Part shown: in pieces, positions 1-64,000 of the stretch
How the letters are laid out: each line of letters starts with the position of its first letter
How positions within the stretch are numbered: position 1 is the stretch's first letter
Source of the DNA: a virus
Direction: 5' to 3' (one strand)
Virus record (IMG/VR): IMGVR_UViG_3300043772_001024
Location: 47,743-111,742 of that record
Length of the DNA: 64,000 bases
Program-made: the position numbers and the translations under genes
The notes under the pieces: model-generated
Seen by the model: the letters and a program-made list of their open reading frames with translations, nothing else
Database searches by the model: none
Told to the model about the DNA's origin: nothing

Positions 1-1912
1 CTTCTGGAAGATATTGTAAACTTTGAGGTAGGTTTTGTTGAATTGGTTGCATTTGTTCCATTTCATATCCTTCACAAGGAGGACACGTACCATCAGCATT
101 TTTAGGGAACACTGCTTCGTCACCTGTCATAGGATCAGTACATACACACTCTTCTTCTTCAGTACCTGTTGTTGTTGTAGTTATTGGTTCTTGAGGTATT
201 ATGTGTTCTGCTTCTTCAAATGATGTATTTACTTTATTTATACAATCTTTATAAGTTTGACCTTCTGGAGAACTGTATATAATTTCTAATGCTTTTGCTT
301 TAGATTCTTCCCAATTTGGATCTCCTGGTCTTGCACCCTTTAACCATTTTGGAAAAGCTTCAACTAACATTTGGTCTATATTTCCTGATTTAGTAATTTT
401 ATCACATAAGCCACCAGCTACACCTTTAGGATCTGCTTTACCACTTCCAGCACCTTTATAATATTTTACATCTTCTCCCTTTCTTCTTCTGTATTGACCT
501 TCATATCCACTTGATGATTTACCTTTGGTCCAGTCAGTACCGGATGAAAATGTGCCAACTTTTTTTGACTTTATTCCTCCAACAGTTTCACCATTATCAG
601 CTTTACGTAAAGGAACACCACCATAAGCCATCTGATTAGGATTGTTATAGAATGGCATTCCATAACCACCCATAGACATACCATACATAGCCATAGGAGC
701 TTGTTGCATTTGTTGTTGTGGCATTTGTTGTGCCATAGCCATCATCTGTTCAGGAGAAGGTTGTCCTTGTGGAGGAGCTTGCATTCCTGGTTGAGCTCCT
801 TGTTGTTGCTGAGCCATCATCTGCCTTTGTTGTGCAGCTTGTTGTTGCAAGTTATTAAGAGCATCTGTAACCATTTCTTTTGCCTTCATTTCCGGAATAG
901 CAAGATTACCAAGAACTGTAATTATATCTTCAGGAGTTATTCTGCTTTGCAATAAGTTTAGAAGAATCTCATCCATTTCTTTTCCTTGATCAACTGCACT
1001 TTTTACATCTGCTGTAATTTTATTTAATGCAACTTCTAAACCTTTATCAGCATGTCTCAACATTCCACCATGTCTCATACCTGGTTGCATTGGAGGTTGT
1101 TCCATTCCTTGTTCTTCAGGCATAGCTACAGGAGAACCGTCAGGCATTGTTGGAGGCTCATTAGCTTCAATAGCTTGTTGAGGTGCTCCTTCTGCCATTG
1201 CTTGACCCATATCAATTGCCTGACCTGCTTGTGCTGGTGATTCTTGTTCTGGTTGATCCGGTAGTATGTCTTGTTCAGAGATACCATTAGCTTCCATATA
1301 TTGTTTAGCCACAGATGGAATTCCTTGTGGAAAACCTTTCTTAGCTTCTTGAGCTAAAGCTAATGCACCTAGTTTAATGATCATTTTCTTTATCATTAAC
1401 TCTGCAGTTTTTATTTGCACTTTATCTGAACTAGGATCTTGCATTGTTGCTCTATACTTATTTAATGCAATAAACTGTTTAGATAAATCTGCCGGGGTAT
1501 ATCCTCCTTTCTTAGCTGCTTTATTAAACATCTTAAGAATAGCAGGATCTTTGATCATCATCTCCTTAGTATCACTAAAGATAAAACTATCATCCGGAAG
1601 ATTTAATGGTACACCATTAGCACTATGTCTAGGTCCTTTAATTTCATAAAACAAAGGATATCCAGAAGGATCAAATGTTAATACAGTTTCTCCACCTTCA
1701 GCTTCTAGGTTAGCTTCCTCTCTAGGTACTTTTGTTATTGTAGTTCTAGATACTGCTTTAGGTTCTGTAAGTTTTAAGTTACCACCACCAAATGCTGAAA
1801 GATCATTTGCTAATGATCCTTCTACCTGATATCCAGTCTTAGCTTTTGGAGGCTGAGTTATTTTTACTTTAAATAATTCAGGAGCTTCTGCTATTTTAAC
1901 TCTGTATCTCAT
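1..1912 (-). CDS. Partial virion cargo/ejection-type protein (runs off the window start; not in ORF track)
   Basis: ATG at 1912, hand-translated MRYRVKIAEAPELFKVKITQPPKAKTG...ANLEAEGGETV...GPRHSANGVPLNLPDDSFIFSD...; Q/P/M-rich segments; MAYGG/MRHGG/KKGG motifs; lies downstream of the tail genes as crAss cargo genes do. Confidence 0.75.
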   Translation of the reverse strand, partial: MRYRVKIAEAPELFKVKITQPPKAKTGYQVEGSLANDLSAFGGGNLKLTEPKAVSRTTITKVPREEANLEAEGGETVLTFDPSGYPLFYEIKGPRHSANGVPLNLPDDSFIFSDTKEMMIKDPAILKMFNKAAKKGGYTPADLSKQFIALNKYRATMQDPSSDKVQIKTAELMIKKMIIKLGALALAQEAKKGFPQGIPSVAKQYMEANGISEQDILPDQPEQESPAQAGQAIDMGQAMAEGAPQQAIEANEPPTMPDGSPVAMPEEQGMEQPPMQPGMRHGGMLRHADKGLEVALNKITADVKSAVDQGKEMDEILLNLLQSRITPEDIITVLGNLAIPEMKAKEMVTDALNNLQQQAAQQRQMMAQQQQGAQPGMQAPPQGQPSPEQMMAMAQQMPQQQMQQAPMAMYGMSMGGYGMPFYNNPNQMAYGGVPLRKADNGETVGGIKSKKVGTFSSGTDWTKGKSSSGYEGQYRRRKGEDVKYYKGAGSGKADPKGVAGGLCDKITKSGNIDQMLVEAFPKWLKGARPGDPNWEESKAKALEIIYSSPEGQTYKDCINKVNTSFEEAEHIIPQEPITTTTTGTEEEECVCTDPMTGDEAVFPKNADGTCPPCEGYEMEQMQPIQQNLPQSLQYLPE

Positions 1913-1917
1913 GTTGA

Positions 1918-4900
1918 TTATTTTATATATTCTACTTTACCTCCGGCAGCTTCAATAGCTTTTATTTGATCCATAGTTAAACTATAAACTTTACCTTTAG
2001 CATATTGTGAATTCATTTGTCCACCTTTCTTACCATACAGACCACCTTCATAACCTTGTTTACCAGGAGTGCTTCCATATTGAGTTTCATTACCACTTGC
2101 CATCAAGTCTGAACCTTTTCTTTCTGCAGAACCAAAACCTGATTGACCTGTATTAGCAGTAGCAGCATCAGATGTTCTTGATCTTTGTGCAGCTAAATCC
2201 ATTTTTCTACCCTCATCTCTAGCATTTAAAAATCCAGTAGTCAGTCCTGTTAAACTTGTTGGACCACTAAATAAATCTGTAGCAAGTTGTCCTGGATTAA
2301 ATGTATAAGCAGATTGTTCTACTGTTCTACCTATAAGATTAGGATCATTAAACTCTGCTTTATCTACAGTGATACCAGGTTTAGCTTTTGGTAAATATCC
2401 ACCGTAAGCCATGTATTCAGGTACATAACCACCATAAGCCATATAACCACCATAAGCCATTGGTAATTCATCTAAACCATCTTCTCCAGTATAAGCTGGA
2501 TTAGATCCGCTTGATGGAGGTGGTACTCCAGGATTATAATCTTGTGGAGTTGGAACAAACTTTGGATCAGCCATAGGGTTGTCTTCACCAGGTGCAGAAT
2601 ATGAAGGACTAGATGCTGCTGGTCTACCCATATTAGTATTTCCAGTTACACCTGTACTTGCAGTACCAAATGCATTACCTCCAAAAGGATTTGAAGAAAC
2701 ATTAGATTGTCCAGACATTGAAAAATTATTTGGACTTTCTGCATATTTTAAATTACCTGATGGTTGAACACCTGTGCTAGCAGATCCAAATTGATTTCCA
2801 CCAAATGCATCTCCAGTAAATGGATTACTTGATGATACAGCAGATTCACCTTGAGATTGCATTGTTTCAGGAGCAGTTCCAGATAATTTACTAGGAATTT
2901 GAGAAGCACCTCTTGTAGGCATACTGCTTGGAGGAGTAATAGATTCAGCATCTGCATTTACAAGTCTACCTTTACTATCAATACCCATTGGGTTTCCTTC
3001 AACATCCACATTAGTCATCAGCATTTCATTTTTGCCAAGCTTCATTCCTTTTGCAGTTCTTGTATCTGTTGTTTCTTCATCATCTTCTCCACCAGTAGTT
3101 GTTGTTCCTGCATTAATATTAGTACCAGAACCTTGTTTGTTTATCAAATCATCTGCAGCCCCATCTTCAGGATCAGCATACCATTCTCTTACTCTTTTAG
3201 TATCAAATGGGTTATACCACTTACCTCTATCTTTGTATGCTACTTCTCTAATCTTTTTAGTTCCTTCAGGTACTTGCCAATTAACCGGAGAAAAAGCATT
3301 GCTATAATTAAAATCTCTTGTAAGTCCAAAACCTAATCTTTGAGGTCTACCTACTGAGAATTGACCTTGACCCATTCCTTGTTGTCCCTGCATCATTTGC
3401 ATCATTTGCATATATTGAGCCATTTGGTTTTGATTACCCATAGAACCATAATTATCTCTATTTTGATTAAATGTAATTTGATCACCTACTTTATATCCAC
3501 CACTTTGAGGACCTTGATTTTTTGTAAGATCAAAGTTTCTACCACTTGTTGTTCCTGTATTAGGTTGACCAGTTGGTTGGAATCTATTACCTACAGTACC
3601 AGAAGGTTGCATACCTGTAGTAGCTTTACCAAATGCATTACCAGCAAATGGGTTTACATCTACTGGATTTTTACTACCCATTTGATCTATTCTGTTTTTG
3701 GTAGCATTCATTTGTTTTTGAAAGTTGGTAATATAACCATCATATGCTTTATGTAAAACATCTCCACCATATGCATACTCATCACCTCCATAGATAAACT
3801 TCTGAAGATTACCATATTCATCAGGTTCTACACCAGATATTGGACCTCCCATTTGGTAGTAGTCATAATATTTTGTTGCTAGTGGGTTTAAAGACAGTCT
3901 TCTTTTTCTTTCATTTATTTCTTTTTCTGTTGTTTCTGCAGCTGTGTCTTTGATAAAGCTACCATCTGGCTTAACAATATCATAACCATTAGCTTTATTA
4001 ATTTCTTTATACTTTTTTGCTCTAACATCTTTTGGTATACGTGCTAGATAATTAAATTTCTGGTCAAAAGCTTCTTGATTAGCCTCCTCTGCTTTAGTAC
4101 GTTTATCAGACCAAGGAGAAAATTCTGAACTTACCGCAGACCAACCCATATGAGAATCAGAGTCACCCAGTTGACTACTTTGTGTACCATCTGGATTTGT
4201 AACTATATAACTTTCATCAAGGCCATATTTGCTAGGATCAGCATTATATTCTTTTTGACTTACTGGATTACTCCAAACTAATGATTCATCTACATTAGTA
4301 TTGTCATCATCATATTGACCAGACCATACTAAACCTCTTTGATCAACATCATTTCCTTTTGGATTTTTAATTACTTCTCCTGTTGCAGGATCTATCATAT
4401 AACCATACTGAGAAGGATCTTTTGCTTGATTATAAAGAGAGTCTGTAAACTTATCAGAATCAGCTTTTTGTTTAGATAATTTTGCAAAATCACCTGCCCA
4501 GTCTTGACCATAATCTATAAGACCAGGTATATTAGTTTGTTGACTTTGTAAAGGTGCACCCCCTACAGATTGAGCTTGTGTAGATTGAGAAGCTGCAGTA
4601 GAACTTGCACTAGATGAAGGTCCTGTAGCTTTCATAGTCTTTTTACCATTCAGCATTCTTGCATTTGGATTCTCAAAAGGATTACCCAATAGCTCTTCCG
4701 GATCTGGTAGATCAACTATAGATCTTACTCTGTTACCATCTTGATCTGCACAGTATCCTAAGTTAGGGTCATATACAGATCCTGGAGGACATTTAATCTC
4801 ATTCTTTTTACTTGACTTATTATTTTGTGCAGCAGTGGAATTTGGATTTTGTTTTGCTACTTCATCTAAAGCAGCATTGTTTATAGTGCTGATAGTTTTC

Positions 4901-5946
4901 TTTCTTACTTGTGCTGGGTAGCTTACTTTTTTATAAGACATCATACCTGGCCCCATCATACCAGGAAACATTCCAGGCATCATATTCATTGCACCAGGAA
5001 GCATTTTAGCTAAATCTCCAATAGCATCTAAATCCCATGTAGCTTCAGCTTTTCTTAAACCACCTAATGGTCCAAACTCATAATTAACATTTGCACCAGG
5101 TATTGCTGTTGGTGTTCCAAATAAAGCTCTGTTAGCTCTTGCAATTTTTCTATTTCTTCCACCAAATAGAAACTTACCATTAAAATTATCTCCCATTGTA
5201 GATTCTTGATATTGTTGATATTCATTTTCTGCTGTTTCTTTCATCTTAGCTTCATTAGCAGTTTGCTTAATTATGGCAGCTAAGTTTTTTTCAGGAGGTG
5301 TAAATCCAGAAGGACTATCTATTGTTCCTCTTGGAGATATGTTAGTTTCATTGTTTTTTACTTCTTCCCCTTGAGCAGCTTTTCTTAATTCTTTAATTCT
5401 CTTTTTTACATAAGCACCTTTGGTTAAACCACCAAACTTATAAGCATTGTCATAAGGCTCTGCATCCATTCCGATATAATATGGTTGCTTAGGTTTAGGT
5501 ACTATACTGCCTGGGGCAAACTGTCCACCTTCTGCATATTGACCACCATATCTTGCCATATCTTCATCATCATCTTCATCCGCACCTTCATTAACAACGG
5601 CAAGTCCTTGATTGTCACCTCCATAGTAATCATAAATAGCAGCATTATCAGGCTCCTCTTCTTCTATTACTTCTGTTGTTTCTTCTTGTACTGGTGTATC
5701 ATATGGAGCAGATGCTTCATCCTCATCATACTCATCATCTCCTAGAAGATCATATTGTTTGTAAACCTTATCTCTTGCTTGATCTCTTGATAAACCAAAC
5801 TCAGCCATCTCATAGATAATAATTTCAGGATCTTTACCTTCTGCAATCTTTTTATTTATTTCTTTATCTATGTTAACAGCCATACCATCCTTGGCTTTTA
5901 CCAGCTTACCTTTCCCATCCGGAGCTTTATATAATCTAACTTTCAT
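1918..5946 (-). CDS. Large low-complexity putative virion cargo protein
   Basis: 1342 aa ORF, G/Q/M/N/S-rich, repeated MAYGG/xxxGG and NPFxGNAFG motifs, position in the cargo region. Confidence 0.7.
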   Translation of the reverse strand: MKVRLYKAPDGKGKLVKAKDGMAVNIDKEINKKIAEGKDPEIIIYEMAEFGLSRDQARDKVYKQYDLLGDDEYDEDEASAPYDTPVQEETTEVIEEEEPDNAAIYDYYGGDNQGLAVVNEGADEDDDEDMARYGGQYAEGGQFAPGSIVPKPKQPYYIGMDAEPYDNAYKFGGLTKGAYVKKRIKELRKAAQGEEVKNNETNISPRGTIDSPSGFTPPEKNLAAIIKQTANEAKMKETAENEYQQYQESTMGDNFNGKFLFGGRNRKIARANRALFGTPTAIPGANVNYEFGPLGGLRKAEATWDLDAIGDLAKMLPGAMNMMPGMFPGMMGPGMMSYKKVSYPAQVRKKTISTINNAALDEVAKQNPNSTAAQNNKSSKKNEIKCPPGSVYDPNLGYCADQDGNRVRSIVDLPDPEELLGNPFENPNARMLNGKKTMKATGPSSSASSTAASQSTQAQSVGGAPLQSQQTNIPGLIDYGQDWAGDFAKLSKQKADSDKFTDSLYNQAKDPSQYGYMIDPATGEVIKNPKGNDVDQRGLVWSGQYDDDNTNVDESLVWSNPVSQKEYNADPSKYGLDESYIVTNPDGTQSSQLGDSDSHMGWSAVSSEFSPWSDKRTKAEEANQEAFDQKFNYLARIPKDVRAKKYKEINKANGYDIVKPDGSFIKDTAAETTEKEINERKRRLSLNPLATKYYDYYQMGGPISGVEPDEYGNLQKFIYGGDEYAYGGDVLHKAYDGYITNFQKQMNATKNRIDQMGSKNPVDVNPFAGNAFGKATTGMQPSGTVGNRFQPTGQPNTGTTSGRNFDLTKNQGPQSGGYKVGDQITFNQNRDNYGSMGNQNQMAQYMQMMQMMQGQQGMGQGQFSVGRPQRLGFGLTRDFNYSNAFSPVNWQVPEGTKKIREVAYKDRGKWYNPFDTKRVREWYADPEDGAADDLINKQGSGTNINAGTTTTGGEDDEETTDTRTAKGMKLGKNEMLMTNVDVEGNPMGIDSKGRLVNADAESITPPSSMPTRGASQIPSKLSGTAPETMQSQGESAVSSSNPFTGDAFGGNQFGSASTGVQPSGNLKYAESPNNFSMSGQSNVSSNPFGGNAFGTASTGVTGNTNMGRPAASSPSYSAPGEDNPMADPKFVPTPQDYNPGVPPPSSGSNPAYTGEDGLDELPMAYGGYMAYGGYVPEYMAYGGYLPKAKPGITVDKAEFNDPNLIGRTVEQSAYTFNPGQLATDLFSGPTSLTGLTTGFLNARDEGRKMDLAAQRSRTSDAATANTGQSGFGSAERKGSDLMASGNETQYGSTPGKQGYEGGLYGKKGGQMNSQYAKGKVYSLTMDQIKAIEAAGGKVEYIK

Positions 5947-5981
5947 GTTATTCTTTATAATTAAATATACTAAATTTTAAT

Positions 5982-6950
5982 TTAACTGATAAACTTTTTA
6001 AGTTTACTTACTGGTTCTACTATGTATCCTTGGTCTATATATTTCTGTATTTCTTTTTCTGGTATATCTATTTCTATATAGTCATTAGTTGATCCACCCT
6101 TTCTTTTTTGATTTAGGTTATCACTATCAATATCTTCACCTGTATCACCAATATTTATAACTTGTTGCCAAGGAATAGTTTTATATAAAGTTTTAATTGA
6201 ACTAGGATCTAAATATTTAAGTTTACCAAACTTACCTAATGCTGGTACTGCACCAAACATATCAGCAGCTTGTCTCCATGTAGGTAAATCCATTCCACTT
6301 TCTTGCCAATCAGAGTATGCATTTTTTGCATCTCCCCAAGAAAGATATCCAGTTGGATCAAAAAATTCTGCTACATTTTCTCCAAAAGATTCTGGCATAT
6401 GTCCAGTTTTAGTTCCTGTAATTGTTACTTCAGGAAAAGTTTTTTGTAAAACTGTATCTTTATTTCTTTTTTGTTTGATCTCTTTGTTTAATAAAGCCTT
6501 ATTACTAAAAGAATTATTTACAGGTTGTTTAGATCCTTTTCTAGTTAATGAGGGTACTGGTTTTTTGCTTTGATTACCTTGTCTCATTCTAGACATTAAA
6601 CCTTGCATAAAAGGATCTTCAACACACTTTTTACCATTCCACTTATATCCTGGAAGACAGTCTGTTGAACCCCCATCTATAAATCTATTTAATGTGGGTA
6701 TAGAAGGATCACTTACTTCTTCTACTATATAACCACCATCAATATACTTTTGTACATCTTCTTCAGATAAATCTAATTTAATATAGTCTTTTTCACCACC
6801 ATCTTCATATTTAAATTTAGCTGTAGGATTGTAAACTCCCGGAGCCCTTTTCTTTTTTCTTTTTTTAAATAACTTGTTTTTTACAAATAGTCTGTTGGTA
6901 GCAAATATGTTACTATTCTGCAATGGCCCACCTTTTTTAAAATCAGTCAT
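5982..6950 (-). CDS. Putative virion/cargo protein
   Basis: 322 aa; duplicated DYI.LD..E..QKYID.GYIVE.VS motif; FKKGG/YEDGG/FIDGG motifs. Confidence 0.65.
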   Translation of the reverse strand: MTDFKKGGPLQNSNIFATNRLFVKNKLFKKRKKKRAPGVYNPTAKFKYEDGGEKDYIKLDLSEEDVQKYIDGGYIVEEVSDPSIPTLNRFIDGGSTDCLPGYKWNGKKCVEDPFMQGLMSRMRQGNQSKKPVPSLTRKGSKQPVNNSFSNKALLNKEIKQKRNKDTVLQKTFPEVTITGTKTGHMPESFGENVAEFFDPTGYLSWGDAKNAYSDWQESGMDLPTWRQAADMFGAVPALGKFGKLKYLDPSSIKTLYKTIPWQQVINIGDTGEDIDSDNLNQKRKGGSTNDYIEIDIPEKEIQKYIDQGYIVEPVSKLKKFIS

Positions 6951-9900
6951 TATCTTAAAGAGTATTGGTTCTTACTATTAAATAATTTAAGGATCATGTT
7001 AGTATCCCTTGAGTCAGCTTTACTAAGATACATGAAGTTAACCATGTGTCTGAATTTTTTTCTTTGTAACAAAGATTTATTATAGTCTACAGCTTGAGGG
7101 TTAATAGCTTTTTTATAACCATTAGCTTCTGTAATCCACAACATGTTCTCTGGATAGTTTCCTAATAAAGTTGTAGTACCTGGAATAAGCTGTCCAGATG
7201 GTGGATAACCTGATCCATTAGGGAATTCTCCACGGTCTTTAGTAATATCCCAAAACTGGTTAACTCTGTATTTGTTCTCTTCTTTAGAAAACAAGATATC
7301 ATATGAGTTATTGTTTATATTAAGTTGTGGATACAATAATGATAATGCTATATTATTCTTAGGGAATACATTAAGATTCAAGTATCCTGATATTTGTTCT
7401 GAGTTATGTATAACTAGTCTATCAAAGTTATAATCCAATATATGGAACTGATCACTGCAGAATCTTCTTTCTCTTCTATAACACTCAAGTACATACTCTA
7501 TACTTTTTACTGTTGTAACAGATTGACCGGTAGTTATTGGGAACTCAATTTCAAAAGGATACTGCACACCATAAAAATTACAGTAATCATTACAGTTAGC
7601 ACCATGTTTATAAAACTTATTTGTCTGTGTAGTTATAAAACTATCTTTAGTAGGCATAACAAGATCTGGATGCCAATCATGGAAGCTTATCCAAAACTGA
7701 GACTTAGGGTCATAACTTACTGTCCATGAGGCATCTTCAAATATTCTAGGATCTCCAAGTGCTAGTTTAATAGGTGTATTTGAAGGTTTACCATCTACAT
7801 AAGGATAATAATTAAAATAACTTTCTTTACCTGAATTTATATTAATTACTCTTCCTGCTAATGGAAAACCATCAGGACCAATTTCTTTTAACTTATAATC
7901 TTTTTTACAAAAGTAAAGTACAGAGTTATAGTTATCATATACTGCTTGTGTTCCAACACCTGCTACTGGATTATCCTGATATGGATAATCAGGAAAATCC
8001 TCAAGTAATTTACACGGCAAGAAATAATCAAACCACCATTTCATACCAGCTTGAGATACTTCTTGAAGACCTTCACCATATGAGAATACTTTACCTTGAT
8101 CTTGTGATATATAATATAGTCCCGCTGGAGTTGATATTACTGACAATCTTCCTTGAGATGACCCATACATGTATGGTTTATCTGCTACTACAATATTTTG
8201 AGGTTCTCTTGCAAATACACCTCCGTCACCTATAATGACTTTTGTTCCTGATCCATCCATCTCAAGTGTATCAACACCTTGGAATACTATTGGACTATCA
8301 TTCTTAAATGTAACAAAGGCTCCAGTTTTAGCAAAGTTTTTAACTCCACTAATCTGACTAACAAATTCTTTTCTGTTTAACGGTAAGAATATAAACCAAT
8401 TATCAGTAGATGATGTTTGTGAAACAGGTAATGAATATGTAATAGTATTTGGATAATAAGTATAACATAACTCAGCAACCTCAGGATTATAGTACACACT
8501 CTGTAAAAATCCAAATGATGTATATCTGTTTGTAAGCCTTGTTATACTTAATGAATAATCATATAGATAAAAGTTACCTTCTGTTGCAGTTATCTTATCC
8601 ATTCTGAACATAGTCTCTAAGTCTGTATACCTATATGGGTTATAAGCCTTTTCATAATCAAAGACACCAACTTCTCTAAAGTCATTTATTACATCAGACT
8701 CTACAAAAAAGTCTCTTACTCCAGATGCTGATAAATAGAAATATGCATTCTTAACATTTGTAAACCCGTCATATGAAACTGGTGGAATTATGCTCCAAGC
8801 TTTATCAGTTCCTCTATTATAACCTTTATGATCAAGATTAAAATAATCATTTGGTAAAAATCCGTCACCTGTTGTTCCATTATAAAAGTCATTTATCCAT
8901 TGTGTCCAAGTTCCAGGGTTGGCTATATTAAGCTGGGATGCATCATACTTTTCACTATTAGCCCAATACCTAGGTTCAGGAATCATCTGACTATTAAAGT
9001 AATTATACTCATAACCATTGGGTTCTGTATATAACCAATTATAGAAAAAGAACATTGGATTCTTTTCTGTAAATCTTGTTATGTAAGTATCACCACCAAA
9101 TATTACAGGAGTTTGGTTAATTGTTTTTAATGTAACAGATTTATTTGTAGGAGCTGGTAAATTATTAGTTGTATATGGTAATGTTGCATAATCAAACTTT
9201 TGCTCACATGGTGTTATTGGAAACTGAGTAATACTTTTTAACTGTCCATATTGGTCATCATTGTCTATTTTCATAGCACTATAATGACTACCAATTCTTG
9301 TAGTAAATTCTATGCTCTTTTTCTTTTCAGTAAACTTTGGACCAGCTGCACCTAAAGCATCATCAAACATACCAAGACTACCTAGTGATTGATCTAGCCC
9401 ACTGGTACCTGTTATTAATAATTTAGGACCATCTGTAGTTGGAGTATTAGCTCTCTCAGTTCTCAACATTAATAACTGACTTCTCTTGTAGTTATTAATA
9501 GTGTATTTTTGAAATTGATTCATGGTAATAGTATCATCATAATCATCTATCTCAAATGAGATATTTTTAAATATATATGATGAGTCTGCAATTTTAAATC
9601 TCTTTGTATCATTTATATTAAATGGTTTAAATGCATCATATAAACCATGACCAATAAGTTGTAAAGCATATTGTCTATATGGTGCTAAGGCATATATTAA
9701 ATCTGCTGCAGCATTAACACCTTCCATAAAGTATTGTGATATTTGAGTTACACCACCTAATGCACTAAACAACCCTTGTGTCCATGAAGGTAACATAGCA
9801 TTTCCTGATAGCTCATTAGTATAACTATTTGTATTAAATATACCTCCTTCAAATAGTGATTGACGATTATTATTTCTAGCAGCACTACCAAAACCATCAG

Positions 9901-12517
9901 TAGAGGCATTACCCAATGGGTTAAAAGCATCTGTAAGAAATCCGCCAGTAATACCATTTGCATAATTAAAAAAAGTTTGTCTACTTGTGAAAGTATTAAA
10001 ATCCCAGTCAAAATCATGAAAATTTAATGCACCTCCTGTTATATTTTTACCAGCATATGGTGTTGGTAATGTTGCACCTGGTCCACCATTACCACCTCCA
10101 GCAAGTAACCAATCCATAGCATATTGATTTTCAAAACTACCTAATGGATAATTAATTTGTTTTTTACCCATTCTTCTTAGAAGTGCATCTCCTATACCTG
10201 AAATGATTATGACCCACAATGCATCATTACTCATAAGTTTAAACTTAGGATGACCCTGTGGCTCTATAAATCTTTGTATAGCATTACCTTCAAGATGCCC
10301 GTATAGTTTTAATTCTATTGGGGCCAAGTAAGGATTTCTAAAACTAGTATCTGGTGAATGAAAACTTGTTATGTTTACAGGAACATCTTGATTTAAAAAG
10401 TTATTATTACTATCAACAGACTTTATAAATGGATCATTGTAATACTGATCATTACCTGATGCATTATTTCCTATTGGTATAATTGTATTATAAGGATAGT
10501 TAGCATAAAGACCCGTTCTGTTATTAGCAGGAACACCAACTCTATTATATGTTCTAAAGTTATTCAGCATACCTTTGGCAATAATACTTCTATTACCATC
10601 TCTAGATCCTCTCAATATTTCATATCCTACTATTCCCGGTATATCAAAACCATCATTGTCTTTTGGATATATAATATTCTTAAATTGCACTGACATCATT
10701 CTGATGAATAATGCATTTGTTGCAGGATCTCTTCTAAAATGATAAGCAGCATCAGATGATGTTAACTGTCCTGTGGCTTCATTATAAATTACATTCTCAG
10801 GAAACTTATGATGTCTAATAGGTAGTCCACATAAATCATATGAAGCACTTGGTATAGGTAATCCTGTTACAGAACTCCATGTACCTGTCCAAAAATGTTG
10901 ACTAGCATTCCATATGTCAGGTCTATTATCTGGATACTTTTCTGTAGACTGCCAATAACCCATCTTACCCGCAGCAATTACTCTACCACCATCAGGCAGT
11001 GTATAAGGATAAAAGTTAGGTGATGGTGGCTGATTCAGTCTTGCTGTATTTATAGTTTGGAATAACAAGGTATCTCCAGGAAAACTATCTGAGTTTGAAT
11101 AAGGTAAATCTTCACGAATACCTGGTGCAGGTCCCCAATTTTCAGCAGCTCTTCCTGGAATATGATATGATGCAGACTTATCTCCTGTGTTGTATACCCA
11201 TCTTATAAAAAAAGTATATACCTCATCTCTCATAAAATTAGTCTTTGAGCCTCCTCTAAAATAATAATTGGAAGGGTACTCTACTGAAACCCATTCGGTT
11301 TCAATTAAATTTGCTAAGGGTTGATAGTTAAAATCAAACTTTGATGTTGGCCCTACTCTAAGCAAATAAGTATTTAACTGAGCCATTTGATCTGACTTCT
11401 CAAATACAGGAGTCATCAAAGGTATGAGTGTAATATCTATAGATTCAAAGCTAGGTTTGTACTGGTCTATAAATATGTTTCTAGTATTTGTAGAATAGTA
11501 TCCAATTACTCTAGCAACAGTATTCTCATTTATGTTTGCAACAAGTACAAGTTGGAACTCATCAAAATTTTCTGTGTCAGCTTCTACTTCTAATTGTAAT
11601 GAACCTTGTGTAGAATTAACAGTATAAACAGGTTGTACATTACTAGCTGTAAAATAATCTGATATCTTTTCTCCTTTTATTGTATATGCAATAACTGCAT
11701 AGTAACTACCATTTTCTAATGAACCTGAACCATCACCAAGTCTTAAATTAAGACAAGGTGTATCCATCAATCTTGCTAATCTTGTTTTTTCACAATCAAG
11801 TGTATTAATAGAATTACAAGTAATACAACCGTCTATAGGATGTCCTGCTGGCCATACACCAGGTTGAGTCTGACTTGTATTAGATGAGTCAGTACATATT
11901 TGATTCCATTCTACACCTGGCCAAAGAATGTTTGTACCATTACCATTTGAGTAAAAGTTAACAGTTGTGGATCCTGAACCACCACCTAACCAAACATAAT
12001 CAGAACTAGGCCAAGTTTTTGGATCACCAACATTTAAATATCTATCTGGATTTTTACCATCAGCCCAATATACCTGCCAAGAACAATCTTCTTTTTCTCT
12101 TGCTGCTCCAGATATTAAATGTGCTTTACTAAAACCTAAACATGCATCTTGAACAATTGGTCTATATGTACATGAGGCTTCTTCAAACAAACCTATTTCA
12201 GATACTCTTGGTAAAATCTCAACAGCACTTGCATGAGAAGCTGTAAACACAATCCATTTATCACTAAACATGTGTATCATTCCTATAACATATCTGAATG
12301 AAAAAGCACTATTAATTGTTGCTCCAGCTGTTGCACAAAGTATATTTGAAACTTCATTGGATATTGTACCTACATCACCTTCAATAGTGTTGTTAACCAC
12401 ATTCCTTGCATAACTCCACATACCTTCTTGAATAAATGCGGGGTCACTATCTTTATGAAGACCCTTTATAAAGGTATTAGTCTTACTAGTATTTAAGTTT
12501 CCTTTTTCTTCTGCCAT
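6950..12517 (-). CDS. Tail stabilisation / muzzle protein (crAss Tstab, P22 gp10-like)
   Basis: 1855 aa; N-terminal F.KGL..D...NVVN...G.ISNE and C-terminal WTVSYDP..QFWISFHDW.P features typical of this family; follows the ring genes. Confidence 0.8.
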   Translation of the reverse strand: MAEEKGNLNTSKTNTFIKGLHKDSDPAFIQEGMWSYARNVVNNTIEGDVGTISNEVSNILCATAGATINSAFSFRYVIGMIHMFSDKWIVFTASHASAVEILPRVSEIGLFEEASCTYRPIVQDACLGFSKAHLISGAAREKEDCSWQVYWADGKNPDRYLNVGDPKTWPSSDYVWLGGGSGSTTVNFYSNGNGTNILWPGVEWNQICTDSSNTSQTQPGVWPAGHPIDGCITCNSINTLDCEKTRLARLMDTPCLNLRLGDGSGSLENGSYYAVIAYTIKGEKISDYFTASNVQPVYTVNSTQGSLQLEVEADTENFDEFQLVLVANINENTVARVIGYYSTNTRNIFIDQYKPSFESIDITLIPLMTPVFEKSDQMAQLNTYLLRVGPTSKFDFNYQPLANLIETEWVSVEYPSNYYFRGGSKTNFMRDEVYTFFIRWVYNTGDKSASYHIPGRAAENWGPAPGIREDLPYSNSDSFPGDTLLFQTINTARLNQPPSPNFYPYTLPDGGRVIAAGKMGYWQSTEKYPDNRPDIWNASQHFWTGTWSSVTGLPIPSASYDLCGLPIRHHKFPENVIYNEATGQLTSSDAAYHFRRDPATNALFIRMMSVQFKNIIYPKDNDGFDIPGIVGYEILRGSRDGNRSIIAKGMLNNFRTYNRVGVPANNRTGLYANYPYNTIIPIGNNASGNDQYYNDPFIKSVDSNNNFLNQDVPVNITSFHSPDTSFRNPYLAPIELKLYGHLEGNAIQRFIEPQGHPKFKLMSNDALWVIIISGIGDALLRRMGKKQINYPLGSFENQYAMDWLLAGGGNGGPGATLPTPYAGKNITGGALNFHDFDWDFNTFTSRQTFFNYANGITGGFLTDAFNPLGNASTDGFGSAARNNNRQSLFEGGIFNTNSYTNELSGNAMLPSWTQGLFSALGGVTQISQYFMEGVNAAADLIYALAPYRQYALQLIGHGLYDAFKPFNINDTKRFKIADSSYIFKNISFEIDDYDDTITMNQFQKYTINNYKRSQLLMLRTERANTPTTDGPKLLITGTSGLDQSLGSLGMFDDALGAAGPKFTEKKKSIEFTTRIGSHYSAMKIDNDDQYGQLKSITQFPITPCEQKFDYATLPYTTNNLPAPTNKSVTLKTINQTPVIFGGDTYITRFTEKNPMFFFYNWLYTEPNGYEYNYFNSQMIPEPRYWANSEKYDASQLNIANPGTWTQWINDFYNGTTGDGFLPNDYFNLDHKGYNRGTDKAWSIIPPVSYDGFTNVKNAYFYLSASGVRDFFVESDVINDFREVGVFDYEKAYNPYRYTDLETMFRMDKITATEGNFYLYDYSLSITRLTNRYTSFGFLQSVYYNPEVAELCYTYYPNTITYSLPVSQTSSTDNWFIFLPLNRKEFVSQISGVKNFAKTGAFVTFKNDSPIVFQGVDTLEMDGSGTKVIIGDGGVFAREPQNIVVADKPYMYGSSQGRLSVISTPAGLYYISQDQGKVFSYGEGLQEVSQAGMKWWFDYFLPCKLLEDFPDYPYQDNPVAGVGTQAVYDNYNSVLYFCKKDYKLKEIGPDGFPLAGRVININSGKESYFNYYPYVDGKPSNTPIKLALGDPRIFEDASWTVSYDPKSQFWISFHDWHPDLVMPTKDSFITTQTNKFYKHGANCNDYCNFYGVQYPFEIEFPITTGQSVTTVKSIEYVLECYRRERRFCSDQFHILDYNFDRLVIHNSEQISGYLNLNVFPKNNIALSLLYPQLNINNNSYDILFSKEENKYRVNQFWDITKDRGEFPNGSGYPPSGQLIPGTTTLLGNYPENMLWITEANGYKKAINPQAVDYNKSLLQRKKFRHMVNFMYLSKADSRDTNMILKLFNSKNQYSLR

Positions 12518-12519
12518 GA

Positions 12520-13563
12520 TTATAGTACTCTAGATACACCATTAATTCCGTAAAATGCTCTATTTGGAGAATAGCTTTTAAACATGTCATAGTATTTACT
12601 ATACATAGCTTTTCTATTTGTCCACCACATTTGTTCTAGTTCTTTAAAGTTTGGAGTGTTAACTAAACTCAAAGCTTGGTTTCTTGCAGCTCTAAGCTTT
12701 TGTTCTACAAGTTGTAATCTTGCAGATACATCTTCTCCATTCATAAATAAGTTTTCAAGCAGCCTTTGTTTTATTGCATACTCATAATAATCATTAAGCA
12801 AGTCATGATCAGGTACAAGTAAATTACCTGCTTCATCTTCCATAGCTCCTTGGTAATTAAGATATACCTTACCTGTCTCAAATGTTGTAAATAAAAATCC
12901 ATCTTTTATCCAACCTTGATTAGCAGTATCATAATATAAGTTAGGACAATCACATTCTATTTCCTGACTCTGTTTCATTCTTAATGGAATTAATCTAGAA
13001 TATTTTCTTGTGGCTCCTGTATTTAATATTTGAATCAACTCATACTTTTCACCTTTGCAATTCATAAATACCCGTGGAGGTACACATGTATTACCATATG
13101 GATTATCAGGATCATACTCAGTTGGTATTGGATCTACTATAGGATGATTAAGATCACAAGCTGCAGTATGTTTACATGGATTAGCATTACATGATCTGCA
13201 GTTAACACTTGGTGGTGCACATTGATTTACTGTTGATGGTACTTCATGATAAGGTACTTCTTGTATATTAGTTCCACCGGACATTCCACCATAACCAACA
13301 TGGTCTTCATACTCTCCACAGATAAAAGCAAAATTAAATGTATAAAAATTATCAGGTAACTTTACTTTATTATGACAAACCTCAAGTACAACTTCTCTTG
13401 TTTGATTTATCCTTAGACCAAGATCATAGTTTATTCTTTTAGCAACTTTAATTAATTGCTGAGGCTCTATCATATTTTCTAGAGCAAGAGTATTCATGTC
13501 TATTGATACATCTTCTAAGAGTTGATCAAAAGGTCTGTAACGGAGAGTGTAATTGAAATCCAT
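12520..13563 (-). CDS. Tail ring / tubular protein with Cys-rich insertion
   Basis: 347 aa; KVKLPDNF, GFLFTTFETGKVYLNY, DEAGNLLVPD motifs; directly upstream of Tstab. Confidence 0.65.
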   Translation of the reverse strand: MDFNYTLRYRPFDQLLEDVSIDMNTLALENMIEPQQLIKVAKRINYDLGLRINQTREVVLEVCHNKVKLPDNFYTFNFAFICGEYEDHVGYGGMSGGTNIQEVPYHEVPSTVNQCAPPSVNCRSCNANPCKHTAACDLNHPIVDPIPTEYDPDNPYGNTCVPPRVFMNCKGEKYELIQILNTGATRKYSRLIPLRMKQSQEIECDCPNLYYDTANQGWIKDGFLFTTFETGKVYLNYQGAMEDEAGNLLVPDHDLLNDYYEYAIKQRLLENLFMNGEDVSARLQLVEQKLRAARNQALSLVNTPNFKELEQMWWTNRKAMYSKYYDMFKSYSPNRAFYGINGVSRVL

Positions 13564-14225
13564 TATCTTAATGAGTTTTGACTATCATCTGCACCATCAG
13601 CTGGCATCTGTGTAATAGTAGTTAATTCTTTTAATACAAACTGTTCAGCTTCTGAAAATAAATAATCAGGAATTGCTAAAGGTTCATCCTGTTTTATTTG
13701 ACAATCATCAGTATCACATGTTTCTACTTTGTTTTCAAATATGGCTTCCATTCTTATAGCATCCCAGTCTATGTTAGGACAGTATACATAACCATTAAGA
13801 TACCAGAAATATGGTCTCTTGTTATATTTGAATGTGCTAGATTTAGTTATAGACACCCATGTTCCAGGGTCTGTTCTAAACATTTCTATAGATCCATCTA
13901 TAGAAGATGTAGTACGGATAATTGGTCCAAACATACCATCTAATATACTTGGTAATTTATCTTTAGATCTTTTAAAATAACATTCTGAATATACACCAAT
14001 ACAACCAGCCTCTACTCTATCAACATCTATAAGTTCAATATATGGTAGAACTTGAAAGATCTGACTCATCTTCATTAACCTGAACTGATTGTCTTCTCTT
14101 TTAATTAATGTCTTTGCATATTTACTAAGAGCAAAATAGATTGTCCTATCAGTTAAGAAAGCATCTTCCTTAACAGCTTTAAGAGCATTTCTTACTCTTG
14201 ATATGGCTTCTCCTATTGTTGTCAT
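13563..14225 (-). CDS. Tail ring protein
   Basis: 220 aa; YFWYLNGYVY and IPDYL motifs; synteny with crAss ring genes. Confidence 0.6.
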   Translation of the reverse strand: MTTIGEAISRVRNALKAVKEDAFLTDRTIYFALSKYAKTLIKREDNQFRLMKMSQIFQVLPYIELIDVDRVEAGCIGVYSECYFKRSKDKLPSILDGMFGPIIRTTSSIDGSIEMFRTDPGTWVSITKSSTFKYNKRPYFWYLNGYVYCPNIDWDAIRMEAIFENKVETCDTDDCQIKQDEPLAIPDYLFSEAEQFVLKELTTITQMPADGADDSQNSLR

Positions 14226-14803
14226 ATGTCAAATTCATTATATGTTTTCAATTCCTTTTTCTGTTTCTTGACAAGCATATCTATATATGTTGCCTTTTGG
14301 TAGATCAGTCTAAGTTTTGCAGTAGGATCTACTACCACATACATATTCCAATTTTCAGGATAACTCTTAGCAACTTTTCTTTTAAAGTCCCTACATGCAA
14401 CAAAACTCCAAAACTCTCTGTTTTTCATTTTATGTTTTAGTGCATGACTGGTAAAAAAGATTTTAGCTAACTTTCCATCTGTATCCCAATTTCTGTTTGT
14501 TACTGTCATCCCATATTTATGAGACTTTACAAAGTCAATATTTTTTTTCTTACTTTCTTGACATGTTCCAATGAACAACCAACCTATTTGCTCTGGGAGC
14601 TGGACACCATCTCTTTTATCAATCACTGTTTGATAAACTGTAGTGTTAAACTTCTTAACTATAGTTTTTAATACAGTGTTATCAATATCCTTATACTTTG
14701 AATATTTTTTCTTAAACTTTTCAAAGAACTCTTTATTTAGAACATTGTGTACATCTGGTCTAAATCTTGGAGCTTTTACATCTGGCTTATTAAATTCCTT
14801 CAT
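14222..14803 (-). CDS. IHF/HU-like basic DNA-binding protein (crAss structural-block type)
   Basis: 193 aa, Lys-rich, VQLPEQIGWLFIG pattern resembling an IHF-like beta strand; conserved position before the ring genes. Confidence 0.5.
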   Translation of the reverse strand: MKEFNKPDVKAPRFRPDVHNVLNKEFFEKFKKKYSKYKDIDNTVLKTIVKKFNTTVYQTVIDKRDGVQLPEQIGWLFIGTCQESKKKNIDFVKSHKYGMTVTNRNWDTDGKLAKIFFTSHALKHKMKNREFWSFVACRDFKRKVAKSYPENWNMYVVVDPTAKLRLIYQKATYIDMLVKKQKKELKTYNEFDI

Positions 14804-14921
14804 GCTATTACTATTAATATACTAAAAATAAATGAGACTAACAAATGTAACTAAAAAACAAAACCCCCACAAGTGTGAGGGTTTGTCTTGTTGTCACAGA
14901 AACCAACAACCTGTAACTTCT

Positions 14922-15167
14922 TTAAGGATTACACAACTGAGCTACTATACTTTGTAAAGCTGTAGCTAAGTTTGTGTTTGTTGCTATTAATATTGTTTCA
15001 CCACACATAATATTTGGACCAGTATATATAATACACTGAGCATCCATTATCTCAGAACATGGTTCTGGATTAGGACATCCAATTGGAGTTGGACATGGTG
15101 CAGGACTTGGCATGAAGCTATCTTCACATCCGCATTTCTTACATGTATTTGTTGTTGTAGTTGTCAT
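14922..15167 (-). CDS. Small Cys-rich putative structural protein
   Basis: 81 aa; CKKCGC, C..IMDAQCIIYTGP similar to the N-terminus of the neighbouring 559 aa protein (SNCVIWQGP). Confidence 0.65.
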   Translation of the reverse strand: MTTTTTNTCKKCGCEDSFMPSPAPCPTPIGCPNPEPCSEIMDAQCIIYTGPNIMCGETILIATNTNLATALQSIVAQLCNP

Positions 15168-15177
15168 TACTTAATAT

Positions 15178-16857
15178 TTAAGGACAAGAATAATTTTTAA
15201 TATCTGTTGTACATGGATCTAAATATGCAATAAGCCCATCAAGTTGTACCCAACCAAATCCACCAACATTAGTTTCATTATTAGCATCACAACTAAATGG
15301 ATATGTTAATGTTGCATCGTAGTCTAATGTAACTGCTTGAGCACCTGATGCTGGTGAACTATTCATTACACTAGATGCACTCTGATATAATGGAACATAT
15401 TCTCCAGATCTTACATGTGATATAACATTATTTGCAATAGATGTGCTATATGGATTACCTATAGTCCCACCTGTTCCTGCTGATTCTTCATAATCTTTTA
15501 TTAATGTTAATATTAATGTTTTATTTGAAGTAATGATTGGTTTTACTAAAGTAGTTAGCATACCACTGTATAATGGTACAGAACTTATGTTTATAAATCT
15601 ATAAGCTAATGTATAATTTAGAAAATAACTATTATCAAAATTAGTTCCTGCATCAACTATAGAAGTTGGTATAACTGACAAACCTTGATTAAATGTAATT
15701 GAACCACCAGAGTTTAATACTACTGATCCAGGACCAGCTTGTGATGGAGCTACTGTTGTGTTTAAGAAATAAGTATCAGTTAGTGGTGCTGATCCATTAT
15801 AATCCCATATCAATGGTTGATTACTATTTAAAGGATCTTGTAAAGGAATCATTACAACCCCTCTAAAATGAACAGCATTTCCTATTCTTCTACATTGAGG
15901 TACTTTTTTATTTGCAATATTAAATGTCCCATACCATGCAAATCCATCTAGATCCACCCAACCTGTATCTTGTATATTTGCAGTTAATACTCCGGCAGTC
16001 AAATCTAAATTTACACTGCTTGTATTACTTGTGCTTACAAGTCCAGTACTAACTGCAGCATATACATCACATATTACAATCCAAGCATTAGTAATGCTTT
16101 CTGCAAGAGTTGCTGGAACAGGAGTCCAATTTGGATCTGTAGTTACATCTGTTCCAAAAGCACATGCTGGAACTAATGCATTACCAATATCTGCTGGAGT
16201 ACCTAATACACCTAACAAAGAACAATAACCACCAGCTACACTATTTATTAATTGATCTAATACATTATCAATAGCATATGTATTTCCTGCAATCAATGTA
16301 CCAATATTACATCCAACTATAATTGTTGGTGTAGGTGTTACTGGTGGAGGTGTATTTTCTATTGCAGTTACTCTAACTAATAAATCTGTAATTTGAATCT
16401 GTAAGTTTAAAATCTCATCTATTATAGATGTGATCTTTTGACCAATCATTAATACATAATCTACTAACTGCATAGTAGTTTGTGTACCTACAACAAAAGG
16501 TTCTGCTACAGTCACAACACAGTCAGGACATGTTGATGTTGATCTTAATCCTCTTGTACCACCAGCTAACTCTGTTTCATTAATATTTTCAAGAGCACAT
16601 ACTCTGTCAATAAGCAACTGAATTAGTTTTTGAAAATCATCTGGAGGACATGCTATTAAATTAAAACATGATAAATCATAGTTTGTAATTTTAAGAGTGT
16701 CCATTATAGCACACAGTTCTGTAGCTAATTTTTCTATTACATCAGATACAGTATCTCCTGTACATAATTTAATACAAGGAATATCTGGACCTTGCCATAT
16801 CACACAATTACTTGATATTGGGCTACATGGTCTATTATCTAAGTTTAATGGTTTCAT
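15178..16857 (-). CDS. Putative fibre/structural protein with Cys-rich N-terminus and coiled coil
   Basis: 559 aa; coiled-coil segments; DTGWVDL...RRIGNAVHFRG resembles fibre/RBP head domains. Confidence 0.6.
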   Translation of the reverse strand: MKPLNLDNRPCSPISSNCVIWQGPDIPCIKLCTGDTVSDVIEKLATELCAIMDTLKITNYDLSCFNLIACPPDDFQKLIQLLIDRVCALENINETELAGGTRGLRSTSTCPDCVVTVAEPFVVGTQTTMQLVDYVLMIGQKITSIIDEILNLQIQITDLLVRVTAIENTPPPVTPTPTIIVGCNIGTLIAGNTYAIDNVLDQLINSVAGGYCSLLGVLGTPADIGNALVPACAFGTDVTTDPNWTPVPATLAESITNAWIVICDVYAAVSTGLVSTSNTSSVNLDLTAGVLTANIQDTGWVDLDGFAWYGTFNIANKKVPQCRRIGNAVHFRGVVMIPLQDPLNSNQPLIWDYNGSAPLTDTYFLNTTVAPSQAGPGSVVLNSGGSITFNQGLSVIPTSIVDAGTNFDNSYFLNYTLAYRFINISSVPLYSGMLTTLVKPIITSNKTLILTLIKDYEESAGTGGTIGNPYSTSIANNVISHVRSGEYVPLYQSASSVMNSSPASGAQAVTLDYDATLTYPFSCDANNETNVGGFGWVQLDGLIAYLDPCTTDIKNYSCP

Positions 16858-16876
16858 ATATATAATATACTAATTA

Positions 16877-18895
16877 TTATTGAGAATTACAAGTTTTTAA
16901 TGTGGTGTTGCATCCACATCCACATGTAGGTGTATTATTACAACATGTCTGAACAGGTTTGCAGATATAGTCAGGGTCAACTAAAGCAGCCAAATCTATT
17001 AGCTCTTTTTTGATTAACCACTTTTCATCATCTTCAGGACAACAATTGCTTAGCCCATATCTAAGTCTCATGACTTCTTTATATAGTATCTCTGATGCTC
17101 TACAAGTAATCTTTTCCCATTTATCTATATCACATGTTGGTACAGAGTATCCAGGTTTAATTTTTCTTTTAGGAGTTATAATTGGACATACAAGTGTTGG
17201 TGTGTAACATACTGTAGTTTTTTCAAACTGAATGCTCCCTGTTCCTACAATATATATGTTACTTGATGTTTGATTATCAACACCACAAATTGTTATTATG
17301 TATGGACTCTTTTGTGTTATTGTTTGTTGAGACTCAACATTACCACTACAATTTTTATAATAAAGTGTTGCAGTTGTATCAGAACCAATAGTAATATTAT
17401 ATTCATAACAAAAATCACCACCAAGAACACAGTCTCCAAATATCTCTAGATTATCTGTCTCAGGATAATCAGTTACCCATCTCTTAAGACAAATTTTTCC
17501 ACTAGTTGCCCCTGCAGTTAATCTTAATGATACACTGTTATCATCACAATCTATATACTCATATTCTTTCTCTTCAGTGCTATAGTTTGTTATTCTGTTG
17601 CATAGACATGGTAGTGGAGGAGTACAACTTGGACAATCAACATAAGTATTAGTTACTGTAACAGGTACAGGATTTATTGGTACTTCAACTTCTGTTATAC
17701 TCCAACAACCCTCGCACCCTTGTACATTAACTATATCATCAAGATATGCAGAAAGATCAGAACCTGTATATATAGGATCAAGTATCTCATTACAATCTTC
17801 TAATATGTAATACTGAGTTAAACATTCAACACATGAGTTAAATGAAGTTAGTATAACTACAGTAGTTTCACTTGGTGGTTGATAATTAATAAGCTCTACA
17901 AAAAAACAACCACAATCTTCTAGTTTAACATATTGTCCTACATAGTCTGCTAGGTCTTGATATGTGTATTTAATATCATTAGCATTTTCACAACTAGTTA
18001 ACTTGTAAGCAATGATTGGTAAACATTCTGAACAAGATCCGTATTCTTGAGTTACTATGACATTAACTGTACAATCACAAATTTCTTCAGACTCAGCAAC
18101 AGACCAGCATCCATCATAACCCGCTATTTGTACTACAGTGTTTGTATCAACATATTGAGACAGACTTTGCAGTGTAGAATATATTATTTCTTTTGTATCA
18201 CAGTTAGTAAGTTCATAGCACTCCGTAGGGCATTGTCCATCAATACATAATCCATTATCAGTAACCTGATAGTTAGGTAGTTTACCATTTACTATTGGTC
18301 TTATTTGTGAACAAAAACCTAATGTCTCACCAATGGTTTCCTGTAAAACTCCATCACAGTCTATATATGTAAGTAACTTAAATTGGCCAGTTACATCATA
18401 ACATTTACAAGGACATGGTTCAGGACCAACATCATCTAGTATAAAATCATTAAATGGACTATTGCAATAACCTGCATTTTCTAATACAAACCATGTTGAA
18501 TTTTCACCATCAGCTACTATAACAACATATTGACCTACAACACTTTCTAAATCTGGATTTGTACTATTAAAAAATTGACCATCACAGTTATATAATGTGT
18601 AACACGTTGTTTGACAGTCTGGACATTCTTCTGTATAATCAGTACACTTTGCTTCAGGATCTAATGTTACTATTGTAAAATAAGCTAAGGATGGTGCTGG
18701 ATTTAATCCAGACCAATCACCAGTTAAGTATGTAGTTACTCTGTAACATGAATCTGAAAATCCTGGAAATAGTGTAGTAGGTTTTACAAGTGTTCCATAG
18801 TCTGTTGTACCATCATATAGAAATTCTAAAAAGACAGTTTCATCACAACAACTTGTGAACCTTATTACAATACGTTCAAATGTTACAGCAGCCAT
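16877..18895 (-). CDS. Cys-rich repeat structural protein
   Basis: 672 aa with two interleaved families of Cys-containing repeats. Confidence 0.7.
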   Translation of the reverse strand: MAAVTFERIVIRFTSCCDETVFLEFLYDGTTDYGTLVKPTTLFPGFSDSCYRVTTYLTGDWSGLNPAPSLAYFTIVTLDPEAKCTDYTEECPDCQTTCYTLYNCDGQFFNSTNPDLESVVGQYVVIVADGENSTWFVLENAGYCNSPFNDFILDDVGPEPCPCKCYDVTGQFKLLTYIDCDGVLQETIGETLGFCSQIRPIVNGKLPNYQVTDNGLCIDGQCPTECYELTNCDTKEIIYSTLQSLSQYVDTNTVVQIAGYDGCWSVAESEEICDCTVNVIVTQEYGSCSECLPIIAYKLTSCENANDIKYTYQDLADYVGQYVKLEDCGCFFVELINYQPPSETTVVILTSFNSCVECLTQYYILEDCNEILDPIYTGSDLSAYLDDIVNVQGCEGCWSITEVEVPINPVPVTVTNTYVDCPSCTPPLPCLCNRITNYSTEEKEYEYIDCDDNSVSLRLTAGATSGKICLKRWVTDYPETDNLEIFGDCVLGGDFCYEYNITIGSDTTATLYYKNCSGNVESQQTITQKSPYIITICGVDNQTSSNIYIVGTGSIQFEKTTVCYTPTLVCPIITPKRKIKPGYSVPTCDIDKWEKITCRASEILYKEVMRLRYGLSNCCPEDDEKWLIKKELIDLAALVDPDYICKPVQTCCNNTPTCGCGCNTTLKTCNSQ

Positions 18896-18896
18896 T

Positions 18897-19088
18897 TTAT
18901 TTGGTAAATTTCTTCAGGTTTAAATATCTATTTGGTCCCCAAGTATTTGTGGTTGTAACAGGTTTAGCTGGAGTAACAGTTTGAGCTACTTTGGTAGCAC
19001 AGCTACTACATCCTTGCTTTCCATTTGAAAGTGTTCTCTTCTGACATCCACAACTTAATTTGGCTCCACAATTAGGACAACTACTCAT
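18897..19088 (-). CDS. Small Cys-rich protein
   Basis: 63 aa; CPNC...CGC...CSSC; AAACCAACA leader. Confidence 0.7.
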   Translation of the reverse strand: MSSCPNCGAKLSCGCQKRTLSNGKQGCSSCATKVAQTVTPAKPVTTTNTWGPNRYLNLKKFTK

Positions 19089-19107
19089 TTTGTTGGTTTT
19101 TATTGGT

Positions 19108-19650
19108 TTAACAATTAGTACAAGTTAATTTATTTAAAAGCTTAAGTGCATAATTGTACAAGCTCATTCCTTTCTGAGGCTCATGACAATATTCTACTTT
19201 TGCTTTTGCAGCTTGAAGATACATATTAATTAATCTTAAAGCTTCTAATTTCTTTTTGACTGCTGCTGGCGGATCACATGCTGCAGCATCTACATCACAC
19301 AATACTTTATTGTACTTTATTAAAGCTTGTGTAATTCTCATATGGTTGTACTCTACATATACTTGATCATTAGGAGATACACTATACTTAATGATGTATA
19401 TACCATCAGGTATATCATAGTTAATTGTACCGCAATCTACAGTTTGTAACTGAAGGTCACATGCAGTTATTGTCTCCGCAAAGTTTTCAGTAGTATCTAG
19501 CTGTACTGAATATCCAAATCCAGGTACAGTAATGTTTAATGTAGGACAAGATACCGGAAGTAATGGTGTATAAACACTTGTATCAAATAACTTCATGATA
19601 CATGAGTTCATCACAGTAGGTACTTCTAAACTTAATACATGATTTGCCAT
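19108..19650 (-). CDS. Putative structural protein
   Basis: 180 aa; IPDGIYIIKYSV motif; in the structural operon. Confidence 0.6.
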   Translation of the reverse strand: MANHVLSLEVPTVMNSCIMKLFDTSVYTPLLPVSCPTLNITVPGFGYSVQLDTTENFAETITACDLQLQTVDCGTINYDIPDGIYIIKYSVSPNDQVYVEYNHMRITQALIKYNKVLCDVDAAACDPPAAVKKKLEALRLINMYLQAAKAKVEYCHEPQKGMSLYNYALKLLNKLTCTNC

Positions 19651-19662
19651 GATATTTATAAT

Positions 19663-19697
19663 AAAAAAGGGGAGGAGTTTGAAACTCTTCTCCCCTT
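19663..19697 (-). terminator. Intrinsic terminator after the 19722 gene
   Basis: GGGGAGAAGAG/CTCCTCCCC hairpin plus U6 on the minus strand. Confidence 0.8.
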
Positions 19698-19721
19698 ATT
19701 GTTTATAGTTAACTTATTGTC

Positions 19722-21527
19722 TTAAACACAAACTGTAGGACCAGTAGGTGTTGTAGGTGGGAAGTTATAAAGTGGAACACATGCTGTTTCAACACATCCT
19801 TCCAATTCTAAACCTACACAGTCTGAACAATTTGACAACCAAGCATTTACAAATGTTTCAAATGTAGCTTCTGGACCACAAGTAATAACTTCTAACAAGT
19901 ACTGATCATTATCAAATGTGCTAGATGGGTTATTGAAACGTGGAACATTGTGCTGTAAGAAATATCTTGTATACAACTTGTTACGGTCAATATAATCAAA
20001 CACACTGTATCCTTGAGTAATCTCACGAATCCTGAAATCACTAGAGAAGAAGTTTTGTCTGTATTGCTCAGATAAGATAGCATCTCTTGCAACTGATTCA
20101 CCAAGACCCATTACTTGTCTTCCTTCACACTCAGTAATAACACATACTCCATCAAACAAACATGGATCACCATTTAAGTCTACTTCAGAAGCATACAATC
20201 TTACTGGCTCAACTTCATAGAAGTCAGAGATTTGGAATGTACAATTTTGGAATTTAGTATCAACATAAGCTCCATTAAGAACCATACCAGCACAGTCATT
20301 AAGTATATATCCTGGAGATACATATTGATCCCAAGTTTTTGCACCTGGTACTGTTGCTAGGAATGCAGCTGATGTTCCTGGTGCATACAATGGAACACCA
20401 CTTTGATCAACTACAACAATTTGCATAAATGGAGATATAACAGGATATCTTGTAATTGCTTCAGCCCATTGGATAAAAATTAAAGTTGAATCAATTTCTA
20501 CTGGAGCAATAGCACCATCAGGACAACATCCACCGTATGCAGAAGCAATGATGTAAGAGTTGTGATTTAATAATCTTAATGCAGGAGAACCTTTAACATC
20601 AACACGTAATGTATAAGTTTCACCACAATAGAATTTTTTACAACAGTTAGCACCTATTCCAGCATCTACTGTAAATGTAGGAGAGGTGATTGAACCTGAT
20701 CCATCCCAAGGTAAGTAAAAACCTGTGATTGCAATTGGACCTGCAACAGTTTGTGAAATACTAACTTCATAAGTACCAGCACCACCAGTAGTTCCTGTTA
20801 ATTGTGAAAGTATAGTTGTACCAGCTGTAACACCTGTACCTTGAATTACCATACCTGGTTGGAAAGAACCACCGTTTGCTGCCATAGCTGCAATTGTCAT
20901 TGTAGTACCTGAAATGCTACTACCTGCTGAAGATATACCTGTTTCAGGTTGAACTATGTCACCATCAACCCATCCTGAACCACCATTAGCAATTTCTACA
21001 AATGTAACTACTCCACCTACTACAGTGATATCAGCAAGTAATCCAGAACCTGTTGGTGAAGATAAATCTACTAATGGGATATTATTATAAACACCATCAG
21101 CAATATTAGCACCAGCATTTGTGATTGCTAAACTTAAAGCTACATCATCTGTGTAAGCTGTGTTACCAATATGGATAACATTATTTTGTGGTAAACATGG
21201 ATCTACACGGTAGAATTTGTTTACATATTTAGGATTAATTTCCTTAGACTTGTTAGACTCTTGGTATCCACCATGGAAAGGACCAATTTTATCATTCTGA
21301 TAAATTGAACCTGCAGCAAGGATAAGATTACAACATCCTATTGTTGTTGCACTATATGTTGTTGGAACAACAGTCCAGGTTTTAGGGTTTACAAATCCAA
21401 AAGATCCTCCAGGAAAAATATTCCCTGTAGTACCAAGTTGGCCACCATTTAATCCTGTATAACCTCCACCACCTGCCAAGGTAGTACCAATGAAGGTTTT
21501 TCTAAAGGCATGATTAAAATAACTCAT
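19722..21527 (-). CDS. Putative capsid auxiliary/decoration protein
   Basis: 601 aa; position corresponds to crAss gene 73-like; inserted GTT.TI...[13 protein letters not shown] module; followed by a strong terminator. Confidence 0.55.
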
Positions 21528-21590
21528 TGTTTTTTGTTTTAGTTAATAAATATATACTATAATATAGTAAAAGTTTTTGAAATAACAAAA

Positions 21591-22103
21591 TTATTTTAAG
21601 AAAAGTAATTTATATTTAGTAGAATTAATTGCATCCTTTACTAAATCTAAGTTGTTTACTATCTCAGAATAAGGTAACATCCCTTGGAGTTTGTTTACCA
21701 TAGCATAAATATCTCTAAGATATGATACACCATCTGCTACAGTATCTAAGGTTCTTGGTGTTACTTCAGAATACTTTAATAGTTTTTCTGCAGCTCCCTG
21801 ATATCCTTCAACTAAGGTATCTGCAAAATCAGGTATAGCATCATATAACTCATTAAGAGCTTTGTGTGCTGCATAAGATCCATCACCTGTTACTTTAAGA
21901 TGTAGCTTATGAAAACTTGTTCTTGCATTCATAAGTTCTGAAGCACATGCAGATACCATAGTATCTAATGAACTACCACCAACTCCTGTATCTGGAGTAG
22001 GTTGTGGTTTAGCTGGTTCTTCTTTTGGTTGAGTAACTGTAACTTGTGGTCTAGCAATTGTTTTTGCTGGCTCCGGATTTCTTTTTAATAATCTTGTTGA
22101 CAT
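21591..22103 (-). CDS. Ferritin/Dps-like protein (DUF5856-like)
   Basis: HKLHLKVTG..SYAAHKALNELYD...D.LVEGYQG and TKYKL four-helix-bundle motifs. Confidence 0.75.
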   Translation of the reverse strand: MSTRLLKRNPEPAKTIARPQVTVTQPKEEPAKPQPTPDTGVGGSSLDTMVSACASELMNARTSFHKLHLKVTGDGSYAAHKALNELYDAIPDFADTLVEGYQGAAEKLLKYSEVTPRTLDTVADGVSYLRDIYAMVNKLQGMLPYSEIVNNLDLVKDAINSTKYKLLFLK

Positions 22104-22108
22104 TGCTT

Positions 22109-22807
22109 TTAGTTGTTACGTTCTGCAGTTTCTGTACCTCTGGAGAATTGGTTAGTTGACTCAATATCTCCTGCAAGTATACTCACTGCTTCATCTATTA
22201 TTAATTCTATTATATCATCTTTAAACTCACATAGTACTTCAGTTGTAGAAGCAACATTAGTATAAGGGTCCACACATCCTTGGATTTGTATTTTAATAGG
22301 TTGTCTATAATATACTAAGTCAGCTTTTTCTATATGAAATGCATTGTTAGTATAAACATTTACTTTGTTACCTTTTAGAGTAGCAAAGGTTTCTGCCCAT
22401 TCAAAACTAGGTTTCTTAGCATCATCTCTAAGTAACTGATTTAAGTTACCTTCTTCAGCAAGATACACAGTCATCCTTCTTTTATCACAGCATTCTTTGT
22501 TAGCAAAGACATCTACTCTTTTCCACTGCAGATACTCAAGAGGTAGTGTGGCTTCATAGTATATTTCCTTATCAGTAAGAGATAGATCATATGTAGACAA
22601 TAGTACTTGAAGATCATCTTTTCTTCTAGTAGATTGCTCATCACCTTCTTTAACTAAGTTGATACCATGTAGCTGTCTTCTTACCCACTCCACCTGAGCT
22701 TTATTAAAACCCTCAACAATTTGCCAACACTCAAGATTATCATAATCCTGAGAATCAAGCTTGTTGATCCTTTGTTTTATCTTTATGGTAATAGTACTAT
22801 TAAGCAT
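22109..22807 (-). CDS. Neck/ring protein (crAss gene 74-like)
   Basis: 232 aa; FNKAQVEW, YYRQP, IIDEAV; synteny. Confidence 0.6.
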   Translation of the reverse strand: MLNSTITIKIKQRINKLDSQDYDNLECWQIVEGFNKAQVEWVRRQLHGINLVKEGDEQSTRRKDDLQVLLSTYDLSLTDKEIYYEATLPLEYLQWKRVDVFANKECCDKRRMTVYLAEEGNLNQLLRDDAKKPSFEWAETFATLKGNKVNVYTNNAFHIEKADLVYYRQPIKIQIQGCVDPYTNVASTTEVLCEFKDDIIELIIDEAVSILAGDIESTNQFSRGTETAERNN

Positions 22808-22810
22808 GTC

Positions 22811-23323
22811 TTATTTTTTTCTTTTTACAGAGCCGCCTTTTTTAAAAGCTTCTTTATAATCTCTATCTAATATTTTTTTTCTATGTGTTCCTTCTTCTGA
22901 ATTCCAATCAATATTATTCATATTGTTCATTTCATTAAGTTGGGCATTTTTATTATATTTTTGATTCCAGATTCCTTCTTTGTTTAAACCTGTTCCTAAT
23001 CTTTTATTATTAACACCAACTGCAGGAGATCTTAAATAATTTTCAAAAGCAGATCTATCTTCTTTTTCTATTTGTCTATATTGATCTTCAGTACCATAAC
23101 CCATATTTGGTTTTGCTGGTGCAAATGGTGTATTAGGTGTAGTTGTAGATGGAAAAGCTTGATCAAGTCTTTTAGTATCTGATTCTGTTAAAGGTCCAGC
23201 ATATGTATTTTTAAAAGACATACCATCTTGAGCTTTCTTAATAGACTTTTTTACTGAAGCTTGTCTAGCTTCATTAGCTTTTCTAAAGAATGTAATTGGA
23301 TTTTCTTTTTTAGTTTTTTTCAT
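22811..23323 (-). CDS. Small basic protein
   Basis: 170 aa; Lys-rich ends, KAQDG/FKKGG motifs. Confidence 0.7.
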   Translation of the reverse strand: MKKTKKENPITFFRKANEARQASVKKSIKKAQDGMSFKNTYAGPLTESDTKRLDQAFPSTTTPNTPFAPAKPNMGYGTEDQYRQIEKEDRSAFENYLRSPAVGVNNKRLGTGLNKEGIWNQKYNKNAQLNEMNNMNNIDWNSEEGTHRKKILDRDYKEAFKKGGSVKRKK

Positions 23324-23324
23324 C

Positions 23325-23492
23325 TTATTTCTTTTTAGCTTTTGCCATTTTCTTAAAAGTAAGAGCTAATGTTTTAGCTTTACCTGTACAACCTGGTTTA
23401 GTAATTGGAGTACATTTACCTTCAGTACCTCTACGTTTAATAGAGGCTGAAACTTTTTGCATCCATTTTTTGTCAGACTTTTTAGTAGGCAT
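23325..23492 (-). CDS. Small basic protein (55 aa, not in ORF track)
   Basis: Hand-translated MPTKKSDKKWMQKVSASIKRRGTEGKCTPITKPGCTGKAKTLALTFKKMAKAKKK; fills the gap between its neighbours exactly. Confidence 0.75.
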   Translation of the reverse strand: MPTKKSDKKWMQKVSASIKRRGTEGKCTPITKPGCTGKAKTLALTFKKMAKAKKK

Positions 23493-23494
23493 GG

Positions 23495-24139
23495 TTATCT
23501 TTTTTTAGCTCCGCCCATTTTTTTAATAACACCTCTACCTTTTAAGATATCAGCTCTAGTAACTTTACCATCTTTGTTTAAATCTGGAAAACCACCTTTT
23601 TTAAATCTAGGTCTTTCACTAACACATTTTCCAGAAGCATCTTTCACCATACCTCCACGGCAACCAGGTGACACAGCTCTATTAGTAGTAGAACCACCTT
23701 TCTTAAGGATACGTCCTTGTTCAGATCTTGGATTACTACTATACATTGGCATACCCATCATTGGTAAAGTTGCACCACCCATAGCATATTTTTTCTTAGC
23801 ACCACCAAGTTTCTTTTCTTCTGTAGGTTCATTTAATTTTTTTCTAGCTTCTTTTCTAGTCATTCCGGGATTAGCTTTTTTAATCTCTGATACTGCTTTT
23901 CTTTTTTTACTAGCATCAGCAATCATTTTTCCAGCAACAGCAGCTGAGCCACCAATGCTACTTACAAGACCAGCAATTAAACCAGCACCACAAGGTCCAC
24001 AACCAACTTTTTTTCCACCAACAGATATTGGACACTTTCCAGGAGGGCATTCTCCAGGACCACTTTTAGCCATTTTCTTAACAGCAGTAACCTTACCACC
24101 ATCTTTCATTTTACCACAACCGTATTTACAAGTTTTCAT
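23495..24139 (-). CDS. Basic protein with multiple xxxGG motifs
   Basis: 214 aa; MKDGG, YAMGG, LKKGG, FKKGG; FPDLNKDGKVTRADIL EF-hand-like motif. Confidence 0.75.
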   Translation of the reverse strand: MKTCKYGCGKMKDGGKVTAVKKMAKSGPGECPPGKCPISVGGKKVGCGPCGAGLIAGLVSSIGGSAAVAGKMIADASKKRKAVSEIKKANPGMTRKEARKKLNEPTEEKKLGGAKKKYAMGGATLPMMGMPMYSSNPRSEQGRILKKGGSTTNRAVSPGCRGGMVKDASGKCVSERPRFKKGGFPDLNKDGKVTRADILKGRGVIKKMGGAKKR

Positions 24140-24152
24140 TTTATATATAGTT

Positions 24153-24434
24153 TTAACAATTCCACTTTCTTAAAGACTTATTGATCCTTGAATCAGGATC
24201 ATTAGCTGTCTTAGAGCTTGTTAGTTTTTTCTTCATCCCACTCATCCTAGCACAGAAACTTTTTCTTCTCTTAGCAGACTTGCTATCTGGATCAAGCTTT
24301 GATGGTTTAGTAGTCACAGCTGTCTTAAGTTTACTACCAGGATTAGCTGCCCTATAGCTTGCTACACCTTTAGCATTAAGCCCACCTTCTGGATTCTTAC
24401 CTGCTTTTCTTTGCCATGCTGGTGACTTAGCCAT
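24153..24434 (-). CDS. Small basic protein (DUF6321-like, widespread in aquatic phages)
   Basis: MAKSPAWQRK.GKNPEGGLNAKG...RRKSFCARM...SLRKWNC. Confidence 0.75.
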   Translation of the reverse strand: MAKSPAWQRKAGKNPEGGLNAKGVASYRAANPGSKLKTAVTTKPSKLDPDSKSAKRRKSFCARMSGMKKKLTSSKTANDPDSRINKSLRKWNC

Positions 24435-24436
24435 GA

Positions 24437-24679
24437 TTATATTTTTTTACCACCAGCAAGATTGGTAAACATCTTTGCTTGTTCTAATGCAGCTTTCTTT
24501 ACTTCCGCCATCATCTTAGCATCCTTTTGAATTTCTGCTGCTCTCTTTAATGTGGACATAGCAGATTCAATTTCCCATTTTCTCATCTCAGCTTTATTAC
24601 TACCAAGTCCAATTGATATACTTGTTGTACTTGCTTTTTTAGCTGGTGCTTTTTTAGTTGTTGTTTTTTTAATTGCCAT
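24437..24679 (-). CDS. Small basic protein
   Basis: 80 aa, Lys/Ala-rich. Confidence 0.7.
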   Translation of the reverse strand: MAIKKTTTKKAPAKKASTTSISIGLGSNKAEMRKWEIESAMSTLKRAAEIQKDAKMMAEVKKAALEQAKMFTNLAGGKKI

Positions 24680-24684
24680 GACTA

Positions 24685-24993
24685 TTAATGTTTTTTAGAT
24701 GTTCTCAATCCTTTAGAAGAAGCTTGTCTTCTTAATGAATTTCCTTTTATTGTTGCTCCACCTTTTTTATACAATTTTGCAGCCTTTTCACGTCTTTCTT
24801 TTCTTCCTTCTGGTGTATTCTCATATTTAGCTTGACTGCCTATCTTTTCCAGTACATTTGCAGGCTTAGGTCTAATTCCAATTGTATCCCCTCTATTATT
24901 ATCAGTATTGATTGATATTGATCTTTTACATTTACATGCAGTAGAATCCCATTTCTGCATTGGTGGGCATTGTTTTGGTTTACAAGGTTCCAT
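24685..24993 (-). CDS. Small basic protein
   Basis: 102 aa; CPPMQKWDSTACKC; YKKGG. Confidence 0.65.
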   Translation of the reverse strand: MEPCKPKQCPPMQKWDSTACKCKRSISINTDNNRGDTIGIRPKPANVLEKIGSQAKYENTPEGRKERREKAAKLYKKGGATIKGNSLRRQASSKGLRTSKKH

Positions 24994-25010
24994 TTTAATT
25001 AATTTAATGA

Positions 25011-25349
25011 TTATACTTTTTTAACCCTTCTTCCCATACCTACTCTAGACTTCTCAGCTTTTTTAGCAGCTAGTTTAGAAGGAGTTAATTCATACTTTGT
25101 TTTAGGTGTATCTTTAGATACTTTTTTTGTAGGCCGGCAGTATTCATTTTTACCACCGGCACCACAAGGTTTTCCTGATTTAGTATCTTGCCATTTCTCT
25201 GCTTGCCATCTTTTGAGGTTTGAACCCTCTTTAGTTTTTCTCACAGTACCTGATCCTTTCCTACATTTAGCAATAGCTTGAGAAGCTCTTGCTGAAGGAA
25301 ACACAGCATACTGTGCTTTTACTCTATGATAGCATGCATCTTTTGGCAT
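25011..25349 (-). CDS. Small basic protein (DUF5872-like)
   Basis: MPKDACY..VK..Y.VFPSA.AS.AIAKCRK...LKRW..EKW...CRP.KKVS..TP. Confidence 0.75.
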   Translation of the reverse strand: MPKDACYHRVKAQYAVFPSARASQAIAKCRKGSGTVRKTKEGSNLKRWQAEKWQDTKSGKPCGAGGKNEYCRPTKKVSKDTPKTKYELTPSKLAAKKAEKSRVGMGRRVKKV

Positions 25350-25352
25350 AAC

Positions 25353-25733
25353 TTATCCTCTTCCAGGTGTAGCTTTTTTAGGAGCTTTACTTCTTGGTTT
25401 AGAAGGTTTCTTAGCTGTGTTAGAAGCAGCAGCTTTAGGATTAACACCAGATTTAACACCTTTGCTACCTGCAGATTTAGTTGCTACTAAATTAGCATTA
25501 GCATTCACCATACCACCTGTTTTCATTTTTTTAGAAATACCTTTACCATATAGTTTATTAGATCCTGTAGGTGGAGTATCAGATTGAACTTTTTGTTCTT
25601 CTGGTGCAGATGAGGGTGTTGCCATAGTAGCTGGAGAATTACTTTTAGTTGTTGGTCCACCTACTCCATATTTTTTAGTACCACCTTTTTTCATCATTGT
25701 TTTACCATACATAGCTTTAGATAACTTTTTCAT
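25353..25733 (-). CDS. Small basic protein
   Basis: 126 aa; MKKGG, YGVGG, MKTGG; histone H1-like K/A/P tail. Confidence 0.7.
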   Translation of the reverse strand: MKKLSKAMYGKTMMKKGGTKKYGVGGPTTKSNSPATMATPSSAPEEQKVQSDTPPTGSNKLYGKGISKKMKTGGMVNANANLVATKSAGSKGVKSGVNPKAAASNTAKKPSKPRSKAPKKATPGRG

Positions 25734-25745
25734 TTTATTTTTATT

Positions 25746-26762
25746 TTATGAGTTCCAATACTTTTCACAGGCAAGGTTAAGATCTTTCAAAAGGTCCTCA
25801 TTTAAAGGGTTTTTCATGAACTCAACTACATCAGAAACATTTCTACCAAGTAAAGCACTTGACTTAGCATGGTAAATATATCCATCTGCCTTATTTATAA
25901 TATACTTAAAAAAAACGGAATCTCTAACAATTGATTTAATTTTTAGTGTTTCCATATCTAAAGTTGCAGTCTCCATGAAGGATTTTGCAGCTCTTTCTTT
26001 GTTGGTTTCTCCACCTTCACCATTGATATGTCTATCCATATTCTCATAGATAATGTCTAATGGTGTTGATCTCTTATATTGTGTACTGTTGATATCTACT
26101 ACTTTTGCAATGTAGAATAGCTTAGTACTGTTTTTGTCAAATAATTTTTGTAGTTCAGACAATGCTTTATTACGGAGTTTTTTGTACTCTGTTCTATACA
26201 TTACAGTTTCTTCTTCTTTATCTAAGTAAAACTTAGGAGGAACTGCTTTGGATCTAGCATCATCAAAACTTTTTGCTACAATAGAAAAACCACCTGCCTC
26301 AATAGCATGTAATTTAATTCTATCATAAGGATCTCTTGGGTCTAAGAATAAAGGATCATTACTACAAGATATAGATATCTTGTTCCAGAACTCTGCATTA
26401 TCTGGTTTAAGTAATTTTACTTTATTCCAAAACTGAGGATCATCAAGTTCAATAACATTTGCAGCTAGTTCTTTTTCAAGTTCAACTATTGCAGATCTTA
26501 TTTCTCTCACTCTAGCTTCTCTATCTTCTTGATTAAGTAATTTAATCTCTGGAGCAAATTCATTTAGACCAGTGATGTATCTTACTACACCATTATTTTC
26601 TAAACAAGCAAGTTGCTCATTATGAGTTACTCCATCAAATAGAGAGATACCATATTCTTCTAATCCCATGTTAGAAGCTGAATTGTCAAAGAACGGGCGG
26701 ACAGCAATTGTTGTTTGTTTAACTGTTCCTTTACCTGTTTCCACCATTGTGAAATTTTCCAT
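25746..26762 (-). CDS. Conserved protein downstream of MCP (crAss gene 75-like)
   Basis: 338 aa; synteny. Confidence 0.6.
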   Translation of the reverse strand: MENFTMVETGKGTVKQTTIAVRPFFDNSASNMGLEEYGISLFDGVTHNEQLACLENNGVVRYITGLNEFAPEIKLLNQEDREARVREIRSAIVELEKELAANVIELDDPQFWNKVKLLKPDNAEFWNKISISCSNDPLFLDPRDPYDRIKLHAIEAGGFSIVAKSFDDARSKAVPPKFYLDKEEETVMYRTEYKKLRNKALSELQKLFDKNSTKLFYIAKVVDINSTQYKRSTPLDIIYENMDRHINGEGGETNKERAAKSFMETATLDMETLKIKSIVRDSVFFKYIINKADGYIYHAKSSALLGRNVSDVVEFMKNPLNEDLLKDLNLACEKYWNS

Positions 26763-26797
26763 GTTTGTTGGTTTTATATTGTTGGTTATTAAATCTT

Positions 26798-26827
26798 AAA
26801 AAAAAGGGAGGAGTTTCCCCCTCCCTT
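26798..26827 (-). terminator. Intrinsic terminator after MCP
   Basis: GGGAGG/CCTCCC hairpin plus U8. Confidence 0.85.
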
Positions 26828-26843
26828 GTATATATAGAGTGGA

Positions 26844-28460
26844 TTAGAATGATCCACCTGTGATTGGGTTTCTCATGACTATCTTCAACACCTTGGTCGG
26901 ATCCTTAACCCAGATAGCCGGCATTGTTTGGCTCATCATTACACGGTATCCATTGAATTGTCCAGAAGACTGGAATCCTTGGCTACGTCCCATGTAATCC
27001 ATAGTACCATTTTGATACCACCATTTCAATTGATTATCCCAAGACAATTTCAATAAGAAGATATTGTCATTAGTGTTATCAGTGATGTCAAAGATAATGA
27101 ATGAATAAGAACTTAATGGGAAACCATCAATGATTGGGTTCTCAATGTCATTAGTATGAACATTGTCAAATGCTGGGTTCAATACAAACTTAACATTTGC
27201 CAAGAATGGAATTACATAAGAAGTGTAAGCAAATCCAAAGTTCAAGTCCATACCTTTACCAGTGATTGCACCAATATCAGCAGCCTGAATTAATAAACCT
27301 GAAGATACTGCTTCACGTTTGATAGCTTCATTTACCATTCTCATTCCACCCATACCTGTTTGTACAACTAGTGAACGCTTAGGATCTGGACCTTGGAATT
27401 CAACTTTACCATTGAAGAAGTTGTAGATCTCTCCACGGAACAAATCAAGTGTAAAGTTATTTTTGTTGTATACTCTTTTGAATGAGTTATCCAACTGTTT
27501 CCAAAGACCCACTGATAATCTTAGATCATCTGGACCATCTTGACGTACTCTACCTCCTTGTCCCCACATTAAGTAAGTCTCAATATCAGAAGCAATTTTA
27601 GTTAAGTGAGCAGCTTCCATTGTAGTTAAGAAAGTACGTGATAAGTCTCCGTTATCAAATGCTTTTTTAACTTTGTCTTTACCCATAACTTTAACCATAT
27701 CTTCTAAAGATGTGATTGATGGATCTACAGATTTGTCAAATGTTCTCCAGATCTCAGTTACAGGAACTGTACCATCTGCATTCATACCACCTTTGATCAT
27801 CAAGTCAGCACGGCTAGAGATAGAATAATGTACGTGAGCTTCAGCACCACCAACAAAGTTATAGAATTCACGGAATCCTGTTCTTGTTGTGATGTCAGAG
27901 AATCTCTCACCATACTCACCTCTTGCAGAACCTTTACGGAAAACTTTAGTACCATTAGCTAAGTACTTGTTATCCAAATATTTGAAGTTGTCATTGTTTA
28001 CTAACTGTACAGTATAGATATAAGCATCTCCTAAAGGAAGGATGTCTTCTGCAGTTATGTACATCTCAACACCATTGTATTTGTCATAAGTGATGATATC
28101 ACCATGTCCAAACTCACGTCTGCTAAGTTTGATACGGAAGGTTGAGCCTTCAATACCTTTAAAGTTGTTTTCTGGTTCAATATCCTCAAGGATGTAAGGT
28201 AAGTCTACAGACACAGGAGTCTGCCACTTATACTCACCACGAGCATTATCAACCATAATTACATTTTTACCACCAAAGCTAGACATTTGGTAAAGAGGCA
28301 TTTCTACCTTCTGAGCCATAGCCCAAAGGTCCACTGGACCTAAATCCATTGGTTCTGCATCCTTTAACATGTTAACCAAGTGATAAGAGTCTACATGTGA
28401 CGTAGCATTGTACGCGGTATCCCGTAGAAATATACCATTGTTTAAAACTGGAGTTGCCAT
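26844..28460 (-). CDS. Major capsid protein
   Basis: 538 aa; follows portal and scaffold; EYKW, GLWKQL, TGMGGM and C-terminal IWVKDP motifs; followed by a strong terminator. Confidence 0.85.
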   Translation of the reverse strand: MATPVLNNGIFLRDTAYNATSHVDSYHLVNMLKDAEPMDLGPVDLWAMAQKVEMPLYQMSSFGGKNVIMVDNARGEYKWQTPVSVDLPYILEDIEPENNFKGIEGSTFRIKLSRREFGHGDIITYDKYNGVEMYITAEDILPLGDAYIYTVQLVNNDNFKYLDNKYLANGTKVFRKGSARGEYGERFSDITTRTGFREFYNFVGGAEAHVHYSISSRADLMIKGGMNADGTVPVTEIWRTFDKSVDPSITSLEDMVKVMGKDKVKKAFDNGDLSRTFLTTMEAAHLTKIASDIETYLMWGQGGRVRQDGPDDLRLSVGLWKQLDNSFKRVYNKNNFTLDLFRGEIYNFFNGKVEFQGPDPKRSLVVQTGMGGMRMVNEAIKREAVSSGLLIQAADIGAITGKGMDLNFGFAYTSYVIPFLANVKFVLNPAFDNVHTNDIENPIIDGFPLSSYSFIIFDITDNTNDNIFLLKLSWDNQLKWWYQNGTMDYMGRSQGFQSSGQFNGYRVMMSQTMPAIWVKDPTKVLKIVMRNPITGGSF

Positions 28461-28485
28461 TTTATATTTGTTTATTTGTTACTAA

Positions 28486-29748
28486 TTAAAATCTCTTAAA
28501 CATGTTTGCTCTTGAGATGGTTTTTTGTGGAGCCCTAGTAGTTGTATTTCTTCTCTCAGGTTCTTCATACTGAGTAGATGCTGTACTTCTTCTAGCCTCT
28601 TCTGTTTTCAATTGTCTTACTACTTTTTCTGTAGCTTGTCTTCCACCTTGATCTCTTACTCTATTTTTGTATCCATTAGGATCAGCAAGTAACCATAGTG
28701 CTTCAGCAATAAGATCATGTCTTGGTTCTACAAACTGATACTTCTCAAGTAAGTGTCCAAGTAAATTTGTAGGTTTACCAGAAATTGAAGGGTAATTAGG
28801 TTGTACTAATCCTGAATAAAGTAACCCTTGAGTTTTTTTATCAAGTTTAATTCCACCTAGATCACCTCCAGCAAGAGTGCTGTATACATTATCTGTATAA
28901 GCTTTTGCTGCAGCTTGCTGTTGATCTTTTTTCTCTTCTTGCTCTGCTAGTTGTCTTGCAATAATTTCTTCTTGCATTCTATCTAACTTAGGTTTGAACT
29001 GGTTAGCTTTTTGCTCAAGCTTATCCATGTCTTGCCAATCTTGGATTTCTGATTCTATTTCTTCAGCTGTTCCAAAGTTTGTAGCATAAAGATATTGTCT
29101 TGCAATCTCAGCTTGATCATATTCATCAGATGGATCAAGTTGTCTCATTTCCTCTACATGTGCCAAGGTTCTAAATAAACCTTTAAGATCTTGACCACCA
29201 TCAGCTACATATTTAGCTGCATACTGTAGTTCTTCAGGAAGTGAATTGAAAAATTCTTTAGGTACATTATTTCTTACTTTGTCTTCTCTTTCTTGGAAGT
29301 TAGCTTCAAATAACTCTCTAAAGTCTTTAGTGGTATATTCTTCTAATGGTTTGTCATCATCAAAACCAATAAGAGTACCTTCTTCAATCATTTTAGCTGC
29401 AAGTTCAGCAAGACCAGATTTATCAACCTTTGGTCTTCCTTTATTACCAGCCTCTTCTTCTTGTGCAATTAGACCATCAAGCTCAGCAATGGTTTCATCA
29501 ACTTCTGCTTTCTTTTCAGCTGCTTCCTCTTTTTCTTTTGGAGAAGCAGGTGAGTTGTCAAGGAACGTGGTGTCTACATTTTCTTTTGAAAATAAAGACT
29601 TTGGTTTATCATCTTCTTTACCATCTTCAGGAAGCATTACACTTTCTGCTCCAGGTATTCCAAAGATCTCATCAATATTTACATCTACTTGACCTACCGT
29701 TGTAGTGTCTAATGTCTGGGTTTCCCCAGTTTGGTTTGTGTTTTCCAT
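28486..29748 (-). CDS. Putative scaffolding protein (crAss gene 77-like)
   Basis: 420 aa, acidic helical/coiled-coil, between portal and MCP. Confidence 0.65.
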   Translation of the reverse strand: MENTNQTGETQTLDTTTVGQVDVNIDEIFGIPGAESVMLPEDGKEDDKPKSLFSKENVDTTFLDNSPASPKEKEEAAEKKAEVDETIAELDGLIAQEEEAGNKGRPKVDKSGLAELAAKMIEEGTLIGFDDDKPLEEYTTKDFRELFEANFQEREDKVRNNVPKEFFNSLPEELQYAAKYVADGGQDLKGLFRTLAHVEEMRQLDPSDEYDQAEIARQYLYATNFGTAEEIESEIQDWQDMDKLEQKANQFKPKLDRMQEEIIARQLAEQEEKKDQQQAAAKAYTDNVYSTLAGGDLGGIKLDKKTQGLLYSGLVQPNYPSISGKPTNLLGHLLEKYQFVEPRHDLIAEALWLLADPNGYKNRVRDQGGRQATEKVVRQLKTEEARRSTASTQYEEPERRNTTTRAPQKTISRANMFKRF

Positions 29749-29840
29749 AAGTGTTGGTTTTTTATGTTATACTTCAATATACAAAATAAACTTGATAAAT
29801 TTAAAACAGAAGAAAAGTTTTTCTGCACTATATGGCTATA

Positions 29841-32591
29841 CTACTTTTTATTTTTCACTGAACCACCTTTATCATATTTGTTTTTATTCACTCTTGCTAC
29901 TTGAAGTTGTTTATCAGCTATCTCTCTTTGAACTTGTAGCTTCTCTCTTTCAATAGCATTCTTATCTCTATCTAACATAGTTCTGGTAGCTTCTTTATCT
30001 CTTTGCAATTGATTTTGCATTTGATATTGCTCACTTTGTCTTATATCTTTTAAAGCATCTTGGTAATCAGATATCTGATTCTGATTAATATCAGCCATAG
30101 ATCCATAACCAGCAGCTCTAATTTCAGCAATAAGTATTTCAGTTTGTCTATCTTTCTCTTTCTCAGCAGCAGTAGCATCAATCTTCATCTTCTCAATCTC
30201 TTGTTGTTTCTGAAGTTGTTGTTCTTGCATTTGCTGTTGTTGTTGCATTTCTTCTTGTTTTTGCTGCTGTTGTTTTTGCTCAGAAGATTTAAGAGCACTG
30301 TTAAGTTCAGCAATAGAATCAGATTGAACAATTTTACCAAGATCATAGATAGAAGCTCCTGTAGTATTATTCTGCATAGCCATTTGTTTTAACTGTTCTA
30401 AAACAGCTCTGTGGTTTGCGGTTGTACTACAGAATATATTAAGATCTCTCATCAATAAGTCAGTACCATTTATTTCAAAGTTTACTTTCTCATCTGCTGT
30501 AGTAATATAACTTAATCTGCTTGATGGTTTTGTAGAGTGATAATACTGCGCTAAGTCAGTTCTCATCTGGTGAACTCTTGGCATTAAGTAATCACAGTGC
30601 TGAACAAAGAACATTTCTGTTTGAGCATATGAAGAAGCAGCAGCTTGTTCTACTCCGGTAGCAGTCATTTGAGCTATTTGTTGTCCCATCCTTTGTGGAG
30701 TTACACCTATTACTTCATAAGCTTGTTGCTTGAAGTGATTAGCTAACTGTATCCTTGACATTAATCTCTCTGTCTGAGATAGATCTAGTTTTTGGAAATG
30801 CTGGAAGTTTAATGCATTCTCTGTATTTGTGATAGATGTATCTAGAGGTAGCATCTGGAAGTTCTTCATTGCTACATATGCTTTAGCATAATTACCTTTC
30901 CCCCAGTCTTCTCCTAATGAGTGTCTTGGTAAAGTATTCTGGTCAAGCATGATAATAGTTCCTAGTTCATCTACTAATATATCTGCAATCTGATTGTTAA
31001 CTATATTATATCCAATCTGGTATGGTTTCATTAAGTCAATAAGTGCAGTAGACTTAGTATTTCTATCTGAGAATACAGATCCTTCTACTGGAAGTTTACA
31101 TCCATACAAGCTATTATCACCTTTAAACTGAAATCTTAGTGGTCCTATCTTAGGTTTATCAACTCCAATATACATAGGAGTAAATCCTCCCGGATTATTC
31201 ATACCCCAGAAAGAAGGTATGTTTGGCCCTATCTTTATACCACCCCATACTTCATTGATCCATATCCAGTCAATATGTTCACCGTAAACTAAGTTATCTT
31301 TAGTTTTGTTTTTCATCAATCTGGTATCATAAATTGGTTTAGTAGATATTGTGTAATCTTCATCTACTATATCCATCTCTACTTTACCATTATCATCTAT
31401 ACTTATTAGATGCCCTATTTTTCTCTGAGACTTCCAATATATAGTTGATACCCTTAATAAGTATGCTGTACCTTGATCATAGTAATCCTCACCTTCAGAT
31501 AGTATTTGAGTAATGATATCCCCGCCTTCTAATACAGTACCACCCATTGCAGTTGTATACTGTCTATATGCTAATGAGGGCATATTAGTATTCCAATCAT
31601 GTGATTTGGTACCGTCATAAAAACTACCATCATTTTGAAGACCACCAATTGTGTATCCGGCAGATCTGATTGGGTATACTGCTTCTAAAGCTCTTAATTG
31701 TTCTTCATCCATCAGATATCCATATCTATCAATAACATCAGCAGGAGTCATCATATCTGTCTTACCGGCCCAGTTAGCTTGAGATATATATCTAGCATCT
31801 GGAGATTTATGATAAAATGAAATAGCTGGATTCCATAACTCTACTTCATAATCATCTTCCATCATGCGGAAATGCCAGAACTCTCTATCTGTAATTAACA
31901 TGTCACGGAAGCCTCTTTCTTCAAGTTCATCCATTCTGAATCTTTCTACATCCACTTTATGTTGATGTGTAGCCCACTCTTCTACCATTGACCTGTAATC
32001 TTTTCTAAAGTACATTTCAATTTCAGGAAGGGATTTTAATTTCTCTGGTGATGTCTCTTGTTGGAATTCTTCTGAATCAGGCTGAAGTCCTTTATCCATA
32101 AGTGCAGAAGATACTTTAAGTCTTGCATCTTGTAATAGAACATCTTCAACCATTTGTCTTTTCTGCTCTATCATCTCATTGTATGAATGTTCATCAACAG
32201 CTCTATAAGTCAGCTTAGTTGATCTTTTAGCAAATTCAGCCACCAGAACATTAATAACATTTGGTATAATTGGATAGAACTTTAACTCTAATGCAGAAAC
32301 ATCTTCTTTAGTTAAAAGATCCACAATGTCTCTGTAATCATTATTTTCTTCTACTATGTAGTCTGACTTATCTATAATACCTTTTGCAAGTTTATAGTTC
32401 TTCATCAGTCTTCTAGCATTTCTCCGGATTTGTTTTAAGCCTTGCCACTCCAACCAGTCTAAATTCCATGCTGCCCACTTCTCATCCTTTTCTTTTTTTG
32501 TAATAAACTGTAATGGTTGGGTGATACTACCCATTCTATTATTTTCAGTTGTGGCTCCTCCTTTTGCTTGTAAAGCATTTATTATCTTCAT
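29841..32591 (-). CDS. Portal protein
   Basis: 916 aa directly after TerL; YPII...NVL..E, WINEVWGG.KIG, LIDLMKPYQ; Q-rich C-terminal barrel. Confidence 0.9.
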   Translation of the reverse strand: MKIINALQAKGGATTENNRMGSITQPLQFITKKEKDEKWAAWNLDWLEWQGLKQIRRNARRLMKNYKLAKGIIDKSDYIVEENNDYRDIVDLLTKEDVSALELKFYPIIPNVINVLVAEFAKRSTKLTYRAVDEHSYNEMIEQKRQMVEDVLLQDARLKVSSALMDKGLQPDSEEFQQETSPEKLKSLPEIEMYFRKDYRSMVEEWATHQHKVDVERFRMDELEERGFRDMLITDREFWHFRMMEDDYEVELWNPAISFYHKSPDARYISQANWAGKTDMMTPADVIDRYGYLMDEEQLRALEAVYPIRSAGYTIGGLQNDGSFYDGTKSHDWNTNMPSLAYRQYTTAMGGTVLEGGDIITQILSEGEDYYDQGTAYLLRVSTIYWKSQRKIGHLISIDDNGKVEMDIVDEDYTISTKPIYDTRLMKNKTKDNLVYGEHIDWIWINEVWGGIKIGPNIPSFWGMNNPGGFTPMYIGVDKPKIGPLRFQFKGDNSLYGCKLPVEGSVFSDRNTKSTALIDLMKPYQIGYNIVNNQIADILVDELGTIIMLDQNTLPRHSLGEDWGKGNYAKAYVAMKNFQMLPLDTSITNTENALNFQHFQKLDLSQTERLMSRIQLANHFKQQAYEVIGVTPQRMGQQIAQMTATGVEQAAASSYAQTEMFFVQHCDYLMPRVHQMRTDLAQYYHSTKPSSRLSYITTADEKVNFEINGTDLLMRDLNIFCSTTANHRAVLEQLKQMAMQNNTTGASIYDLGKIVQSDSIAELNSALKSSEQKQQQQKQEEMQQQQQMQEQQLQKQQEIEKMKIDATAAEKEKDRQTEILIAEIRAAGYGSMADINQNQISDYQDALKDIRQSEQYQMQNQLQRDKEATRTMLDRDKNAIEREKLQVQREIADKQLQVARVNKNKYDKGGSVKNKK

Positions 32592-32596
32592 AGTAC

Positions 32597-34804
32597 CTAT
32601 TTAATGTTTTTAAATGGAGATCTTGTTATTCCTTTTGCTAATGAATTACCAGAACCTCCCATATGTCTAAATGGACTTCTATTTAATTTAAACAAATTTT
32701 CTGACTTTTGCAAGTTTTTGGCCATATCATCCATGATTGTTCTTGTTGCAAACCCTCTATTTGATTCTTGAATTCTCATGAATGCAACCAGAGCAGCAAA
32801 AGAAACTAGTCTATCCACATTGACTCCATCTGCATATTCTCTCATTTCTTTAATTAGCATGGGGTCAGGAATCCTTTCTATACCATATTTTGTTCTAACA
32901 ATAGTACCATCAGGTTTTGTTTCCACATCTATTTCTTCCTTACAATATTCTATGGCATAACTAAGAAGATGGGCCTTGAAAAGAGTACCTGTATTTTTCC
33001 AACCATACTCCTGAAATACATTGGCATTAGAACCAAGGTCTTTTAGAAACATGATCTGACCTTTAGGTACTAGATACTTTTGTTTTTTTCTAGATATCAT
33101 ATACTGGATAAACAAAGATATGTTATTCTCTATAAGTGTCCAGGCATTGTACCACTCTATAATTAGTTCTAGTTTCTGGTGGGTTTTGTTTATGTCATCA
33201 AATCTGCCACACCATGCAGCTACTATTTTACCTTGTTCTATATATGTCTCTGTTTCAACACCAGTAACTTTAGTTACTTGAAGTGGAGCTTTCATTACAT
33301 ATATGGAACATAGTGATTCTGAGGTAGTTGTCTTTCCTTCAGATACAGGGTCAATAGATGCATAATATGTTTGACCAAACTGTGCATCTTTGATGGGTCT
33401 TTCCCACACTACTAATACACCTGTTTTATCTTCAGTTTTTTTAGATATAGGAAACTCAGATATAGGTCTTTTGTTTGTAGGCATTACAGCCGGTTTACCA
33501 TTCTCATCCGTGCTTATGTCTAAGAACTCATAACCATATGTCTTTTCCTCTATTCTTCTTTCTTGTGCTGCAAGTAAATGTGTTGGGAATACAGATACAG
33601 TTCTATGGTCAAATGCTTCTTTTATATTCCTTGGATGCTGAGATATCCTAAGCTGATAATCTTCAGCACTTAGTTCTTTCTTCCATTTCTCAAATTGTTC
33701 ATCCAATGCTTTTAATGCAGCTTCTACAAGTGAATTACCATATTCATCTATATGTGGTGGCATAGACCATTGTTCAGGAATAAATAAACCTGACATACCT
33801 ATAGTACCTTTATCATCTATCAGATTTGTTTCTACAGCATATATATCTTTAGATAAAGGATTAAGAATCATATCTCTCAATGGATTACACTGAGACAAAT
33901 CACCCACAGATCCAGCAGCTATAAACATTCCTGTAGTCATAAGACCAGATCTCATGGCTGGGCGCATGTACTCATATGTCTGATCCATCTTAGGAGCAAT
34001 TCCAGCCTCCTCATGAAAGAAGTATTTAACTGGACCCCCTACACCATTTGTTGGATCTTTCTCAAATGACATACCTTGTATAGTACCTTTAAGACCCACT
34101 TCTGTATTTCTATCTCCTCTTCTTACTTGGATCTTTTGTTGCCACATCATCACTTTATCTGGTGACATAGGTCTATACCATGCAGTATGCTCATTTAAGA
34201 ATGCTGCATATTCCTGTAAGAATTTCCAGGATCCTTTCTCATTGATGTAGTCTTTAAGACTAGCTCCCATCTTAAGAGTAACCCCGGCTTCAAACCATTG
34301 CTGGTTTATAAACTTACCCATATGATAATAAGAAGAAGCTATCTGCCGTTTCTTTAGTATAGCTGAGTGTTTATAGTTTAGTTCTGCTAACAACTCATAT
34401 AAGGCCATATGATACTGAGCATCCCTAATTTTAGCAAAGCCAAACTGCTGAATCTCTTTATCAAAGATAGGTAAGAAGTTTAGCCACATGTAGTATTCTC
34501 TTGCAAGAAACCATGTGTTATCTCCATCTTTTACTATAATACCTTTACGGCATTTTGTTTTTTGATCATCCCAGTAGCTTATAAAGTCTTTGGATTTAAA
34601 TGGAGCTGTAGTGTATACTCCATCTTTTTTAAATTTGACTGACTCAGATATGAAAACTCTATTGGTAGTTTCATTGAAGTTGTACTTACCTGGTTCCTTA
34701 AATAGTTCAAAGATAAAGTTACTGAACTCTTCTCTGGAGTCAAAACTTGTTGTTGTCCAGTTTCCATTGTCATAGGTTGGTATGTCTTGATAAATTTCAC
34801 TCAT
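32597..34804 (-). CDS. terL: Terminase large subunit
   Basis: KKRQIASS Walker A-like, FFHEEAG Walker B, YASIDP RNase H nuclease start, NVDRLV. Confidence 0.92.
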   Translation of the reverse strand: MSEIYQDIPTYDNGNWTTTSFDSREEFSNFIFELFKEPGKYNFNETTNRVFISESVKFKKDGVYTTAPFKSKDFISYWDDQKTKCRKGIIVKDGDNTWFLAREYYMWLNFLPIFDKEIQQFGFAKIRDAQYHMALYELLAELNYKHSAILKKRQIASSYYHMGKFINQQWFEAGVTLKMGASLKDYINEKGSWKFLQEYAAFLNEHTAWYRPMSPDKVMMWQQKIQVRRGDRNTEVGLKGTIQGMSFEKDPTNGVGGPVKYFFHEEAGIAPKMDQTYEYMRPAMRSGLMTTGMFIAAGSVGDLSQCNPLRDMILNPLSKDIYAVETNLIDDKGTIGMSGLFIPEQWSMPPHIDEYGNSLVEAALKALDEQFEKWKKELSAEDYQLRISQHPRNIKEAFDHRTVSVFPTHLLAAQERRIEEKTYGYEFLDISTDENGKPAVMPTNKRPISEFPISKKTEDKTGVLVVWERPIKDAQFGQTYYASIDPVSEGKTTTSESLCSIYVMKAPLQVTKVTGVETETYIEQGKIVAAWCGRFDDINKTHQKLELIIEWYNAWTLIENNISLFIQYMISRKKQKYLVPKGQIMFLKDLGSNANVFQEYGWKNTGTLFKAHLLSYAIEYCKEEIDVETKPDGTIVRTKYGIERIPDPMLIKEMREYADGVNVDRLVSFAALVAFMRIQESNRGFATRTIMDDMAKNLQKSENLFKLNRSPFRHMGGSGNSLAKGITRSPFKNIK

Positions 34805-34806
34805 AA

Positions 34807-35322
34807 TTATTGGTCATATGCCACACCAATACCACCTCTAACTCTACTTGATTGTTCTTCTTGAAGATCTTTATAAGCTCCTTTGAAAGACTGTCTGATA
34901 GCTTCATAGTTTTTAGCTGCACTAATAAGTGAGTTTATATTCCCGTCCCTACCTGCAGTTATAGTTGTTACTTCCATATATCTTGCTAATCTATCTAACA
35001 TGGATGCAATACCTTTATATGCTCTGGATGTTGGGGTTTCATACATTCTTTGACAGAACTGTAAAGCTGTGAATACAGCATCATCTTCTGTTGAGAATTC
35101 ACCTTCTATCTGTTGCATTATTAGATTCTCTTTATCTATATCTGGTGTATAGAAAAATGGATTCATATCCGGATTGGGACATGTCATGTAGAAAAGATAT
35201 TGGTATATTTTTAGGTAATCATCCGGATACTCTTCCATTATATCTTTAAGAGCTTTTAGTGTATAACAGTGTTCTGTTGGTACCACAATATTATTCTGTA
35301 CATCAAAGAGTTTGATTAACAT
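34807..35322 (-). CDS. Conserved protein upstream of TerL (possible small terminase)
   Basis: 171 aa; C-terminal SRVRGG; position. Confidence 0.5.
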   Translation of the reverse strand: MLIKLFDVQNNIVVPTEHCYTLKALKDIMEEYPDDYLKIYQYLFYMTCPNPDMNPFFYTPDIDKENLIMQQIEGEFSTEDDAVFTALQFCQRMYETPTSRAYKGIASMLDRLARYMEVTTITAGRDGNINSLISAAKNYEAIRQSFKGAYKDLQEEQSSRVRGGIGVAYDQ

Positions 35323-35324
35323 AT

Positions 35325-36155
35325 TTATTTCTTTTTAATTGGGTTATCTTTCATATAATGTATAACTGCCTGCACTTCATCTACCAAGTAAGGTATAGAG
35401 ATTGGTATAACTTCTTTTATTACAGGTTCCCCTCTCTCATCTTTCTTTGTAATAGGATAGCCCCAGTTATCTTCTCTTTCAACTTCAAATGTTATATGAT
35501 GAACAAATATTCTTCCTGGTTTTAGTTTGGGGTTATGCTTCAATATAATATACATATAAATACTCAATTGTAAAGCATAGTGATTAAAGTGGCAGTCATC
35601 TAAACTATCTACCGGTGATAACATCTTATCAGTTACACCTTCCCAGTTAGTGAAACCTTCCATCTTAATTTCTTTATTAGTCTTGTAGTCAATAATATTT
35701 ACTTTACCATTGACTACTTCAACTAAATCTGACTGGCCACATAAGCCTGCTGACTTAAGATAGACCATATGTTCTGGATACACGCCTGGTTCTAGTTTTT
35801 GATTTGGTGCCACCCTGATACCATTATTTTCACCGGATGGGCTAAATACAGGTACAGTAACACCTTCTCTCTCTAATGAAGCTAAAGAACATAAATCATC
35901 CTCTCTTTGGTTATGATACCATGTACCAAGGGTGGTAGACCTATCAGCTTCATTTTTCCAAATCTCTTGTATAATAACAGGATCTACACCATACCATTTA
36001 GATGTCTTTTTCTTGCTCACCTTCTCTGCAGTTTTCTTTGCATCAAATGGTTTTTTTAAAGCAGATATTACTGTAGTTACACTAGTCCAGTTTATCTTCT
36101 CTTCAGGATTTAAACTCTTATAGCTATGGTCCTCAGCTGTAAATATTATACTCAT
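35325..36155 (-). CDS. PD-(D/E)XK nuclease (Cas4/exonuclease-like)
   Basis: SVTT, GTWYH, CGQSDLV, IIDYKTN, YALQLSIY motifs. Confidence 0.85.
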   Translation of the reverse strand: MSIIFTAEDHSYKSLNPEEKINWTSVTTVISALKKPFDAKKTAEKVSKKKTSKWYGVDPVIIQEIWKNEADRSTTLGTWYHNQREDDLCSLASLEREGVTVPVFSPSGENNGIRVAPNQKLEPGVYPEHMVYLKSAGLCGQSDLVEVVNGKVNIIDYKTNKEIKMEGFTNWEGVTDKMLSPVDSLDDCHFNHYALQLSIYMYIILKHNPKLKPGRIFVHHITFEVEREDNWGYPITKKDERGEPVIKEVIPISIPYLVDEVQAVIHYMKDNPIKKK

Positions 36156-36403
36156 TTTTTCAATTGTTCTAAAGCAAGTATTGCTATGTTAAAGTTATCT
36201 ATATCCTCAGACATAAGCATTGTCTTTAAGTTCTTTACCACATCTGGTTCAATATTTTTATTTTCTTCCATCCATTCTAGATAGTCAATAGTATTTCTAA
36301 CTGCTAATGCATGGTTTATCATACTACCAGTTGTAATAGATATTTGTCTCCCTTGGGGAGCAATACCATCAGTCATGAAGGATTCTAGTTCTACCCATTT
36401 CAT
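36152..36403 (-). CDS. Hypothetical protein
   Basis: 83 aa; C-terminus similar to that of the 36400 ORF. Confidence 0.65.
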   Translation of the reverse strand: MKWVELESFMTDGIAPQGRQISITTGSMINHALAVRNTIDYLEWMEENKNIEPDVVKNLKTMLMSEDIDNFNIAILALEQLKK

Positions 36404-36735
36404 GCATTTTCTATAATTGTGTTAGCTAATAAAACTGATGCATCATCTTCAGACATAAGCATCTTCCTGATATTACTTACTTCTTCTTGAGTAAACTTCC
36501 CTTCCATACAAGCTATCTTAAGTCTTAGAAACTTATTCTCAAGTTCTAATCTTTCTAGTCTACCTAGAATTTCTGATAATGTACTTGTTGATGTAACTGA
36601 AGGTGGTATACTCTGTAGTTGCTCCCATATACCATTTGTATTTATATTTGTGTTCCCAGGAATTGTATTAATAGTCTTATTAGGATCACTAACATATATA
36701 CCTGCATTATGCAATCTATCTGTAAACTTTGACAT
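36400..36735 (-). CDS. Hypothetical protein
   Basis: 111 aa; coiled coil, NIRKMLMSED. Confidence 0.65.
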   Translation of the reverse strand: MSKFTDRLHNAGIYVSDPNKTINTIPGNTNINTNGIWEQLQSIPPSVTSTSTLSEILGRLERLELENKFLRLKIACMEGKFTQEEVSNIRKMLMSEDDASVLLANTIIENA

Positions 36736-36739
36736 ATTA

Positions 36740-37039
36740 TTAATCTTTAAGATTATCTAATGCATCTTCTTCCTCTTCTGTAGCAATTGCATCCCATTTA
36801 TCTAATGGACATGATGATGATAGAGATCTAGTCTTGAAATTAAGTGAACATCCACATTCATTACAACATGGAGCAGTGCCCTTTACAGCACATTTTCTTC
36901 CTTTATGTTCACAGTCCTCACAGATAGAATATCTTAGTCTTGCTATTTCTTCTACTGTTTCATCCCGGATTACAGAGTTAGTTATACCTTCAATTATCTG
37001 ATTCCGGTTTTGCCAAATTAGTTTTAGTGTGTTTTTCAT
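36740..37039 (-). CDS. Zn-finger-like protein (DUF6171-like)
   Basis: R..ICEDC...CNECGC.L.FKTR....CPLDKW. Confidence 0.65.
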   Translation of the reverse strand: MKNTLKLIWQNRNQIIEGITNSVIRDETVEEIARLRYSICEDCEHKGRKCAVKGTAPCCNECGCSLNFKTRSLSSSCPLDKWDAIATEEEEDALDNLKD

Positions 37040-37422
37040 TGTTCATTCTTTTTAAGTTTATACTCTTCTTTCTTATTTAAAGTTTCCTGTTTTTTTAATG
37101 CCAGCTTGTCTAATTGCTTTTCTATATGATCTAAAGCTAATAGTTTTTTTTCCAACATCATCTTGTGGTGATAAGCATTAAATGTAGATGTGTCATGGTT
37201 GGTAAGTGCTTTTTTATATCTAGGCACCATCTTTCTTACAAAGCTTTCTTTTATAACAAATTGACCCAGACCCTCTACATTTATTCTTAAATGTTTTAAC
37301 CCAGTTATATTACTCTTTACTTCTTTATAATAGTACTCAATTAAATCCTCAACCAAATTAATTGGGATATTTAATTCTTCAGCTACTTCTTTATACAAAG
37401 ACTTTGACTTCTGTGGTATCAT
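37036..37422 (-). CDS. IHF/HU-like DNA-binding protein
   Basis: LYKEVAEELNI...LVED.I...I.VEGLGQF pattern. Confidence 0.65.
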   Translation of the reverse strand: MIPQKSKSLYKEVAEELNIPINLVEDLIEYYYKEVKSNITGLKHLRINVEGLGQFVIKESFVRKMVPRYKKALTNHDTSTFNAYHHKMMLEKKLLALDHIEKQLDKLALKKQETLNKKEEYKLKKNEQ

Positions 37423-37778
37423 TTACCTAAAAATTTAAAGTCTAAAAGTATGTCTCCTTCAGTCTGCACTTTTAAAGCTGGGTCAATAAACACAACTTTT
37501 TTATTTGCAGGATCTTTGCTTACTAAATTATTCTTCTCACATTTATTAATACAGTTTCTTACTGTTTGCTCTGACTTAAATATCTTATGTTCATCAGATG
37601 CTTCATAACAAAAATGAGAGAGTTCAATTGGACCAAGTAATGACAACAGAGTTAAACATTCCAGATCAGACTCACTCATTGTTATACGGTTAATATAACA
37701 ATGAGTTAAGATCTGAAACTTAATGACATCATTTCTTGACATCACTACTCTTTTCTGTACCTGATTAACTAAAGCCAT
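37419..37778 (-). CDS. Hypothetical, possible winged-HTH protein
   Basis: 119 aa; SEQTVRNCINKCEKNNLV helix-wing-like. Confidence 0.55.
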   Translation of the reverse strand: MALVNQVQKRVVMSRNDVIKFQILTHCYINRITMSESDLECLTLLSLLGPIELSHFCYEASDEHKIFKSEQTVRNCINKCEKNNLVSKDPANKKVVFIDPALKVQTEGDILLDFKFLGK

Positions 37779-37780
37779 GA

Positions 37781-38065
37781 TTAGTCTTTCTTAAGCTTTC
37801 TTTTTGGAGCTTCTGTTTCTGGATACTCTAAGTCATCTTCTTCTTCACCATTCTCAGCATTCTTAGCTTCATTCATCATCATTGCATACTGCATCTGAAG
37901 ACTCATTCTTTTAAACCTTGCTTCATCAATAGCTAGAAGTTTTTGTTCATACACTAGTTGGGCATCAAGATAAGGTACTGAATCTGTGTAAAATTCAAGC
38001 ATAGAAGCCTTCTTTTCAGCTAGTTGCTCAGGAGTCAATTCCTCCTCAAAATGTTGGTTTTCCAT
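37781..38065 (-). CDS. Hypothetical protein
   Basis: 94 aa with an upstream TATATTTG promoter (CAAATATA at about 38089). Confidence 0.7.
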   Translation of the reverse strand: MENQHFEEELTPEQLAEKKASMLEFYTDSVPYLDAQLVYEQKLLAIDEARFKRMSLQMQYAMMMNEAKNAENGEEEDDLEYPETEAPKRKLKKD

Positions 38066-38130
38066 TTTATATATTTTAAAAGTTTAAGCAAATATACAAT
38101 TTTATGTTTAAACTAAATATATTTAAAACA

Positions 38131-38160
38131 AAAAATCCAGGCATACAAAGTACCTGGATT
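38131..38160 (-). terminator. Intrinsic terminator
   Basis: AATCCAGG/CCTGGATT hairpin plus U tract. Confidence 0.75.
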
Positions 38161-38180
38161 AGTATGAGTAAAATTATAAT

Positions 38181-38471
38181 TTATTTTTCTCTTTGGTTTT
38201 TCATCCACAGTGCACCAGCTGTTCCTGCTAAGGCTGCACCTACAGTTCCTAATATCCCACCTTTGCTATCTTTAGATTTACCTTTGCTTTTAAATTTTTG
38301 TCTACATCTTTTTTTTCCAGGACCTCCAGGGCCAGCGCATTCAGACATAACATCTGTTGCTCCACCAACTTCATAGCTTTTCATTGATCTTATCATTGGT
38401 GCAGGTCCACCTTTTTTCATTGACTTACAAAATACTGTAGCATCTGTAACTCCTTTTAGTCCATTTTTCAT
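38181..38471 (-). CDS. Small basic protein with xxxGG motifs
   Basis: 96 aa; MKKGG, YEVGG; C-terminal Gly/Ala hydrophobic helix. Confidence 0.7.
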   Translation of the reverse strand: MKNGLKGVTDATVFCKSMKKGGPAPMIRSMKSYEVGGATDVMSECAGPGGPGKKRCRQKFKSKGKSKDSKGGILGTVGAALAGTAGALWMKNQREK

Positions 38472-38473
38472 AG

Positions 38474-38632
38474 TTATCTATTTTTAAGTGTTAAGTTTAA
38501 TATAGTAAAAGAATAGAAGTTTCTGTTTGGGTCTATCTCTATAGAGAACAGATCAAGCATAGATACTCTAGCTCTAACGGTAATTGTTTTCCAATTAGGT
38601 TTGTGACTTTTCCAGTTGTTTCTAAACTTCAT
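38474..38632 (-). CDS. Hypothetical protein (start at MKFRNNWK)
   Basis: ATG at 38632 immediately after the endolysin stop. Confidence 0.55.
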   Translation of the reverse strand: MKFRNNWKSHKPNWKTITVRARVSMLDLFSIEIDPNRNFYSFTILNLTLKNR

Positions 38633-38633
38633 A

Positions 38634-39512
38634 CTATAAGGATAATAACATATCAATTAATTCTTGCTGTGGAAACATATCCACTTTTCCTCTTATTATG
38701 TTAGTATGAGAATACATACCTGGAGTCTTGTTTGCTCTATCAAGATCTAATACATCAAATCCATCAGCTCCTCTTGCTTTAACATATTCTACTAAACCTA
38801 CTCTAGGGTCAATATCATATTTGTCAGCTACAAAAAGGATCCATTGCTTCAATGTTTCAATCTGAGCATCTGAGTATTTATGCCAGAACTGAAAACCACG
38901 GAATGGTTTAGCCAACTTAACTATCTGGTTAGGATCTGCTGGTGTACCAACATAAGTCTTTCCATTAACTATCTGACCCATACAACATACTTCAATAGCT
39001 ACAGAGTTTCTATGCATAACAGAATTACCTGTACCTGTGTGCCACCCATATCCTCCTTCTGGAAAACATTGGATTAATTCACCGTCATACTTGGTATTAC
39101 CATTTCTTACAGATTGACCACCTAATATAAATTCAGTAGCTACATTACCTCTGTTATCTCTAGCCCACATATCAGCAACTTGGTATGGATCTTCCCATCC
39201 TGCTGTGTGGTGTAAGAATATCCATTGTTTTTTTACAGGACCAGGGAAGTAAGTTCCTACTGGCATATAATGTTTCTTAATCTCTAATGCTTTTTCTACT
39301 TCTAGATTCTCAGCATTGTCAGTATTAAGAATACCCATATGAGCCCAAGTCTTAGGACCAACTACTCCATCAGGTACTAAACCATTTTTCTTTTGGTAAG
39401 ATTTTACTGCTGATTCTGTTTTTGGACCAAAGATTCCGTCAGCTGTAAGTTTTAAAAATTCTTGAAGAGTCACCACTGCTGGGCCCTTACTTCCTTTCTT
39501 TAAAACATCCAT
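38634..39512 (-). CDS. Endolysin: peptidoglycan-binding domain + N-acetylmuramoyl-L-alanine amidase
   Basis: LKKGSKG..V..LQ...DGIFGPKTE.AVK.YQ..NGL..DGVVGP.TW; IFLHHTAG, WH.G, SH...K.D. Confidence 0.9.
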   Translation of the reverse strand: MDVLKKGSKGPAVVTLQEFLKLTADGIFGPKTESAVKSYQKKNGLVPDGVVGPKTWAHMGILNTDNAENLEVEKALEIKKHYMPVGTYFPGPVKKQWIFLHHTAGWEDPYQVADMWARDNRGNVATEFILGGQSVRNGNTKYDGELIQCFPEGGYGWHTGTGNSVMHRNSVAIEVCCMGQIVNGKTYVGTPADPNQIVKLAKPFRGFQFWHKYSDAQIETLKQWILFVADKYDIDPRVGLVEYVKARGADGFDVLDLDRANKTPGMYSHTNIIRGKVDMFPQQELIDMLLSL

Positions 39513-39817
39513 TATTTCTTACGGTTAAATTTTTTACTCATCATATGAGCAACCCATTTACCAACTCTTTGTAGTACTGGAGTCTCAGCTTCTACTTTAA
39601 CTGTAGTGCCTTTATCTGTCTTAGTAACTTCTACATCTAATTTTCTAGAGTCTAGTACAAACTTCTTTTCTTCTTCATCAGCTTTTACTGTAACATCTAC
39701 TTTAGGTGTATCTACTACTACATCTAATTTTTTGTCTTTTTTCTTAACACTTACTCTGGTTTTCTTTACCTTAACTTCAGCATTAATTTCCACTGGTGTT
39801 TTTGCTTTCTTTGCCAT
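39512..39817 (-). CDS. Lys/Val-rich hypothetical protein
   Basis: 101 aa in the lysis cluster. Confidence 0.6.
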   Translation of the reverse strand: MAKKAKTPVEINAEVKVKKTRVSVKKKDKKLDVVVDTPKVDVTVKADEEEKKFVLDSRKLDVEVTKTDKGTTVKVEAETPVLQRVGKWVAHMMSKKFNRKK

Positions 39818-40061
39818 CTTTCTTTTTTTTATTGGTTATTGTTTTTTTATCTTGGTTATCTTCAACAGTTAGTTGAGATAAAGTAGCTGCTACTGTTCCT
39901 GCAGTTACTAAATAACCAGCTACTGTAACTACTGCTGCTGGTAATGTTATTGGAGCTGCAACTATTACTCCTGCTGCTGCACCTACTGCAATAGCAATCT
40001 TCTGTACATTCTTCCAGAATTTAGGAGTAGAAGCATTCCATCTTTTTTTTATATTAGTCAT
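39783..40061 (-). CDS. Putative holin
   Basis: RW...TPKFWK.VQ followed by hydrophobic helices; next to the endolysin. Confidence 0.6.
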   Translation of the reverse strand: MTNIKKRWNASTPKFWKNVQKIAIAVGAAAGVIVAAPITLPAAVVTVAGYLVTAGTVAATLSQLTVEDNQDKKTITNKKKKDGKESKNTSGN

Positions 40062-40329
40062 GTCTGCTATTTATTATGAATAACTTTACTGCATCTGACA
40101 ATTCACTAACATTCTTTGCTAAGTTTTTAATTTCAAGCTGTGTCAGTTCTTGTAGTGCTTGATATTTTATTTGACTTTCTTGTTGTACTAGTTCTATTTT
40201 ACCTTTTAATTTACCTTGTTCTTCTGTATTTTTTCTAACATCAGAGTGTATCATTTTTAAAAAGTATCCAAATATAGTAAAAATTAAACTAGCTATAAAA
40301 AGGATGAGTGTCATTAACCAGGTTTCCAT
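40054..40329 (-). CDS. Membrane-anchored coiled-coil protein (holin/antiholin-like)
   Basis: N-terminal TM helix plus coiled coil; lysis cluster. Confidence 0.55.
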   Translation of the reverse strand: METWLMTLILFIASLIFTIFGYFLKMIHSDVRKNTEEQGKLKGKIELVQQESQIKYQALQELTQLEIKNLAKNVSELSDAVKLFIINSRHD

Positions 40330-40412
40330 TGTTATTATGTTATAAATATATATATAATAATATACAAAAAATAAATGAAACTACAATAGGTTAATAGGTA
40401 TTTTTACTTATA

Positions 40413-40724
40413 TTAAGCCATGTCAATGATTACTTCATACCCCATTTGCTCATAAGCTATCTTAGCATATTTGTGAGCTGTCTCTAAAGATTGAGTTTCA
40501 CCTGCCTCTAAATCAGATTTATAACTTCCAATAGGAACATCTGTATATAAAATTTTACCTTCTTCAAATGTTGCTTTGTTTGCAAATGTTGCTACTTCAC
40601 CTTCAATAGTGTTTCCTGGGAAATCACCTAAGAATCTGATTCTACCATAAACCTCTGGTAACTCAATACCTGTTCCTGAGATTGTAATCTTTTTTTCTTC
40701 TGTTGCTTTAATTAAAATTGCCAT
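40413..40724 (-). CDS. Putative tail fibre accessory protein
   Basis: 103 aa after the fibre gene. Confidence 0.5.
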   Translation of the reverse strand: MAILIKATEEKKITISGTGIELPEVYGRIRFLGDFPGNTIEGEVATFANKATFEEGKILYTDVPIGSYKSDLEAGETQSLETAHKYAKIAYEQMGYEVIIDMA

Positions 40725-40750
40725 AATATATTTTTTTGTAAAGATAGTAA

Positions 40751-42451
40751 TTATCCTAATAATCCTAAATTAGTTAATATAGTAACTAAGTCACCAACTG
40801 TTGCTATACCTGCACTTGATTGTTTATATAATTTAATTACATCTCCAACCTCTGTTCTAAAATGTGGTGCTGCATTACCTGCTGTTATGTCTGCTGAGTA
40901 TTGTTGGAATGAATCAGTAATATTTGTAGATGGTACTGATGTATGATTTCTTACTACTAATGTATTTCCACCATCTCCCATAAATGTAGTTACATTGGCA
41001 TCTGTTAATATAGTATTGTTTTTCCCACTTAATAATAAGCTACCATTACCTCTAAACATTTGGCTTTGGCGATAATCATTAAAGAATACATTAAATACTT
41101 CATTTGCACTATAAGTTATAAAACCACCATTACCTGATCTTCCTAAATGAATTGAACTATTACCACCATAAGTATCCTGAGAAGCATTACCAATTCTAAT
41201 TGATGAGTCACCAGATGTTGTATTACCAATACCCATGACTATATTCCTCATCCCATTTATAGAATTAGAAGAACCAACAACAACATAATTATCAACGGAA
41301 CCACTTAAAGTATTTGAATTACCAAATACTGTATTTGTATAATTAGCAATGGATGTATTTCCTGTTCCTACATACAACGAACCAAATGTATTTGTTTGTA
41401 TAAAAGTTCCTGCTGTTGTATCTATTTTTGGATTAGATGGAATTACTATTGTGCCATTTCCTTGCACAGTTAAAATATTCGCACTATCAGCACTATTCCT
41501 AACTCTAAATGCTAAGTCAGTTGATAATGCACCTTGTGCTCTTACGTCAAGTCTTGCACCTGGTGTTGATGCTTCTGTCCCAATTCCTACCGTACCACTA
41601 CTATTTATTGTAAATATGGGATTAGTTGTTAAATTACCTGCATTATTACCATGAACATTGAAAAAATTGACATTTGTACCTGCATTACCTATTCTTAAAG
41701 TTGCTTGAGCTCCTATCCCTGTAACATGAAAAACATTATGAAATTGATTTCTTATTTGTATATTATGAGTTTGTGTTCCTGATGAATACATGGCAACACC
41801 ACCATTATTTCCAACCGTTAAGCTACTTCCTATTTGTATTGATTTAGTTCCTGCCGACTCAGGAAATACAAAAACACCGCCTTCACTTAATGCTTGAAAC
41901 CTTACTATTTCTATGTTACTGGTATTGTCATTTTTAAATAAGGAAAGTTCAGACCCTTTATTGAAAGTACCTACTGTAATTTTTCTTAATCTTGTATATC
42001 CAATTCCCGTTACATCATTATTCTCTATTTCTAACATACTGTTAGAAAAAGTTGTTTTTCCATCACCCTGAGCAGAAATAATATTCTGCGTACCAGCACT
42101 ATTCTGAATTTGAAATGGTATATCAGTAGCAGCAGTACCTACAGCCTTTAATCCTAATCTTTTTAATGTATTGTCATAAGTGAAGTTAGCATCTTGCTGA
42201 ACTACTCCACCTGCTTGAAAGAATACTCTACCATCTGTTCCTGATGTTACAGCTGTTGTTCCTACTGTTATTCCACTTCCTGAGAATATTTCTTGGACAA
42301 CTCCTGTAGAATCTTTATAGTGAACTAACTTATCTGCCTTATCATAGAAATAAGTACTGTTAGCTACAGATGCCCAATCTGCAGAAGTATCAGTAACTAC
42401 TGTGTAGTTAATAGCTCCTGCCATTGTTGTTGTTACTGCTGTTACTGCCAT
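40751..42451 (-). CDS. Tail fibre protein
   Basis: 566 aa G/N/T/S-rich; VGIGT..PGARLDV; G..NT beta-roll repeats. Confidence 0.75.
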   Translation of the reverse strand: MAVTAVTTTMAGAINYTVVTDTSADWASVANSTYFYDKADKLVHYKDSTGVVQEIFSGSGITVGTTAVTSGTDGRVFFQAGGVVQQDANFTYDNTLKRLGLKAVGTAATDIPFQIQNSAGTQNIISAQGDGKTTFSNSMLEIENNDVTGIGYTRLRKITVGTFNKGSELSLFKNDNTSNIEIVRFQALSEGGVFVFPESAGTKSIQIGSSLTVGNNGGVAMYSSGTQTHNIQIRNQFHNVFHVTGIGAQATLRIGNAGTNVNFFNVHGNNAGNLTTNPIFTINSSGTVGIGTEASTPGARLDVRAQGALSTDLAFRVRNSADSANILTVQGNGTIVIPSNPKIDTTAGTFIQTNTFGSLYVGTGNTSIANYTNTVFGNSNTLSGSVDNYVVVGSSNSINGMRNIVMGIGNTTSGDSSIRIGNASQDTYGGNSSIHLGRSGNGGFITYSANEVFNVFFNDYRQSQMFRGNGSLLLSGKNNTILTDANVTTFMGDGGNTLVVRNHTSVPSTNITDSFQQYSADITAGNAAPHFRTEVGDVIKLYKQSSAGIATVGDLVTILTNLGLLG

Positions 42452-42762
42452 GATGTAAATGTATTATAAAAGTTATCAAATATTAATTTTTCTGAATTAG
42501 ACAGTGTATCATATTCAAATTCTTGCATAGACTTTACTTCTAATTTTTCAACCAATAAAAGAACATATCTTTTAACATCATCTTCTGTTACAAAAATTTG
42601 ATTATATATATCTGTATTTTTGCTATTAGCTAAATTAATAAAATCTTGATAAGATAAGTTTTCATCTCCTGATAAATCACTTATAATATAAGTTTTTACT
42701 GCTGAATCAACAGTGCTTATTAGTTCATTATAGTCTAATAATATATCTACTTTAGTTATCAT
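42442..42762 (-). CDS. Hypothetical protein in the fibre cluster
   Basis: 106 aa overlapping both neighbours. Confidence 0.55.
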   Translation of the reverse strand: MITKVDILLDYNELISTVDSAVKTYIISDLSGDENLSYQDFINLANSKNTDIYNQIFVTEDDVKRYVLLLVEKLEVKSMQEFEYDTLSNSEKLIFDNFYNTFTSWQ

Positions 42763-44099
42763 AATAATATATTTCCTTGATTATCTTGTGTATTTATTAA
42801 GCCTTGTGTAATGTTAGCATTTACTGGTGTAGTTGCTGTTCTAAATGAAGTATTAGCATATTTAACTGTAGCAGCAGCAGTTGAATTAATACAATTTGCA
42901 GATGTACTAGCTACATCAATAAGACAATTAGCTATTTCATTTAATGTTGCACCACTCATTCTAACAGCATGACCTCCTGCATTACTCCAACCCGAAACTA
43001 TGGTGCAATTTAATAATGAAATTGCTCCTGCGTTTGATACAATTGCTCCTGCTGAATATAAGAAACAATTATAAAATTTATATCTTCCATCACCATAATT
43101 AAAGTGAAGTGCTATTGCATTTCCCGATGTAGAATATGCTTGGCAATTTTGAGCAATTGTGCTATAAAAACAAGTTCCCGAAACTGACCTTGCAATACAA
43201 TTATAAATAGTTTGTGAGCCTAAAAGTTGCCCATCAAAACAAGCACCCGTATTAGTAGTTACTTGACAATTATAAGCACCATTAACAGCTTGAACTCCAA
43301 TACCACTTGTTAAACAATTTATAACACATTCATAAATTGTGCTACTACTTCCTGATATCCCCGTACCACTTTGAGTAATAATAATAGATTGTCTTGCAAT
43401 TCCTGATGAAAATCCACCCGAAGTACCCGTACATTCAATATAGCAATTATTAATTGTACTACCTGTATTACCACCAGCAATAGCAGTACCTCCACCATTT
43501 GTAATACAAGTTAAGTTGTTTGCTATAAAAGCATGTAAAGCATCACCTGACATAATAGGTGAATTTCCTGATGTAACAGTATATCTTACAACACAACCAC
43601 TAAAATCAATTCTTGAAGAAATATATGCAGATGTACCAATGAATGCAAAAATTTGATTACCTGCTGATGCTGTATTTGTTCTTGTAATGTTTATATTATA
43701 AAATGCAAATGTTCCTCCTACTGTTGAGTTATAAGAAAACATTACTCCAGAGTTGTTAGTATATGTATATGTATGACCATTACCATTTATAATAACTTCA
43801 CTTTTCATAGCAATAGTAACATTTGCTGTTTCAGTAACGTCTGCAAATAATTCAATAGTCTGACCTGCAGTTGCAGCAGCCATTGCTAAAGTTAATGTAG
43901 CATAGTAAGTATAAACTCCACTAGCATTTGAAATACCCCAAACACCAGAAGATCCTGTTACATTCACAGTAACATTATTACCAGAAGTTGTAGCTGTTAC
44001 ACCTGTTCCTGTAAAGTCAATTTGAGCTACATCAGATGTAAGTGTAGAACCTTCATCTAATATTTTAATTGATTTTCCTATATTAATCCCTGTACTCAT
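42759..44099 (-). CDS. Tailspike-like right-handed beta-helix protein
   Basis: YYATL..A..AA.AGQTIEL..D; repeated YNC/INNC ladder typical of pectin-lyase-like beta helices. Confidence 0.65.
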   Translation of the reverse strand: MSTGINIGKSIKILDEGSTLTSDVAQIDFTGTGVTATTSGNNVTVNVTGSSGVWGISNASGVYTYYATLTLAMAAATAGQTIELFADVTETANVTIAMKSEVIINGNGHTYTYTNNSGVMFSYNSTVGGTFAFYNINITRTNTASAGNQIFAFIGTSAYISSRIDFSGCVVRYTVTSGNSPIMSGDALHAFIANNLTCITNGGGTAIAGGNTGSTINNCYIECTGTSGGFSSGIARQSIIITQSGTGISGSSSTIYECVINCLTSGIGVQAVNGAYNCQVTTNTGACFDGQLLGSQTIYNCIARSVSGTCFYSTIAQNCQAYSTSGNAIALHFNYGDGRYKFYNCFLYSAGAIVSNAGAISLLNCTIVSGWSNAGGHAVRMSGATLNEIANCLIDVASTSANCINSTAAATVKYANTSFRTATTPVNANITQGLINTQDNQGNILL

Positions 44100-44101
44100 T
44101 T

Positions 44102-44656
44102 TTAATATGTTTTATTTAATATGCAAATATCGCTATAAATACTATTACCTAAATTAGCAGCCCCCCATTGAACTGTAATATCTAAAGTATTAGCTATTGT
44201 TGTATCAAAGGTTGTGCTATTAACATCATTAAAAGCAAATCCTTCCGTAACACCATTTGATGTCTTAGTATAATGAAATGTACCTAATGTAACTATAGAT
44301 GCTACACCTGACCCTCCTAATGCTCTTACAGTGAAATCTACATTCAAAGAGAATACATTGTTTGTAATATTAGTTATTGCCTTAGCACCACTGTCAGCTA
44401 ATATAGAAGTACCATCCTTTACTTTTACTCTTATGGTTTGGTTATTAGCTACATTTAGTACGCCAGCTATTATAGCTCTAAAGCTATCACCTACTTTAAA
44501 GAAGTTAGCAGGTACAGATAAACTACCTACACCACCATTTATTAATGATGTCTCTACAGCTGTATTAGTAATAGGAGTACTGTTTGCTGTTTGAGCAAAT
44601 AACCCTCCTGTAATAGTATAAGGATTAGCAGATAATATATTTATCTGTGTACTCAT
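44102..44656 (-). CDS. Putative fibre/structural beta-sandwich protein
   Basis: 184 aa beta-rich. Confidence 0.55.
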   Translation of the reverse strand: MSTQINILSANPYTITGGLFAQTANSTPITNTAVETSLINGGVGSLSVPANFFKVGDSFRAIIAGVLNVANNQTIRVKVKDGTSILADSGAKAITNITNNVFSLNVDFTVRALGGSGVASIVTLGTFHYTKTSNGVTEGFAFNDVNSTTFDTTIANTLDITVQWGAANLGNSIYSDICILNKTY

Positions 44657-44907
44657 GCTTCAAAAGGTGGTGGTGTTGGCTTCGGTTCGTATGGTATTAA
44701 GTCAAGGTCTTTTACCCAAAGATAATCAGGGTTTACACACTGCTTCATTTCTTCAACTGATATTACCCAGTTGTCATTCAAGTCCTGAATAGGATTAAAA
44801 TAAGAGTCAGGTGCATACCATTGTCCTAATAATTCGTCTTTTTGTAGCTCAGTTAATAAACCTACATAGGTCAACTTTTGTTCTGCTGTTAGTTGTGTTA
44901 GTTTCAT
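44653..44907 (-). CDS. Small protein associated with the 44904 gene
   Basis: 84 aa; YFNPIQD.NDNWVIS. Confidence 0.65.
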   Translation of the reverse strand: MKLTQLTAEQKLTYVGLLTELQKDELLGQWYAPDSYFNPIQDLNDNWVISVEEMKQCVNPDYLWVKDLDLIPYEPKPTPPPFEA

Positions 44908-46472
44908 ATATTTCTATTTAATGCTGTTTGGAATGTTGTTACGCGAGAATTTAGGTTGGTTGCATCAGTATCAGTTAAACCGTCACCTATTGAGGCAAAA
45001 GCGTAATTTCTTTGTGTATAGTATTGGGCTGTTCCAGTAACATTTAACGCTCCTAAAAACATATTTAAATCGCCTCTTGCTCCATTTGCCCCTGTATAAG
45101 TGCTTCCTAATTGAGTATTATTTTTAAATAATTTTAAAACACTTGCACTTGTCCTTGTACCAACATAAAACCCAGTTGAATTTGTGTTTCCAGTTAATAC
45201 TCCTGAGCCTCCATTAATATAAGCATAAGCATTATTTGAAAATCTTGCATATAAACCAGTTACAGCTGACGCATTTAAACCTCCAAAATCCAAACCTCCT
45301 AAATCATTATTTGTTCTTGAATACAATGATAAATGCATTGAATCATTTGTGCTAAATGCTGTATTTGGATTTAATCCCGTATTTGCATATCCATTAACAC
45401 CACTTGTGTAACCGTTGGAATTCCATGTTCCTCCACCACTAAATGATAATTGATATTGAGCTGTGTTTTTAAGGTTGTAAGAATTACTACTTGAAGACGA
45501 ACCTACAAAAGGATAAACCGCTTTCATCTTAGTCCACAATCCATCAGCTTTCATTCCTATTACAAGGTTGTTTATTGCATTAGCTTCTACTTGGTCTTGT
45601 ATATCAGCATTTGTTACAAAAGCCTGTGCATCTGCATCACTTACTGTTTGAGTTCCTATTGAGCGTCCTAAAGTTGTTTGAAATGCTTGTACGGCTGTGT
45701 AAAAGTTAGCTGCTTCGGTATCTGTTAAGCCGTCACCTATTGAAGCGAAGGCTGTTTCTTTAGCTGAATATAAATCAATTGCAACATTACGCCTAAATAA
45801 ATTAAGAATATAAGTACTACCTCCTGTATAGGTATTATTTACAGAACTTGTACCTATTGTAATTCCATTTCTATAAGTTTCAAAATCATTATTGGCTCTA
45901 CGTGAATTTAAAATTAAACCTCTTGCATTTACTGTTGAAGTTGTTACTCTTCCAGCTATATTACTTCCTTGGTTGTTTAAATATTCATTCCCATTTCTTA
46001 CTATAAAAACTTCATTTGTTCCAGCATTATCTCCGCTACCAAACTCGCAAGCTAAAGTAGTTGAGTTAGTTCTTATGTAAGTAGATATATGAGAATTTAA
46101 AACTGTTGTTGCATTAAAAGAAAAATAAGTATTACCCCATCCATTAATTCCACCAGGCAAAACTCCAGTACTTGAATGAGTTACACCGCCGTTCCAAAAT
46201 ATTCTAAACGCTGCATCCAAATCGCGTGGGTCTTTTAAGTTAAACTTATGACTTGTTGCCGTCCCACCAACAAATGGATACAAGGCTGAAAATTTTGACC
46301 ATATAGAATACCCTTTCAAGTCAACTACCAAAGTATTGATAGCCGCTTGTTGTGTAGGGTCTGTTATTGCAGCCGCTGTAATGAATGCTTGTGCATCTGG
46401 GTCAACGGGAGGCACAGGCGGCACTAATGAAGCCAAATAAATACCAGTATTTCCACCTAAGATAACAGGCAT
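44904..46472 (-). CDS. Tandem-duplicated lectin/LamG-like putative receptor-binding protein
   Basis: Two ~250 aa repeats, each D.DAQAF...AIN.LV...K...W.K..A.YPFVG...FASIGDGLTDT.A......V..FQT.L.R. Confidence 0.65.
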   Translation of the reverse strand: MPVILGGNTGIYLASLVPPVPPVDPDAQAFITAAAITDPTQQAAINTLVVDLKGYSIWSKFSALYPFVGGTATSHKFNLKDPRDLDAAFRIFWNGGVTHSSTGVLPGGINGWGNTYFSFNATTVLNSHISTYIRTNSTTLACEFGSGDNAGTNEVFIVRNGNEYLNNQGSNIAGRVTTSTVNARGLILNSRRANNDFETYRNGITIGTSSVNNTYTGGSTYILNLFRRNVAIDLYSAKETAFASIGDGLTDTEAANFYTAVQAFQTTLGRSIGTQTVSDADAQAFVTNADIQDQVEANAINNLVIGMKADGLWTKMKAVYPFVGSSSSSNSYNLKNTAQYQLSFSGGGTWNSNGYTSGVNGYANTGLNPNTAFSTNDSMHLSLYSRTNNDLGGLDFGGLNASAVTGLYARFSNNAYAYINGGSGVLTGNTNSTGFYVGTRTSASVLKLFKNNTQLGSTYTGANGARGDLNMFLGALNVTGTAQYYTQRNYAFASIGDGLTDTDATNLNSRVTTFQTALNRNI

Positions 46473-46474
46473 AA

Positions 46475-47266
46475 TTACGCTACATAAATGATTATAAACT
46501 CAGTTCCTGTTGCATCATAAGCAAAGGAAGTAAAATAGTTATTAATTGCATCAGCAGAGAAGTTTAATACTTCTCCTGGTTTGATAGTAGTTAATGAAGC
46601 TAACACAGTTCCATTACCAGCACCTACGTTAGCAACAGATACAGAATAAAAAGTAGCAGCAACAGAACTAACATTTCCTGATGTATTAGAAGGTCTCAAC
46701 ATTCCTGGTGTTCTAGCTAAACCAGTTCCACCATCTACAGTAATACTATTACCTCCATCATTAATAGCTACAGCACCATTAGCATTTACAGCTACAGGTG
46801 AGTAATCACCATTAGCAGATGTCATAATTGCATTAGCATCATTTCTAACACCTAGTACAAATGATCCTGTGTTACCAGATACATGGGCTGTATCTTCAGC
46901 AAATGTTGCAGGCATAGTTAATACATCCACCTGTAACTCACCATTAGCATCTACTTTGATACCTGTAAATGTTGCTGGGTTAGCTGGATTTGTATAACCA
47001 TAAATTCCTACTGAATCATTATCAGGATCTAGATTAACTTCTAATGTTACTCCACCTGCTATATTTACATTAAGAGCATCATCCCCGGCTATATTTGTAA
47101 AAGTAAATGCATCTATATTGTCATTACATATAGTTACTGAATCTTCTACACAAGTTAGTGGTTGAGCTACCTCATCTAAAATTGCTTGAAGTCCTTGAAG
47201 TACTCTCCACTGATATGGTAGGTTATTACCTTGGTTTCCACTATCTTTTAAATTTCCTATTGACAT
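46475..47266 (-). CDS. Putative structural protein
   Basis: 263 aa beta-rich. Confidence 0.6.
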   Translation of the reverse strand: MSIGNLKDSGNQGNNLPYQWRVLQGLQAILDEVAQPLTCVEDSVTICNDNIDAFTFTNIAGDDALNVNIAGGVTLEVNLDPDNDSVGIYGYTNPANPATFTGIKVDANGELQVDVLTMPATFAEDTAHVSGNTGSFVLGVRNDANAIMTSANGDYSPVAVNANGAVAINDGGNSITVDGGTGLARTPGMLRPSNTSGNVSSVAATFYSVSVANVGAGNGTVLASLTTIKPGEVLNFSADAINNYFTSFAYDATGTEFIIIYVA

Positions 47267-47317
47267 AGTGTTATGTTTTAAATAACTGAGGTATTTCTAC
47301 CTCAGTAAATTGATAAT

Positions 47318-47794
47318 TTATGCAAGAATCAAAAAGTGAATTTTAACTACATTGTTTAGTGCTGCAGCTGAACCATTTGGATTTGATAATACAATTTTAA
47401 ATGAACCTGTTGCAATATCTGAAACACTTGCTACAGGAAACCCTGTTGCAGCCTCATCATATTGTACAGAAACTAAAATTCTTGATCCTGCAACAACATT
47501 AGTGTTGTTTACAGTAAAGAATGTTTTAGCATTTGCAGCTAATGTAGATGACACAGTAGTTACAACACCATTTAATGTGTTTGTAGTTACCGGTGTTGTA
47601 ATACTAGTACCCTGAGTTACAGTGCCTGTATTATATAATGTCTGCAATGGAGCAGCATTTACAGCTAATGGTAGCCACTTATCATCGCGAGATTGGTCTT
47701 GTGCACCTACTGCAATTAGAGTGTTAACATCTGTTGGGATTGTGGTTCTGTAATTACCAGCCTTGATCCAAGAAATAAGATTTAAGATATCCAT
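47318..47794 (-). CDS. Putative structural protein
   Basis: 158 aa; GTVTQ.TS.TT.VT.N...G, FTV.N; late promoter upstream. Confidence 0.6.
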   Translation of the reverse strand: MDILNLISWIKAGNYRTTIPTDVNTLIAVGAQDQSRDDKWLPLAVNAAPLQTLYNTGTVTQGTSITTPVTTNTLNGVVTTVSSTLAANAKTFFTVNNTNVVAGSRILVSVQYDEAATGFPVASVSDIATGSFKIVLSNPNGSAAALNNVVKIHFLILA

Positions 47795-47847
47795 GATTAT
47801 AAAGTTTTAATAAATATACACTATAATATACAAAAAATTTTTGATAT

Positions 47848-47880
47848 AAAAAAATCCCCAGCTAAAAAACTGAGGATCTT
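47848..47880 (-). terminator. Intrinsic terminator
   Basis: ATCCTCAG/CTGGGGAT hairpin plus U tract. Confidence 0.7.
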
Positions 47881-47901
47881 TCTGTTTGGAGAGTATATAG
47901 G

Positions 47902-48099
47902 TTAAAACATCAAGCCCATAAAGAATGCTATAAAAAGCATTGCTATTAAAGTTATATTAGCATATTTCTTTCCTTCTGGATCTTCTTCCCAGACATTGTG
48001 CATCTTATTATATAGGGGTTTACTCATAGCATTGTTTACTAAAAACAAGAACCCTAATACTATTACACCAAATATAAACATGATTCCTTTTATAATCAT
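47902..48099 (-). CDS. Small membrane protein (2 TM)
   Basis: 65 aa with two hydrophobic helices. Confidence 0.65.
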   Translation of the reverse strand: MIIKGIMFIFGVIVLGFLFLVNNAMSKPLYNKMHNVWEEDPEGKKYANITLIAMLFIAFFMGLMF

Positions 48100-48374
48100 A
48101 GTGAGTCAATTCTTTTTTGTAAATATACTAAAGCTTTTTCTAAATCTTCTTTTTCTGTAGAAATATTTTTCTTACCAGCCCGGGCAACATACTTAATTAC
48201 ATTACCCAAGTAGAAGTCTCTGTCTAGTCCCCAGGCATCTAGCACTTGAAATACTTCATAAGTATTATTAGCACCACCATAGTATTCTGGTCTGGGTCCT
48301 TTATCTGGTTCTAGATTGAGCACTCTATCTGTAACATCAATAAGAGTAGCCCTTATTTTATTATCCTGACTCAT
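48096..48374 (-). CDS. DUF3310-like protein
   Basis: YYGG...YEV...FYLGNVIKYV.RAGKK...EDLEKA..YL. Confidence 0.8.
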   Translation of the reverse strand: MSQDNKIRATLIDVTDRVLNLEPDKGPRPEYYGGANNTYEVFQVLDAWGLDRDFYLGNVIKYVARAGKKNISTEKEDLEKALVYLQKRIDSL

Positions 48375-48377
48375 GAC

Positions 48378-48674
48378 TTACCATACTATAATTACATCAC
48401 CTTCATTAAGAACAAGCTTTATACTTCCATCTATTTCTATTCTCTCTACTTGTTCCATGTTAAGTGCTGAGGTTCTTACATATACTTGATCACCTTCACT
48501 AACTTCTTCTACTTTATCTCCTGTGGCATAAACTGTAAGCCTACTCCAAAGCTTAGCAGCCTCTTGCATCATTGCTTCTTCATCTTTAGCAGACAACTCA
48601 AGTCCTGACTTCTTTCTTTCCGGTACACTCAATAAAATTGTCCGGCCTCTTAATAACTTAAATCCTTTACTCAT
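48378..48674 (-). CDS. groES: GroES-like co-chaperonin
   Basis: KLLRGRTILL...KSGLEL mobile loop, V.ATGDKV..V.EGDQVY, LNEGDVI. Confidence 0.7.
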   Translation of the reverse strand: MSKGFKLLRGRTILLSVPERKKSGLELSAKDEEAMMQEAAKLWSRLTVYATGDKVEEVSEGDQVYVRTSALNMEQVERIEIDGSIKLVLNEGDVIIVW

Positions 48675-48677
48675 TAC

Positions 48678-48962
48678 TTATTTTTTTAATGTGATTACTT
48701 TTACTACTGCCATTTGGGCATTCAGGATTTCTCCCAGTGCATGATCAAACAACAAACTTTTTAGTGGCCCTCTTTCTGCCTCATAGTTTGATTTCAAAAT
48801 CTCAGCCATTTCTGCTGCTAATAACTTTACTTTAGTTACTGTGGTATCATCTAGATTATCCGGATCTAATCCTACTAACTGATGTCCAAAAGGAATGATT
48901 TTATGCTCAATCATTTCTGGAGAATTCTCCGGTACTGGGTAAGTTGGTTTTGTTTCACTCAT
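48678..48962 (-). CDS. Acb2/Tad1-like helical hairpin protein (DUF7681-like)
   Basis: FG..LVG....VTKVKLLAAEMAEIL...A.GEI.NAQMAVVKVIT. Confidence 0.45.
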   Translation of the reverse strand: MSETKPTYPVPENSPEMIEHKIIPFGHQLVGLDPDNLDDTTVTKVKLLAAEMAEILKSNYEAERGPLKSLLFDHALGEILNAQMAVVKVITLKK

Positions 48963-48978
48963 TGTATTTAATTTAAAA

Positions 48979-49332
48979 TTAATTTATTTTTCTAGTTAAA
49001 TTATCTGATGCTTTTTTAGCAAACTTTTTTACTTTATTTTTTTCTGACTTAGATAAGTTAAGACTTGTTTGCCATCCTTTACCTAAGTTTAATCTAGGTC
49101 CATTTGGATTCATTAAGTTTATATCTTGTTTATCTACAGGAGCATCTCCAAAGGGATATATGGCTTTCATTTTACTCCATATACCTGTTTTTTCCATATG
49201 AGTAAACATTGACACAAAAGCTTTAACATACTGCATTCTTGTATAAGGCACACTTTTAGTTCCAAAAGGTATCTTATCTATCTTTACAGCTAGAAAATAC
49301 TCTCTTAATGTTCTCTTACCTGTCTCAGTCAT
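48979..49332 (-). CDS. Hypothetical protein
   Basis: 117 aa; GIWSKMKAIYPF shared with the 44904 repeats. Confidence 0.6.
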   Translation of the reverse strand: MTETGKRTLREYFLAVKIDKIPFGTKSVPYTRMQYVKAFVSMFTHMEKTGIWSKMKAIYPFGDAPVDKQDINLMNPNGPRLNLGKGWQTSLNLSKSEKNKVKKFAKKASDNLTRKIN

Positions 49333-49333
49333 C

Positions 49334-49576
49334 TTATTCTATAATTTCAAATTCAACATCTTCAAATTCTGCCTTTAAAAAGTAATCTATACCTCCCCAA
49401 CATTTACCATCAATTTCTATACAAGTATCATTATGAACAAACCCTGTACAAGTTCCTAGTATCTTATCTGGATTATGATAACTGACTACTCTATCACCAA
49501 TTTGATAATTAATCTGAGGTTCAATATATATATTGTTATGCATCATATTTTTGTGTTGTTTTAGGTGTTTTGTCAC
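49334..49576 (-). CDS. Hypothetical protein
   Basis: 80 aa ORF (true start probably MMHNN). Confidence 0.5.
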   Translation of the reverse strand: MTKHLKQHKNMMHNNIYIEPQINYQIGDRVVSYHNPDKILGTCTGFVHNDTCIEIDGKCWGGIDYFLKAEFEDVEFEIIE

Positions 49577-49844
49577 TTAATTCTTTTTCTTCAATAAAGT
49601 TATCAAGCAAATTCAACTTAAGCTTTTCTAATAAACCTATGAGAGCTAGATTACCATGGGCATTCTCACCAACTCTAACTTCTAGTCCTTCTTCTTTCTC
49701 AGTGATGGACAACAACACTTTATCTGACATATTAATTAATTTACTTAGTTTATCATAAAGCTCTCTTGCTTCCAGGTTGCTACCCCCAAGAACTCTAACC
49801 TCCTTGGTAATCTTTTCCCACAACAGTTTTTGCTGTGGACTCAT
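49536..49844 (-). CDS. Hypothetical protein
   Basis: 102 aa downstream of the promoter at 49890. Confidence 0.6.
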   Translation of the reverse strand: MSPQQKLLWEKITKEVRVLGGSNLEARELYDKLSKLINMSDKVLLSITEKEEGLEVRVGENAHGNLALIGLLEKLKLNLLDNFIEEKELSDKTPKTTQKYDA

Positions 49845-49917
49845 CTCATGTAAAAGGGATTGAAGTGATCATACAAGTTGTTGGTGTTACAAATATAAAA
49901 ACTTTTTTTGTTTAAAC

Positions 49918-49980
49918 TAAAAACCCCAGAAAAAATTTCCAGGGCTCTTAGCTTATTAATCAATCAAAGTAAATATGAAC
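49918..49980 (-). ncRNA. Candidate sRNA C
   Basis: TATATTTG (49985-49992) upstream, GU-containing terminator hairpin (49919-49946), no ORF. Confidence 0.45.
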
Positions 49981-49997
49981 TATGCAAATATAATAAA

Positions 49998-50630
49998 TTA
50001 TTCTGTATCATAAAACATTCTTTCAGAATCTTCTGTATGCCACTTATCAAAACCCTCACAATTGTACCACTCTTTGTTAACCAGATAGTCAGGTTTCTCA
50101 GGGAAAGGCTTGGTTACAAAGCTTGGCTCTGACCACTTGATCCGGTTATTAGGTTGTAGAGCAATCTGTCCATTATCTAAAAGTATTATGTGATGGCTCT
50201 TATGCTCCATAGGATCTTCTGCTAGAGATAGATCTGTGTTAGGATCATTAGACCCCCAGTTAATAGTAGCATAGTAACTACCCTGGTAGAACTTATGGTC
50301 CTTCATATACACTTCTACTTTGGTATCATACAGATATGACAAATGCAGTAGAGTAAACTTGTAGGAGAAACAGTTCCAGATCTGCAGATAATGAAAAGGT
50401 AAATCTGGATCCGGTAACTTAGGTTCTGTCAATAGGGCATGGGATGGTAGTTTATCTCTGAGAACTCCATTCTCAAGGAGCACCTGGAACAATGCAGCTT
50501 GTCCCGGCATACACCTTACTGAAATAACTACCCCCGGGGTAAATTCCCCCAGACCTTTCTTACCCTGATACATATACTCATTCCTAACAAACACCTTGAG
50601 AGGAAAAAAATTGTGTTCTATATAAGCCAT
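49998..50630 (-). CDS. Conserved phage protein of unknown function (start MAYIEHNFFP)
   Basis: ATG at 50630, 4 nt after TATATTTG; the longer track ORF would cross a terminator. Confidence 0.7.
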   Translation of the reverse strand: MAYIEHNFFPLKVFVRNEYMYQGKKGLGEFTPGVVISVRCMPGQAALFQVLLENGVLRDKLPSHALLTEPKLPDPDLPFHYLQIWNCFSYKFTLLHLSYLYDTKVEVYMKDHKFYQGSYYATINWGSNDPNTDLSLAEDPMEHKSHHIILLDNGQIALQPNNRIKWSEPSFVTKPFPEKPDYLVNKEWYNCEGFDKWHTEDSERMFYDTE

Positions 50631-50641
50631 AGTACAAATAT

Positions 50642-50709
50642 AAAAAAAATCCTGGACTGTAACATCCAGGACTTTCCACCCAGTCCGTTGACCAGGAAAC
50701 ACATATCTA
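50642..50709 (-). ncRNA. Candidate sRNA B
   Basis: TATATTTG (50714-50721) upstream, TCCTGGA/TCCAGGA hairpin plus U8. Confidence 0.45.
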
Positions 50710-50722
50710 ATTACAAATATAC

Positions 50723-50794
50723 AAAAAACCCCGGTACATTATACCAGGGCTTCTTGCTCATCAATTTAGTTTTTAATTATGTCACCATAATCCT
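50723..50794 (-). ncRNA. Candidate sRNA A
   Basis: TATATTTG (50799-50806) upstream, CCCTGGTA/TACCGGGG hairpin plus U6; only a 3-codon ORF. Confidence 0.45.
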
Positions 50795-51175
50795 AGAACA
50801 AATATACCAACTTATTTTTAACTACCAAATTTTATAGCATGTGATGGCTATTGATTTTATTATAAGTAGTAGCATGTGATGGGGTATGTATGGATGAGCC
50901 CCACCCTCAGCCAGAATTGGTGGTACCCCCCATGAAATCTATACAGATTAAAACTTTTTGGGTATGAAAATAATATTTTTTGTACAGGTAAAAGTATCTG
51001 TTAACAGTCTATGATCTAGCTACAACTTAGTACTATGATTAGTATAGTATAGTATGTATATAAGACACAAGCACAGGTGGTACTGGCAACCATGTCTATA
51101 TATCTAGCTGGCAAGCAACCAACAACATTGTATATATACAGCTCTATACTATTATTAAATATAAAATTAATAGTT

Positions 51176-51340
51176 ATGGATAACACTTGCCCAACATGTA
51201 ATATGGAATATGATATAGATATCAATTTCAATGAAGAAACCAACTCATATGATGCAGTTAAAAAATGTATTTGTGATTATATGAACATGTTCTATGAACA
51301 TGATTCACAAATGGAAAAAGAATATGAGTTACCCTTTTAG
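51176..51340 (+). CDS. Small early protein (CxxC..CxC; ends ELPF)
   Basis: ATG 41 nt after the motif start; MDNTCPTCNMEY...EKEYELPF. Confidence 0.7.
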   Translation: MDNTCPTCNMEYDIDINFNEETNSYDAVKKCICDYMNMFYEHDSQMEKEYELPF

Positions 51341-51401
51341 GGTAGCTTATATTTATGTTATATACAGCTCATTACTATTATTAATTATAAAATTAAACAT
51401 T

Positions 51402-51590
51402 ATGAAAGTATTTGGATTATTTAATATGGTTGCTGCTTATATATGCACCATAATTTGTATTGTTAGTGTAACATATTATGTAGCATTTGAAGCTATGTAT
51501 GCTAATGCGTTTATCATGTCTTTAGCAGGATTTGCTATGTTTATGGTAGCAAGAACATTACACACTGAATGGAGACAAGGGAAGCTATAA
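51402..51590 (+). CDS. Small early membrane protein
   Basis: MKVFGLF..., two hydrophobic helices, ATG 41 nt after the motif start. Confidence 0.7.
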   Translation: MKVFGLFNMVAAYICTIICIVSVTYYVAFEAMYANAFIMSLAGFAMFMVARTLHTEWRQGKL

Positions 51591-51654
51591 GGCTTCTCTT
51601 TCTCTTTGTGTATTATACAGCTTTTCACTAGTATTAATCTTAAAACTAAATATC

Positions 51655-51723
51655 ATGGTATCTTATGTAATCATCAATGGAATTGTAACAGTTAAAGAAT
51701 GGGTATTAAATCCCAATGCTTAA
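51655..51723 (+). CDS. 22 aa early peptide (not in ORF track)
   Basis: MVSYVIINGIVTVKEWVLNPNA; own motif 41 nt upstream and own hairpin terminator downstream. Confidence 0.6.
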   Translation: MVSYVIINGIVTVKEWVLNPNA

Positions 51724-51798
51724 CTTGAAGTGTCACTTTAATAGTGGCACTTTAACTTTTTGATATACAGCTTATTACTAATCTTAAATTAAACAATT

Positions 51799-52017
51799 AT
51801 GATAGCACAGATTATTTTTATTTGGTATCTCATTACAGGGACTGTAGTGTACCAACATGATGTTGAAGGTAGACAAACTTATGCTCTATTCTTTCCTGAT
51901 GGGAAGGTAGTTGATTATGCTTATAAGGCAGAAATCATAGAGTATATAGAGACCGGAACATTTGAGTATGATGAAACTTTGGAAGACAAAGTTACTGATG
52001 CAGATAAGGGGGAGTAA
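51799..52017 (+). CDS. Small early protein
   Basis: 72 aa in a motif-ORF-hairpin cassette. Confidence 0.7.
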   Translation: MIAQIIFIWYLITGTVVYQHDVEGRQTYALFFPDGKVVDYAYKAEIIEYIETGTFEYDETLEDKVTDADKGE

Positions 52018-52069
52018 TCCCCTTTATACTTATACAGCTTTTAACTAGTATTAATTAAAACTATATATT

Positions 52070-52342
52070 ATGGAAACAAGAATTGACAAAAGTGAAGTTA
52101 CTCAAAGTTTATTAAACAGAATGAGTTATCTAGATAAACATACTATGGTATGTATGATACAGATACTTCAATCAAGAATAAACCTTCCTGATAGTGCTTA
52201 CACTAAATGGGGTAATGAGGCTTGGATAAGACATGTTGCAGATGCACTTAATGAGTATCTGGATATCAAAGAAAAGAATGATAAAAACATGAGAGCAGCA
52301 TTAGCTAATATGCAAGATGCCTATGAGAATCCAGAGTATTAA
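52070..52342 (+). CDS. Small early protein
   Basis: 90 aa in a cassette. Confidence 0.75.
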   Translation: METRIDKSEVTQSLLNRMSYLDKHTMVCMIQILQSRINLPDSAYTKWGNEAWIRHVADALNEYLDIKEKNDKNMRAALANMQDAYENPEY

Positions 52343-52408
52343 GGGGGAGTAATCCCCTTTTTTTTCTTTTATACAGCTTTTTACTAGTATTAATTAAAAC
52401 TATATATT

Positions 52409-52705
52409 ATGACAGATTTTATTCATACAGGTTGGTGGGCACCTACATTAACTACCACTGAAGATCCTTTGTTAAAAGTTATTGAAAGAGACAATGGTGT
52501 TTCTTGGACTATAACCTTTTATGTAGGAGAACACATCATAGATTGTATTAACATGGAATGGTGTCGTGGTACTAAATTAGACAAGGATGTCCTTAGACTT
52601 CCTGTGTATAGTGATGAAGGTATATACTTAGGTAGCCTTGCCAAAAGATTGGAAGATGCTATTAATGTGATGTATCCTGAACCTATGTTCAAGACAGGGG
52701 AGTAA
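52409..52705 (+). CDS. Small early protein
   Basis: 98 aa in a cassette. Confidence 0.75.
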   Translation: MTDFIHTGWWAPTLTTTEDPLLKVIERDNGVSWTITFYVGEHIIDCINMEWCRGTKLDKDVLRLPVYSDEGIYLGSLAKRLEDAINVMYPEPMFKTGE

Positions 52706-52790
52706 TCCCCTTTTTTTGTATAAGGTGCTTTGCACATCTTGTTTATACAGCTTTTTACTGCTTGGAGTATTAACCAATAAATTATTTATT

Positions 52791-53102
52791 ATGAAAGTTC
52801 AAGGAACATTAGTGTCAGTTAGCAACACAGTAAAAACAGCTAACAGTGAGAATGCATCTGAATACCGCACTTGTGTAGTTAAGTTAGCAGACGGTAACAA
52901 CTACTTTGCAAAGATTTGGGAAAAGAGCTTCCAAAGAGGTGTTGAGATTGGTGCTGAATATACCGTTGAGGGTCAACAAGACGGTGACAATATTTGGTTA
53001 ACCGTGTTGAATGGTGCAGATGCCCAAGTTGCTACTGTTGCCAACCTTGGTGCATTGTTTGGTGTTGCACAAAACACTCTTGCTGAAGAACCATTGTTCT
53101 AA
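52791..53102 (+). CDS. OB-fold-like early protein (possible ssDNA-binding)
   Basis: MKVQGTLVSVS...YRTCVV...AKIW...GVEIGAEYTVEG; acidic-hydrophobic tail EEPLF. Confidence 0.6.
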   Translation: MKVQGTLVSVSNTVKTANSENASEYRTCVVKLADGNNYFAKIWEKSFQRGVEIGAEYTVEGQQDGDNIWLTVLNGADAQVATVANLGALFGVAQNTLAEEPLF

Positions 53103-53185
53103 TGTGAGTAATATAGCCCGTACATAGTGCGGGTTATATTTTTTTTATAAAGGCCTTCGGCAACTTGTTTGTACAGCTTTATACT

Positions 53186-53305
53186 TTTGTGGGTTGAGTA
53201 TGGTGGAATTGCACAATAAGTGCATACTCAACCCTGTTGCACTGTTTATTAAGTGCACATAATGGAGATGAGTGTGTGTGATGATGTGATAATCTCTCCA
53301 CTATT
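53186..53305 (+). ncRNA. Candidate structured early RNA
   Basis: Eighth promoter motif followed by a perfect 12-bp stem (53191-53202/53223-53234) and further stems, with no ORF. Confidence 0.4.
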
Positions 53306-53520
53306 CTTTGGGTCATATCTAGTGTTCAGAATCTAGTAAAATCCCATATAACTATAGATATATATGGCTACACAACCATATCTATACAACACACATCTAG
53401 TCTACCTTACTATATTACTTATTACTATTATATCTATTAGTATTAGTTAGTGTTGGACAGCAATATCTTCCGGAATTAGTTTTCCGCCACTATATATGAT
53501 TATTAACCTGATTAAAATTT

Positions 53521-53892
53521 ATGATTATGAACTCAATGCACAAAGCTATTGAAGCAGCTAAAGTCTGGAACATGACTCCACAAGAAAAACAATTGTATTA
53601 TTACAAACAATCTCATAGACCAGAGAACAAAGATGTCTTTGATAAACCAAATGACAAAGGTAACTATGGTACTAGAAGAAGATCTAGACCATGGGATAAC
53701 TGTTGGTTTAGTAATAAACCACATATTATATCTCTTACTATAGAAGAAGCAATTAGTAAGCATCCGGATTATATGTTGTGGTGCTACAAAAACTTAAGTA
53801 TCAAATGGTCTGTACATACTGTAAGATTATTTGACAAACTACAACCAAAAACTAAAGTAATGACTGCTTCTACATTTATGTCATTAGTTTAA
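53521..53892 (+). CDS. Hypothetical protein
   Basis: 123 aa ORF with an A-rich leader. Confidence 0.65.
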   Translation: MIMNSMHKAIEAAKVWNMTPQEKQLYYYKQSHRPENKDVFDKPNDKGNYGTRRRSRPWDNCWFSNKPHIISLTIEEAISKHPDYMLWCYKNLSIKWSVHTVRLFDKLQPKTKVMTASTFMSLV

Positions 53893-53897
53893 ACTAA

Positions 53898-54200
53898 ACA
53901 TTGCAGTTATAAGAGGAAACCTGTTGAGGTAGTGAACGTAATCTTATAGCTGTAGTGTATTATTTAACTTATAGAAACTTAATTAATATTTTCTGTTAGG
54001 CAGGGTGATACCCATGAGTCCTGACTAAATGAGTCGGGAAACAACACCGCTAGGGTGCCCACTCCGTTGCTAATGCCAACTAGAAGGACTTAATCACTCC
54101 AGCATAAAAGCACCTCTGTCACTGTGTATACATACAGTTTATCCTTTGTTTCTCAAAGGTGCATTCACAGGCTTTATAGTAAGGTTTGCCTGTGTTTTTT
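53898..54200 (+). ncRNA. Candidate multi-domain structured RNA
   Basis: 17-bp stem with 3 GU pairs (53898-53914/53942-53958), several GC-rich hairpins, terminal terminator. Confidence 0.45.
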
Positions 54201-54226
54201 AATTAGTAATTTAAAAACAAATAAAT

Positions 54227-54460
54227 ATGAATGCAACTATGATTAACAACAGGGAGTATGTAGAAACTCAACACCACTTTAGTTCTTTAATAGATCAAGA
54301 GCTATTAGAGAAAGCTGGTAAATTCTACCGGGAACCACTATCAGACACAGACAGGAGAAGAATACTCTCTATGGATCTAACTGATAAGCTATGGTTATTG
54401 CAACAGTATAAGGATGAAGAAAAGATATTTCCTCCTGCAGATTTTGATAATATTTATTAA
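54227..54460 (+). CDS. Hypothetical protein
   Basis: 77 aa. Confidence 0.65.
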   Translation: MNATMINNREYVETQHHFSSLIDQELLEKAGKFYREPLSDTDRRRILSMDLTDKLWLLQQYKDEEKIFPPADFDNIY

Positions 54461-54476
54461 TTCATTAACTTACAGT

Positions 54477-54608
54477 ATGAAAACATCAGCAGTAATTATC
54501 CTATGGTTTGCAGCAGTTACTACAATAGCAATATTATTTGCTAGCTGTGGTACAAGTAACCATGCTTGTGATGCCTACGGTCAGGTAGACACAGAAGAAA
54601 GAATTTAG
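54477..54608 (+). CDS. Small lipoprotein
   Basis: MKTSAVIILWFAAVTTIAILFASC lipobox, then GTSNHACDAYG. Confidence 0.65.
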   Translation: MKTSAVIILWFAAVTTIAILFASCGTSNHACDAYGQVDTEERI

Positions 54609-54647
54609 TACTTAGTACTAATTAGTATTACAGGAGCCAGGAAATAC

Positions 54648-54935
54648 TTGGCTCCTTTTTTATTGTATAAACTTATGATTATGAAAAAGTTAGAAGAATT
54701 GGAATTGAAAAGAGAACATTATCAAACTCAACTAGAAGAACTTCATTTTAATGAACCTAGTGAGTCATGGTATAAAATAAGAAGATCTGAACTAGAGTTT
54801 CAGATAGCTAATATGGATGAAGCTATAGAAGATGAGAAAGAGTCATTAAGACAAGAAAGAGTAATAGGTAATGTCTTTATTATTGTCTTATATGCATTAG
54901 TAGTAACAGGATTAGGAATTTTAATATTTATGTAA
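54648..54935 (+). CDS. Coiled-coil protein with C-terminal TM helix
   Basis: True start probably MIMKKLEE; C-terminal hydrophobic helix. Confidence 0.6.
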   Translation: MAPFLLYKLMIMKKLEELELKREHYQTQLEELHFNEPSESWYKIRRSELEFQIANMDEAIEDEKESLRQERVIGNVFIIVLYALVVTGLGILIFM

Positions 54936-54937
54936 AA

Positions 54938-55210
54938 ATGAAAAAGTTATTTATGATTGTGGCACTTATGATTGCCGGAGTTGGTTACTCACAAAACTTA
55001 CCAAAGAATCTTACTAAGAGTGAGAAGAAATTTGTAAACAATGTAATAGAACTCACTAATGATGTTCTAGTGGATGTAACTAAAAGAAAAGATGGTGTAA
55101 TTGTAGTAGAATTTTGGAATACTATGTACACTCTCACAGAAAATGGTTATATTGATCAAATGTGGATCCTTGAAGATGAGGATTGGATGGCATTAGGTAG
55201 AGAGTATTAA
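54938..55210 (+). CDS. Secreted protein (signal peptide)
   Basis: MKKLFMIVALMIAGVGYSQ, a Bacteroidetes-type SPI signal ending before Q. Confidence 0.7.
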   Translation: MKKLFMIVALMIAGVGYSQNLPKNLTKSEKKFVNNVIELTNDVLVDVTKRKDGVIVVEFWNTMYTLTENGYIDQMWILEDEDWMALGREY

Positions 55211-55226
55211 CCTTTAAATCAGAAAA

Positions 55227-55352
55227 ATGAAAGTAAAAAAAGATTATTATATGGGTATAGAAGAAGACCTATCAGCAGGTTCATTGATTAGTTTCTTTTT
55301 AGTTGGAATATCTATTATTACAATTGCAACAGTTGTATTACTCAACTTTTAA
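55227..55352 (+). CDS. 41 aa membrane peptide (not in ORF track)
   Basis: MKVKKDYYMGIEEDLSAGSLISFFLVGISIITIATVVLLNF. Confidence 0.55.
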   Translation: MKVKKDYYMGIEEDLSAGSLISFFLVGISIITIATVVLLNF

Positions 55353-55363
55353 ATCAGAATAGA

Positions 55364-55642
55364 ATGAAAACAGCAATGCAAGAATTAAAAAGTGATTTAG
55401 TACTTACTAAAGAAACTACTAAAAATTCTTTCTTAGAAATTGAAAACCAAGAAATAAGGAAAGTGTGTATAGGAGTTGTTGAAATAACTTTAAATGCTAT
55501 TATTAAAAGAATTGATACAGAGCTATTAGCAATGGAGAAAGAGCAGACAATAGATACTTGGAATAATGCTATCAATGCAGTTGAAAAAGATAAGTGGGAA
55601 TCATTTGAACAATACTACAAAGAAACCTTTAAATCAGAATAG
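55364..55642 (+). CDS. Hypothetical protein
   Basis: 92 aa; MKTAMQEL...MEKEQ.ID...YYKETFKSE. Confidence 0.7.
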   Translation: MKTAMQELKSDLVLTKETTKNSFLEIENQEIRKVCIGVVEITLNAIIKRIDTELLAMEKEQTIDTWNNAINAVEKDKWESFEQYYKETFKSE

Positions 55643-55643
55643 A

Positions 55644-55730
55644 ATGAACAGAAGAACTATTATAGCTATTATATCATTTATATTAGGTTTTATTATAAAT
55701 CAAATTATTTTGTATATAATTATTAACTAA
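55644..55730 (+). CDS. 28 aa hydrophobic peptide (not in ORF track)
   Basis: MNRRTIIAIISFILGFIINQIILYIIIN between two junction repeats. Confidence 0.45.
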   Translation: MNRRTIIAIISFILGFIINQIILYIIIN

Positions 55731-55748
55731 CATTTAAATCAGAATAAT

Positions 55749-56168
55749 ATGGAAAAAGAATTTGTACCTTATGAGTTAGCTTTAAAGATAAAGCAAATTG
55801 GATATAAAAAAGAAGGTGTTGATGAAGACTGCTTTGCTTTTTATGATGAAGAGGAATATCTATTTACTGTAAGAGAACAAGATGACATTAATGAAGAATG
55901 GTTAATTGCACCAACATTCTCACAAGCATTTAGATGGTTTAGAGAGAAACATGGTTTGTTTGTAGCTCCAGCTGCTGCTTCATATGAAAATGGCCTATAT
56001 TTATGGTTTTTTGAAATAAATTCAACAGTATTACCATTTGGAACTGGTTTGGGTACAACTGATGATTTTAAAACTTATGAAGAAGCAGAAACAGCTTGTC
56101 TCCAAAAGTTAATTGAAATTGTAGAACAAACACATGCTGAGATGATAGATCATGGCGTGTATAAATAA
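55749..56168 (+). CDS. Hypothetical protein
   Basis: MEKEFVPYELAL.LK..G...APTFSQAFRWFREKH...TYEEAE.ACL.KLIEI. Confidence 0.75.
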   Translation: MEKEFVPYELALKIKQIGYKKEGVDEDCFAFYDEEEYLFTVREQDDINEEWLIAPTFSQAFRWFREKHGLFVAPAAASYENGLYLWFFEINSTVLPFGTGLGTTDDFKTYEEAETACLQKLIEIVEQTHAEMIDHGVYK

Positions 56169-56718
56169 AACAAAAATGGCAAGAGTAGCAAAAGCAATGA
56201 AAAAAGATCTAGTTGAAGCAAAAAAAGCTTGTGTAGGCAAAAAGATGGAAGGATTTAAGTTTGCTGATACTAAAAATACTAAGTATGCTAGTTGTATGAA
56301 TGAATACATTGGTAGACTGGGTAAAATTACAGAGTACAATGAGAAAACTGATGAGTTCAAAGTAGAGTTTAAAGATGACTACTGGTTTTATCCAGCTAAG
56401 TTAGGCTTGAAACATATTGTAGAAGAATCTGATGTGGTTATAGAAAATGTAACTGAAGAAGAAATTGATGATGCATATGTAAAAATGCTTAAGGAAGAGA
56501 TAGCAGATTTATCAGCTAGATTAGATGGTGCTTATAAAGAACAGGAAGAAATGCTTGAAGAGTTAAGCTCATGGCTAAAACCATTTCCTAGTGCTTTTAC
56601 AAAGCTTCAGGAACATGCTGGTGTAATTACTCCGGAAGATGTTACTTATCACACAAATCTTATTCTTAAGATTATGGAACATAAGTTTGGTTATAAACCT
56701 AAAATGGTAGAGCTTTAA
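56152..56718 (+). CDS. Hypothetical protein
   Basis: 188 aa (start probably MARVAK). Confidence 0.65.
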   Translation: MACINKTKMARVAKAMKKDLVEAKKACVGKKMEGFKFADTKNTKYASCMNEYIGRLGKITEYNEKTDEFKVEFKDDYWFYPAKLGLKHIVEESDVVIENVTEEEIDDAYVKMLKEEIADLSARLDGAYKEQEEMLEELSSWLKPFPSAFTKLQEHAGVITPEDVTYHTNLILKIMEHKFGYKPKMVEL

Positions 56719-56892
56719 AGAAATGTGTTGTCCCTTGAGAAAGGAATGTTAAGTAGTCTGCCAGATACCAACACAGAGGGCTTCTCATCCTCAAGACACA
56801 TAAACTTCAGTTCCCACACAGTGGTGAGATGGGCTAAGTTATATACAATTTCTCGGAGCTGGAAGTAGAAAGCTGAAGAGTGTGTCTTTTAT

Positions 56893-57002
56893 AGTCCCAT
56901 AGCTCAGTTGGTAGAGCGGAACCTCTGAAAATGTAAAGGATAGCCTGTTAGGGCATGCAATACATCAGGTTCAGGTCACAGGTTTGAATCCTGTTGGGAT
57001 TA
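56893..57002 (+). tRNA. tRNA-like gene (Phe-GAA-like) with a ~35 nt insertion in the anticodon loop
   Basis: Acceptor AGTCCCA/TGGGATT, D-arm GCTC-AGTTGGTA-GAGC, stem GAACCT/AGGTTC, variable loop AGGTC, T-arm ACAGG-TTTGAAT-CCTGT; no encoded CCA. Confidence 0.7.
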
Positions 57003-57086
57003 CTAAAAAATGCTATTGTGGGAGTGACTTACTTCAACCCTCTGACAGCCAGGAAAGACTGGCTTTTTATTGTTTAATTTAAATTT

Positions 57087-57422
57087 ATGATTATGAACTG
57101 GTTAGGAAAAATGTTCAAGAAAAAGAAAAAGAGTTATAATACTGATGGTCAGTATAAACTATTAATTATTGATGATGAGGCAGAATTGCTCCATAAAAAT
57201 TTAGGTATGACTAATGAAAGAGCAGAAATAATATTAAATAAGTGCTTAGAATCATTTGAAAACAGTCAACGTGTGCATGTTGCAATGGAAAAGGTTGTTG
57301 ATATATGTACTCATACTAATGAGATAGTCTTTGCTACTCTTATGATGGCTAAAGTTATTGAGAAGAATGAGTCACATGAAAGGATTTCTAATATGCTCAA
57401 AAACATGTTTGGCCGTGGATAG
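57087..57422 (+). CDS. Hypothetical protein
   Basis: 111 aa. Confidence 0.65.
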   Translation: MIMNWLGKMFKKKKKSYNTDGQYKLLIIDDEAELLHKNLGMTNERAEIILNKCLESFENSQRVHVAMEKVVDICTHTNEIVFATLMMAKVIEKNESHERISNMLKNMFGRG

Positions 57423-57627
57423 GTATTTAATTAGCTCTGTCTTAGGATTTAATCTTAGGGCAGAGATAGTTGATCAGAATGGTGAGCTGGTAAAGAAAGG
57501 TTTTGTTAAAGGTGCTTTTCCTAAAAGAGCAAAAAAGATAAAGTCAAGACTTTTTGACAAAACATTCTTTACTCACTATAATGAGGAACTTGTAGCAAAA
57601 ATTAGAGACCTAAGAAAATTTGATTAG
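57358..57627 (+). CDS. Hypothetical protein (true start probably downstream, near 57415)
   Basis: ORF fills the gap to the next gene. Confidence 0.5.
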   Translation: MRRMSHMKGFLICSKTCLAVDRYLISSVLGFNLRAEIVDQNGELVKKGFVKGAFPKRAKKIKSRLFDKTFFTHYNEELVAKIRDLRKFD

Positions 57628-57629
57628 TT

Positions 57630-58049
57630 ATGAATATATCTGTAACATATGATGAAACTGATGTAGCAAAAGCATTAGGTAAGATTATCAAAGATCCAAA
57701 TGCAGAAGAGTTTGTCAAGCTATTTACTCCCATTATTTGTGGTAGCTCACAAACAGTAGAACATTTCTTTAAACTTATGATAGGTAATAAACTGCCAGGT
57801 ATACTAGCTTATGGTACTTTGTGCAGAATGCCTGTAAGTAGTATTGGTTATGGTATGGATAAACAAGCAACTACACAAAAGTATGCTGATTCAGATGGTT
57901 GTATTATTGTTACTGTTAAAGATTTCAGAGGTTATCATGAGTATTCACAATATTATGTAGAATATACCGGTATTGATGACAAGGGTAATGTTAAGAAAGA
58001 TACAACCTATGTTAGAACTAATGAACTGGAAGTTATTGAGGATTTTTAA
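57630..58049 (+). CDS. Hypothetical protein
   Basis: 139 aa. Confidence 0.7.
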   Translation: MNISVTYDETDVAKALGKIIKDPNAEEFVKLFTPIICGSSQTVEHFFKLMIGNKLPGILAYGTLCRMPVSSIGYGMDKQATTQKYADSDGCIIVTVKDFRGYHEYSQYYVEYTGIDDKGNVKKDTTYVRTNELEVIEDF

Positions 58050-58197
58050 GAGGTGTATTCTGTGAATATGCTTTTCCTGACCAAAATACGGAGGGGTATA
58101 GTGCCCCTCTTTATTGTTTAGCTATATATTGCTAAATTTTATTGGTTTAAACTTCTTAGCTTAGAATAAATGCACTACATTTACTAGCATATTTTTT

Positions 58198-58476
58198 ATG
58201 CCTGTAATGCAATATCAGCTCCCCAACGGGAAAGTAGTTAATCTCTCAATAGAGGAATATCTTGATCTTACAGATGAAGATGTGCAGTACTTGATGTCTC
58301 TAGACTATGGAGAACATATCTTAGATCCATTCACAGGATCAGCAGTAGAAAAAAACAAACAAGAAAAATATTATGACTTTGATTATCTAGCAGATGATGA
58401 AAGTGATGATGATGTGATATCTGATGATGATCCATTTGATGATATCATAGACTTAACGGGCCCACTGGATACATAA
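58198..58476 (+). CDS. Acidic hypothetical protein
   Basis: YQLPNGKV..LSIEEYL; Asp-rich tail. Confidence 0.7.
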   Translation: MPVMQYQLPNGKVVNLSIEEYLDLTDEDVQYLMSLDYGEHILDPFTGSAVEKNKQEKYYDFDYLADDESDDDVISDDDPFDDIIDLTGPLDT

Positions 58477-58510
58477 TACCTGAATTGCAATAAAGGTATT
58501 TACAACTTAT

Positions 58511-58594
58511 CACTTAGACTGAGTAACTAGGTGTATAGTAAAAATCTACTCAAACAATCAATTATTTATTTATTTATTTTTAAAACTTAAAGTT
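58511..58594 (+). promoter_or_regulatory. H-type pseudoknot plus AU-rich leader
   Basis: Stem 1 58511-58517/58527-58533; loop TGAGTA pairs with TACTCA at 58547-58552. Confidence 0.45.
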
Positions 58595-59074
58595 ATGAAC
58601 ACAAAAGTTAAAGTTGTAGCTGATGCTACTACAGGATCTGTAATTACATTATCTGGTAATGCACAATTTGGTTATGTAAGATTAGAACAAGTTAGATCTG
58701 TCATTGATGACAATGGTTTCTTACGTAGAAAAGCAGTTAGCACATTAATTCATGGTGACATTAATGAGTTAAAAGCTATGAATTTTTATGCTGGACAAGA
58801 GTTACCAGGACAAATTGTAATTAAAGAAGCTTTAGAGCCATTTAATTCTAAAACTCCTGAGCGTGATCTTAAAGTAGCAGGTTCTACTGGTATAGTATGT
58901 ACTTTTGAAGGTGCACCTATTTACCGTAAAACTGTTTATACAACAGCTGCAAATGCACAAGACATACTTATCAAACATGATAATGTAAATCAGTTGCGTG
59001 AAGCTTATGCTGTGCAATCAGGTACTTCAAGTGCTATAAACAATGCACGTCCAGCTGAAGACTTATCTATCTAA
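58595..59074 (+). CDS. Hypothetical, possible ssDNA-binding protein
   Basis: 159 aa beta-rich; strong terminator downstream; pseudoknot leader. Confidence 0.65.
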   Translation: MNTKVKVVADATTGSVITLSGNAQFGYVRLEQVRSVIDDNGFLRRKAVSTLIHGDINELKAMNFYAGQELPGQIVIKEALEPFNSKTPERDLKVAGSTGIVCTFEGAPIYRKTVYTTAANAQDILIKHDNVNQLREAYAVQSGTSSAINNARPAEDLSI

Positions 59075-59099
59075 GATAGTCTAAGCTATTAGTTAATAT

Positions 59100-59131
59100 G
59101 AGAGGGGTAGAAATATCCCTCTCTTTTTTTT
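59100..59131 (+). terminator. Intrinsic terminator
   Basis: GAGAGGG/CCCTCTC hairpin plus T7. Confidence 0.8.
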
Positions 59132-59134
59132 ATT

Positions 59135-59626
59135 ATGATTAAAATGTATAAAATGGAAAAGTTAAAACAGGAAATTAAAAATTATCAGTTGAATGCAGGT
59201 AAAACTTACATGCAGTATGAAACTGACAGGTATTCACAGTATCAAAACTACTTGTACAAGAGAGCACTTTATGGTCTAAATGCTCTTTCTGAACAAGAAC
59301 TAGCTACTATGTGTAGCAAAAAGAAACAAAGAATTGTAAATGTTTATAAGAGAGCTCAAGTAGTAATCAATAAACTTAAGCAAGAGTTTACCATAAAGTA
59401 TACCAACTTTATGTTCAAGACTTTGTTTCCAAACAGTCCACTAACAGACTCATTACTAGCTTGTTCTGAGCTTGATGAGAAGTTTAAAAACACTCTAACT
59501 TTTAAAGATTTAAACATTGGTAAAGATGATATTATTGCTATCTTTATAGCAGAAGGCATCTTACCTAAAAACTTTTTAAGTTTAGATAAGGACCCAAACC
59601 AGTTACCAAGATTAAAAAACCAGTAA
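59135..59626 (+). CDS. Hypothetical protein
   Basis: 163 aa. Confidence 0.7.
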   Translation: MIKMYKMEKLKQEIKNYQLNAGKTYMQYETDRYSQYQNYLYKRALYGLNALSEQELATMCSKKKQRIVNVYKRAQVVINKLKQEFTIKYTNFMFKTLFPNSPLTDSLLACSELDEKFKNTLTFKDLNIGKDDIIAIFIAEGILPKNFLSLDKDPNQLPRLKNQ

Positions 59627-59637
59627 AAACCAAAGTT

Positions 59638-59844
59638 ATGACAAGAGATGAATTTGAAAAGAAAGTGTATGATTTAACTAATCAGTTAACAGAATTGGTA
59701 AAACAATTACCAGAAATTCCTGAACTAGATGATACTCTAGATCCACGTGACTATGATACAAGTAGAAGTTCATTTGAGCTTTCTATTATGGGATTAGAAC
59801 AAGATTTAGATCTTTTATCAGATACATATTTTGATGAAGCTTAA
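59638..59844 (+). CDS. Hypothetical protein
   Basis: 68 aa acidic. Confidence 0.6.
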   Translation: MTRDEFEKKVYDLTNQLTELVKQLPEIPELDDTLDPRDYDTSRSSFELSIMGLEQDLDLLSDTYFDEA

Positions 59845-60238
59845 AACTTGTGACGGTTGCCAGAAGGAAACCGTGATATGGAAGAACCATGAGGGATTCA
59901 AATACTGTAAATATTGCTGGAGTTGCCAAAAAGCCATTAATAGTGACAGTTCACAGAAACCAACTGATTATAAAATCCCTCAGGTTTCTTCTAAAAGGGC
60001 AAAAAAAGATGCAGAGTATGCTAAACTAAGACAAAGGTATCTTACTGAGAATCCACTATGTATGGTGAATGTAAATGGTTGTATGCACAATGCAACAGAT
60101 ATACATCACACATTTGCTGGAAGTAACAGAGATGCCTTTTATTTAGTTCAAAGTACTTGGTTAGGAGTGTGCCGGTCATGTCATGATTGGATACACTTAA
60201 ACCCGGCAGATGCTAGAACTATGGGATGGTTAAAATGA
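59831..60238 (+). CDS. HNH-family nuclease with N-terminal Zn finger
   Basis: CDGC...CKYC; LC.....C...ATDIHH...VCRSCHDWIH. Confidence 0.75.
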   Translation: MMKLKTCDGCQKETVIWKNHEGFKYCKYCWSCQKAINSDSSQKPTDYKIPQVSSKRAKKDAEYAKLRQRYLTENPLCMVNVNGCMHNATDIHHTFAGSNRDAFYLVQSTWLGVCRSCHDWIHLNPADARTMGWLK

Positions 60239-60247
60239 TTATTTAAT

Positions 60248-61696
60248 ATGATTACTATGGAAGATGAGAAAGTAAAAAGAATAGCCAAGCCAAGAGTAAA
60301 TATTGATAATGTTACTTTTGGTGATTTAACTGTAATAAAGTACAATGGTGGTGGTAAACAACTTTGTAGATGTAGCTGTGGAAAAGAAACACAAGTTGCA
60401 ACAGGATTTCTTATAGGAGGTCATAGAAAGAGTTGTGGATGCAAGAGATATGTAAGAAAACAAGCAGAAAACTGTCGTCACTGTGGAGCTACTATTTGTG
60501 ATAGGAATGAATTCAAATCTAGAACCTATAGTAATGGTAAGAAAGGTAAATGTAGTACATGCAAGTATTGTAAGAGCAAAGCCTCTTTTTGTTTATATTC
60601 ATATGAAGATCCTGAACTTGAAAAGCTAAGTGTGAAGAGAAATGGTTATATTCATAATAGAGTTGGGTGGGCTAAAAATGGAGAGATTTATAAGCAGAGG
60701 GATTATGAACGTAAGAGAGAATCAACTGCTAATTTAGATGATAACTATATTATGAAAAAGCTTGTTAGTGAGGGTTGGTCCAGAGATGATGTTACTCAAG
60801 AAATTATAGAGTCAAGGAGAAAAGCTCTTAAAGATTATAGAGAGAGAACAGGACTTTCATGCAAGGAAGACTATTTTAGATATGAGTATAAAGGAGTAAA
60901 GTACAGAAAAAAAGATTATTGTGAAATAATTGCAAAAGAGTACGGTCTTACTCCTATTACAGTGCATGGCAGACTTAAAGCTGGCTGGTCTTTTGATGAT
61001 ATAGTTAATACACCCATGTATTGTCTCTCTGAAACTTCAAGAAAGGAATATGTTGAAAAGATGGGTGCTCAGGTTAAAGTCTATGATCTTGATAACAATT
61101 TGCTTTATGAATTTAATACCTATGGTGAGACTGCAAAGTTTTTAAATACTTCACAAAGTAATGTAGTGAATACTTGTACAAGATCTGGAATATTTCAGGA
61201 TAAATACAAGATAAGGTCTAAGATAAGCTCTCCAGAGAAAAAAGCTTTATTGAACAAGAAAACAAAAGCTAAAAATGAAAACTGGTGTAGGATAACTTAT
61301 GCAACTCCTGAGTTAAATGAATTAGCATCTAAAAGATGTCATGAAATAAACTATAAGCTTTATTATGCTAACAATAGAGAGATTATTTATCAAAGAGTCA
61401 AAGATTATTGTAATAGAACTTTTGATGTAAAGGGAGTAAATAACAAAGAAGGTTATAGTACTAACAGGGAATACAAAAAAGCTAAACACCGAGATTGGGT
61501 AAATAACAATAAAGAATTGTTAATGGCTTATCATGTAGCTTATAGAAGAAATATTGTTGACAATTTAAATGATGCATATATCAAGGGCTGTTTAATGAGA
61601 ACTGTGGGTTTAAAAGCTAGTGATATTACTCCTGAAATGATTGAGATGAAAAGAAAACAATTGGTTATGTATAGGGAATTAAAACATTTAAAATGA
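60248..61696 (+). CDS. Mosaic DNA-binding protein built from homing-endonuclease-associated modules
   Basis: FGDLTVI..CRCSCG..KSCGC, CxxC pairs, HTH-like IAKEYGL...TV.GRL..GW, NUMOD1-like VKVYDLDNNLLYEFNT..E.AKFL. Confidence 0.6.
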   Translation: MITMEDEKVKRIAKPRVNIDNVTFGDLTVIKYNGGGKQLCRCSCGKETQVATGFLIGGHRKSCGCKRYVRKQAENCRHCGATICDRNEFKSRTYSNGKKGKCSTCKYCKSKASFCLYSYEDPELEKLSVKRNGYIHNRVGWAKNGEIYKQRDYERKRESTANLDDNYIMKKLVSEGWSRDDVTQEIIESRRKALKDYRERTGLSCKEDYFRYEYKGVKYRKKDYCEIIAKEYGLTPITVHGRLKAGWSFDDIVNTPMYCLSETSRKEYVEKMGAQVKVYDLDNNLLYEFNTYGETAKFLNTSQSNVVNTCTRSGIFQDKYKIRSKISSPEKKALLNKKTKAKNENWCRITYATPELNELASKRCHEINYKLYYANNREIIYQRVKDYCNRTFDVKGVNNKEGYSTNREYKKAKHRDWVNNNKELLMAYHVAYRRNIVDNLNDAYIKGCLMRTVGLKASDITPEMIEMKRKQLVMYRELKHLK

Positions 61697-61872
61697 GTAA
61701 AGCAAACACAAAACAAATTAAAGAAGTTGCTGACAAGTCTGAGACTGTTGGTAATGAATTGTATGATGAGTTTCAAAAAAGTAAGAAACTTGAAACTGCT
61801 AAAGTGGCTATTGCAGCATTTAGAAACACTTTGTATGCAAACAGTCTTTTAATTAAGACAGAGAAGATTTAG
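61693..61872 (+). CDS. 59 aa helical protein (not in ORF track)
   Basis: MSKANTKQIKEVADKSETVGNELYDEF...; ATGA overlap with the upstream stop. Confidence 0.65.
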   Translation: MSKANTKQIKEVADKSETVGNELYDEFQKSKKLETAKVAIAAFRNTLYANSLLIKTEKI

Positions 61873-61884
61873 TATTATTTATTT

Positions 61885-62664
61885 ATGATTTTAAAGGATA
61901 TGATTATGAAAACAGAATTAAAAGATGCAGTTAGTTTATTAAAGAAAATTAAATTTACCAAGGATTACAAAAAGTTTTATTTTCTTGATAGTATAAACAG
62001 AATCCCAGATCCTTCTCATATACAAAAAATGATTATGAGTGTTAGAGCAATGGGTGTTGTGAGACCAATAATATGTGTAAAAGTACAGTTTATTGATGGA
62101 ACAACTAAGTTATACATTGTAGATGGACAGCATTTATTTAATGCATTATGTGCAGATGATCTTGAAATACCTTATATAATAATTGAAGCTAAGGAAAAAG
62201 TAGATTTGGTAAATAAAATGGCAATGTTGAATAACTCTTCAAAGCCATGGACATTACTTAATTATGTTAATGCTTATAAAATGCATATTCCAGATTACTT
62301 TCAATTATTTGACCTAAGGAACAGATACAATATTGAACCATTAATGCTTGCCGCAATATGTACAAGAGGTACATCAGCTGTTGCTACTGGAAGTCAATTA
62401 ATAAAGTCTGGTAAGTTCAAGATAACAAATCCTGAAGCAGAAGATATGGCTAGAGCTTTTAATGAGTTCTTTTTAAAGATTGGTTCTGCTGACCGTTGGG
62501 TTAAACACCAATTTTTACAGGTATTTATGAGAGCTTGGGGTGAGTATGATCATACTGAAGCCTTAAGAAATCTTGATAAACACATTAAGACTGTTAAGGC
62601 AATGAGTGATACAGGAGCTGCAGAAGCTTTTATAAGCAAAAACATATTTAATTTAACAAAATGA
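61885..62664 (+). CDS. ParB/Srx-like N-terminal domain protein
   Basis: INR....H..KM..S......PII......YIVDGQH...A. Confidence 0.7.
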   Translation: MILKDMIMKTELKDAVSLLKKIKFTKDYKKFYFLDSINRIPDPSHIQKMIMSVRAMGVVRPIICVKVQFIDGTTKLYIVDGQHLFNALCADDLEIPYIIIEAKEKVDLVNKMAMLNNSSKPWTLLNYVNAYKMHIPDYFQLFDLRNRYNIEPLMLAAICTRGTSAVATGSQLIKSGKFKITNPEAEDMARAFNEFFLKIGSADRWVKHQFLQVFMRAWGEYDHTEALRNLDKHIKTVKAMSDTGAAEAFISKNIFNLTK

Positions 62665-63755
62665 CAAAAGATCAAGTCCAAGAAGAAGCAATTAAAGCTA
62701 CTGAAGGTAGACAAAGATCTAGTGTTGCATTGGGTACTGGTGTGGGTAAGACTCTAGTTGGTCTTACTCACATGGAACTCAATACTACTCCACTAATGAG
62801 ATGTCTTGTAGTAGCACCAAAGAAGGCAATCTTCCAGTCCTGGAAAGATGATGCTGTGAAATTTGGTAAAGAAAATTTATTAGGTAGAATGACATTCACT
62901 ACTTACTTAAGTCTGAACAAACACAATCCTAATGATTATGATGCTGTCTATTTGGATGAGATGCATAGTCTGTTGGATAGTCACCGGGGATTCCTCCAGT
63001 TATACAAAGGTAAAATCCTTGGTCTAACTGGTACTCCACCTAAGCGTGATTATTCAGAGAAAGGTAAGTTAGTAAATGAGTTTTGTCCTGTAGTATATAC
63101 ATTCAAAGCAGATGATGCTGTAGAGAATGGAATACTAAATGACTACCAGATAGTAGTGCATCAGTTAGAGCTGACACATAACAAAGTGTTTCCGGTCAAA
63201 ACTGGCAATAGACAGTATATGGCATCTGAGATTGATAACTATACTTACTGGTCTAGAAGGATTGATGTAGGTTCTGGTAACATGCATATGCTCAGAGTGA
63301 TGAGGATGAAAGCTATGATGGAGTATCCAAGCAAAGAACTGTATACTAAAAAGTTAATGGAAAGTATCCAGACTAAGTGTATAATATTTGCTAATACTCA
63401 AGCTCAGGCTGACAGATTGTGTAATTACAGTTATCACAGCAGTAATAAGGAGTCTGAGGATAATTTACTTATGTTTAAGGAAGGAAAAATAGACAAGCTC
63501 TCTACTGTATTGCAGTTGAATGAGGGTGTAAATATTCCTAATCTTAAACAGGGTATTATTATGCATGCATACGGTAATGAAAGAAAAGCTGCACAGAGAA
63601 TTGGTAGGTTACTCCGGTTAAACCCAGATGATAAGGCTATTGTCCACATACTATGTTATATGGATTCAATAGATGAAAAATGGGTTAAAGAAGCCTTAGA
63701 AAACTTTGACCAGACTAAAATTATTTGGAAAGATTTTAATATTTCACTATATTAG
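62661..63755 (+). CDS. SF2 DExH helicase
   Basis: Q-motif, GTGVGKT, LDEMH, LTGT, LNEGVNIP, QRIGRLLR. Confidence 0.9.
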   Translation: MTKDQVQEEAIKATEGRQRSSVALGTGVGKTLVGLTHMELNTTPLMRCLVVAPKKAIFQSWKDDAVKFGKENLLGRMTFTTYLSLNKHNPNDYDAVYLDEMHSLLDSHRGFLQLYKGKILGLTGTPPKRDYSEKGKLVNEFCPVVYTFKADDAVENGILNDYQIVVHQLELTHNKVFPVKTGNRQYMASEIDNYTYWSRRIDVGSGNMHMLRVMRMKAMMEYPSKELYTKKLMESIQTKCIIFANTQAQADRLCNYSYHSSNKESEDNLLMFKEGKIDKLSTVLQLNEGVNIPNLKQGIIMHAYGNERKAAQRIGRLLRLNPDDKAIVHILCYMDSIDEKWVKEALENFDQTKIIWKDFNISLY

Positions 63756-63759
63756 TAAT

Positions 63760-64000
63760 ATGGAAGAGTCAAGAACACACAAGCTAGTTATATATAATGA
63801 TGACCTCAACTCATATGATTATATAATGGCATGCTTGATCAGATTTTGTGATCATGAAAGATTACAAGCTGAGCAGTGTGCTGTTGTTGCTCATAATACG
63901 GGTAGGTGTACAGTAAAAAGTGGTGATTATATGGAAATGTTCCAAATTAAAGCTAACTTTGATGGTTTAGATATAAAATCAGAAATTAAGGATTATGCAG
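63760..64000 (+). CDS. clpS: ClpS-like N-degron adaptor (partial, not in ORF track)
   Basis: MEESRTHKLVIYNDDLNSYDYIMACLIRFCDHERLQAEQCAVVAHNTGRCTVKSG...; NDD..T/S and QAEQC...H..G.C.VK.G are ClpS signatures. Confidence 0.8.
   Translation, partial: MEESRTHKLVIYNDDLNSYDYIMACLIRFCDHERLQAEQCAVVAHNTGRCTVKSGDYMEMFQIKANFDGLDIKSEIKDYA

Follow-up and report, generated by a model that had tools for sequence, protein, structure and literature searches.

A promoter-terminator array in a distant crAss-like phage and a candidate antisense RNA for an early phage gene

The array and its genomic setting

The window analysed here is a stretch of 64,000 nucleotides comprising bases 47743-111742 of a 111,742-bp IMG/VR record with an estimated completeness of 94%. 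The coding strand switches within the window, being the minus strand from position 1 to ~50700 and the plus strand from 51077 onward, so the array of short promoter-terminator units described in this work (Table 1) forms the head of the minus-strand arm and adjoins the divergent region. Two protein-coding genes are associated with the array. IMG/VR contains 389 relatives of the 210-aa gene, and no Pfam or PDB match was found for its product. The 4-nt spacing between its promoter box and its ATG is kept in most relatives, which suggests that its mRNA is leaderless. The second, a 102-aa gene, follows the last box.

Table 1. Features of the array and of the proposed target, in window coordinates.
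Feature	Position	Strand	Remarks
-33 TTTG of head promoter P1	50826..50829	-	19 nt upstream of the -7 box
P1 -7 box TATATTTG	50799..50806	-	TAnnTTTG consensus, PMC7366714
Unit A, predicted RNA ~73 nt	50722..50794	-	5' hairpin, AU-rich linker, terminator; -26.8 kcal/mol, z -6.8
Terminator A, AAGCCCTGGTAT / GTACCGGGGTTT + U-tract	50726..50752	-	
P2 -7 box TATATTTG	50714..50721	-	
Unit B, predicted RNA ~67 nt	50643..50709	-	single-stranded 5' part, conserved hairpin, terminator; z -4.0
Unit B hairpin 1, CCTGGTC-AACG-GACTGGG	50679..50696	-	kept in relatives
Terminator B, hairpin + U-tract	50647..50674	-	compensatory U-A to C-G change in relatives
P3 -7 box	50635..50642	-	4 nt before ATG of the 210-aa gene
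210-aa gene, phrog_3704, function unknown	49998..50630	-	PHROG E 2.2e-62
P4 -7 box of unit C	49985..49992	-	identical in 18 genomes
Unit C, predicted RNA ~64 nt	49917..49980	-	unstructured 5' 28 nt + terminator; z -3.8
GTTCAT, 5' island of unit C	49975..49980	-	complement of ATGAAC; nearly invariant in alignment A1
GATTGATT, second island of unit C	49958..49965	-	complement of AATCAATC/T
Terminator C, hairpin + U-tract	49921..49947	-	98.9% paired, 41 sequences
P5 -7 box for the 102-aa gene	49890..49897	-	
102-aa gene	49536..49844	-	preceded by an 8-codon upstream ORF at 49872-49846
TACAACT-N4-ACT, early-type promoter-like motif	58501..58514	+	in front of the 159-aa gene
Proposed unit C target site	58556..58600	+	leader AATCAATT, AAAGT, TATGAAC over the start codon
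159-aa early gene, function unknown	58595..59074	+	

The large terminase is ~25% identical to the terminases of crAss-like phages that infect Bacteroides and Flavobacterium, and PHROG matches were obtained for the portal, terminase and head proteins, while the nearest phage records gave no DNA match. Judged by these comparisons, the phage is a distant crAss-like phage, and its promoter motif suggests a Bacteroidota host. In the crAss-like phage phi14:2, early transcripts are made by a virion polymerase and middle and late transcripts by the host polymerase (10.1101/2020.03.07.982082). The present window contains a repeated motif, TACARCT-N4-ACT, in 11 copies (0.6 expected), 10 of which lie on the plus strand in the early arm, and these repeats fit an early promoter type distinct from TATATTTG. 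The cumulative GC-skew minimum was located at ~50.3-51.3 kb of the window, adjoining the array; it coincides with the switch in coding strand, which alone can cause such a minimum. The divergent region also holds a conserved GC-rich landmark.

Five exact TATATTTG boxes lie on the minus strand within 917 bp, where ~0.07 would be expected in 917 nt of a single strand (Poisson P ~1e-8 per window), and the entire 111,742-bp genome has 17 copies on both strands together. All five satisfy TAnnTTTG, the -7 element of the Bacteroidota primary sigma factor, sigma-A (sigma-ABfr) (PMC7366714). A -33 TTTG is present at P1 and absent at P2-P5; this motif was not recovered in Flavobacterium (PMC7366714). 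The region upstream of P1 is homologous to the promoters of relatives' unit C modules.

Three of the boxes lead into strong intrinsic terminators within 64-73 nt, with no conserved ORF in between (73, 67 and 64 nt from box end to stem end in units A, B and C, respectively). Each terminator consists of a GC-rich hairpin and a U-tract, a structure kept in relatives and characteristic of intrinsic (Rho-independent) termination. The minus-strand gene block as a whole (genome 18.7-98.5 kb) has only seven strong minus-strand terminators, three of which are in the array, and none of 200 shuffles folds as well as units A, B or C. The U-tracts of units A and B directly adjoin the next promoter box. A sequence-only reading of this DNA had proposed just such a chain of minus-strand promoter-terminator units, with the U-tracts of the first two running into the following promoter, and we found the layout to be as described: five boxes, three terminators and units devoid of ORFs. 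Transcription from these boxes is what we infer from the sequence, as are the exact 5' ends; that of unit A was placed ~5 nt after its box.

No credible ORF was found inside units A-C, the listed frames of 28-40 codons running through terminators and promoters. Peptides encoded by the frames in units B and C were considered and rejected, as these frames are not kept in relatives. An ORF on the opposite strand starting with ATGAAC was likewise rejected, given a distance to the box that shifts by 1-3 nt and differing upstream genes. The array thus appears to comprise three small non-coding RNA genes of ~64-73 nt, each with a sigma-A type promoter (TAnnTTTG) and an intrinsic terminator, at the head of what would be the arm transcribed by the host polymerase.

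The units could instead be cis-acting leaders, with terminators that are read through by means of a phage antiterminator, in the manner of the lambda pR'-tR' 6S RNA and Q, or that serve as attenuators. P1, with its full -33 and -7 elements, an immediate terminator and its place at the start of a ~50-kb one-directional block, fits such an arrangement. Against it, each terminator is followed by a promoter of its own, P3 lying 4 nt from an ATG, so read-through is not needed, and the dependence of downstream genes on read-through that marks the lambda system is absent. Attenuation in units A and C was rejected, as no structure competes with their terminators. For unit B, the single possible alternative pairing (GGACUG/CAGUCC) is not kept among relatives, being lost in two of them (L005 and L129). 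We regard cis-acting leaders as very unlikely.

Conservation and exchange of the units

Related loci were collected from IMG/VR via the 210-aa gene, short DNA patterns and neighbouring genes. The promoter boxes and terminator stems are conserved in these relatives, with G-U pairs and compensatory changes in the stems, and the bodies between them vary, which is the pattern that the sequence-only reading had predicted for relatives.

Unit C was aligned across 41 distinct homologues. It occurs behind at least three different upstream genes, and in 11 of the 13 loci found through the 102-aa gene alone it lies directly upstream of P5 and that gene; among 11 copies found via the neighbouring gene, the P4 box fits TAnnTTTG in 10. 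The G-U pairs of terminator C fit this strand only (41 sequences). Loop lengths vary among the copies, and the terminator is out of register in alignment A3. Divergence was measured in 18 genomes sharing the upstream gene, whose 4-fold sites differ by 41%. Against this neutral level, the pairwise difference is 0% in the P4 box, 7% in GTTCAT and 15% in the 5' stem arm, as compared to 50% in the spacer and 69% in the middle of the unit C body (indels counted). These values indicate selection on the promoter, on the first six transcribed bases and on the terminator, with the rest free to change. Two conserved islands emerge, GTTCAT at the RNA 5' end and AATTGATT, with the complements ATGAAC and AATCAATT; both were defined ahead of any target search. 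Some relatives have no unit C, so the unit is dispensable.

The unit A cassette (P1 and unit A) can be aligned with those of unit C in relatives, beginning at the -33 region and extending to the terminator, with scores of 57-74 versus 26 +/- 4.4 for shuffled sequences, a level reached by 0 of 300 shuffles. By this alignment, units A and C are paralogous cassettes; the body of unit A has diverged, and relatives do not keep it.

Unit B is of a different kind. Its hairpin 1 is kept even where the terminator sequence changes and the downstream genes differ (at least three genes), and the changes within it replace C-G by A-U, and G-U by A-U or G-C. In an alignment of 11 distinct sequences, the window and ten relatives, the two-helix structure is 97.1% paired, with both-side changes at three pairs (C-G to A-U, U-A to C-G and A-U to G-C) and a covariation score reached by 0 of 500 shuffles; since the search word dictated the loop and the inner three pairs, only the remainder counts as evidence. 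The pairing and covariation mark unit B as a conserved structured RNA, and on this comparative evidence it is a separate RNA with two conserved hairpins. It carries an AUG in the sense orientation and is not antisense to a start.

Single units are gained or lost exactly between boxes: one related locus (L003) is without unit B, and another (L039) is without unit C and has P5 directly after the 210-aa gene. In 34 distinct relatives, the slot behind the landmark ATGGGGGGTACC in the divergent region holds varying ORF-less units running from promoter to terminator. We distinguish four types: units resembling unit A, whose unrelated bodies lead into the CCCTGGTA/TACCGGGG terminator; unit B; units that close with TAGGTAAGGAAA and a terminator; and a structured RNA of ~200-260 nt that is absent from the window. 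The same slot can hold small ORF cassettes in relatives. The terminator and promoter junctions are near-identical repeats. At gathering score, tRNA was the sole Rfam match in the window; at E values up to 10, the region 49700-51150 gave nothing credible (12 sub-threshold matches, none to FopS), and no family matched the related loci.

The main rival to a set of functional small RNAs, especially for unit A, is that these are swappable terminator-promoter cassettes that keep accessory genes insulated and let recombination shuffle them, with the short RNAs as by-products of emptied cassettes. The exact exchange between TATATTTG boxes in L003 and L039, the presence of ORF cassettes or other units in the same slot, the near-identical junctions and the unconserved body of unit A would all be expected of such a system. 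An idle promoter, though, should decay, and P4 is invariant against 41% neutral divergence, with GTTCAT also kept; the unit B hairpin persists, with compensatory changes, before different terminators and genes; and the rival does not account for the complementarity, described below, that unit C shows, in one orientation only, to one gene start. For the array as a whole we consider this explanation unlikely.

Transcripts from the array might also prime or activate a replication origin, as with T7 phi1.1A/B or the R-loop at T4 ori(uvsY). The adjoining GC-skew minimum, the AT-rich bodies of units A and C and the conserved GC-rich landmark are in line with an origin. The skew minimum is nevertheless explicable by the coding-strand switch alone, strong terminators release the RNA, and unit C, found behind different upstream genes, has no fixed site. 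An origin function is the most improbable of the explanations considered here, and we give it very little credence.

A proposed target for unit C

The sequence-only reading took two units to be antisense to sequences resembling translation starts. The complements that it quoted for units A and C, ATCAATTTAGTTTTTAATT-ATG-TCA and AATCAATCAAAGTAAAT-ATG-AAC, are correct. For unit C, the idea finds support in the 159-aa gene and its relatives, as set out below. It is not supported for unit A, whose CAU (anti-AUG) lies within the predicted 5' hairpin and whose body is unconserved. That reading also reported no convincing full target within the window; we found a candidate for unit C there, namely the 159-aa early gene, at its leader and start codon. 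The early-type motif upstream of this gene places AATCAATT within its leader, and the combination AATCAAT-N(5-35)-ATGAAC occurs in only two copies in the window (0.24 expected), one being the complement of unit C and the other the start of the 159-aa gene.

The match in the focal genome consists of three short patches, GUUCAUA:UAUGAAC, ACUU:AAGU and UGAUUGAUU:AAUCAAUUA, with a 25-nt loop-out. The duplex has a predicted energy of -12.8 kcal/mol versus -7.3 +/- 2.3 for shuffled sequences, 1.5-2.7% of which do as well. By alignment score, the site stands 20th among the 121 translation starts and 234th in the genome as a whole, and other translation starts give lower duplex energies with unit C than the 159-aa start does. 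The focal match is decayed and is not the best site in its own genome. The sequence-only reading had named enrichment of start-codon complementarity over shuffled controls as a test of its antisense proposal, and none was seen in the focal genome: against the 121 translation starts, the fractions of shuffles doing as well were 0.27, 0.79 and 0.50 by energy and 0.11, 0.11 and 0.17 by alignment for units A, B and C, respectively.

In ten relatives having both a GTTCAT-type unit and the 159-aa gene, all complementary places in the 11-19 kb locus were ranked on both strands, and the 159-aa start region came first in four, second or third in four and sixth to eighth in two. Alignment z-scores were 1.9-5.8 for the GTTCAT-type units of relatives versus -0.6 to 1.8 for head and variant units, and reversed, sense and complement versions of the unit C bodies scored lower in all ten. 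Across 11 genomes, the focal one included, duplex energies were -13 to -23 kcal/mol, as against ~-8 +/- 2.5 for shuffled sequences, with at most 4% of shuffles matching them, and RNA nucleotide 1 pairs with position +6 of the gene in nine of the 11. The match arises in different ways among relatives: in L226, 16 of 18 contiguous bases match; in L289, the same leader is seen minus its (ATTT)n tract; and L217 combines a different start region with a matching unit. Pairing is longer in L226 and L289. Cognate pairs did not clearly outscore non-cognate ones (permutation p = 0.067), in relatives that are kin and not independent; L217 is the single clear case of RNA and target varying together. Control sequences ranked the 159-aa leader from 2nd to 293rd, mostly 10th-150th, the leader being AU-rich and somewhat 'sticky'.

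In three of five complete genomes, there is no unit C and the target reads ATGAAT and AATCTATT; in the two with unit C, it reads ATGAAC or ATGAGT, together with ATCAATT. These five genomes hint that the presence of a GTTCAT-type unit tracks the target sequence. The complements of unit C read as shortened copies of the leader, which suggests that the unit arose by inverted copying of the 159-aa leader. Taken with the conserved islands, the complementarity indicates that the unit C family is probably the antisense partner of the 159-aa early gene start. Of the host and phage mRNAs that had been offered as alternatives in the sequence-only reading, a phage gene is thus the likely target for unit C.

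The neighbouring P5 leader and its upstream ORF were rejected as targets of unit C, the pairing there being only 5-8 nt with no consistent pattern. No target was found for unit C variants without GTTCAT, and for head units, unit B and TTTTCGATTA-type variants, the top places were no better than the maximum expected over thousands of windows. Searches of the window and genome for complementarity to unit A gave no standout target, and those of phage starts and loci gave none for unit B.

The product of the 159-aa gene has no Pfam or PHROG match. Its AlphaFold2 model (pLDDT 81.8) gave weak fold matches (Foldseek E of at least 0.17; VIA-align Z of at most 4.7 over 49 aligned residues at 3.6 A), many of which are OB-fold SSB or PriB proteins.

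Alternatively, the targets of units A and B, and perhaps of C, may be host mRNAs or host RNA-binding proteins. The architecture is shared with the host RNAs FopS and GibS, no phage target was found for units A and B, and a conserved scaffold carrying a variable body, as in unit A, would be suited to host targets that change. Pointing the other way are the lack of any Rfam family match, FopS included, at E values up to 10, and the enclosure of the unit A anti-AUG in a hairpin. We think host targets quite improbable, somewhat more so than idle cassettes.

Our preferred reading, which we consider about evenly poised between right and wrong, is a self-contained small-RNA array in which unit C acts in trans as an antisense RNA on the start of the 159-aa gene. 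The 5' end of the unit C RNA (GUUCAUA...) would pair across the start codon at 58595 and the second island, UUGAUUGAUU, with AAUCAAUU in the leader. Made from a host-type promoter, this RNA would block ribosome entry on the 159-aa early mRNA, and the gene would be turned down once transcription of the phage by the host polymerase is under way. Unit A would be a diverged duplicate of the same cassette type, and unit B a different, two-hairpin RNA. A bolder version, possible but tentative, would treat such arrays in crAss-like phages of environmental Bacteroidota as evolvable small-RNA cassettes, in which a fixed scaffold of promoter and terminator receives inverted, shortened copies of an early phage gene's leader and start codon. 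Transcribed by the host polymerase, the cassettes would then shut that gene off, as an RNA-based early-to-middle switch whose duplicates, such as unit A, drift toward new targets.

Comparison with known systems

Regulation in crAss-like phages after the early phase driven by the virion polymerase is poorly understood. Unit C and the 159-aa leader offer a concrete candidate pair of RNA and target that is conserved across many uncultured relatives, and the slot behind the divergent region may be a hotspot for the maintenance and exchange of RNA genes in such phages.

Among phage RNAs, the closest analogue in function would be the c4 antisense RNA of phages P1 and P7, which is processed from an operon leader and encoded upstream of the gene it controls. 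Like the proposed unit C RNA, c4 is a short phage RNA with two separate complementary patches, through which it acts in trans on a phage gene's ribosome-binding region. Unlike c4, each unit here has its own promoter and terminator, and unit C lies 8.6 kb from its proposed target, on the other arm. The cassettes of T4-type phages with a promoter and stem-loop, and phage morons, carry ORFs. They share with the array the repeated terminator-promoter junctions, the swappable small units, the location in a hyperplastic region and the pattern of presence and absence, whereas the present units are ORF-less and parts of their bodies are under selection.

Phage phi14:2 also yields abundant non-coding RNAs of unknown function (10.1101/2020.03.07.982082). 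As in the present case, these are intergenic and come from a crAss-like phage of a Bacteroidota host; they differ, in a comparison by description only, in being long and present from the earliest sampled time (10.1101/2020.03.07.982082).

In architecture, unit C is most readily set beside the Bacteroides RNAs FopS and GibS, which have a TAnnTTTG promoter and a 5' seed followed by a terminator, and block translation starts (PMC11697453, PMC7366714). Those of Bacteroides thetaiotaomicron have, as unit C does, a canonical TAnnTTTG, a single-stranded 5' seed and then an intrinsic terminator only; they occur as multicopy paralogues; and their seed blocks the translation of mRNAs without a Shine-Dalgarno (SD) sequence by pairing on or beside the start codon, as is predicted for unit C. 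The FopS family is further marked by binding to the RNA-binding protein RbpB. With its unstructured seed complementary to a start region and its terminator, unit C has the FopS-type anatomy, a mechanistic likeness only: in the absence of an Rfam model match, the units are not members of the FopS or GibS families. FopS and GibS are chromosomal and target susC-type host mRNAs, whereas the present units are phage-encoded and the proposed target of unit C is a phage early gene. If the pairing proposed here is right, the seed-plus-terminator RNAs typical of Bacteroidota are used by their phages too.

Promoters and leaders of the array

The box of P3, the promoter that serves the 210-aa gene (phrog_3704), stands 4 nt upstream of the ATG of that gene, and this gap is retained in most relatives; because of this proximity and its retention, the mRNA of the 210-aa gene is likely, judging from sequence, to be leaderless. 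A small membrane ORF in the relative L008 is likewise separated from its box by 4 nt. The leader of P5, the promoter of the 102-aa gene, contains a short upstream ORF (MITSIPFT) whose end lies 1 nt upstream of the ATG of the 102-aa gene, and comparable short ORFs are retained in several relatives. At two separate promoters, the word AGTTTAAAC sits between the terminator and the TATATTTG box and may be an upstream promoter element.

Features discussed here, in window positions
Feature	Position	Strand	Remark
AGTTTAAAC word sites	38096-38160 and 49898-49916	both -	
Short ORF MITSIPFT ahead of the 102-aa gene	49846-49872	-	8 codons
P3 box to ATG of the 210-aa gene	50630-50642	-	4-nt gap
GC-rich landmark, begins ATGGGGGGTACCACC	about 50840-50935	-	conserved across a large phage group
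TACARCT-N4-ACT copies	51021-53185 and 58501-58514	+	10 copies
Rfam tRNA match	56893-57002	+	51.6 bits

Additional array content in relatives

Many relatives (L007, L011, L013, L015 and others) carry an additional gene immediately 5' of the 210-aa gene, separating it from unit B, one of the predicted small RNA genes. The product of this additional gene contains an HExxH-like motif (..AVMHETMHMS..), and the focal genome does not have the gene. Also in relatives, the array slot behind the GC-rich landmark is occupied by a non-coding, structured element about 200-260 nt long (L006, about 1330-1600; also L289, L230, L297, L301, L307 and L362), in which conserved GCATACCGTAAGATCTGC and AAGTTTCTCTGATCAAGAATTACT are followed by a terminator. 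An Rfam search with this element returned no match, and the element is absent from the window.

The landmark and the early arm

The GC-rich landmark, after which come two CCATCACATGCTA copies, coincides with the genome-wide minimum in cumulative GC skew, and this region may be an origin or operator region. The Rfam tRNA match spans 110 nt, which implies an insertion within the tRNA; ARAGORN found no tRNA over the window. The early arm holds 10 plus-strand copies of TACARCT-N4-ACT, and one more lies outside it at 19492 (minus strand), where 0.6 would be expected in the window; this motif is probably the early promoter type.

Follow-up and report, generated by a model that had tools for sequence, protein, structure and literature searches.

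The locus raises the question of what a short DNA sequence, repeated eight times on one strand in front of very small genes, does for the virus that carries it. The virus is an uncultured crAss-like phage from lake water, with a genome of 111,742 bp (estimated to be 94% complete), and the window analyzed here is a stretch of 64,000 nucleotides of that genome (positions 47,743 to 111,742 of IMG/VR record IMGVR_UViG_3300043772_001024). An earlier note on the window had described eight copies of TRTACAGCT-N4-ACT with invariant spacing, and these were confirmed. The copies start at positions 51135, 51361, 51614, 51764, 52031, 52370, 52744 and 53170, all on the + strand, i.e. eight within 2 kb, compared with 0.05 expected from shuffles. 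A motif scan of the full genome, one of the checks put forward in the note, found no ninth copy in 111.7 kb; the eight copies had PWM scores of 27–35 bits, and the best other site in the genome scored 12.7 bits. The core was as described, but the conserved signal is longer than these 16 nt and extends over ~22 nt, with T at motif +16 in 73 of 75 copies and TTAA or TTGA at +18 to +21. Its consensus is tA-TACAGCT-T-N3-ACT-N2-T-N-TTAA, in which TACAGCT-N4-ACT is the invariant part. The motif has no self-complementarity and is the sole conserved element of each inter-unit spacer.

Seven of the copies are followed, at the 35–47 nt given in the note, by an ORF of 22–103 aa. In array order, the distances from motif start to ATG are 41, 41, 41, 35, 39, 39 and 47 nt, and the ORFs encode 54, 62, 22, 72, 90, 98 and 103 aa, respectively. 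Cassette 1 (51135–51354, + strand, as are all units described here) comprises the motif (51135–51150), an ORF whose product contains CxxC and CxC (51176–51340) and a terminator (51320–51354); outside this genome its family occurs only in G001, and it is missing from G002, L099 and one metagenome contig. Cassette 2 (51361–51600; motif 51361–51376, ORF 51402–51590, terminator 51577–51600) encodes a hydrophobic product, probably a membrane protein, whose family (F5) was found in five of five genomes of the window lineage. The 22-aa peptide of cassette 3 (51614–51755; motif 51614–51629, ORF 51655–51723, terminator 51725–51755) is identical in G001, G003, G004 and L099, and differs by conservative changes in G002 and L090; a homologue occurs in L048, which belongs to a lineage with the hexamer ACTTCT. 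The surrounding block (51611–51793) is 100% identical to G003, with flanks of 78–89%. Cassette 4 (51764–52022; motif 51764–51779, ORF 51799–52017) ends in the hairpin GGGGAGTAATCCCC (52009–52022), and its family (F1) is also present behind ACTGTG-type motifs in L070 and L075. It is followed by cassette 5 (52031–52360; motif 52031–52046, ORF 52070–52342, terminator 52341–52360) and cassette 6 (52370–52711; motif 52370–52385, ORF 52409–52705, terminator 52696–52711). Cassette 7 (52725–53140) opens with a mini-hairpin, GTGC-TTT-GCAC (52725–52735), ahead of its motif (52744–52759), ORF (52791–53102) and terminator (53110–53140).

According to the note, the array holds eight self-contained cassettes. 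Seven of them are indeed closed, but the eighth has no near terminator, and is a leader followed by a longer unit. Its first part (53153–53520) starts with a mini-hairpin, GCC-TTC-GGC (53153–53161), and the motif (53170–53185), which are followed by 335 nt without an ORF, leading into the next gene. The remainder of this unit probably spans 53521–54656, with a 123-aa gene (53521–53892), small ORFs and a terminator (54632–54656); no terminator-like site was found on the + strand between 53140 and 54632. A 12-bp stem is present in the leader at 53191–53234, and the leader sequence is conserved in G001, G003 and G004. A structured RNA was considered for this leader and rejected, as the fold did not exceed that of shuffles (z = -1.73) and G002 does not retain an intact stem. 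The mini-hairpins of copies 7 and 8 have stems of 3–4 bp and 3-nt loops, with their centres ~16 nt ahead of the core. In the 30 nt preceding the core, the other six copies lack such a hairpin, and the one found at copy 2 is the stem of the preceding terminator.

Remnants or variants of the motif also precede cassette 1. The decayed copy 0, TATACAGATTAAAACT (50940–50955, + strand; 9.4 bits), in which AGCT has become AGAT (TACAGAT), is followed by ~180 nt without an ORF, and directly before it lies a GC-rich element centred on GGTACC, GGTGGTACCCCCC (50919–50931, + strand). Most of the examined lineages have a comparable element ahead of copy 1 (L018, L026, L044, L048, L081, L099 and G004). The orthologue of copy 0 is intact in L099 (TATACAGCTTAAAACT) and near-intact in G004 (CATACAGCTCAAAACT, with the core TACAGCT kept). 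A further decayed or variant copy (0b), with the core TACAACT-N4-ACT (51019–51034, + strand), is the ninth-best match of the genome at 12.7 bits, a score which alone is not significant, since shuffles reach 20 bits. Its hexamer, ACAACT, is the one used by the array in another lineage (L039).

Hairpins with a T-run are abundant in the array, with 13 terminator-like sites in 50500–54000 compared with 1.5 expected. Six of these lie directly 3' of cassette ORFs on the + strand, and the seventh cassette hairpin, at 52009, has a shorter T-run. The note was correct in stating that the ORFs end in hairpins, three of them identical (GGGGAGTAATCCCC at 52009, 52344 and 52697; repeat family D5), and that near-identical leaders stand before unrelated ORFs: the motif-to-ATG stretches at 52030 and 52369 (repeat family D2) are 98% identical over 43 nt, and the ORFs behind them were assigned to different families. 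Across the array, the terminator-promoter-leader modules are 77–98% alike. An Rfam scan of 50500–54300 gave a lone match, TD-2 on the opposite strand, which at 32.9 bits (threshold 48.7) was read as chance. Because each unit is closed by its own terminator, each needs its own start signal.

The data support a function of the motif as a phage-specific promoter: it is confined to one strand, lies between terminator and leader with its frame kept constant, and does not resemble sigma-70 or TAnnTTTG promoters. When TATACA of the motif was taken as a -35 box, no -10 box was found at 16–18 nt from it, and a sigma-70 reading was dropped as there is no such box at workable spacing. Sigma-70-like sites are not enriched in the array region (14 versus 20.4 expected). 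The Bacteroidota sigma-A elements (TTTG at -33 and TAnnTTTG at -7) are both missing from the motif, bearing out the view of the note that this is not the Bacteroidetes TAnnTTTG promoter. Each repeat would be a lineage-specific promoter of ~22 nt, preceded by the intrinsic terminator that closes the unit before it and followed by an A/T-rich leader of ~20 nt, and transcription would presumably start at the motif. With a promoter between terminator and leader in each unit, the array would give rise to seven monocistronic mini-transcripts and a longer eighth one that opens with the 335-nt leader.

A motif scan of relatives, also suggested in the note, revealed arrays with lineage-specific hexamers. 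A hexamer-N4-ACY repeat with at least four copies was detected on the array strand in 23 of 37 loci, and on the opposite strand in none of the 37. These arrays have the same architecture and the same place in the genome. The copies change in concert from lineage to lineage, with at least eight hexamer types (ACAGCT, ACATCT, ACTGTG, ACTTCT and others) occupying one frame and followed by N4-ACT. Moreover, orthologous mini-genes (families F1, F2, F3, F8 and F9) are found behind different hexamers in different lineages.

The array is located at a divergent junction, where the coding strand switches, and opens the replication arm, on which genes for helicase, primase and exonuclease are found. Its region is bounded on the left by a promoter-like box of class II in divergent orientation (TTGTATAT, contained in TTTTGTATATTTG; 50717–50724, - strand), which precedes the leftward genes; boxes of this type also precede other operons of the - strand, and their conservation extends across lineages. 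This second promoter-like class (TTTTGTATATT), some copies of which match TAnnTTTG, is found before leftward operons. A late-gene promoter region, located between the portal gene and the gene that follows it, is likewise conserved in the same lineages.

The presence of a virion RNA polymerase, on which the note had relied, was also examined. A 3263-aa ORF (G000:27441-37235) contains GADFDVDK at residue 2377, and in tblastn searches its product matched phi14:2 g066 ('Catalytic RNA polymerase subunit'; 4e-17) and the crAss002 RNAP (3e-15). Judged by these matches, the protein is a homologue of the crAss-type (gp66-type, two-barrel) virion RNA polymerase. A 1855-aa protein (DFDWD) was set aside as polymerase candidate in favor of this DFDVD protein, which matches g066; phmmer searches against PDB and PHROGs gave no match for either of the two. 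A search with PF00940 (T7-type polymerase) gave no match, and its control was also empty. In one relative of the direct terminal repeats class (G006), the array lies roughly 18 kb from an end by locus coordinates, a distance that was uninformative for placing the array at the injected end via terminal repeats.

Taken together, the preferred explanation, which is given a probability of about 0.55, is that the repeats act as early promoters specific to the phage, with the virion polymerase as their probable reader, and that their modules drive a shuffling of units like that of the PeSL cassettes of T4-type phages. The likeliest reader would be the crAss-type two-barrel RNA polymerase, encoded among giant virion cargo genes and presumably injected, in which case the array genes would be immediate-early genes. 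The position of the array, which is that of the module found to be early and rifampicin-resistant in phi14:2, is in line with reading by this enzyme. Counted against it, the rest of the replication arm is without the motif, and if the virion polymerase reads the motif alone, only ~3.5 kb would be transcribed. Among relatives, the polymerase core and the motif diverge in parallel, the core changing more rapidly than the portal protein (identities of 87/68/48/45% versus 96/86/79/79%), but motif divergence tracks overall phylogeny, and co-variation of motif and polymerase is therefore not specific evidence.

The promoter could instead be read by the host RNA polymerase, directed either by a factor of the phage that is specific to the lineage (sigma-like or of the appropriator type, and possibly brought in with the virion) or by an alternative host sigma factor. 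Hairpins with T-runs are the classic stops of the multisubunit bacterial enzyme, and T4 PeSL arrays, which have the same architecture, use host RNA polymerase; moreover, the virion polymerase of phi14:2 showed no promoter motif. However, such a factor of the phage would need to be present, by synthesis or injection, ahead of the first gene expression, and a search for sigma-70 region 2 across the genome gave no match. The motif is also unlike sigma-70 or TAnnTTTG promoters, and it is the TTTTGTATATT class, conserved across lineages, that serves other operons. Reading by the host enzyme is considered unlikely.

It is more doubtful still that the motif acts in RNA, marking the 5' UTR of transcripts that come from further upstream for processing or binding (by a phage endoribonuclease or a translational regulator), with the hairpins being 3' stabilisers that remain after cleavage. 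The early RNA of phage T7 is cut into monocistronic pieces at hairpins, and a site in RNA would agree with the fixed distance of 35–47 nt before the start codons; the change between lineages could equally follow a co-evolving RNA-binding protein. The T-runs of the hairpins, however, are typical of terminators and not of RNase III sites, and units that contain no ORF (copy 8, and copy 0 in relatives) start with the motif as well. Furthermore, the motif itself has no self-complementarity, and a promoter further upstream that could give rise to a long precursor was not seen.

Exchange of units, the other element of the preferred explanation, is visible in the comparison of related genomes, where cassette content varies around a conserved core order and the breakpoints of homology coincide with the end of the leader and the beginning of the terminator. 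G004 lacks the ORF body of cassette 5, its homology to the window being interrupted between 52072 and 52346. At cassette 6, G001 and G003 carry other ORFs instead, with homology ending at ~52411–52414 and resuming at ~52690–52697. One metagenome contig joins 51169 to 51395, which are equivalent positions of copies 1 and 2, and thereby lacks cassette 1. As the note had anticipated, cassette content therefore differs among relatives rather than being identical, and the breakpoints lie in the repeated regulatory modules, inside shared stretches of 60–80 nt, as expected of homologous recombination. Recombination between the near-verbatim module repeats would remove, insert or replace ORF bodies. 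The contigs placed on the array showed no backward joint; contigs alone have no bearing on mini-circles either way. That the array is integron-like, as proposed in the note, with the repeats as sites of a site-specific cassette system, is highly improbable: although cassette content varies among relatives with boundaries near the repeats, there is no integrase (PF00589 tyrosine recombinase is absent from the 94%-complete genome, with the control positive in 14 of 14 genomes) and no attC-like imperfect palindrome in the array sequence, every cassette has its own promoter and terminator, and the breakpoints in shared sequence fit homologous recombination.

The cassette ORFs had no match in Pfam or PHROG, and blastn of the array against 50,697 phage records gave none; the functions in host takeover or anti-defence suggested for them in the note are conjectural. 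A model of the 103-aa product of cassette 7 (pLDDT 71) has the topology b1-b3, helix, b4-b5, and its Foldseek matches are OB-fold nucleic-acid binders (Teb1 OB-A, the SSB Rim1 and uS12); the product is predicted to be an OB-fold protein. The corresponding family (F2) spans three motif lineages. Among RNA runs, only four candidates contained 5–6% of the sampled words, stored as contigs, and two of these are probably DNA. The metatranscriptome contigs are short pieces that lie in cassette 7 (52831–53033 and 52822–53018) and in other genes of both arms, with possible DNA carry-over, and carry no information on 5' ends, strand or expression level.

A more specific proposal, made tentatively and at slightly less than even odds, is that ACNNYT-N4-ACT-N2-T-N-TT(A/G)A is the first sequence-defined promoter class of a crAss-type two-barrel virion RNA polymerase, and that this promoter consists of two parts. 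In the upstream hexamer, the middle bases would set lineage specificity and co-evolve with the enzyme, as in T7, T3 and SP6, and the downstream TTAA/TTGA box would be common to all lineages. A hairpin-assisted subclass may head the two most conserved units, and the product of one of them, the early OB-fold protein, could serve the polymerase on single-stranded DNA. The array and the hexamer variants would provide an exact test sequence for how an injected crAss-like RNA polymerase finds its genes, the natural variants being ready-made specificity swaps. They would also describe a non-T4 phage group with an early region of self-contained units exchanged by recombination, and such exchange would explain the source of the fast-changing small genes in these abundant phages. 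The tiny early genes, including those for the conserved 22-aa peptide and the OB-fold protein, are flagged for functional work.

Among known systems, integrons differ in that their cassettes lie between attC sites and are promoterless under one common promoter, whereas those of the present array have their own motif and terminator. In coliphage N4, the early promoters P1–P3 are read by an injected virion RNA polymerase and form hairpins (stem of 5–7 bp, loop of 3 nt, centre at -11) with conserved GC-rich bases (review PMC4496689). Both phages have clustered promoters of a non-host type for the first small genes and a giant polymerase in the particle (predicted in the present case), and the mini-hairpins that precede the core in copies 7 and 8, each with a 3-nt loop, recall the N4 promoter hairpin. 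Unlike in N4, six of the eight copies are hairpin-free, and conservation lies in a linear stretch of 22 nt; the N4 enzyme is a T7-like single-subunit polymerase, whereas the protein found here is a two-barrel gp66 homologue with DFDxD.

The polymerase family and the genome plan are shared with phi14:2, the subject of the sole experimental study of a crAss-like phage (Drobysheva et al., bioRxiv 10.1101/2020.03.07.982082). According to that study, early genes of the replication arm are read by the virion enzyme and are rifampicin-resistant, non-coding regions near the start of this arm are strongly expressed early, and middle and late genes have host-type promoters conserved among relatives. The early transcripts of phi14:2 have no common upstream motif, and no comparable motif was found in its first 9 kb, whereas the phage described here has a sharp one, known from sequence alone. 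A literature search found no promoter defined for the crAss-type (gp66-like) virion RNA polymerase family. In Thermus phage P23-45, AT-rich promoters of a virion RNA polymerase fused to the tape measure have been described, with starts mapped by ONT-cappable-seq and ChIP-seq (PMC10770324). The two systems have in common a two-barrel virion polymerase, with which a short motif ahead of the pre-early genes is associated, and a restriction of this motif to relatives that carry the polymerase; the phage group and the motif are unrelated, and the present motif was read from DNA sequence only.

The note had drawn a parallel with the PeSL (promoter-early stem-loop) cassettes of T4-type phages, described in RB49 and phi1, in which an early promoter and a terminator stem-loop precede small ORFans (Arbiol et al. 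2010, PMC2839356). The comparison holds for architecture and shuffling, but not for promoter type: PeSL promoters fit the sigma-70 consensus and use host RNA polymerase (PMC2839356), whereas the signal described here is not sigma-70-like and has a hexamer that varies by lineage, in a phage of a different order (crAss-like). In both cases, short modules of promoter and stem-loop stand before small ORFans in a hyperplastic region, and recombination between modules explains the insertions, deletions and replacements seen between related phages.

The array of TRTACAGCT-N4-ACT repeats was found to be real and specific. Eight copies (0.05 expected from shuffles) lie on the + strand at 51135, 51361, 51614, 51764, 52031, 52370, 52744 and 53170, and the full-genome scan proposed in the earlier note detected no others in the 111,742-bp record (estimated completeness 94%). 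Behind motifs 1 to 7, the first ATG opening an ORF of at least 20 aa follows the motif start by 41, 41, 41, 35, 39, 39 and 47 nt, and the ORFs encode 54, 62, 22, 72, 90, 98 and 103 aa, respectively. Thirteen terminator-like sites (hairpin plus T-run) were found in 50500-54000, versus 1.5 expected, and six of these, on the + strand, mark the ends of cassette ORFs. The array has three copies of hairpin GGGGAGTAATCCCC, and the motif-to-ATG stretches at 52030 and 52369 share 98% identity. Copy count, ORF spacing, terminators and the repeated hairpin therefore bear out the earlier description of motif, small ORF and hairpin. The claim of eight self-contained cassettes held for seven closed units but not for the eighth copy, which has no ORF directly behind it and no + strand terminator before 54632, and thus probably heads a longer unit with a 335-nt leader, a 123-aa gene and more small ORFs.

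A position matrix built from 75 distinct motif copies of the window phage and its relatives extended the conserved signal to about 22 nt, longer than noted earlier, the additional positions being T at +7 and +10, T at +16 (73/75 copies) and TTAA or TTGA at +18 to +21. The eight copies scored 27-35 bits in a genome scan. The next-best matches, at 51019 (12.7 bits) and 50940 (9.4 bits), lie directly upstream of the array on the same strand and are not significant by score alone; the orthologue of the 50940 copy is intact in two relatives (L099 and G004). Directly 5' of the first motif copy, at 50919-50931, is a GC-rich, GGTACC-centred element, GGTGGTACCCCCC, and related sequences occupy the same place in most lineages examined, where the rest of the divergent region is AT-rich. 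Possible roles of the element are those of an origin, a packaging signal or a boundary signal. A leader box, TTAAAACTA, is present at 51640-51654, 52054-52069 and 52393-52408, 10-15 nt 5' of start codons, and likewise in Cellulophaga phage phi14:2 (L111) at 1968, 2180 and 8204. It is probably part of a translation-start context common to phages of Bacteroidota.

About 90 IMG/VR loci were collected by means of the conserved 234-aa gene left of the array (the anchor) and a pattern scan. Arrays of the same motif were present in at least nine further contigs, with 5-11 copies each, invariably in a cluster on a single strand. Other relatives showed the same architecture and location with another repeat (ACATCT, ACTGTG, ACTTCT, ACAGCTC-ATAAC, GCCGCT, CTAACC, CCCTTG or ACAACT), and all variants fit a single frame, hexamer-N4-ACT, followed at a short distance by T and TT(A/G)A. 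A blind survey covered the 37 loci with 2.5 kb or more of sequence upstream of the anchor: 23 had a hexamer-N4-ACY in at least four copies on the array strand, and none had one on the opposite strand. Orthologous mini-genes stand behind differing hexamers, lineage by lineage: ACAGCT and ACTTCT for the 22-aa peptide, ACAGCT and ACTGTG for the 72-aa family, and ACAGCT, ACTGTG and GCCGCT for the 103-aa family. Since motif copies agree within each genome, and no clusters of other lineages' variants were found in that of the window phage, all copies of a genome have changed together, which is the behaviour of a cis signal tracking one trans-acting reader.

Between the 62-aa and 22-aa cassettes, some loci (L100, L102, L103, L081, L048, L018 and L011), from lineages using different hexamers, carry a motif-headed unit without an ORF that contains AATGTTTCCAGGGG or a near variant. 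This unit, absent from the window, has the appearance of a conserved cassette for a small RNA, lost by the window phage.

A second promoter-like class, TTTTGTATATT, served as a control. Its boxes precede leftward operons and one rightward gene, in the sense direction and about 30-40 nt before operon starts (29784, 38099, 40367, 47833 and 50724 on the - strand; 55710 on the + strand). Several copies read TATATTTG, and thus match TAnnTTTG. Over 15 loci, 22 boxes were on the gene strand versus one on the other. The portal-to-next-gene region, which holds one box, is nearly invariant across lineages with differing array hexamers, and their portal proteins are only 79-96% identical. The genome thus seems to have a conserved, host-like promoter class and a fast-changing class confined to the array. 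Upstream of the 210/234-aa gene, on the - strand (50640-50760) and so opposite to the array, there are two places where a hairpin with T-run overlaps a TTTTATATTTG-type box; each makes up a very short promoter-to-terminator unit.

Gene direction switches from leftward to rightward at 50702, and GC skew flips sign at the same point. The rightward arm encodes SNF2/DEAD and DnaB-type helicases, a primase, an exonuclease and an ATPase, and the leftward arm terminase, portal, major capsid and a series of giant proteins. One of these (3263 aa, positions 27441-37235 of the full record) contains GADFDVDK and matched phi14:2 g066, 'Catalytic RNA polymerase subunit' (tblastn, 4e-17), as well as the crAss002 RNAP catalytic subunit. 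The crAss-like virion polymerase invoked in the earlier note thus has a homologue here, and on these matches the window phage, which is present in lake-water metagenomes, is a distant crAss-like phage. Polymerase core identity was 87% in G001 (same hexamer), 68% in G008 (ACTGTG), 48% in G007 (ACATCT) and 45% in G006 (ACTTCT), against 96, 86, 79 and 79% for the portal protein (29841-32591). This divergence, about 2-3 times faster across the same five genomes, fits enzyme-signal co-evolution, yet it also just tracks phylogeny.

The segment 55210-57074 has no counterpart in relatives G001, G003 and G004. Contigs from RNA runs reach very high depth at 56800-57000, and in other samples 61 nt give way to a tRNA-like anticodon arm. 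ARAGORN called no tRNA in the segment.

In phi14:2, the early genes are those of the replication arm, transcribed by the virion polymerase, which resists rifampicin. Close to the start of this arm, expression of two non-coding regions is very strong, and no upstream motif shared by early transcripts was found (bioRxiv 10.1101/2020.03.07.982082). A literature search found no later paper defining the promoter of a crAss-type virion polymerase. On the best interpretation, the array is a series of phage-specific early promoters, each unit having its terminator, and the most parsimonious candidate for reading these putative promoters is the virion polymerase (probability roughly 0.55). Reading by the host enzyme with an added factor is rather unlikely; sigma-70 region 2 was not found in the genome. 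Action of the motif at the RNA level is more doubtful still.

No cassette mini-gene matched Pfam or PHROGs. The most widely conserved, the 103-aa protein, is predicted with moderate confidence (pLDDT 71) to fold as an OB domain. Foldseek matched the model to the OB-fold nucleic-acid binders Teb1 OB-A, mitochondrial SSB Rim1 and ribosomal uS12, and its nearest named protein-atlas clusters, with scores no better than lead level, were phage SSB and DUF3127. Contigs of 200 nt inside this gene in two metatranscriptomes (0 and 1 mismatch) hint at its expression. An anti-defence or takeover role for the remaining mini-genes is a guess.

Cassette content and order, which the earlier note expected to vary, were compared in five genomes of the lineage to which the window belongs, with flanks of 72-90% identity. 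The core order (62-aa membrane-like protein, 22-aa peptide, 72-aa protein, 103-aa protein, eighth unit) was kept; other units were gained or lost, giving 8, 10, 8, 11 and 10 copies. Homology with relatives stops at the final leader bases and restarts at the terminator. Other ORFs take the place of the 98-aa ORF (about 52412-52690) in G001 and G003, G004 lacks the 90-aa ORF (52072-52346), and 51611-51793, from motif 3 to the motif 4 leader, is 100% identical to G003 between flanks of 78-89%. In a contig of a different sample, 51169 is linked to 51395, the equivalent position in the next copy (copies 1 and 2), so that cassette 1 is lacking, as it is in G002 and L099. It is the ORF body that is exchanged, with homology provided by the repeated terminator-promoter-leader module. 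The 'integron-like' analogy was rejected because no tyrosine recombinase was found in the genome (estimated 94% complete).

This exchange behaviour matches that described for the PeSL modules of T4-type phages (PMC2839356), and this part of the earlier comparison stood. The promoter type did not, as PeSL promoters are sigma-70-type, whereas sigma-70-like sites were not enriched in the array region. The final two units of nearly every lineage also have a small inverted repeat, its centre 14-19 nt ahead of the core and its loop 3 nt long, with covarying stems (GTGC/GCAC, GCC/GGC, TGCC/GGCA, TGGC/GCCA, TGTCC/GGACA, TGTTGC/GCAACA). As these units are already preceded by a full terminator, the hairpin is an additional element. 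Although shorter than the N4 promoter hairpin and absent from the other six copies, it recalls that hairpin (PMC4496689).

Follow-up and report, generated by a model that had tools for sequence, protein, structure and literature searches.

INTRODUCTION

Early work on T4 and T5 already revealed that phages encode stable tRNA-like RNAs. T5 RNA1 and RNA2 (AY543070: 30501-30644 and 32959-33083) are annotated as 'tRNA-like stable RNA with unknown functions', and T4 rnaC and rnaD, species 1 and 2 (AF158101: 70908-71046 and 71053-71171), are annotated as 'small, stable RNA'. These are the nearest named RNAs to the one described in this work; like it they are small RNAs, and they are encoded among phage tRNA genes. 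A tRNA frame has reportedly also been engineered by Ponchon and Dardel as a 'tRNA scaffold' for recombinant RNA expression.

The RNA gene of the present study lies in a 64,000-nt stretch of DNA (bases 47743-111742 of IMG/VR record IMGVR_UViG_3300043772_001024), which is called the window throughout. The source virus record, from an environmental (lake) phage, is 111.7 kb long and estimated to be 94% complete. The genome has 33% G+C, giant ORFs of 2046-3264 aa and, under the standard code, a coding density of 95%, so that there is no recoding. Amber-suppressor relatives were considered and rejected, the 'Pyl(cta)' reported by ARAGORN in L009 being really a tRNA-Arg(UCU). There are PHROG matches for the portal, large terminase and capsid proteins, and the terminase shares 23-27% identity with its counterparts in crAss-like Bacteroides phages and in Flavobacterium phages. 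Based on these matches and identities, the virus is a distant environmental crAss-like phage, with a host that is probably a member of the Bacteroidota.

RESULTS

A complete tRNA frame with an enlarged anticodon arm

The gene (Table 1) matches the Rfam tRNA model (RF00005) with 51.6 bits, the gathering score being 29, and the alignment covers the model from position 1 to 71 and places 43 additional bases in the anticodon loop. Without introns, ARAGORN reported no tRNA anywhere in the 64-kb window; with introns allowed, as the first-pass annotation of this locus had proposed, it detected the gene as tRNA-Phe(GAA) with a 35-nt 'intron' ATGTA...TACAT. The acceptor, D and T arms, the T-loop TTTGAAT and the absence of an encoded CCA are as that annotation had described them and can be read directly from the sequence. 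The D arm is of class I (TAGCTCAGTTGGTAGAGC), and the variable loop has 5 nt (AGGTC). Tertiary partners are present at U8/A14, G15/C48, G18/U55, U54/A58 and G26/A44, and the elbow and core pairs of an L-shaped fold (G18-U55, 19-56, U8-A14, R15-Y48 and U54-A58) are all readable.

Table 1. Features of the RNA gene and its surroundings, in window coordinates
Feature	Position	Strand	Remarks
Leader module A	56725..56793	+	Own model R2 scores 63.4 bits
Leader module B, long hairpin	56794..56888	+	From fold; ends 4 nt before the 5′ end of the RNA
tRNA-frame RNA gene	56893..57002	+	110 nt including discriminator A; CCA not encoded
Acceptor stem, 5′ strand AGTCCCA	56893..56899	+	Pairs with TGGGATT, 56995-57001
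D arm GCTC-AGTTGGTA-GAGC, class I type	56902..56917	+	G19 at 56911
Anticodon stem, 5′ strand GAACC (27-31)	56919..56923	+	Pairs with GGTTC, 56968-56972; Rfam alignment
44 nt replacing the 7-nt anticodon loop	56924..56967	+	U32-A38 pair closes a 42-nt bulged rod
Apical hexaloop UGUUAG of the insert	56946..56951	+	Sole variable part of the insert
T arm ACAGG-TTTGAAT-CCTGT	56978..56994	+	Direct reading of the sequence
Conserved 3′ trailer, 44 nt	57003..57046	+	Near-identical in seven variants
Intrinsic terminator AGCCAG-GAAAGA-CTGGCT plus T run	57047..57072	+	Terminator scan
111-aa gene	57087..57422	+	Linked to the RNA in 8/9 variants; not in L156

A functional decoder has a 7-nt anticodon loop with U33 and a purine at position 37 on a 5-bp stem. 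In our RNA, 44 nt separate the strands of the 5-bp stem and position 33 is C. The register of this stem was set by alignment to intact tRNA-Arg(UCU) relatives, which gives GAACC/GGTTC. The 44-nt insert starts with U-C-U-G-A-A-A-A and ends with A, and its first U and last A pair to extend the stem to 6 bp. Because this U32-A38 pair lengthens the stem, CTGAAAA is placed one base out of register, with C at position 33, and a canonical-looking Phe loop arises only if the anticodon stem is counted as 6 bp. The earlier reading of a 6-bp stem GAACCT/AGGTTC followed by the loop CT-GAA-AA thus needs adjustment: its T-A pair exists and the loop sequence is there, but the canonical stem has 5 bp, the T-A pair is 32-38, and the loop is shifted by one base relative to intact tRNAs.

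RNAfold predicts a cloverleaf with a rod-like extension of the anticodon arm (-34.3 kcal/mol for the RNA; z = -2.4 versus shuffles). The UGUA/UACA and GCC/GGC helices of this extension agree with the foldable insert seen at first pass. From its base, the predicted 42-nt rod consists of a CU bulge, GA/UC, an AAA bulge, UGUA/UACA and an AA/AA loop, followed by G-C, G/G, AU/AU, an A bulge and GCC/GGC. Kink-turn and loop-E readings of the internal loops were inspected by eye and do not fit the consensus.

Conservation of frame and insert

The window copy and eight more copies, found in viral and metagenome contigs by protein-anchored and pattern searches, form a set of nine variants. Identity of the window RNA to the other copies is 94-99%, against about 79-86% at the DNA level for the homologous flanking protein genes, and the RNA is under purifying selection. 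In L156 the acceptor stem reads AGTCATG/CATGACT in place of AGTCCCA/TGGGACT, three pairs being altered on both sides, a degree of compensation equalled by 1 of 500 shuffles. The partner of acceptor base G2 is U71 or C71, depending on the copy.

The universal elbow pair of tRNAs is G19-C56. The T-loop TTTGAAT has U56 where C56 is usual, and position 19 is A in seven of the nine variants, which gives an A-U elbow pair, while the window copy has G19-U56. A19 with U56 is also found in the tRNA-Arg genes L135, L146 and L150, and G19 with C56 in L136, L139, L145 and L148, so the 19-56 pair covaries between A-U, G-C and G-U across copies and relatives. The compensatory acceptor pairs and the covariation at 19-56 show that selection acts on the tRNA frame at the RNA level.

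Conservation of the insert equals or exceeds that of the frame. All 38 positions outside the apical hexaloop are invariant across the nine variants, and the hexaloop itself occurs as UGUUAG, UGCCAA, UACCAU and UGUUAU. Covariation of the insert in homologues had been put forward as a check; the homologues do conserve the insert, but its helices never vary, hence covariation neither supports nor contradicts them, and the fold drawn for the insert is a prediction from energy alone (z = -2.4).

These data also bear on whether the gene could be a decaying tRNA pseudogene, an option raised in the first-pass annotation, or an element acting at the DNA level, for example an integration site. A non-canonical anticodon loop and the lack of an encoded CCA are features that such an origin would allow. 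The reading is nevertheless contradicted by the conservation of the RNA, which far exceeds that of the flanking genes, and by the compensatory changes that keep its pairing. Moreover, no integrase was found in the phage genome, and the inserted-frame pattern had no match in the genomes of 185,579 prokaryote species (one genome each). We give a pseudogene or att site next to no credence.

Relatives with other middles

Contigs that share the T arm and acceptor stem carry ordinary 74-nt tRNA-Arg(UCU) genes, and one has a CAU tRNA. The phage tRNA-Arg(UCU) genes (for example L150, L145, L139, L136, L135 and L148) have the acceptor AGTCCCA/TGGGACT, the same or nearly the same as in our RNA, and resemble it further in the D stem, position 26, the variable loop AGGTC, the T arm and the discriminator. 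The unusual T-loop TTTGAAT with A19 is common to most variants of our RNA and to the tRNA-Arg genes L135, L146 and L150. In contrast, the tRNA-Arg genes decode AGA through a normal loop of 7 nt, CUUCUAA, where our RNA has 44 nt; the anticodon stem, of 5 bp in both, is a different one, and position 20 is A20 in tRNA-Arg and U20 in our RNA.

A metagenome contig, L152, has the frame of our RNA, including TTTGAAT, together with a leader (module B, see below) as in L157. Its middle is an unrelated 38-nt loop (UUUGGUA...) on a covarying stem GCTTC/GAAGA plus a U-A pair; there is no canonical anticodon loop, and position 37 is U. The insert is thus swappable within the frame. A third kind of middle is found in L137 and L141, in a frame that starts with GGTCCCA. 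Between GGTCCCA and TGGGACT, these two contain the interleaved segments GAGGC/GCCTC and CCCTC/GAGGG, which could form a pseudoknot. We also noted a phage tRNA-like gene at L020:8011-8090 (-) with a normal frame and a 12-nt anticodon loop, TAACCATAAGAA.

The insert considered as an intron

The ARAGORN call raises the question of whether the gene encodes a true intron-containing tRNA-Phe(GAA), from which 35-37 nt would be removed by a bacterial or phage pathway, for example by a nuclease that cuts at the bulges followed by ligation by host RtcB, to give a product decoding UUY. The 35-nt intron called by ARAGORN lies next to 37/38, the canonical site, the invariant CUGAAAA is a textbook Phe anticodon loop, and RtcB is present in a Bacteroides control genome. 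If splicing did occur, this short intron would belong to no type known in bacteria and their viruses, being distinct from both group I and bulge-helix-bulge introns, and would leave a phage tRNA-Phe whose anticodon stem has an unusual 6 bp.

A bulge-helix-bulge motif consists of two 3-nt bulges on opposite strands, 4 bp apart. In the predicted fold of our RNA, the CU and AAA bulges are both on the 5′ strand and the 3′ junction is located in the continuous helix UACAUC-AGGUUC; hence, there is no bulge-helix-bulge. An archaeal virus with such an intron was rejected as a candidate for the same lack of the motif and since terminase, portal and capsid are of the type of crAss-like Bacteroidota phages. 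Group I introns comprise roughly 200 nt or more and a P1-P9 core. The insert, of 35-44 nt by either count and with no Rfam intron match, is indeed too short for one, as had been stated at first pass, and no group I intron, self-cleaving ribozyme or any Rfam family other than tRNA was found at E<=1 in 56600-57300.

The first-pass annotation had further named a phage splicing or repair activity as a possible user of the RNA, and a search for RtcB or an RNA ligase as the way to check it. A search with three profiles came back empty: PF01974, PF01139 and PF09414 are all absent from the 94%-complete phage genome, which thus has no RtcB, tRNA-splicing endonuclease (EndA) or Rnl2-type ligase, and the endonuclease profile matched only archaeal controls. 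Moreover, a single excision would yield either a 6-bp stem or C33, never a 5-bp stem with a U33 loop, and the swapped loop of L152 has U at position 37. No insert-free or differently inserted copy was found in IMG/VR by exact pattern, nor in the set of one genome for each prokaryote species. On the fetched loci, ARAGORN called 123 inserted phage RNAs intron-containing tRNAs with arbitrary anticodons, including stops, so its Phe call here carries little weight. We regard splicing as very unlikely.

A family of phage tRNA-Leu shells

A degenerate pattern of the T arm and acceptor stem matched more than 120 viral contigs. The resulting tRNA-Leu shell family has the general form AGTCAGG-TGGCGGAATTGGTAGACGC-(about 25-140 nt, hypervariable)-ACAGGTTCGAATCCTGT-CCTGACT-AC and includes at least 148 distinct RNAs, often several per contig, all of them phage-borne. 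Like our RNA, the shells combine a tRNA frame with a middle that is oversized and does not decode. Both have the first four acceptor pairs in common, the T arm of our RNA equals the shell T arm except at base 56, and the two leader modules described below precede shells as well as our RNA. The shells differ in their Leu-type (class II) D arm and in the acceptor AGTCAGG/CCTGACT, where our RNA has a class I D arm and AGTCCCA/TGGGATT; due to these differences in acceptor and D arm, our RNA is not a strict member of the family. Shells usually have no recognisable anticodon stem, their middles are hypervariable and they often occur in multiple copies per phage, whereas our RNA, present as a single copy, has retained both the anticodon stem and a variable loop of 5 nt, and its insert hardly varies.

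The motif AAATGTA, seen in our insert and in shell middles, was rejected as a common element, because just 6 of the 148 members have it and none of the k-mers shows strong enrichment. Full-text literature searches returned no paper that describes either our RNA or the shells, and the families treated in a 2026 preprint on bacterial tRNA mimics are different ones.

Two smaller sets of RNAs were noted alongside the shells. In L135 and L146 (just upstream of tRNA-Arg) and in L208, a mini-hairpin of the shell acceptor stem alone is found, AGTCAGG followed by 13 to 16 nt and CCTGACTA; these mini-hairpins adjoin a tRNA or leader module A. In L009 (4566-4682) and L108, an RNA with the AGTCAGG frame combines a D arm of class I (TAGCTCAGTGGTTAAGAGC) with a conserved middle of 61 nt; this RNA adjoins a normal tRNA-Arg(UCU) and lies downstream of a distant homologue of the 188-aa gene of the window.

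Leader modules, trailer and terminator

The RNA gene is located in a 368-bp intergenic region (56719-57086) that can be read as one non-coding RNA unit. Upstream, module A reads GUGUUG-(UCCCUU-GAGA-AAGGAA)-variable-CAACAC-A-GAGGG-CUUCUCA-UCCUC-A, in which GUGUUG/CAACAC encloses the UCCCUU-GAGA-AAGGAA hairpin and a variable hairpin, followed by GAGGG-CUUCUCA-UCCUC. The GAGA loop is complementary to the UCUC of the other loop, and hence a kissing contact is possible. Module A has no Rfam match, but a search with its 3′ half alone hits more than 120 viral contigs. Of 99 distinct copies of the module, 49 count under strict criteria as preceding a tRNA or tRNA shell, at a distance of 3-13 nt (mostly 3-5), and many of the others also lie upstream of such RNAs, often via module B.

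Several further observations concern module A. Over loci L164-L279 it is a very widespread phage RNA-like element with constant ends, GTGTTGTTCCCTTGAGAAAGGAA ... CAACACAGAGGACTTCTCATCCTCA, and a hypervariable middle. The window has a second, weak match to its R2 model at 47502-47574 (+) (16.6 bits, E 0.13), with GUGUUGUU...ACAACAC ends and without the terminal hairpin, which may be due to chance. The GGUUCCCUGAGUAAGGAAUU hairpin of module A is shared by T4 rnaD.

Compared with L153, module B shows by inspection the compensatory changes CUUCAG/CUGAAG versus CCUAAG/CUUAGG and ACACA/UGUGU versus ACACG/CGUGU. It is also found upstream of AGTCAGG shell RNAs in L031, L165, L171, L178 and L193. Its apical stretch GAYGGGCTAAGTWAGATACAATTCC is conserved, and a promoter or a processing site could reside in module B.

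Downstream of the RNA, the stem of the terminator, at 57047-57064, covaries (GCCAGG/CTGGC, GCCGGG/CCGGC and GCTTGG/CAAGC). Trailer and terminator are precisely missing in L130/L132 and L157, and are thus dispensable. A pairing of leader and trailer through TCCCACA and TGTGGGA was rejected, as it shows no covariation in L153. The 111-aa protein encoded next has no Pfam, PHROG or ESM Atlas match.

The position of the leaders suggests another role for the tRNA shape, namely a processing handle, which would recruit RNase P or RNase Z to free modules A and B as the real effectors and leave the insert with secondary importance. In most classifiable copies, a tRNA or tRNA shell follows module A after 3-5 nt, and module B approaches our RNA to a similarly short distance (Table 1), as expected for such a handle. 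However, L151, L154 and L130 keep the RNA with its insert in the absence of modules A and B, and the strict invariance of the insert would be left unexplained. We consider this role quite unlikely.

An accessory cassette

The RNA gene is the sole tRNA-type gene of its phage genome. Three complete relatives, about 120 kb long, likewise encode no other tRNA-type gene than this RNA, and a fourth complete relative lacks such genes altogether; this speaks against an ordinary decoder. In L006, the up- and downstream genes are separated by just a terminator, and at the point corresponding to this empty site L153 has leader, RNA, trailer and terminator inserted. The RNA unit thus behaves as an accessory cassette, present in some phages and absent from others. 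A normal tRNA in relatives was the outcome that the first-pass annotation had named as contrary to its proposal; the site holds either the insert-bearing gene or no gene.

A metagenome scan gave five copies. The covariance model R1, built on our RNA, recovers all tRNAs by deleting the insert, and is therefore useless for finding homologues of the insert. No antisense target of at least 12 nt was found in the phage genome, which leaves a base-pairing role unsupported. Among small early genes 3.2 kb downstream of the RNA, the window encodes at 60248-61696 (+) a 482-aa HNH endonuclease with a NUMOD1 domain, likely a free-standing homing endonuclease.

Presence in some close relatives and not in others is typical of counter-defence genes, and brings in a tRNA-mimic decoy, whose Phe-like stem-loop would sequester a host anticodon nuclease, or some other defence or modification enzyme that is directed at tRNAs, and thereby protect the host tRNA during infection. 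In the predicted fold, most of the invariant CUGAAAA on the arm's 5′ side is unpaired, and the tRNA body needed for recognition is intact. Against this, the equivalent RNA of L152 has another loop (UUUGGUA...) and no canonical anticodon loop, and no link to defence was found in the gene neighbourhood. We know of no Phe-specific anticodon nuclease. A decoy is thus an unlikely, more specific version of the explanation preferred below.

DISCUSSION

We favour, with somewhat better than even confidence, the explanation that the gene encodes a functional non-decoding tRNA-frame RNA, in which the frame would provide processing and stability and the conserved arm would be the working part. The product most likely belongs to a widespread kind of small phage RNAs that are tRNA-shaped and do not decode, rather than being a tRNA from which an intron is spliced. 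The first-pass proposal of a tRNA-scaffolded RNA rather than an ordinary tRNA is borne out by the selection on the frame, the conserved insert, the swap in L152 and the leaders shared with shells. Both the decoy and the processing handle are variants of this non-decoding tRNA-frame reading.

Under the favoured explanation, the RNA would descend from a phage tRNA-Arg(UCU) lineage, from which it would have kept the complete frame of acceptor, D arm, 5-bp anticodon stem, 5-nt variable loop, T arm and elbow contacts, while the 7-nt anticodon loop would have been swapped for the conserved 44-nt bulged rod. The gene would be transcribed together with the two structured leader modules, and its transcript would end at its own terminator. 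Host RNase P and the 3′-end and CCA enzymes could then release and protect a stable RNA of ~110 nt by way of the frame. The enlarged anticodon arm, with its invariant internal loops and bulges, is the candidate working part and probably serves as a binding surface; it would most likely bind a protein, of the host or the phage, that normally deals with the anticodon arms of tRNAs, or act as a decoy. Against this explanation stands the following: CUGAAAA following a 6-bp stem makes a perfect and invariant tRNA-Phe anticodon loop, which a pure cargo model does not need.

As metagenomes show, phages very commonly carry tRNA frames whose middles do not decode. The RNA described here is a clean experimental case, as it is single-copy, the only tRNA-type gene of its phage and fully canonical in its frame, with a short insert that hardly varies and is simple to mutate. 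Nature also provides a variant whose frame is the same but whose insert is another, and relatives in which the site is empty. A binder of the enlarged anticodon arm, once found, could show what the whole class is for, and whether the tRNA shape is a general phage chassis for small RNAs. For annotation, intron-aware tRNA finders label such genes as intron-containing tRNAs with arbitrary anticodons, and default settings miss them.

The engineered tRNA scaffold is a laboratory design in which, reportedly, the anticodon arm is replaced or extended by an RNA of interest and tRNA enzymes process and stabilise the chimera; its likeness to our RNA is functional only. The T4 and T5 RNAs have no detectable sequence homology to our RNA, and their stability is experimental knowledge, whereas our RNA is known here from its sequence. 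In T5 RNA1, a Leu-type D arm and a T arm flank about 80 nt of other sequence. T5 RNA1 and RNA2 both fail a threshold of E 0.01 with the Rfam tRNA model, to which our RNA aligns well above the gathering score. In T4, rnaD (species 2) lies directly upstream of rnaC (species 1), beside tRNA-Arg, and the R2 model of module A has a weak match inside rnaD (L280:767-837 (-), 17 bits, E 0.11 over 69 kb). As a comparison that is suggestive only, T4 rnaD plus rnaC may correspond, in a model phage, to 'module A plus tRNA shell', the order of module A and then a tRNA-like RNA being the same in T4 (rnaD, rnaC) and at the present locus.
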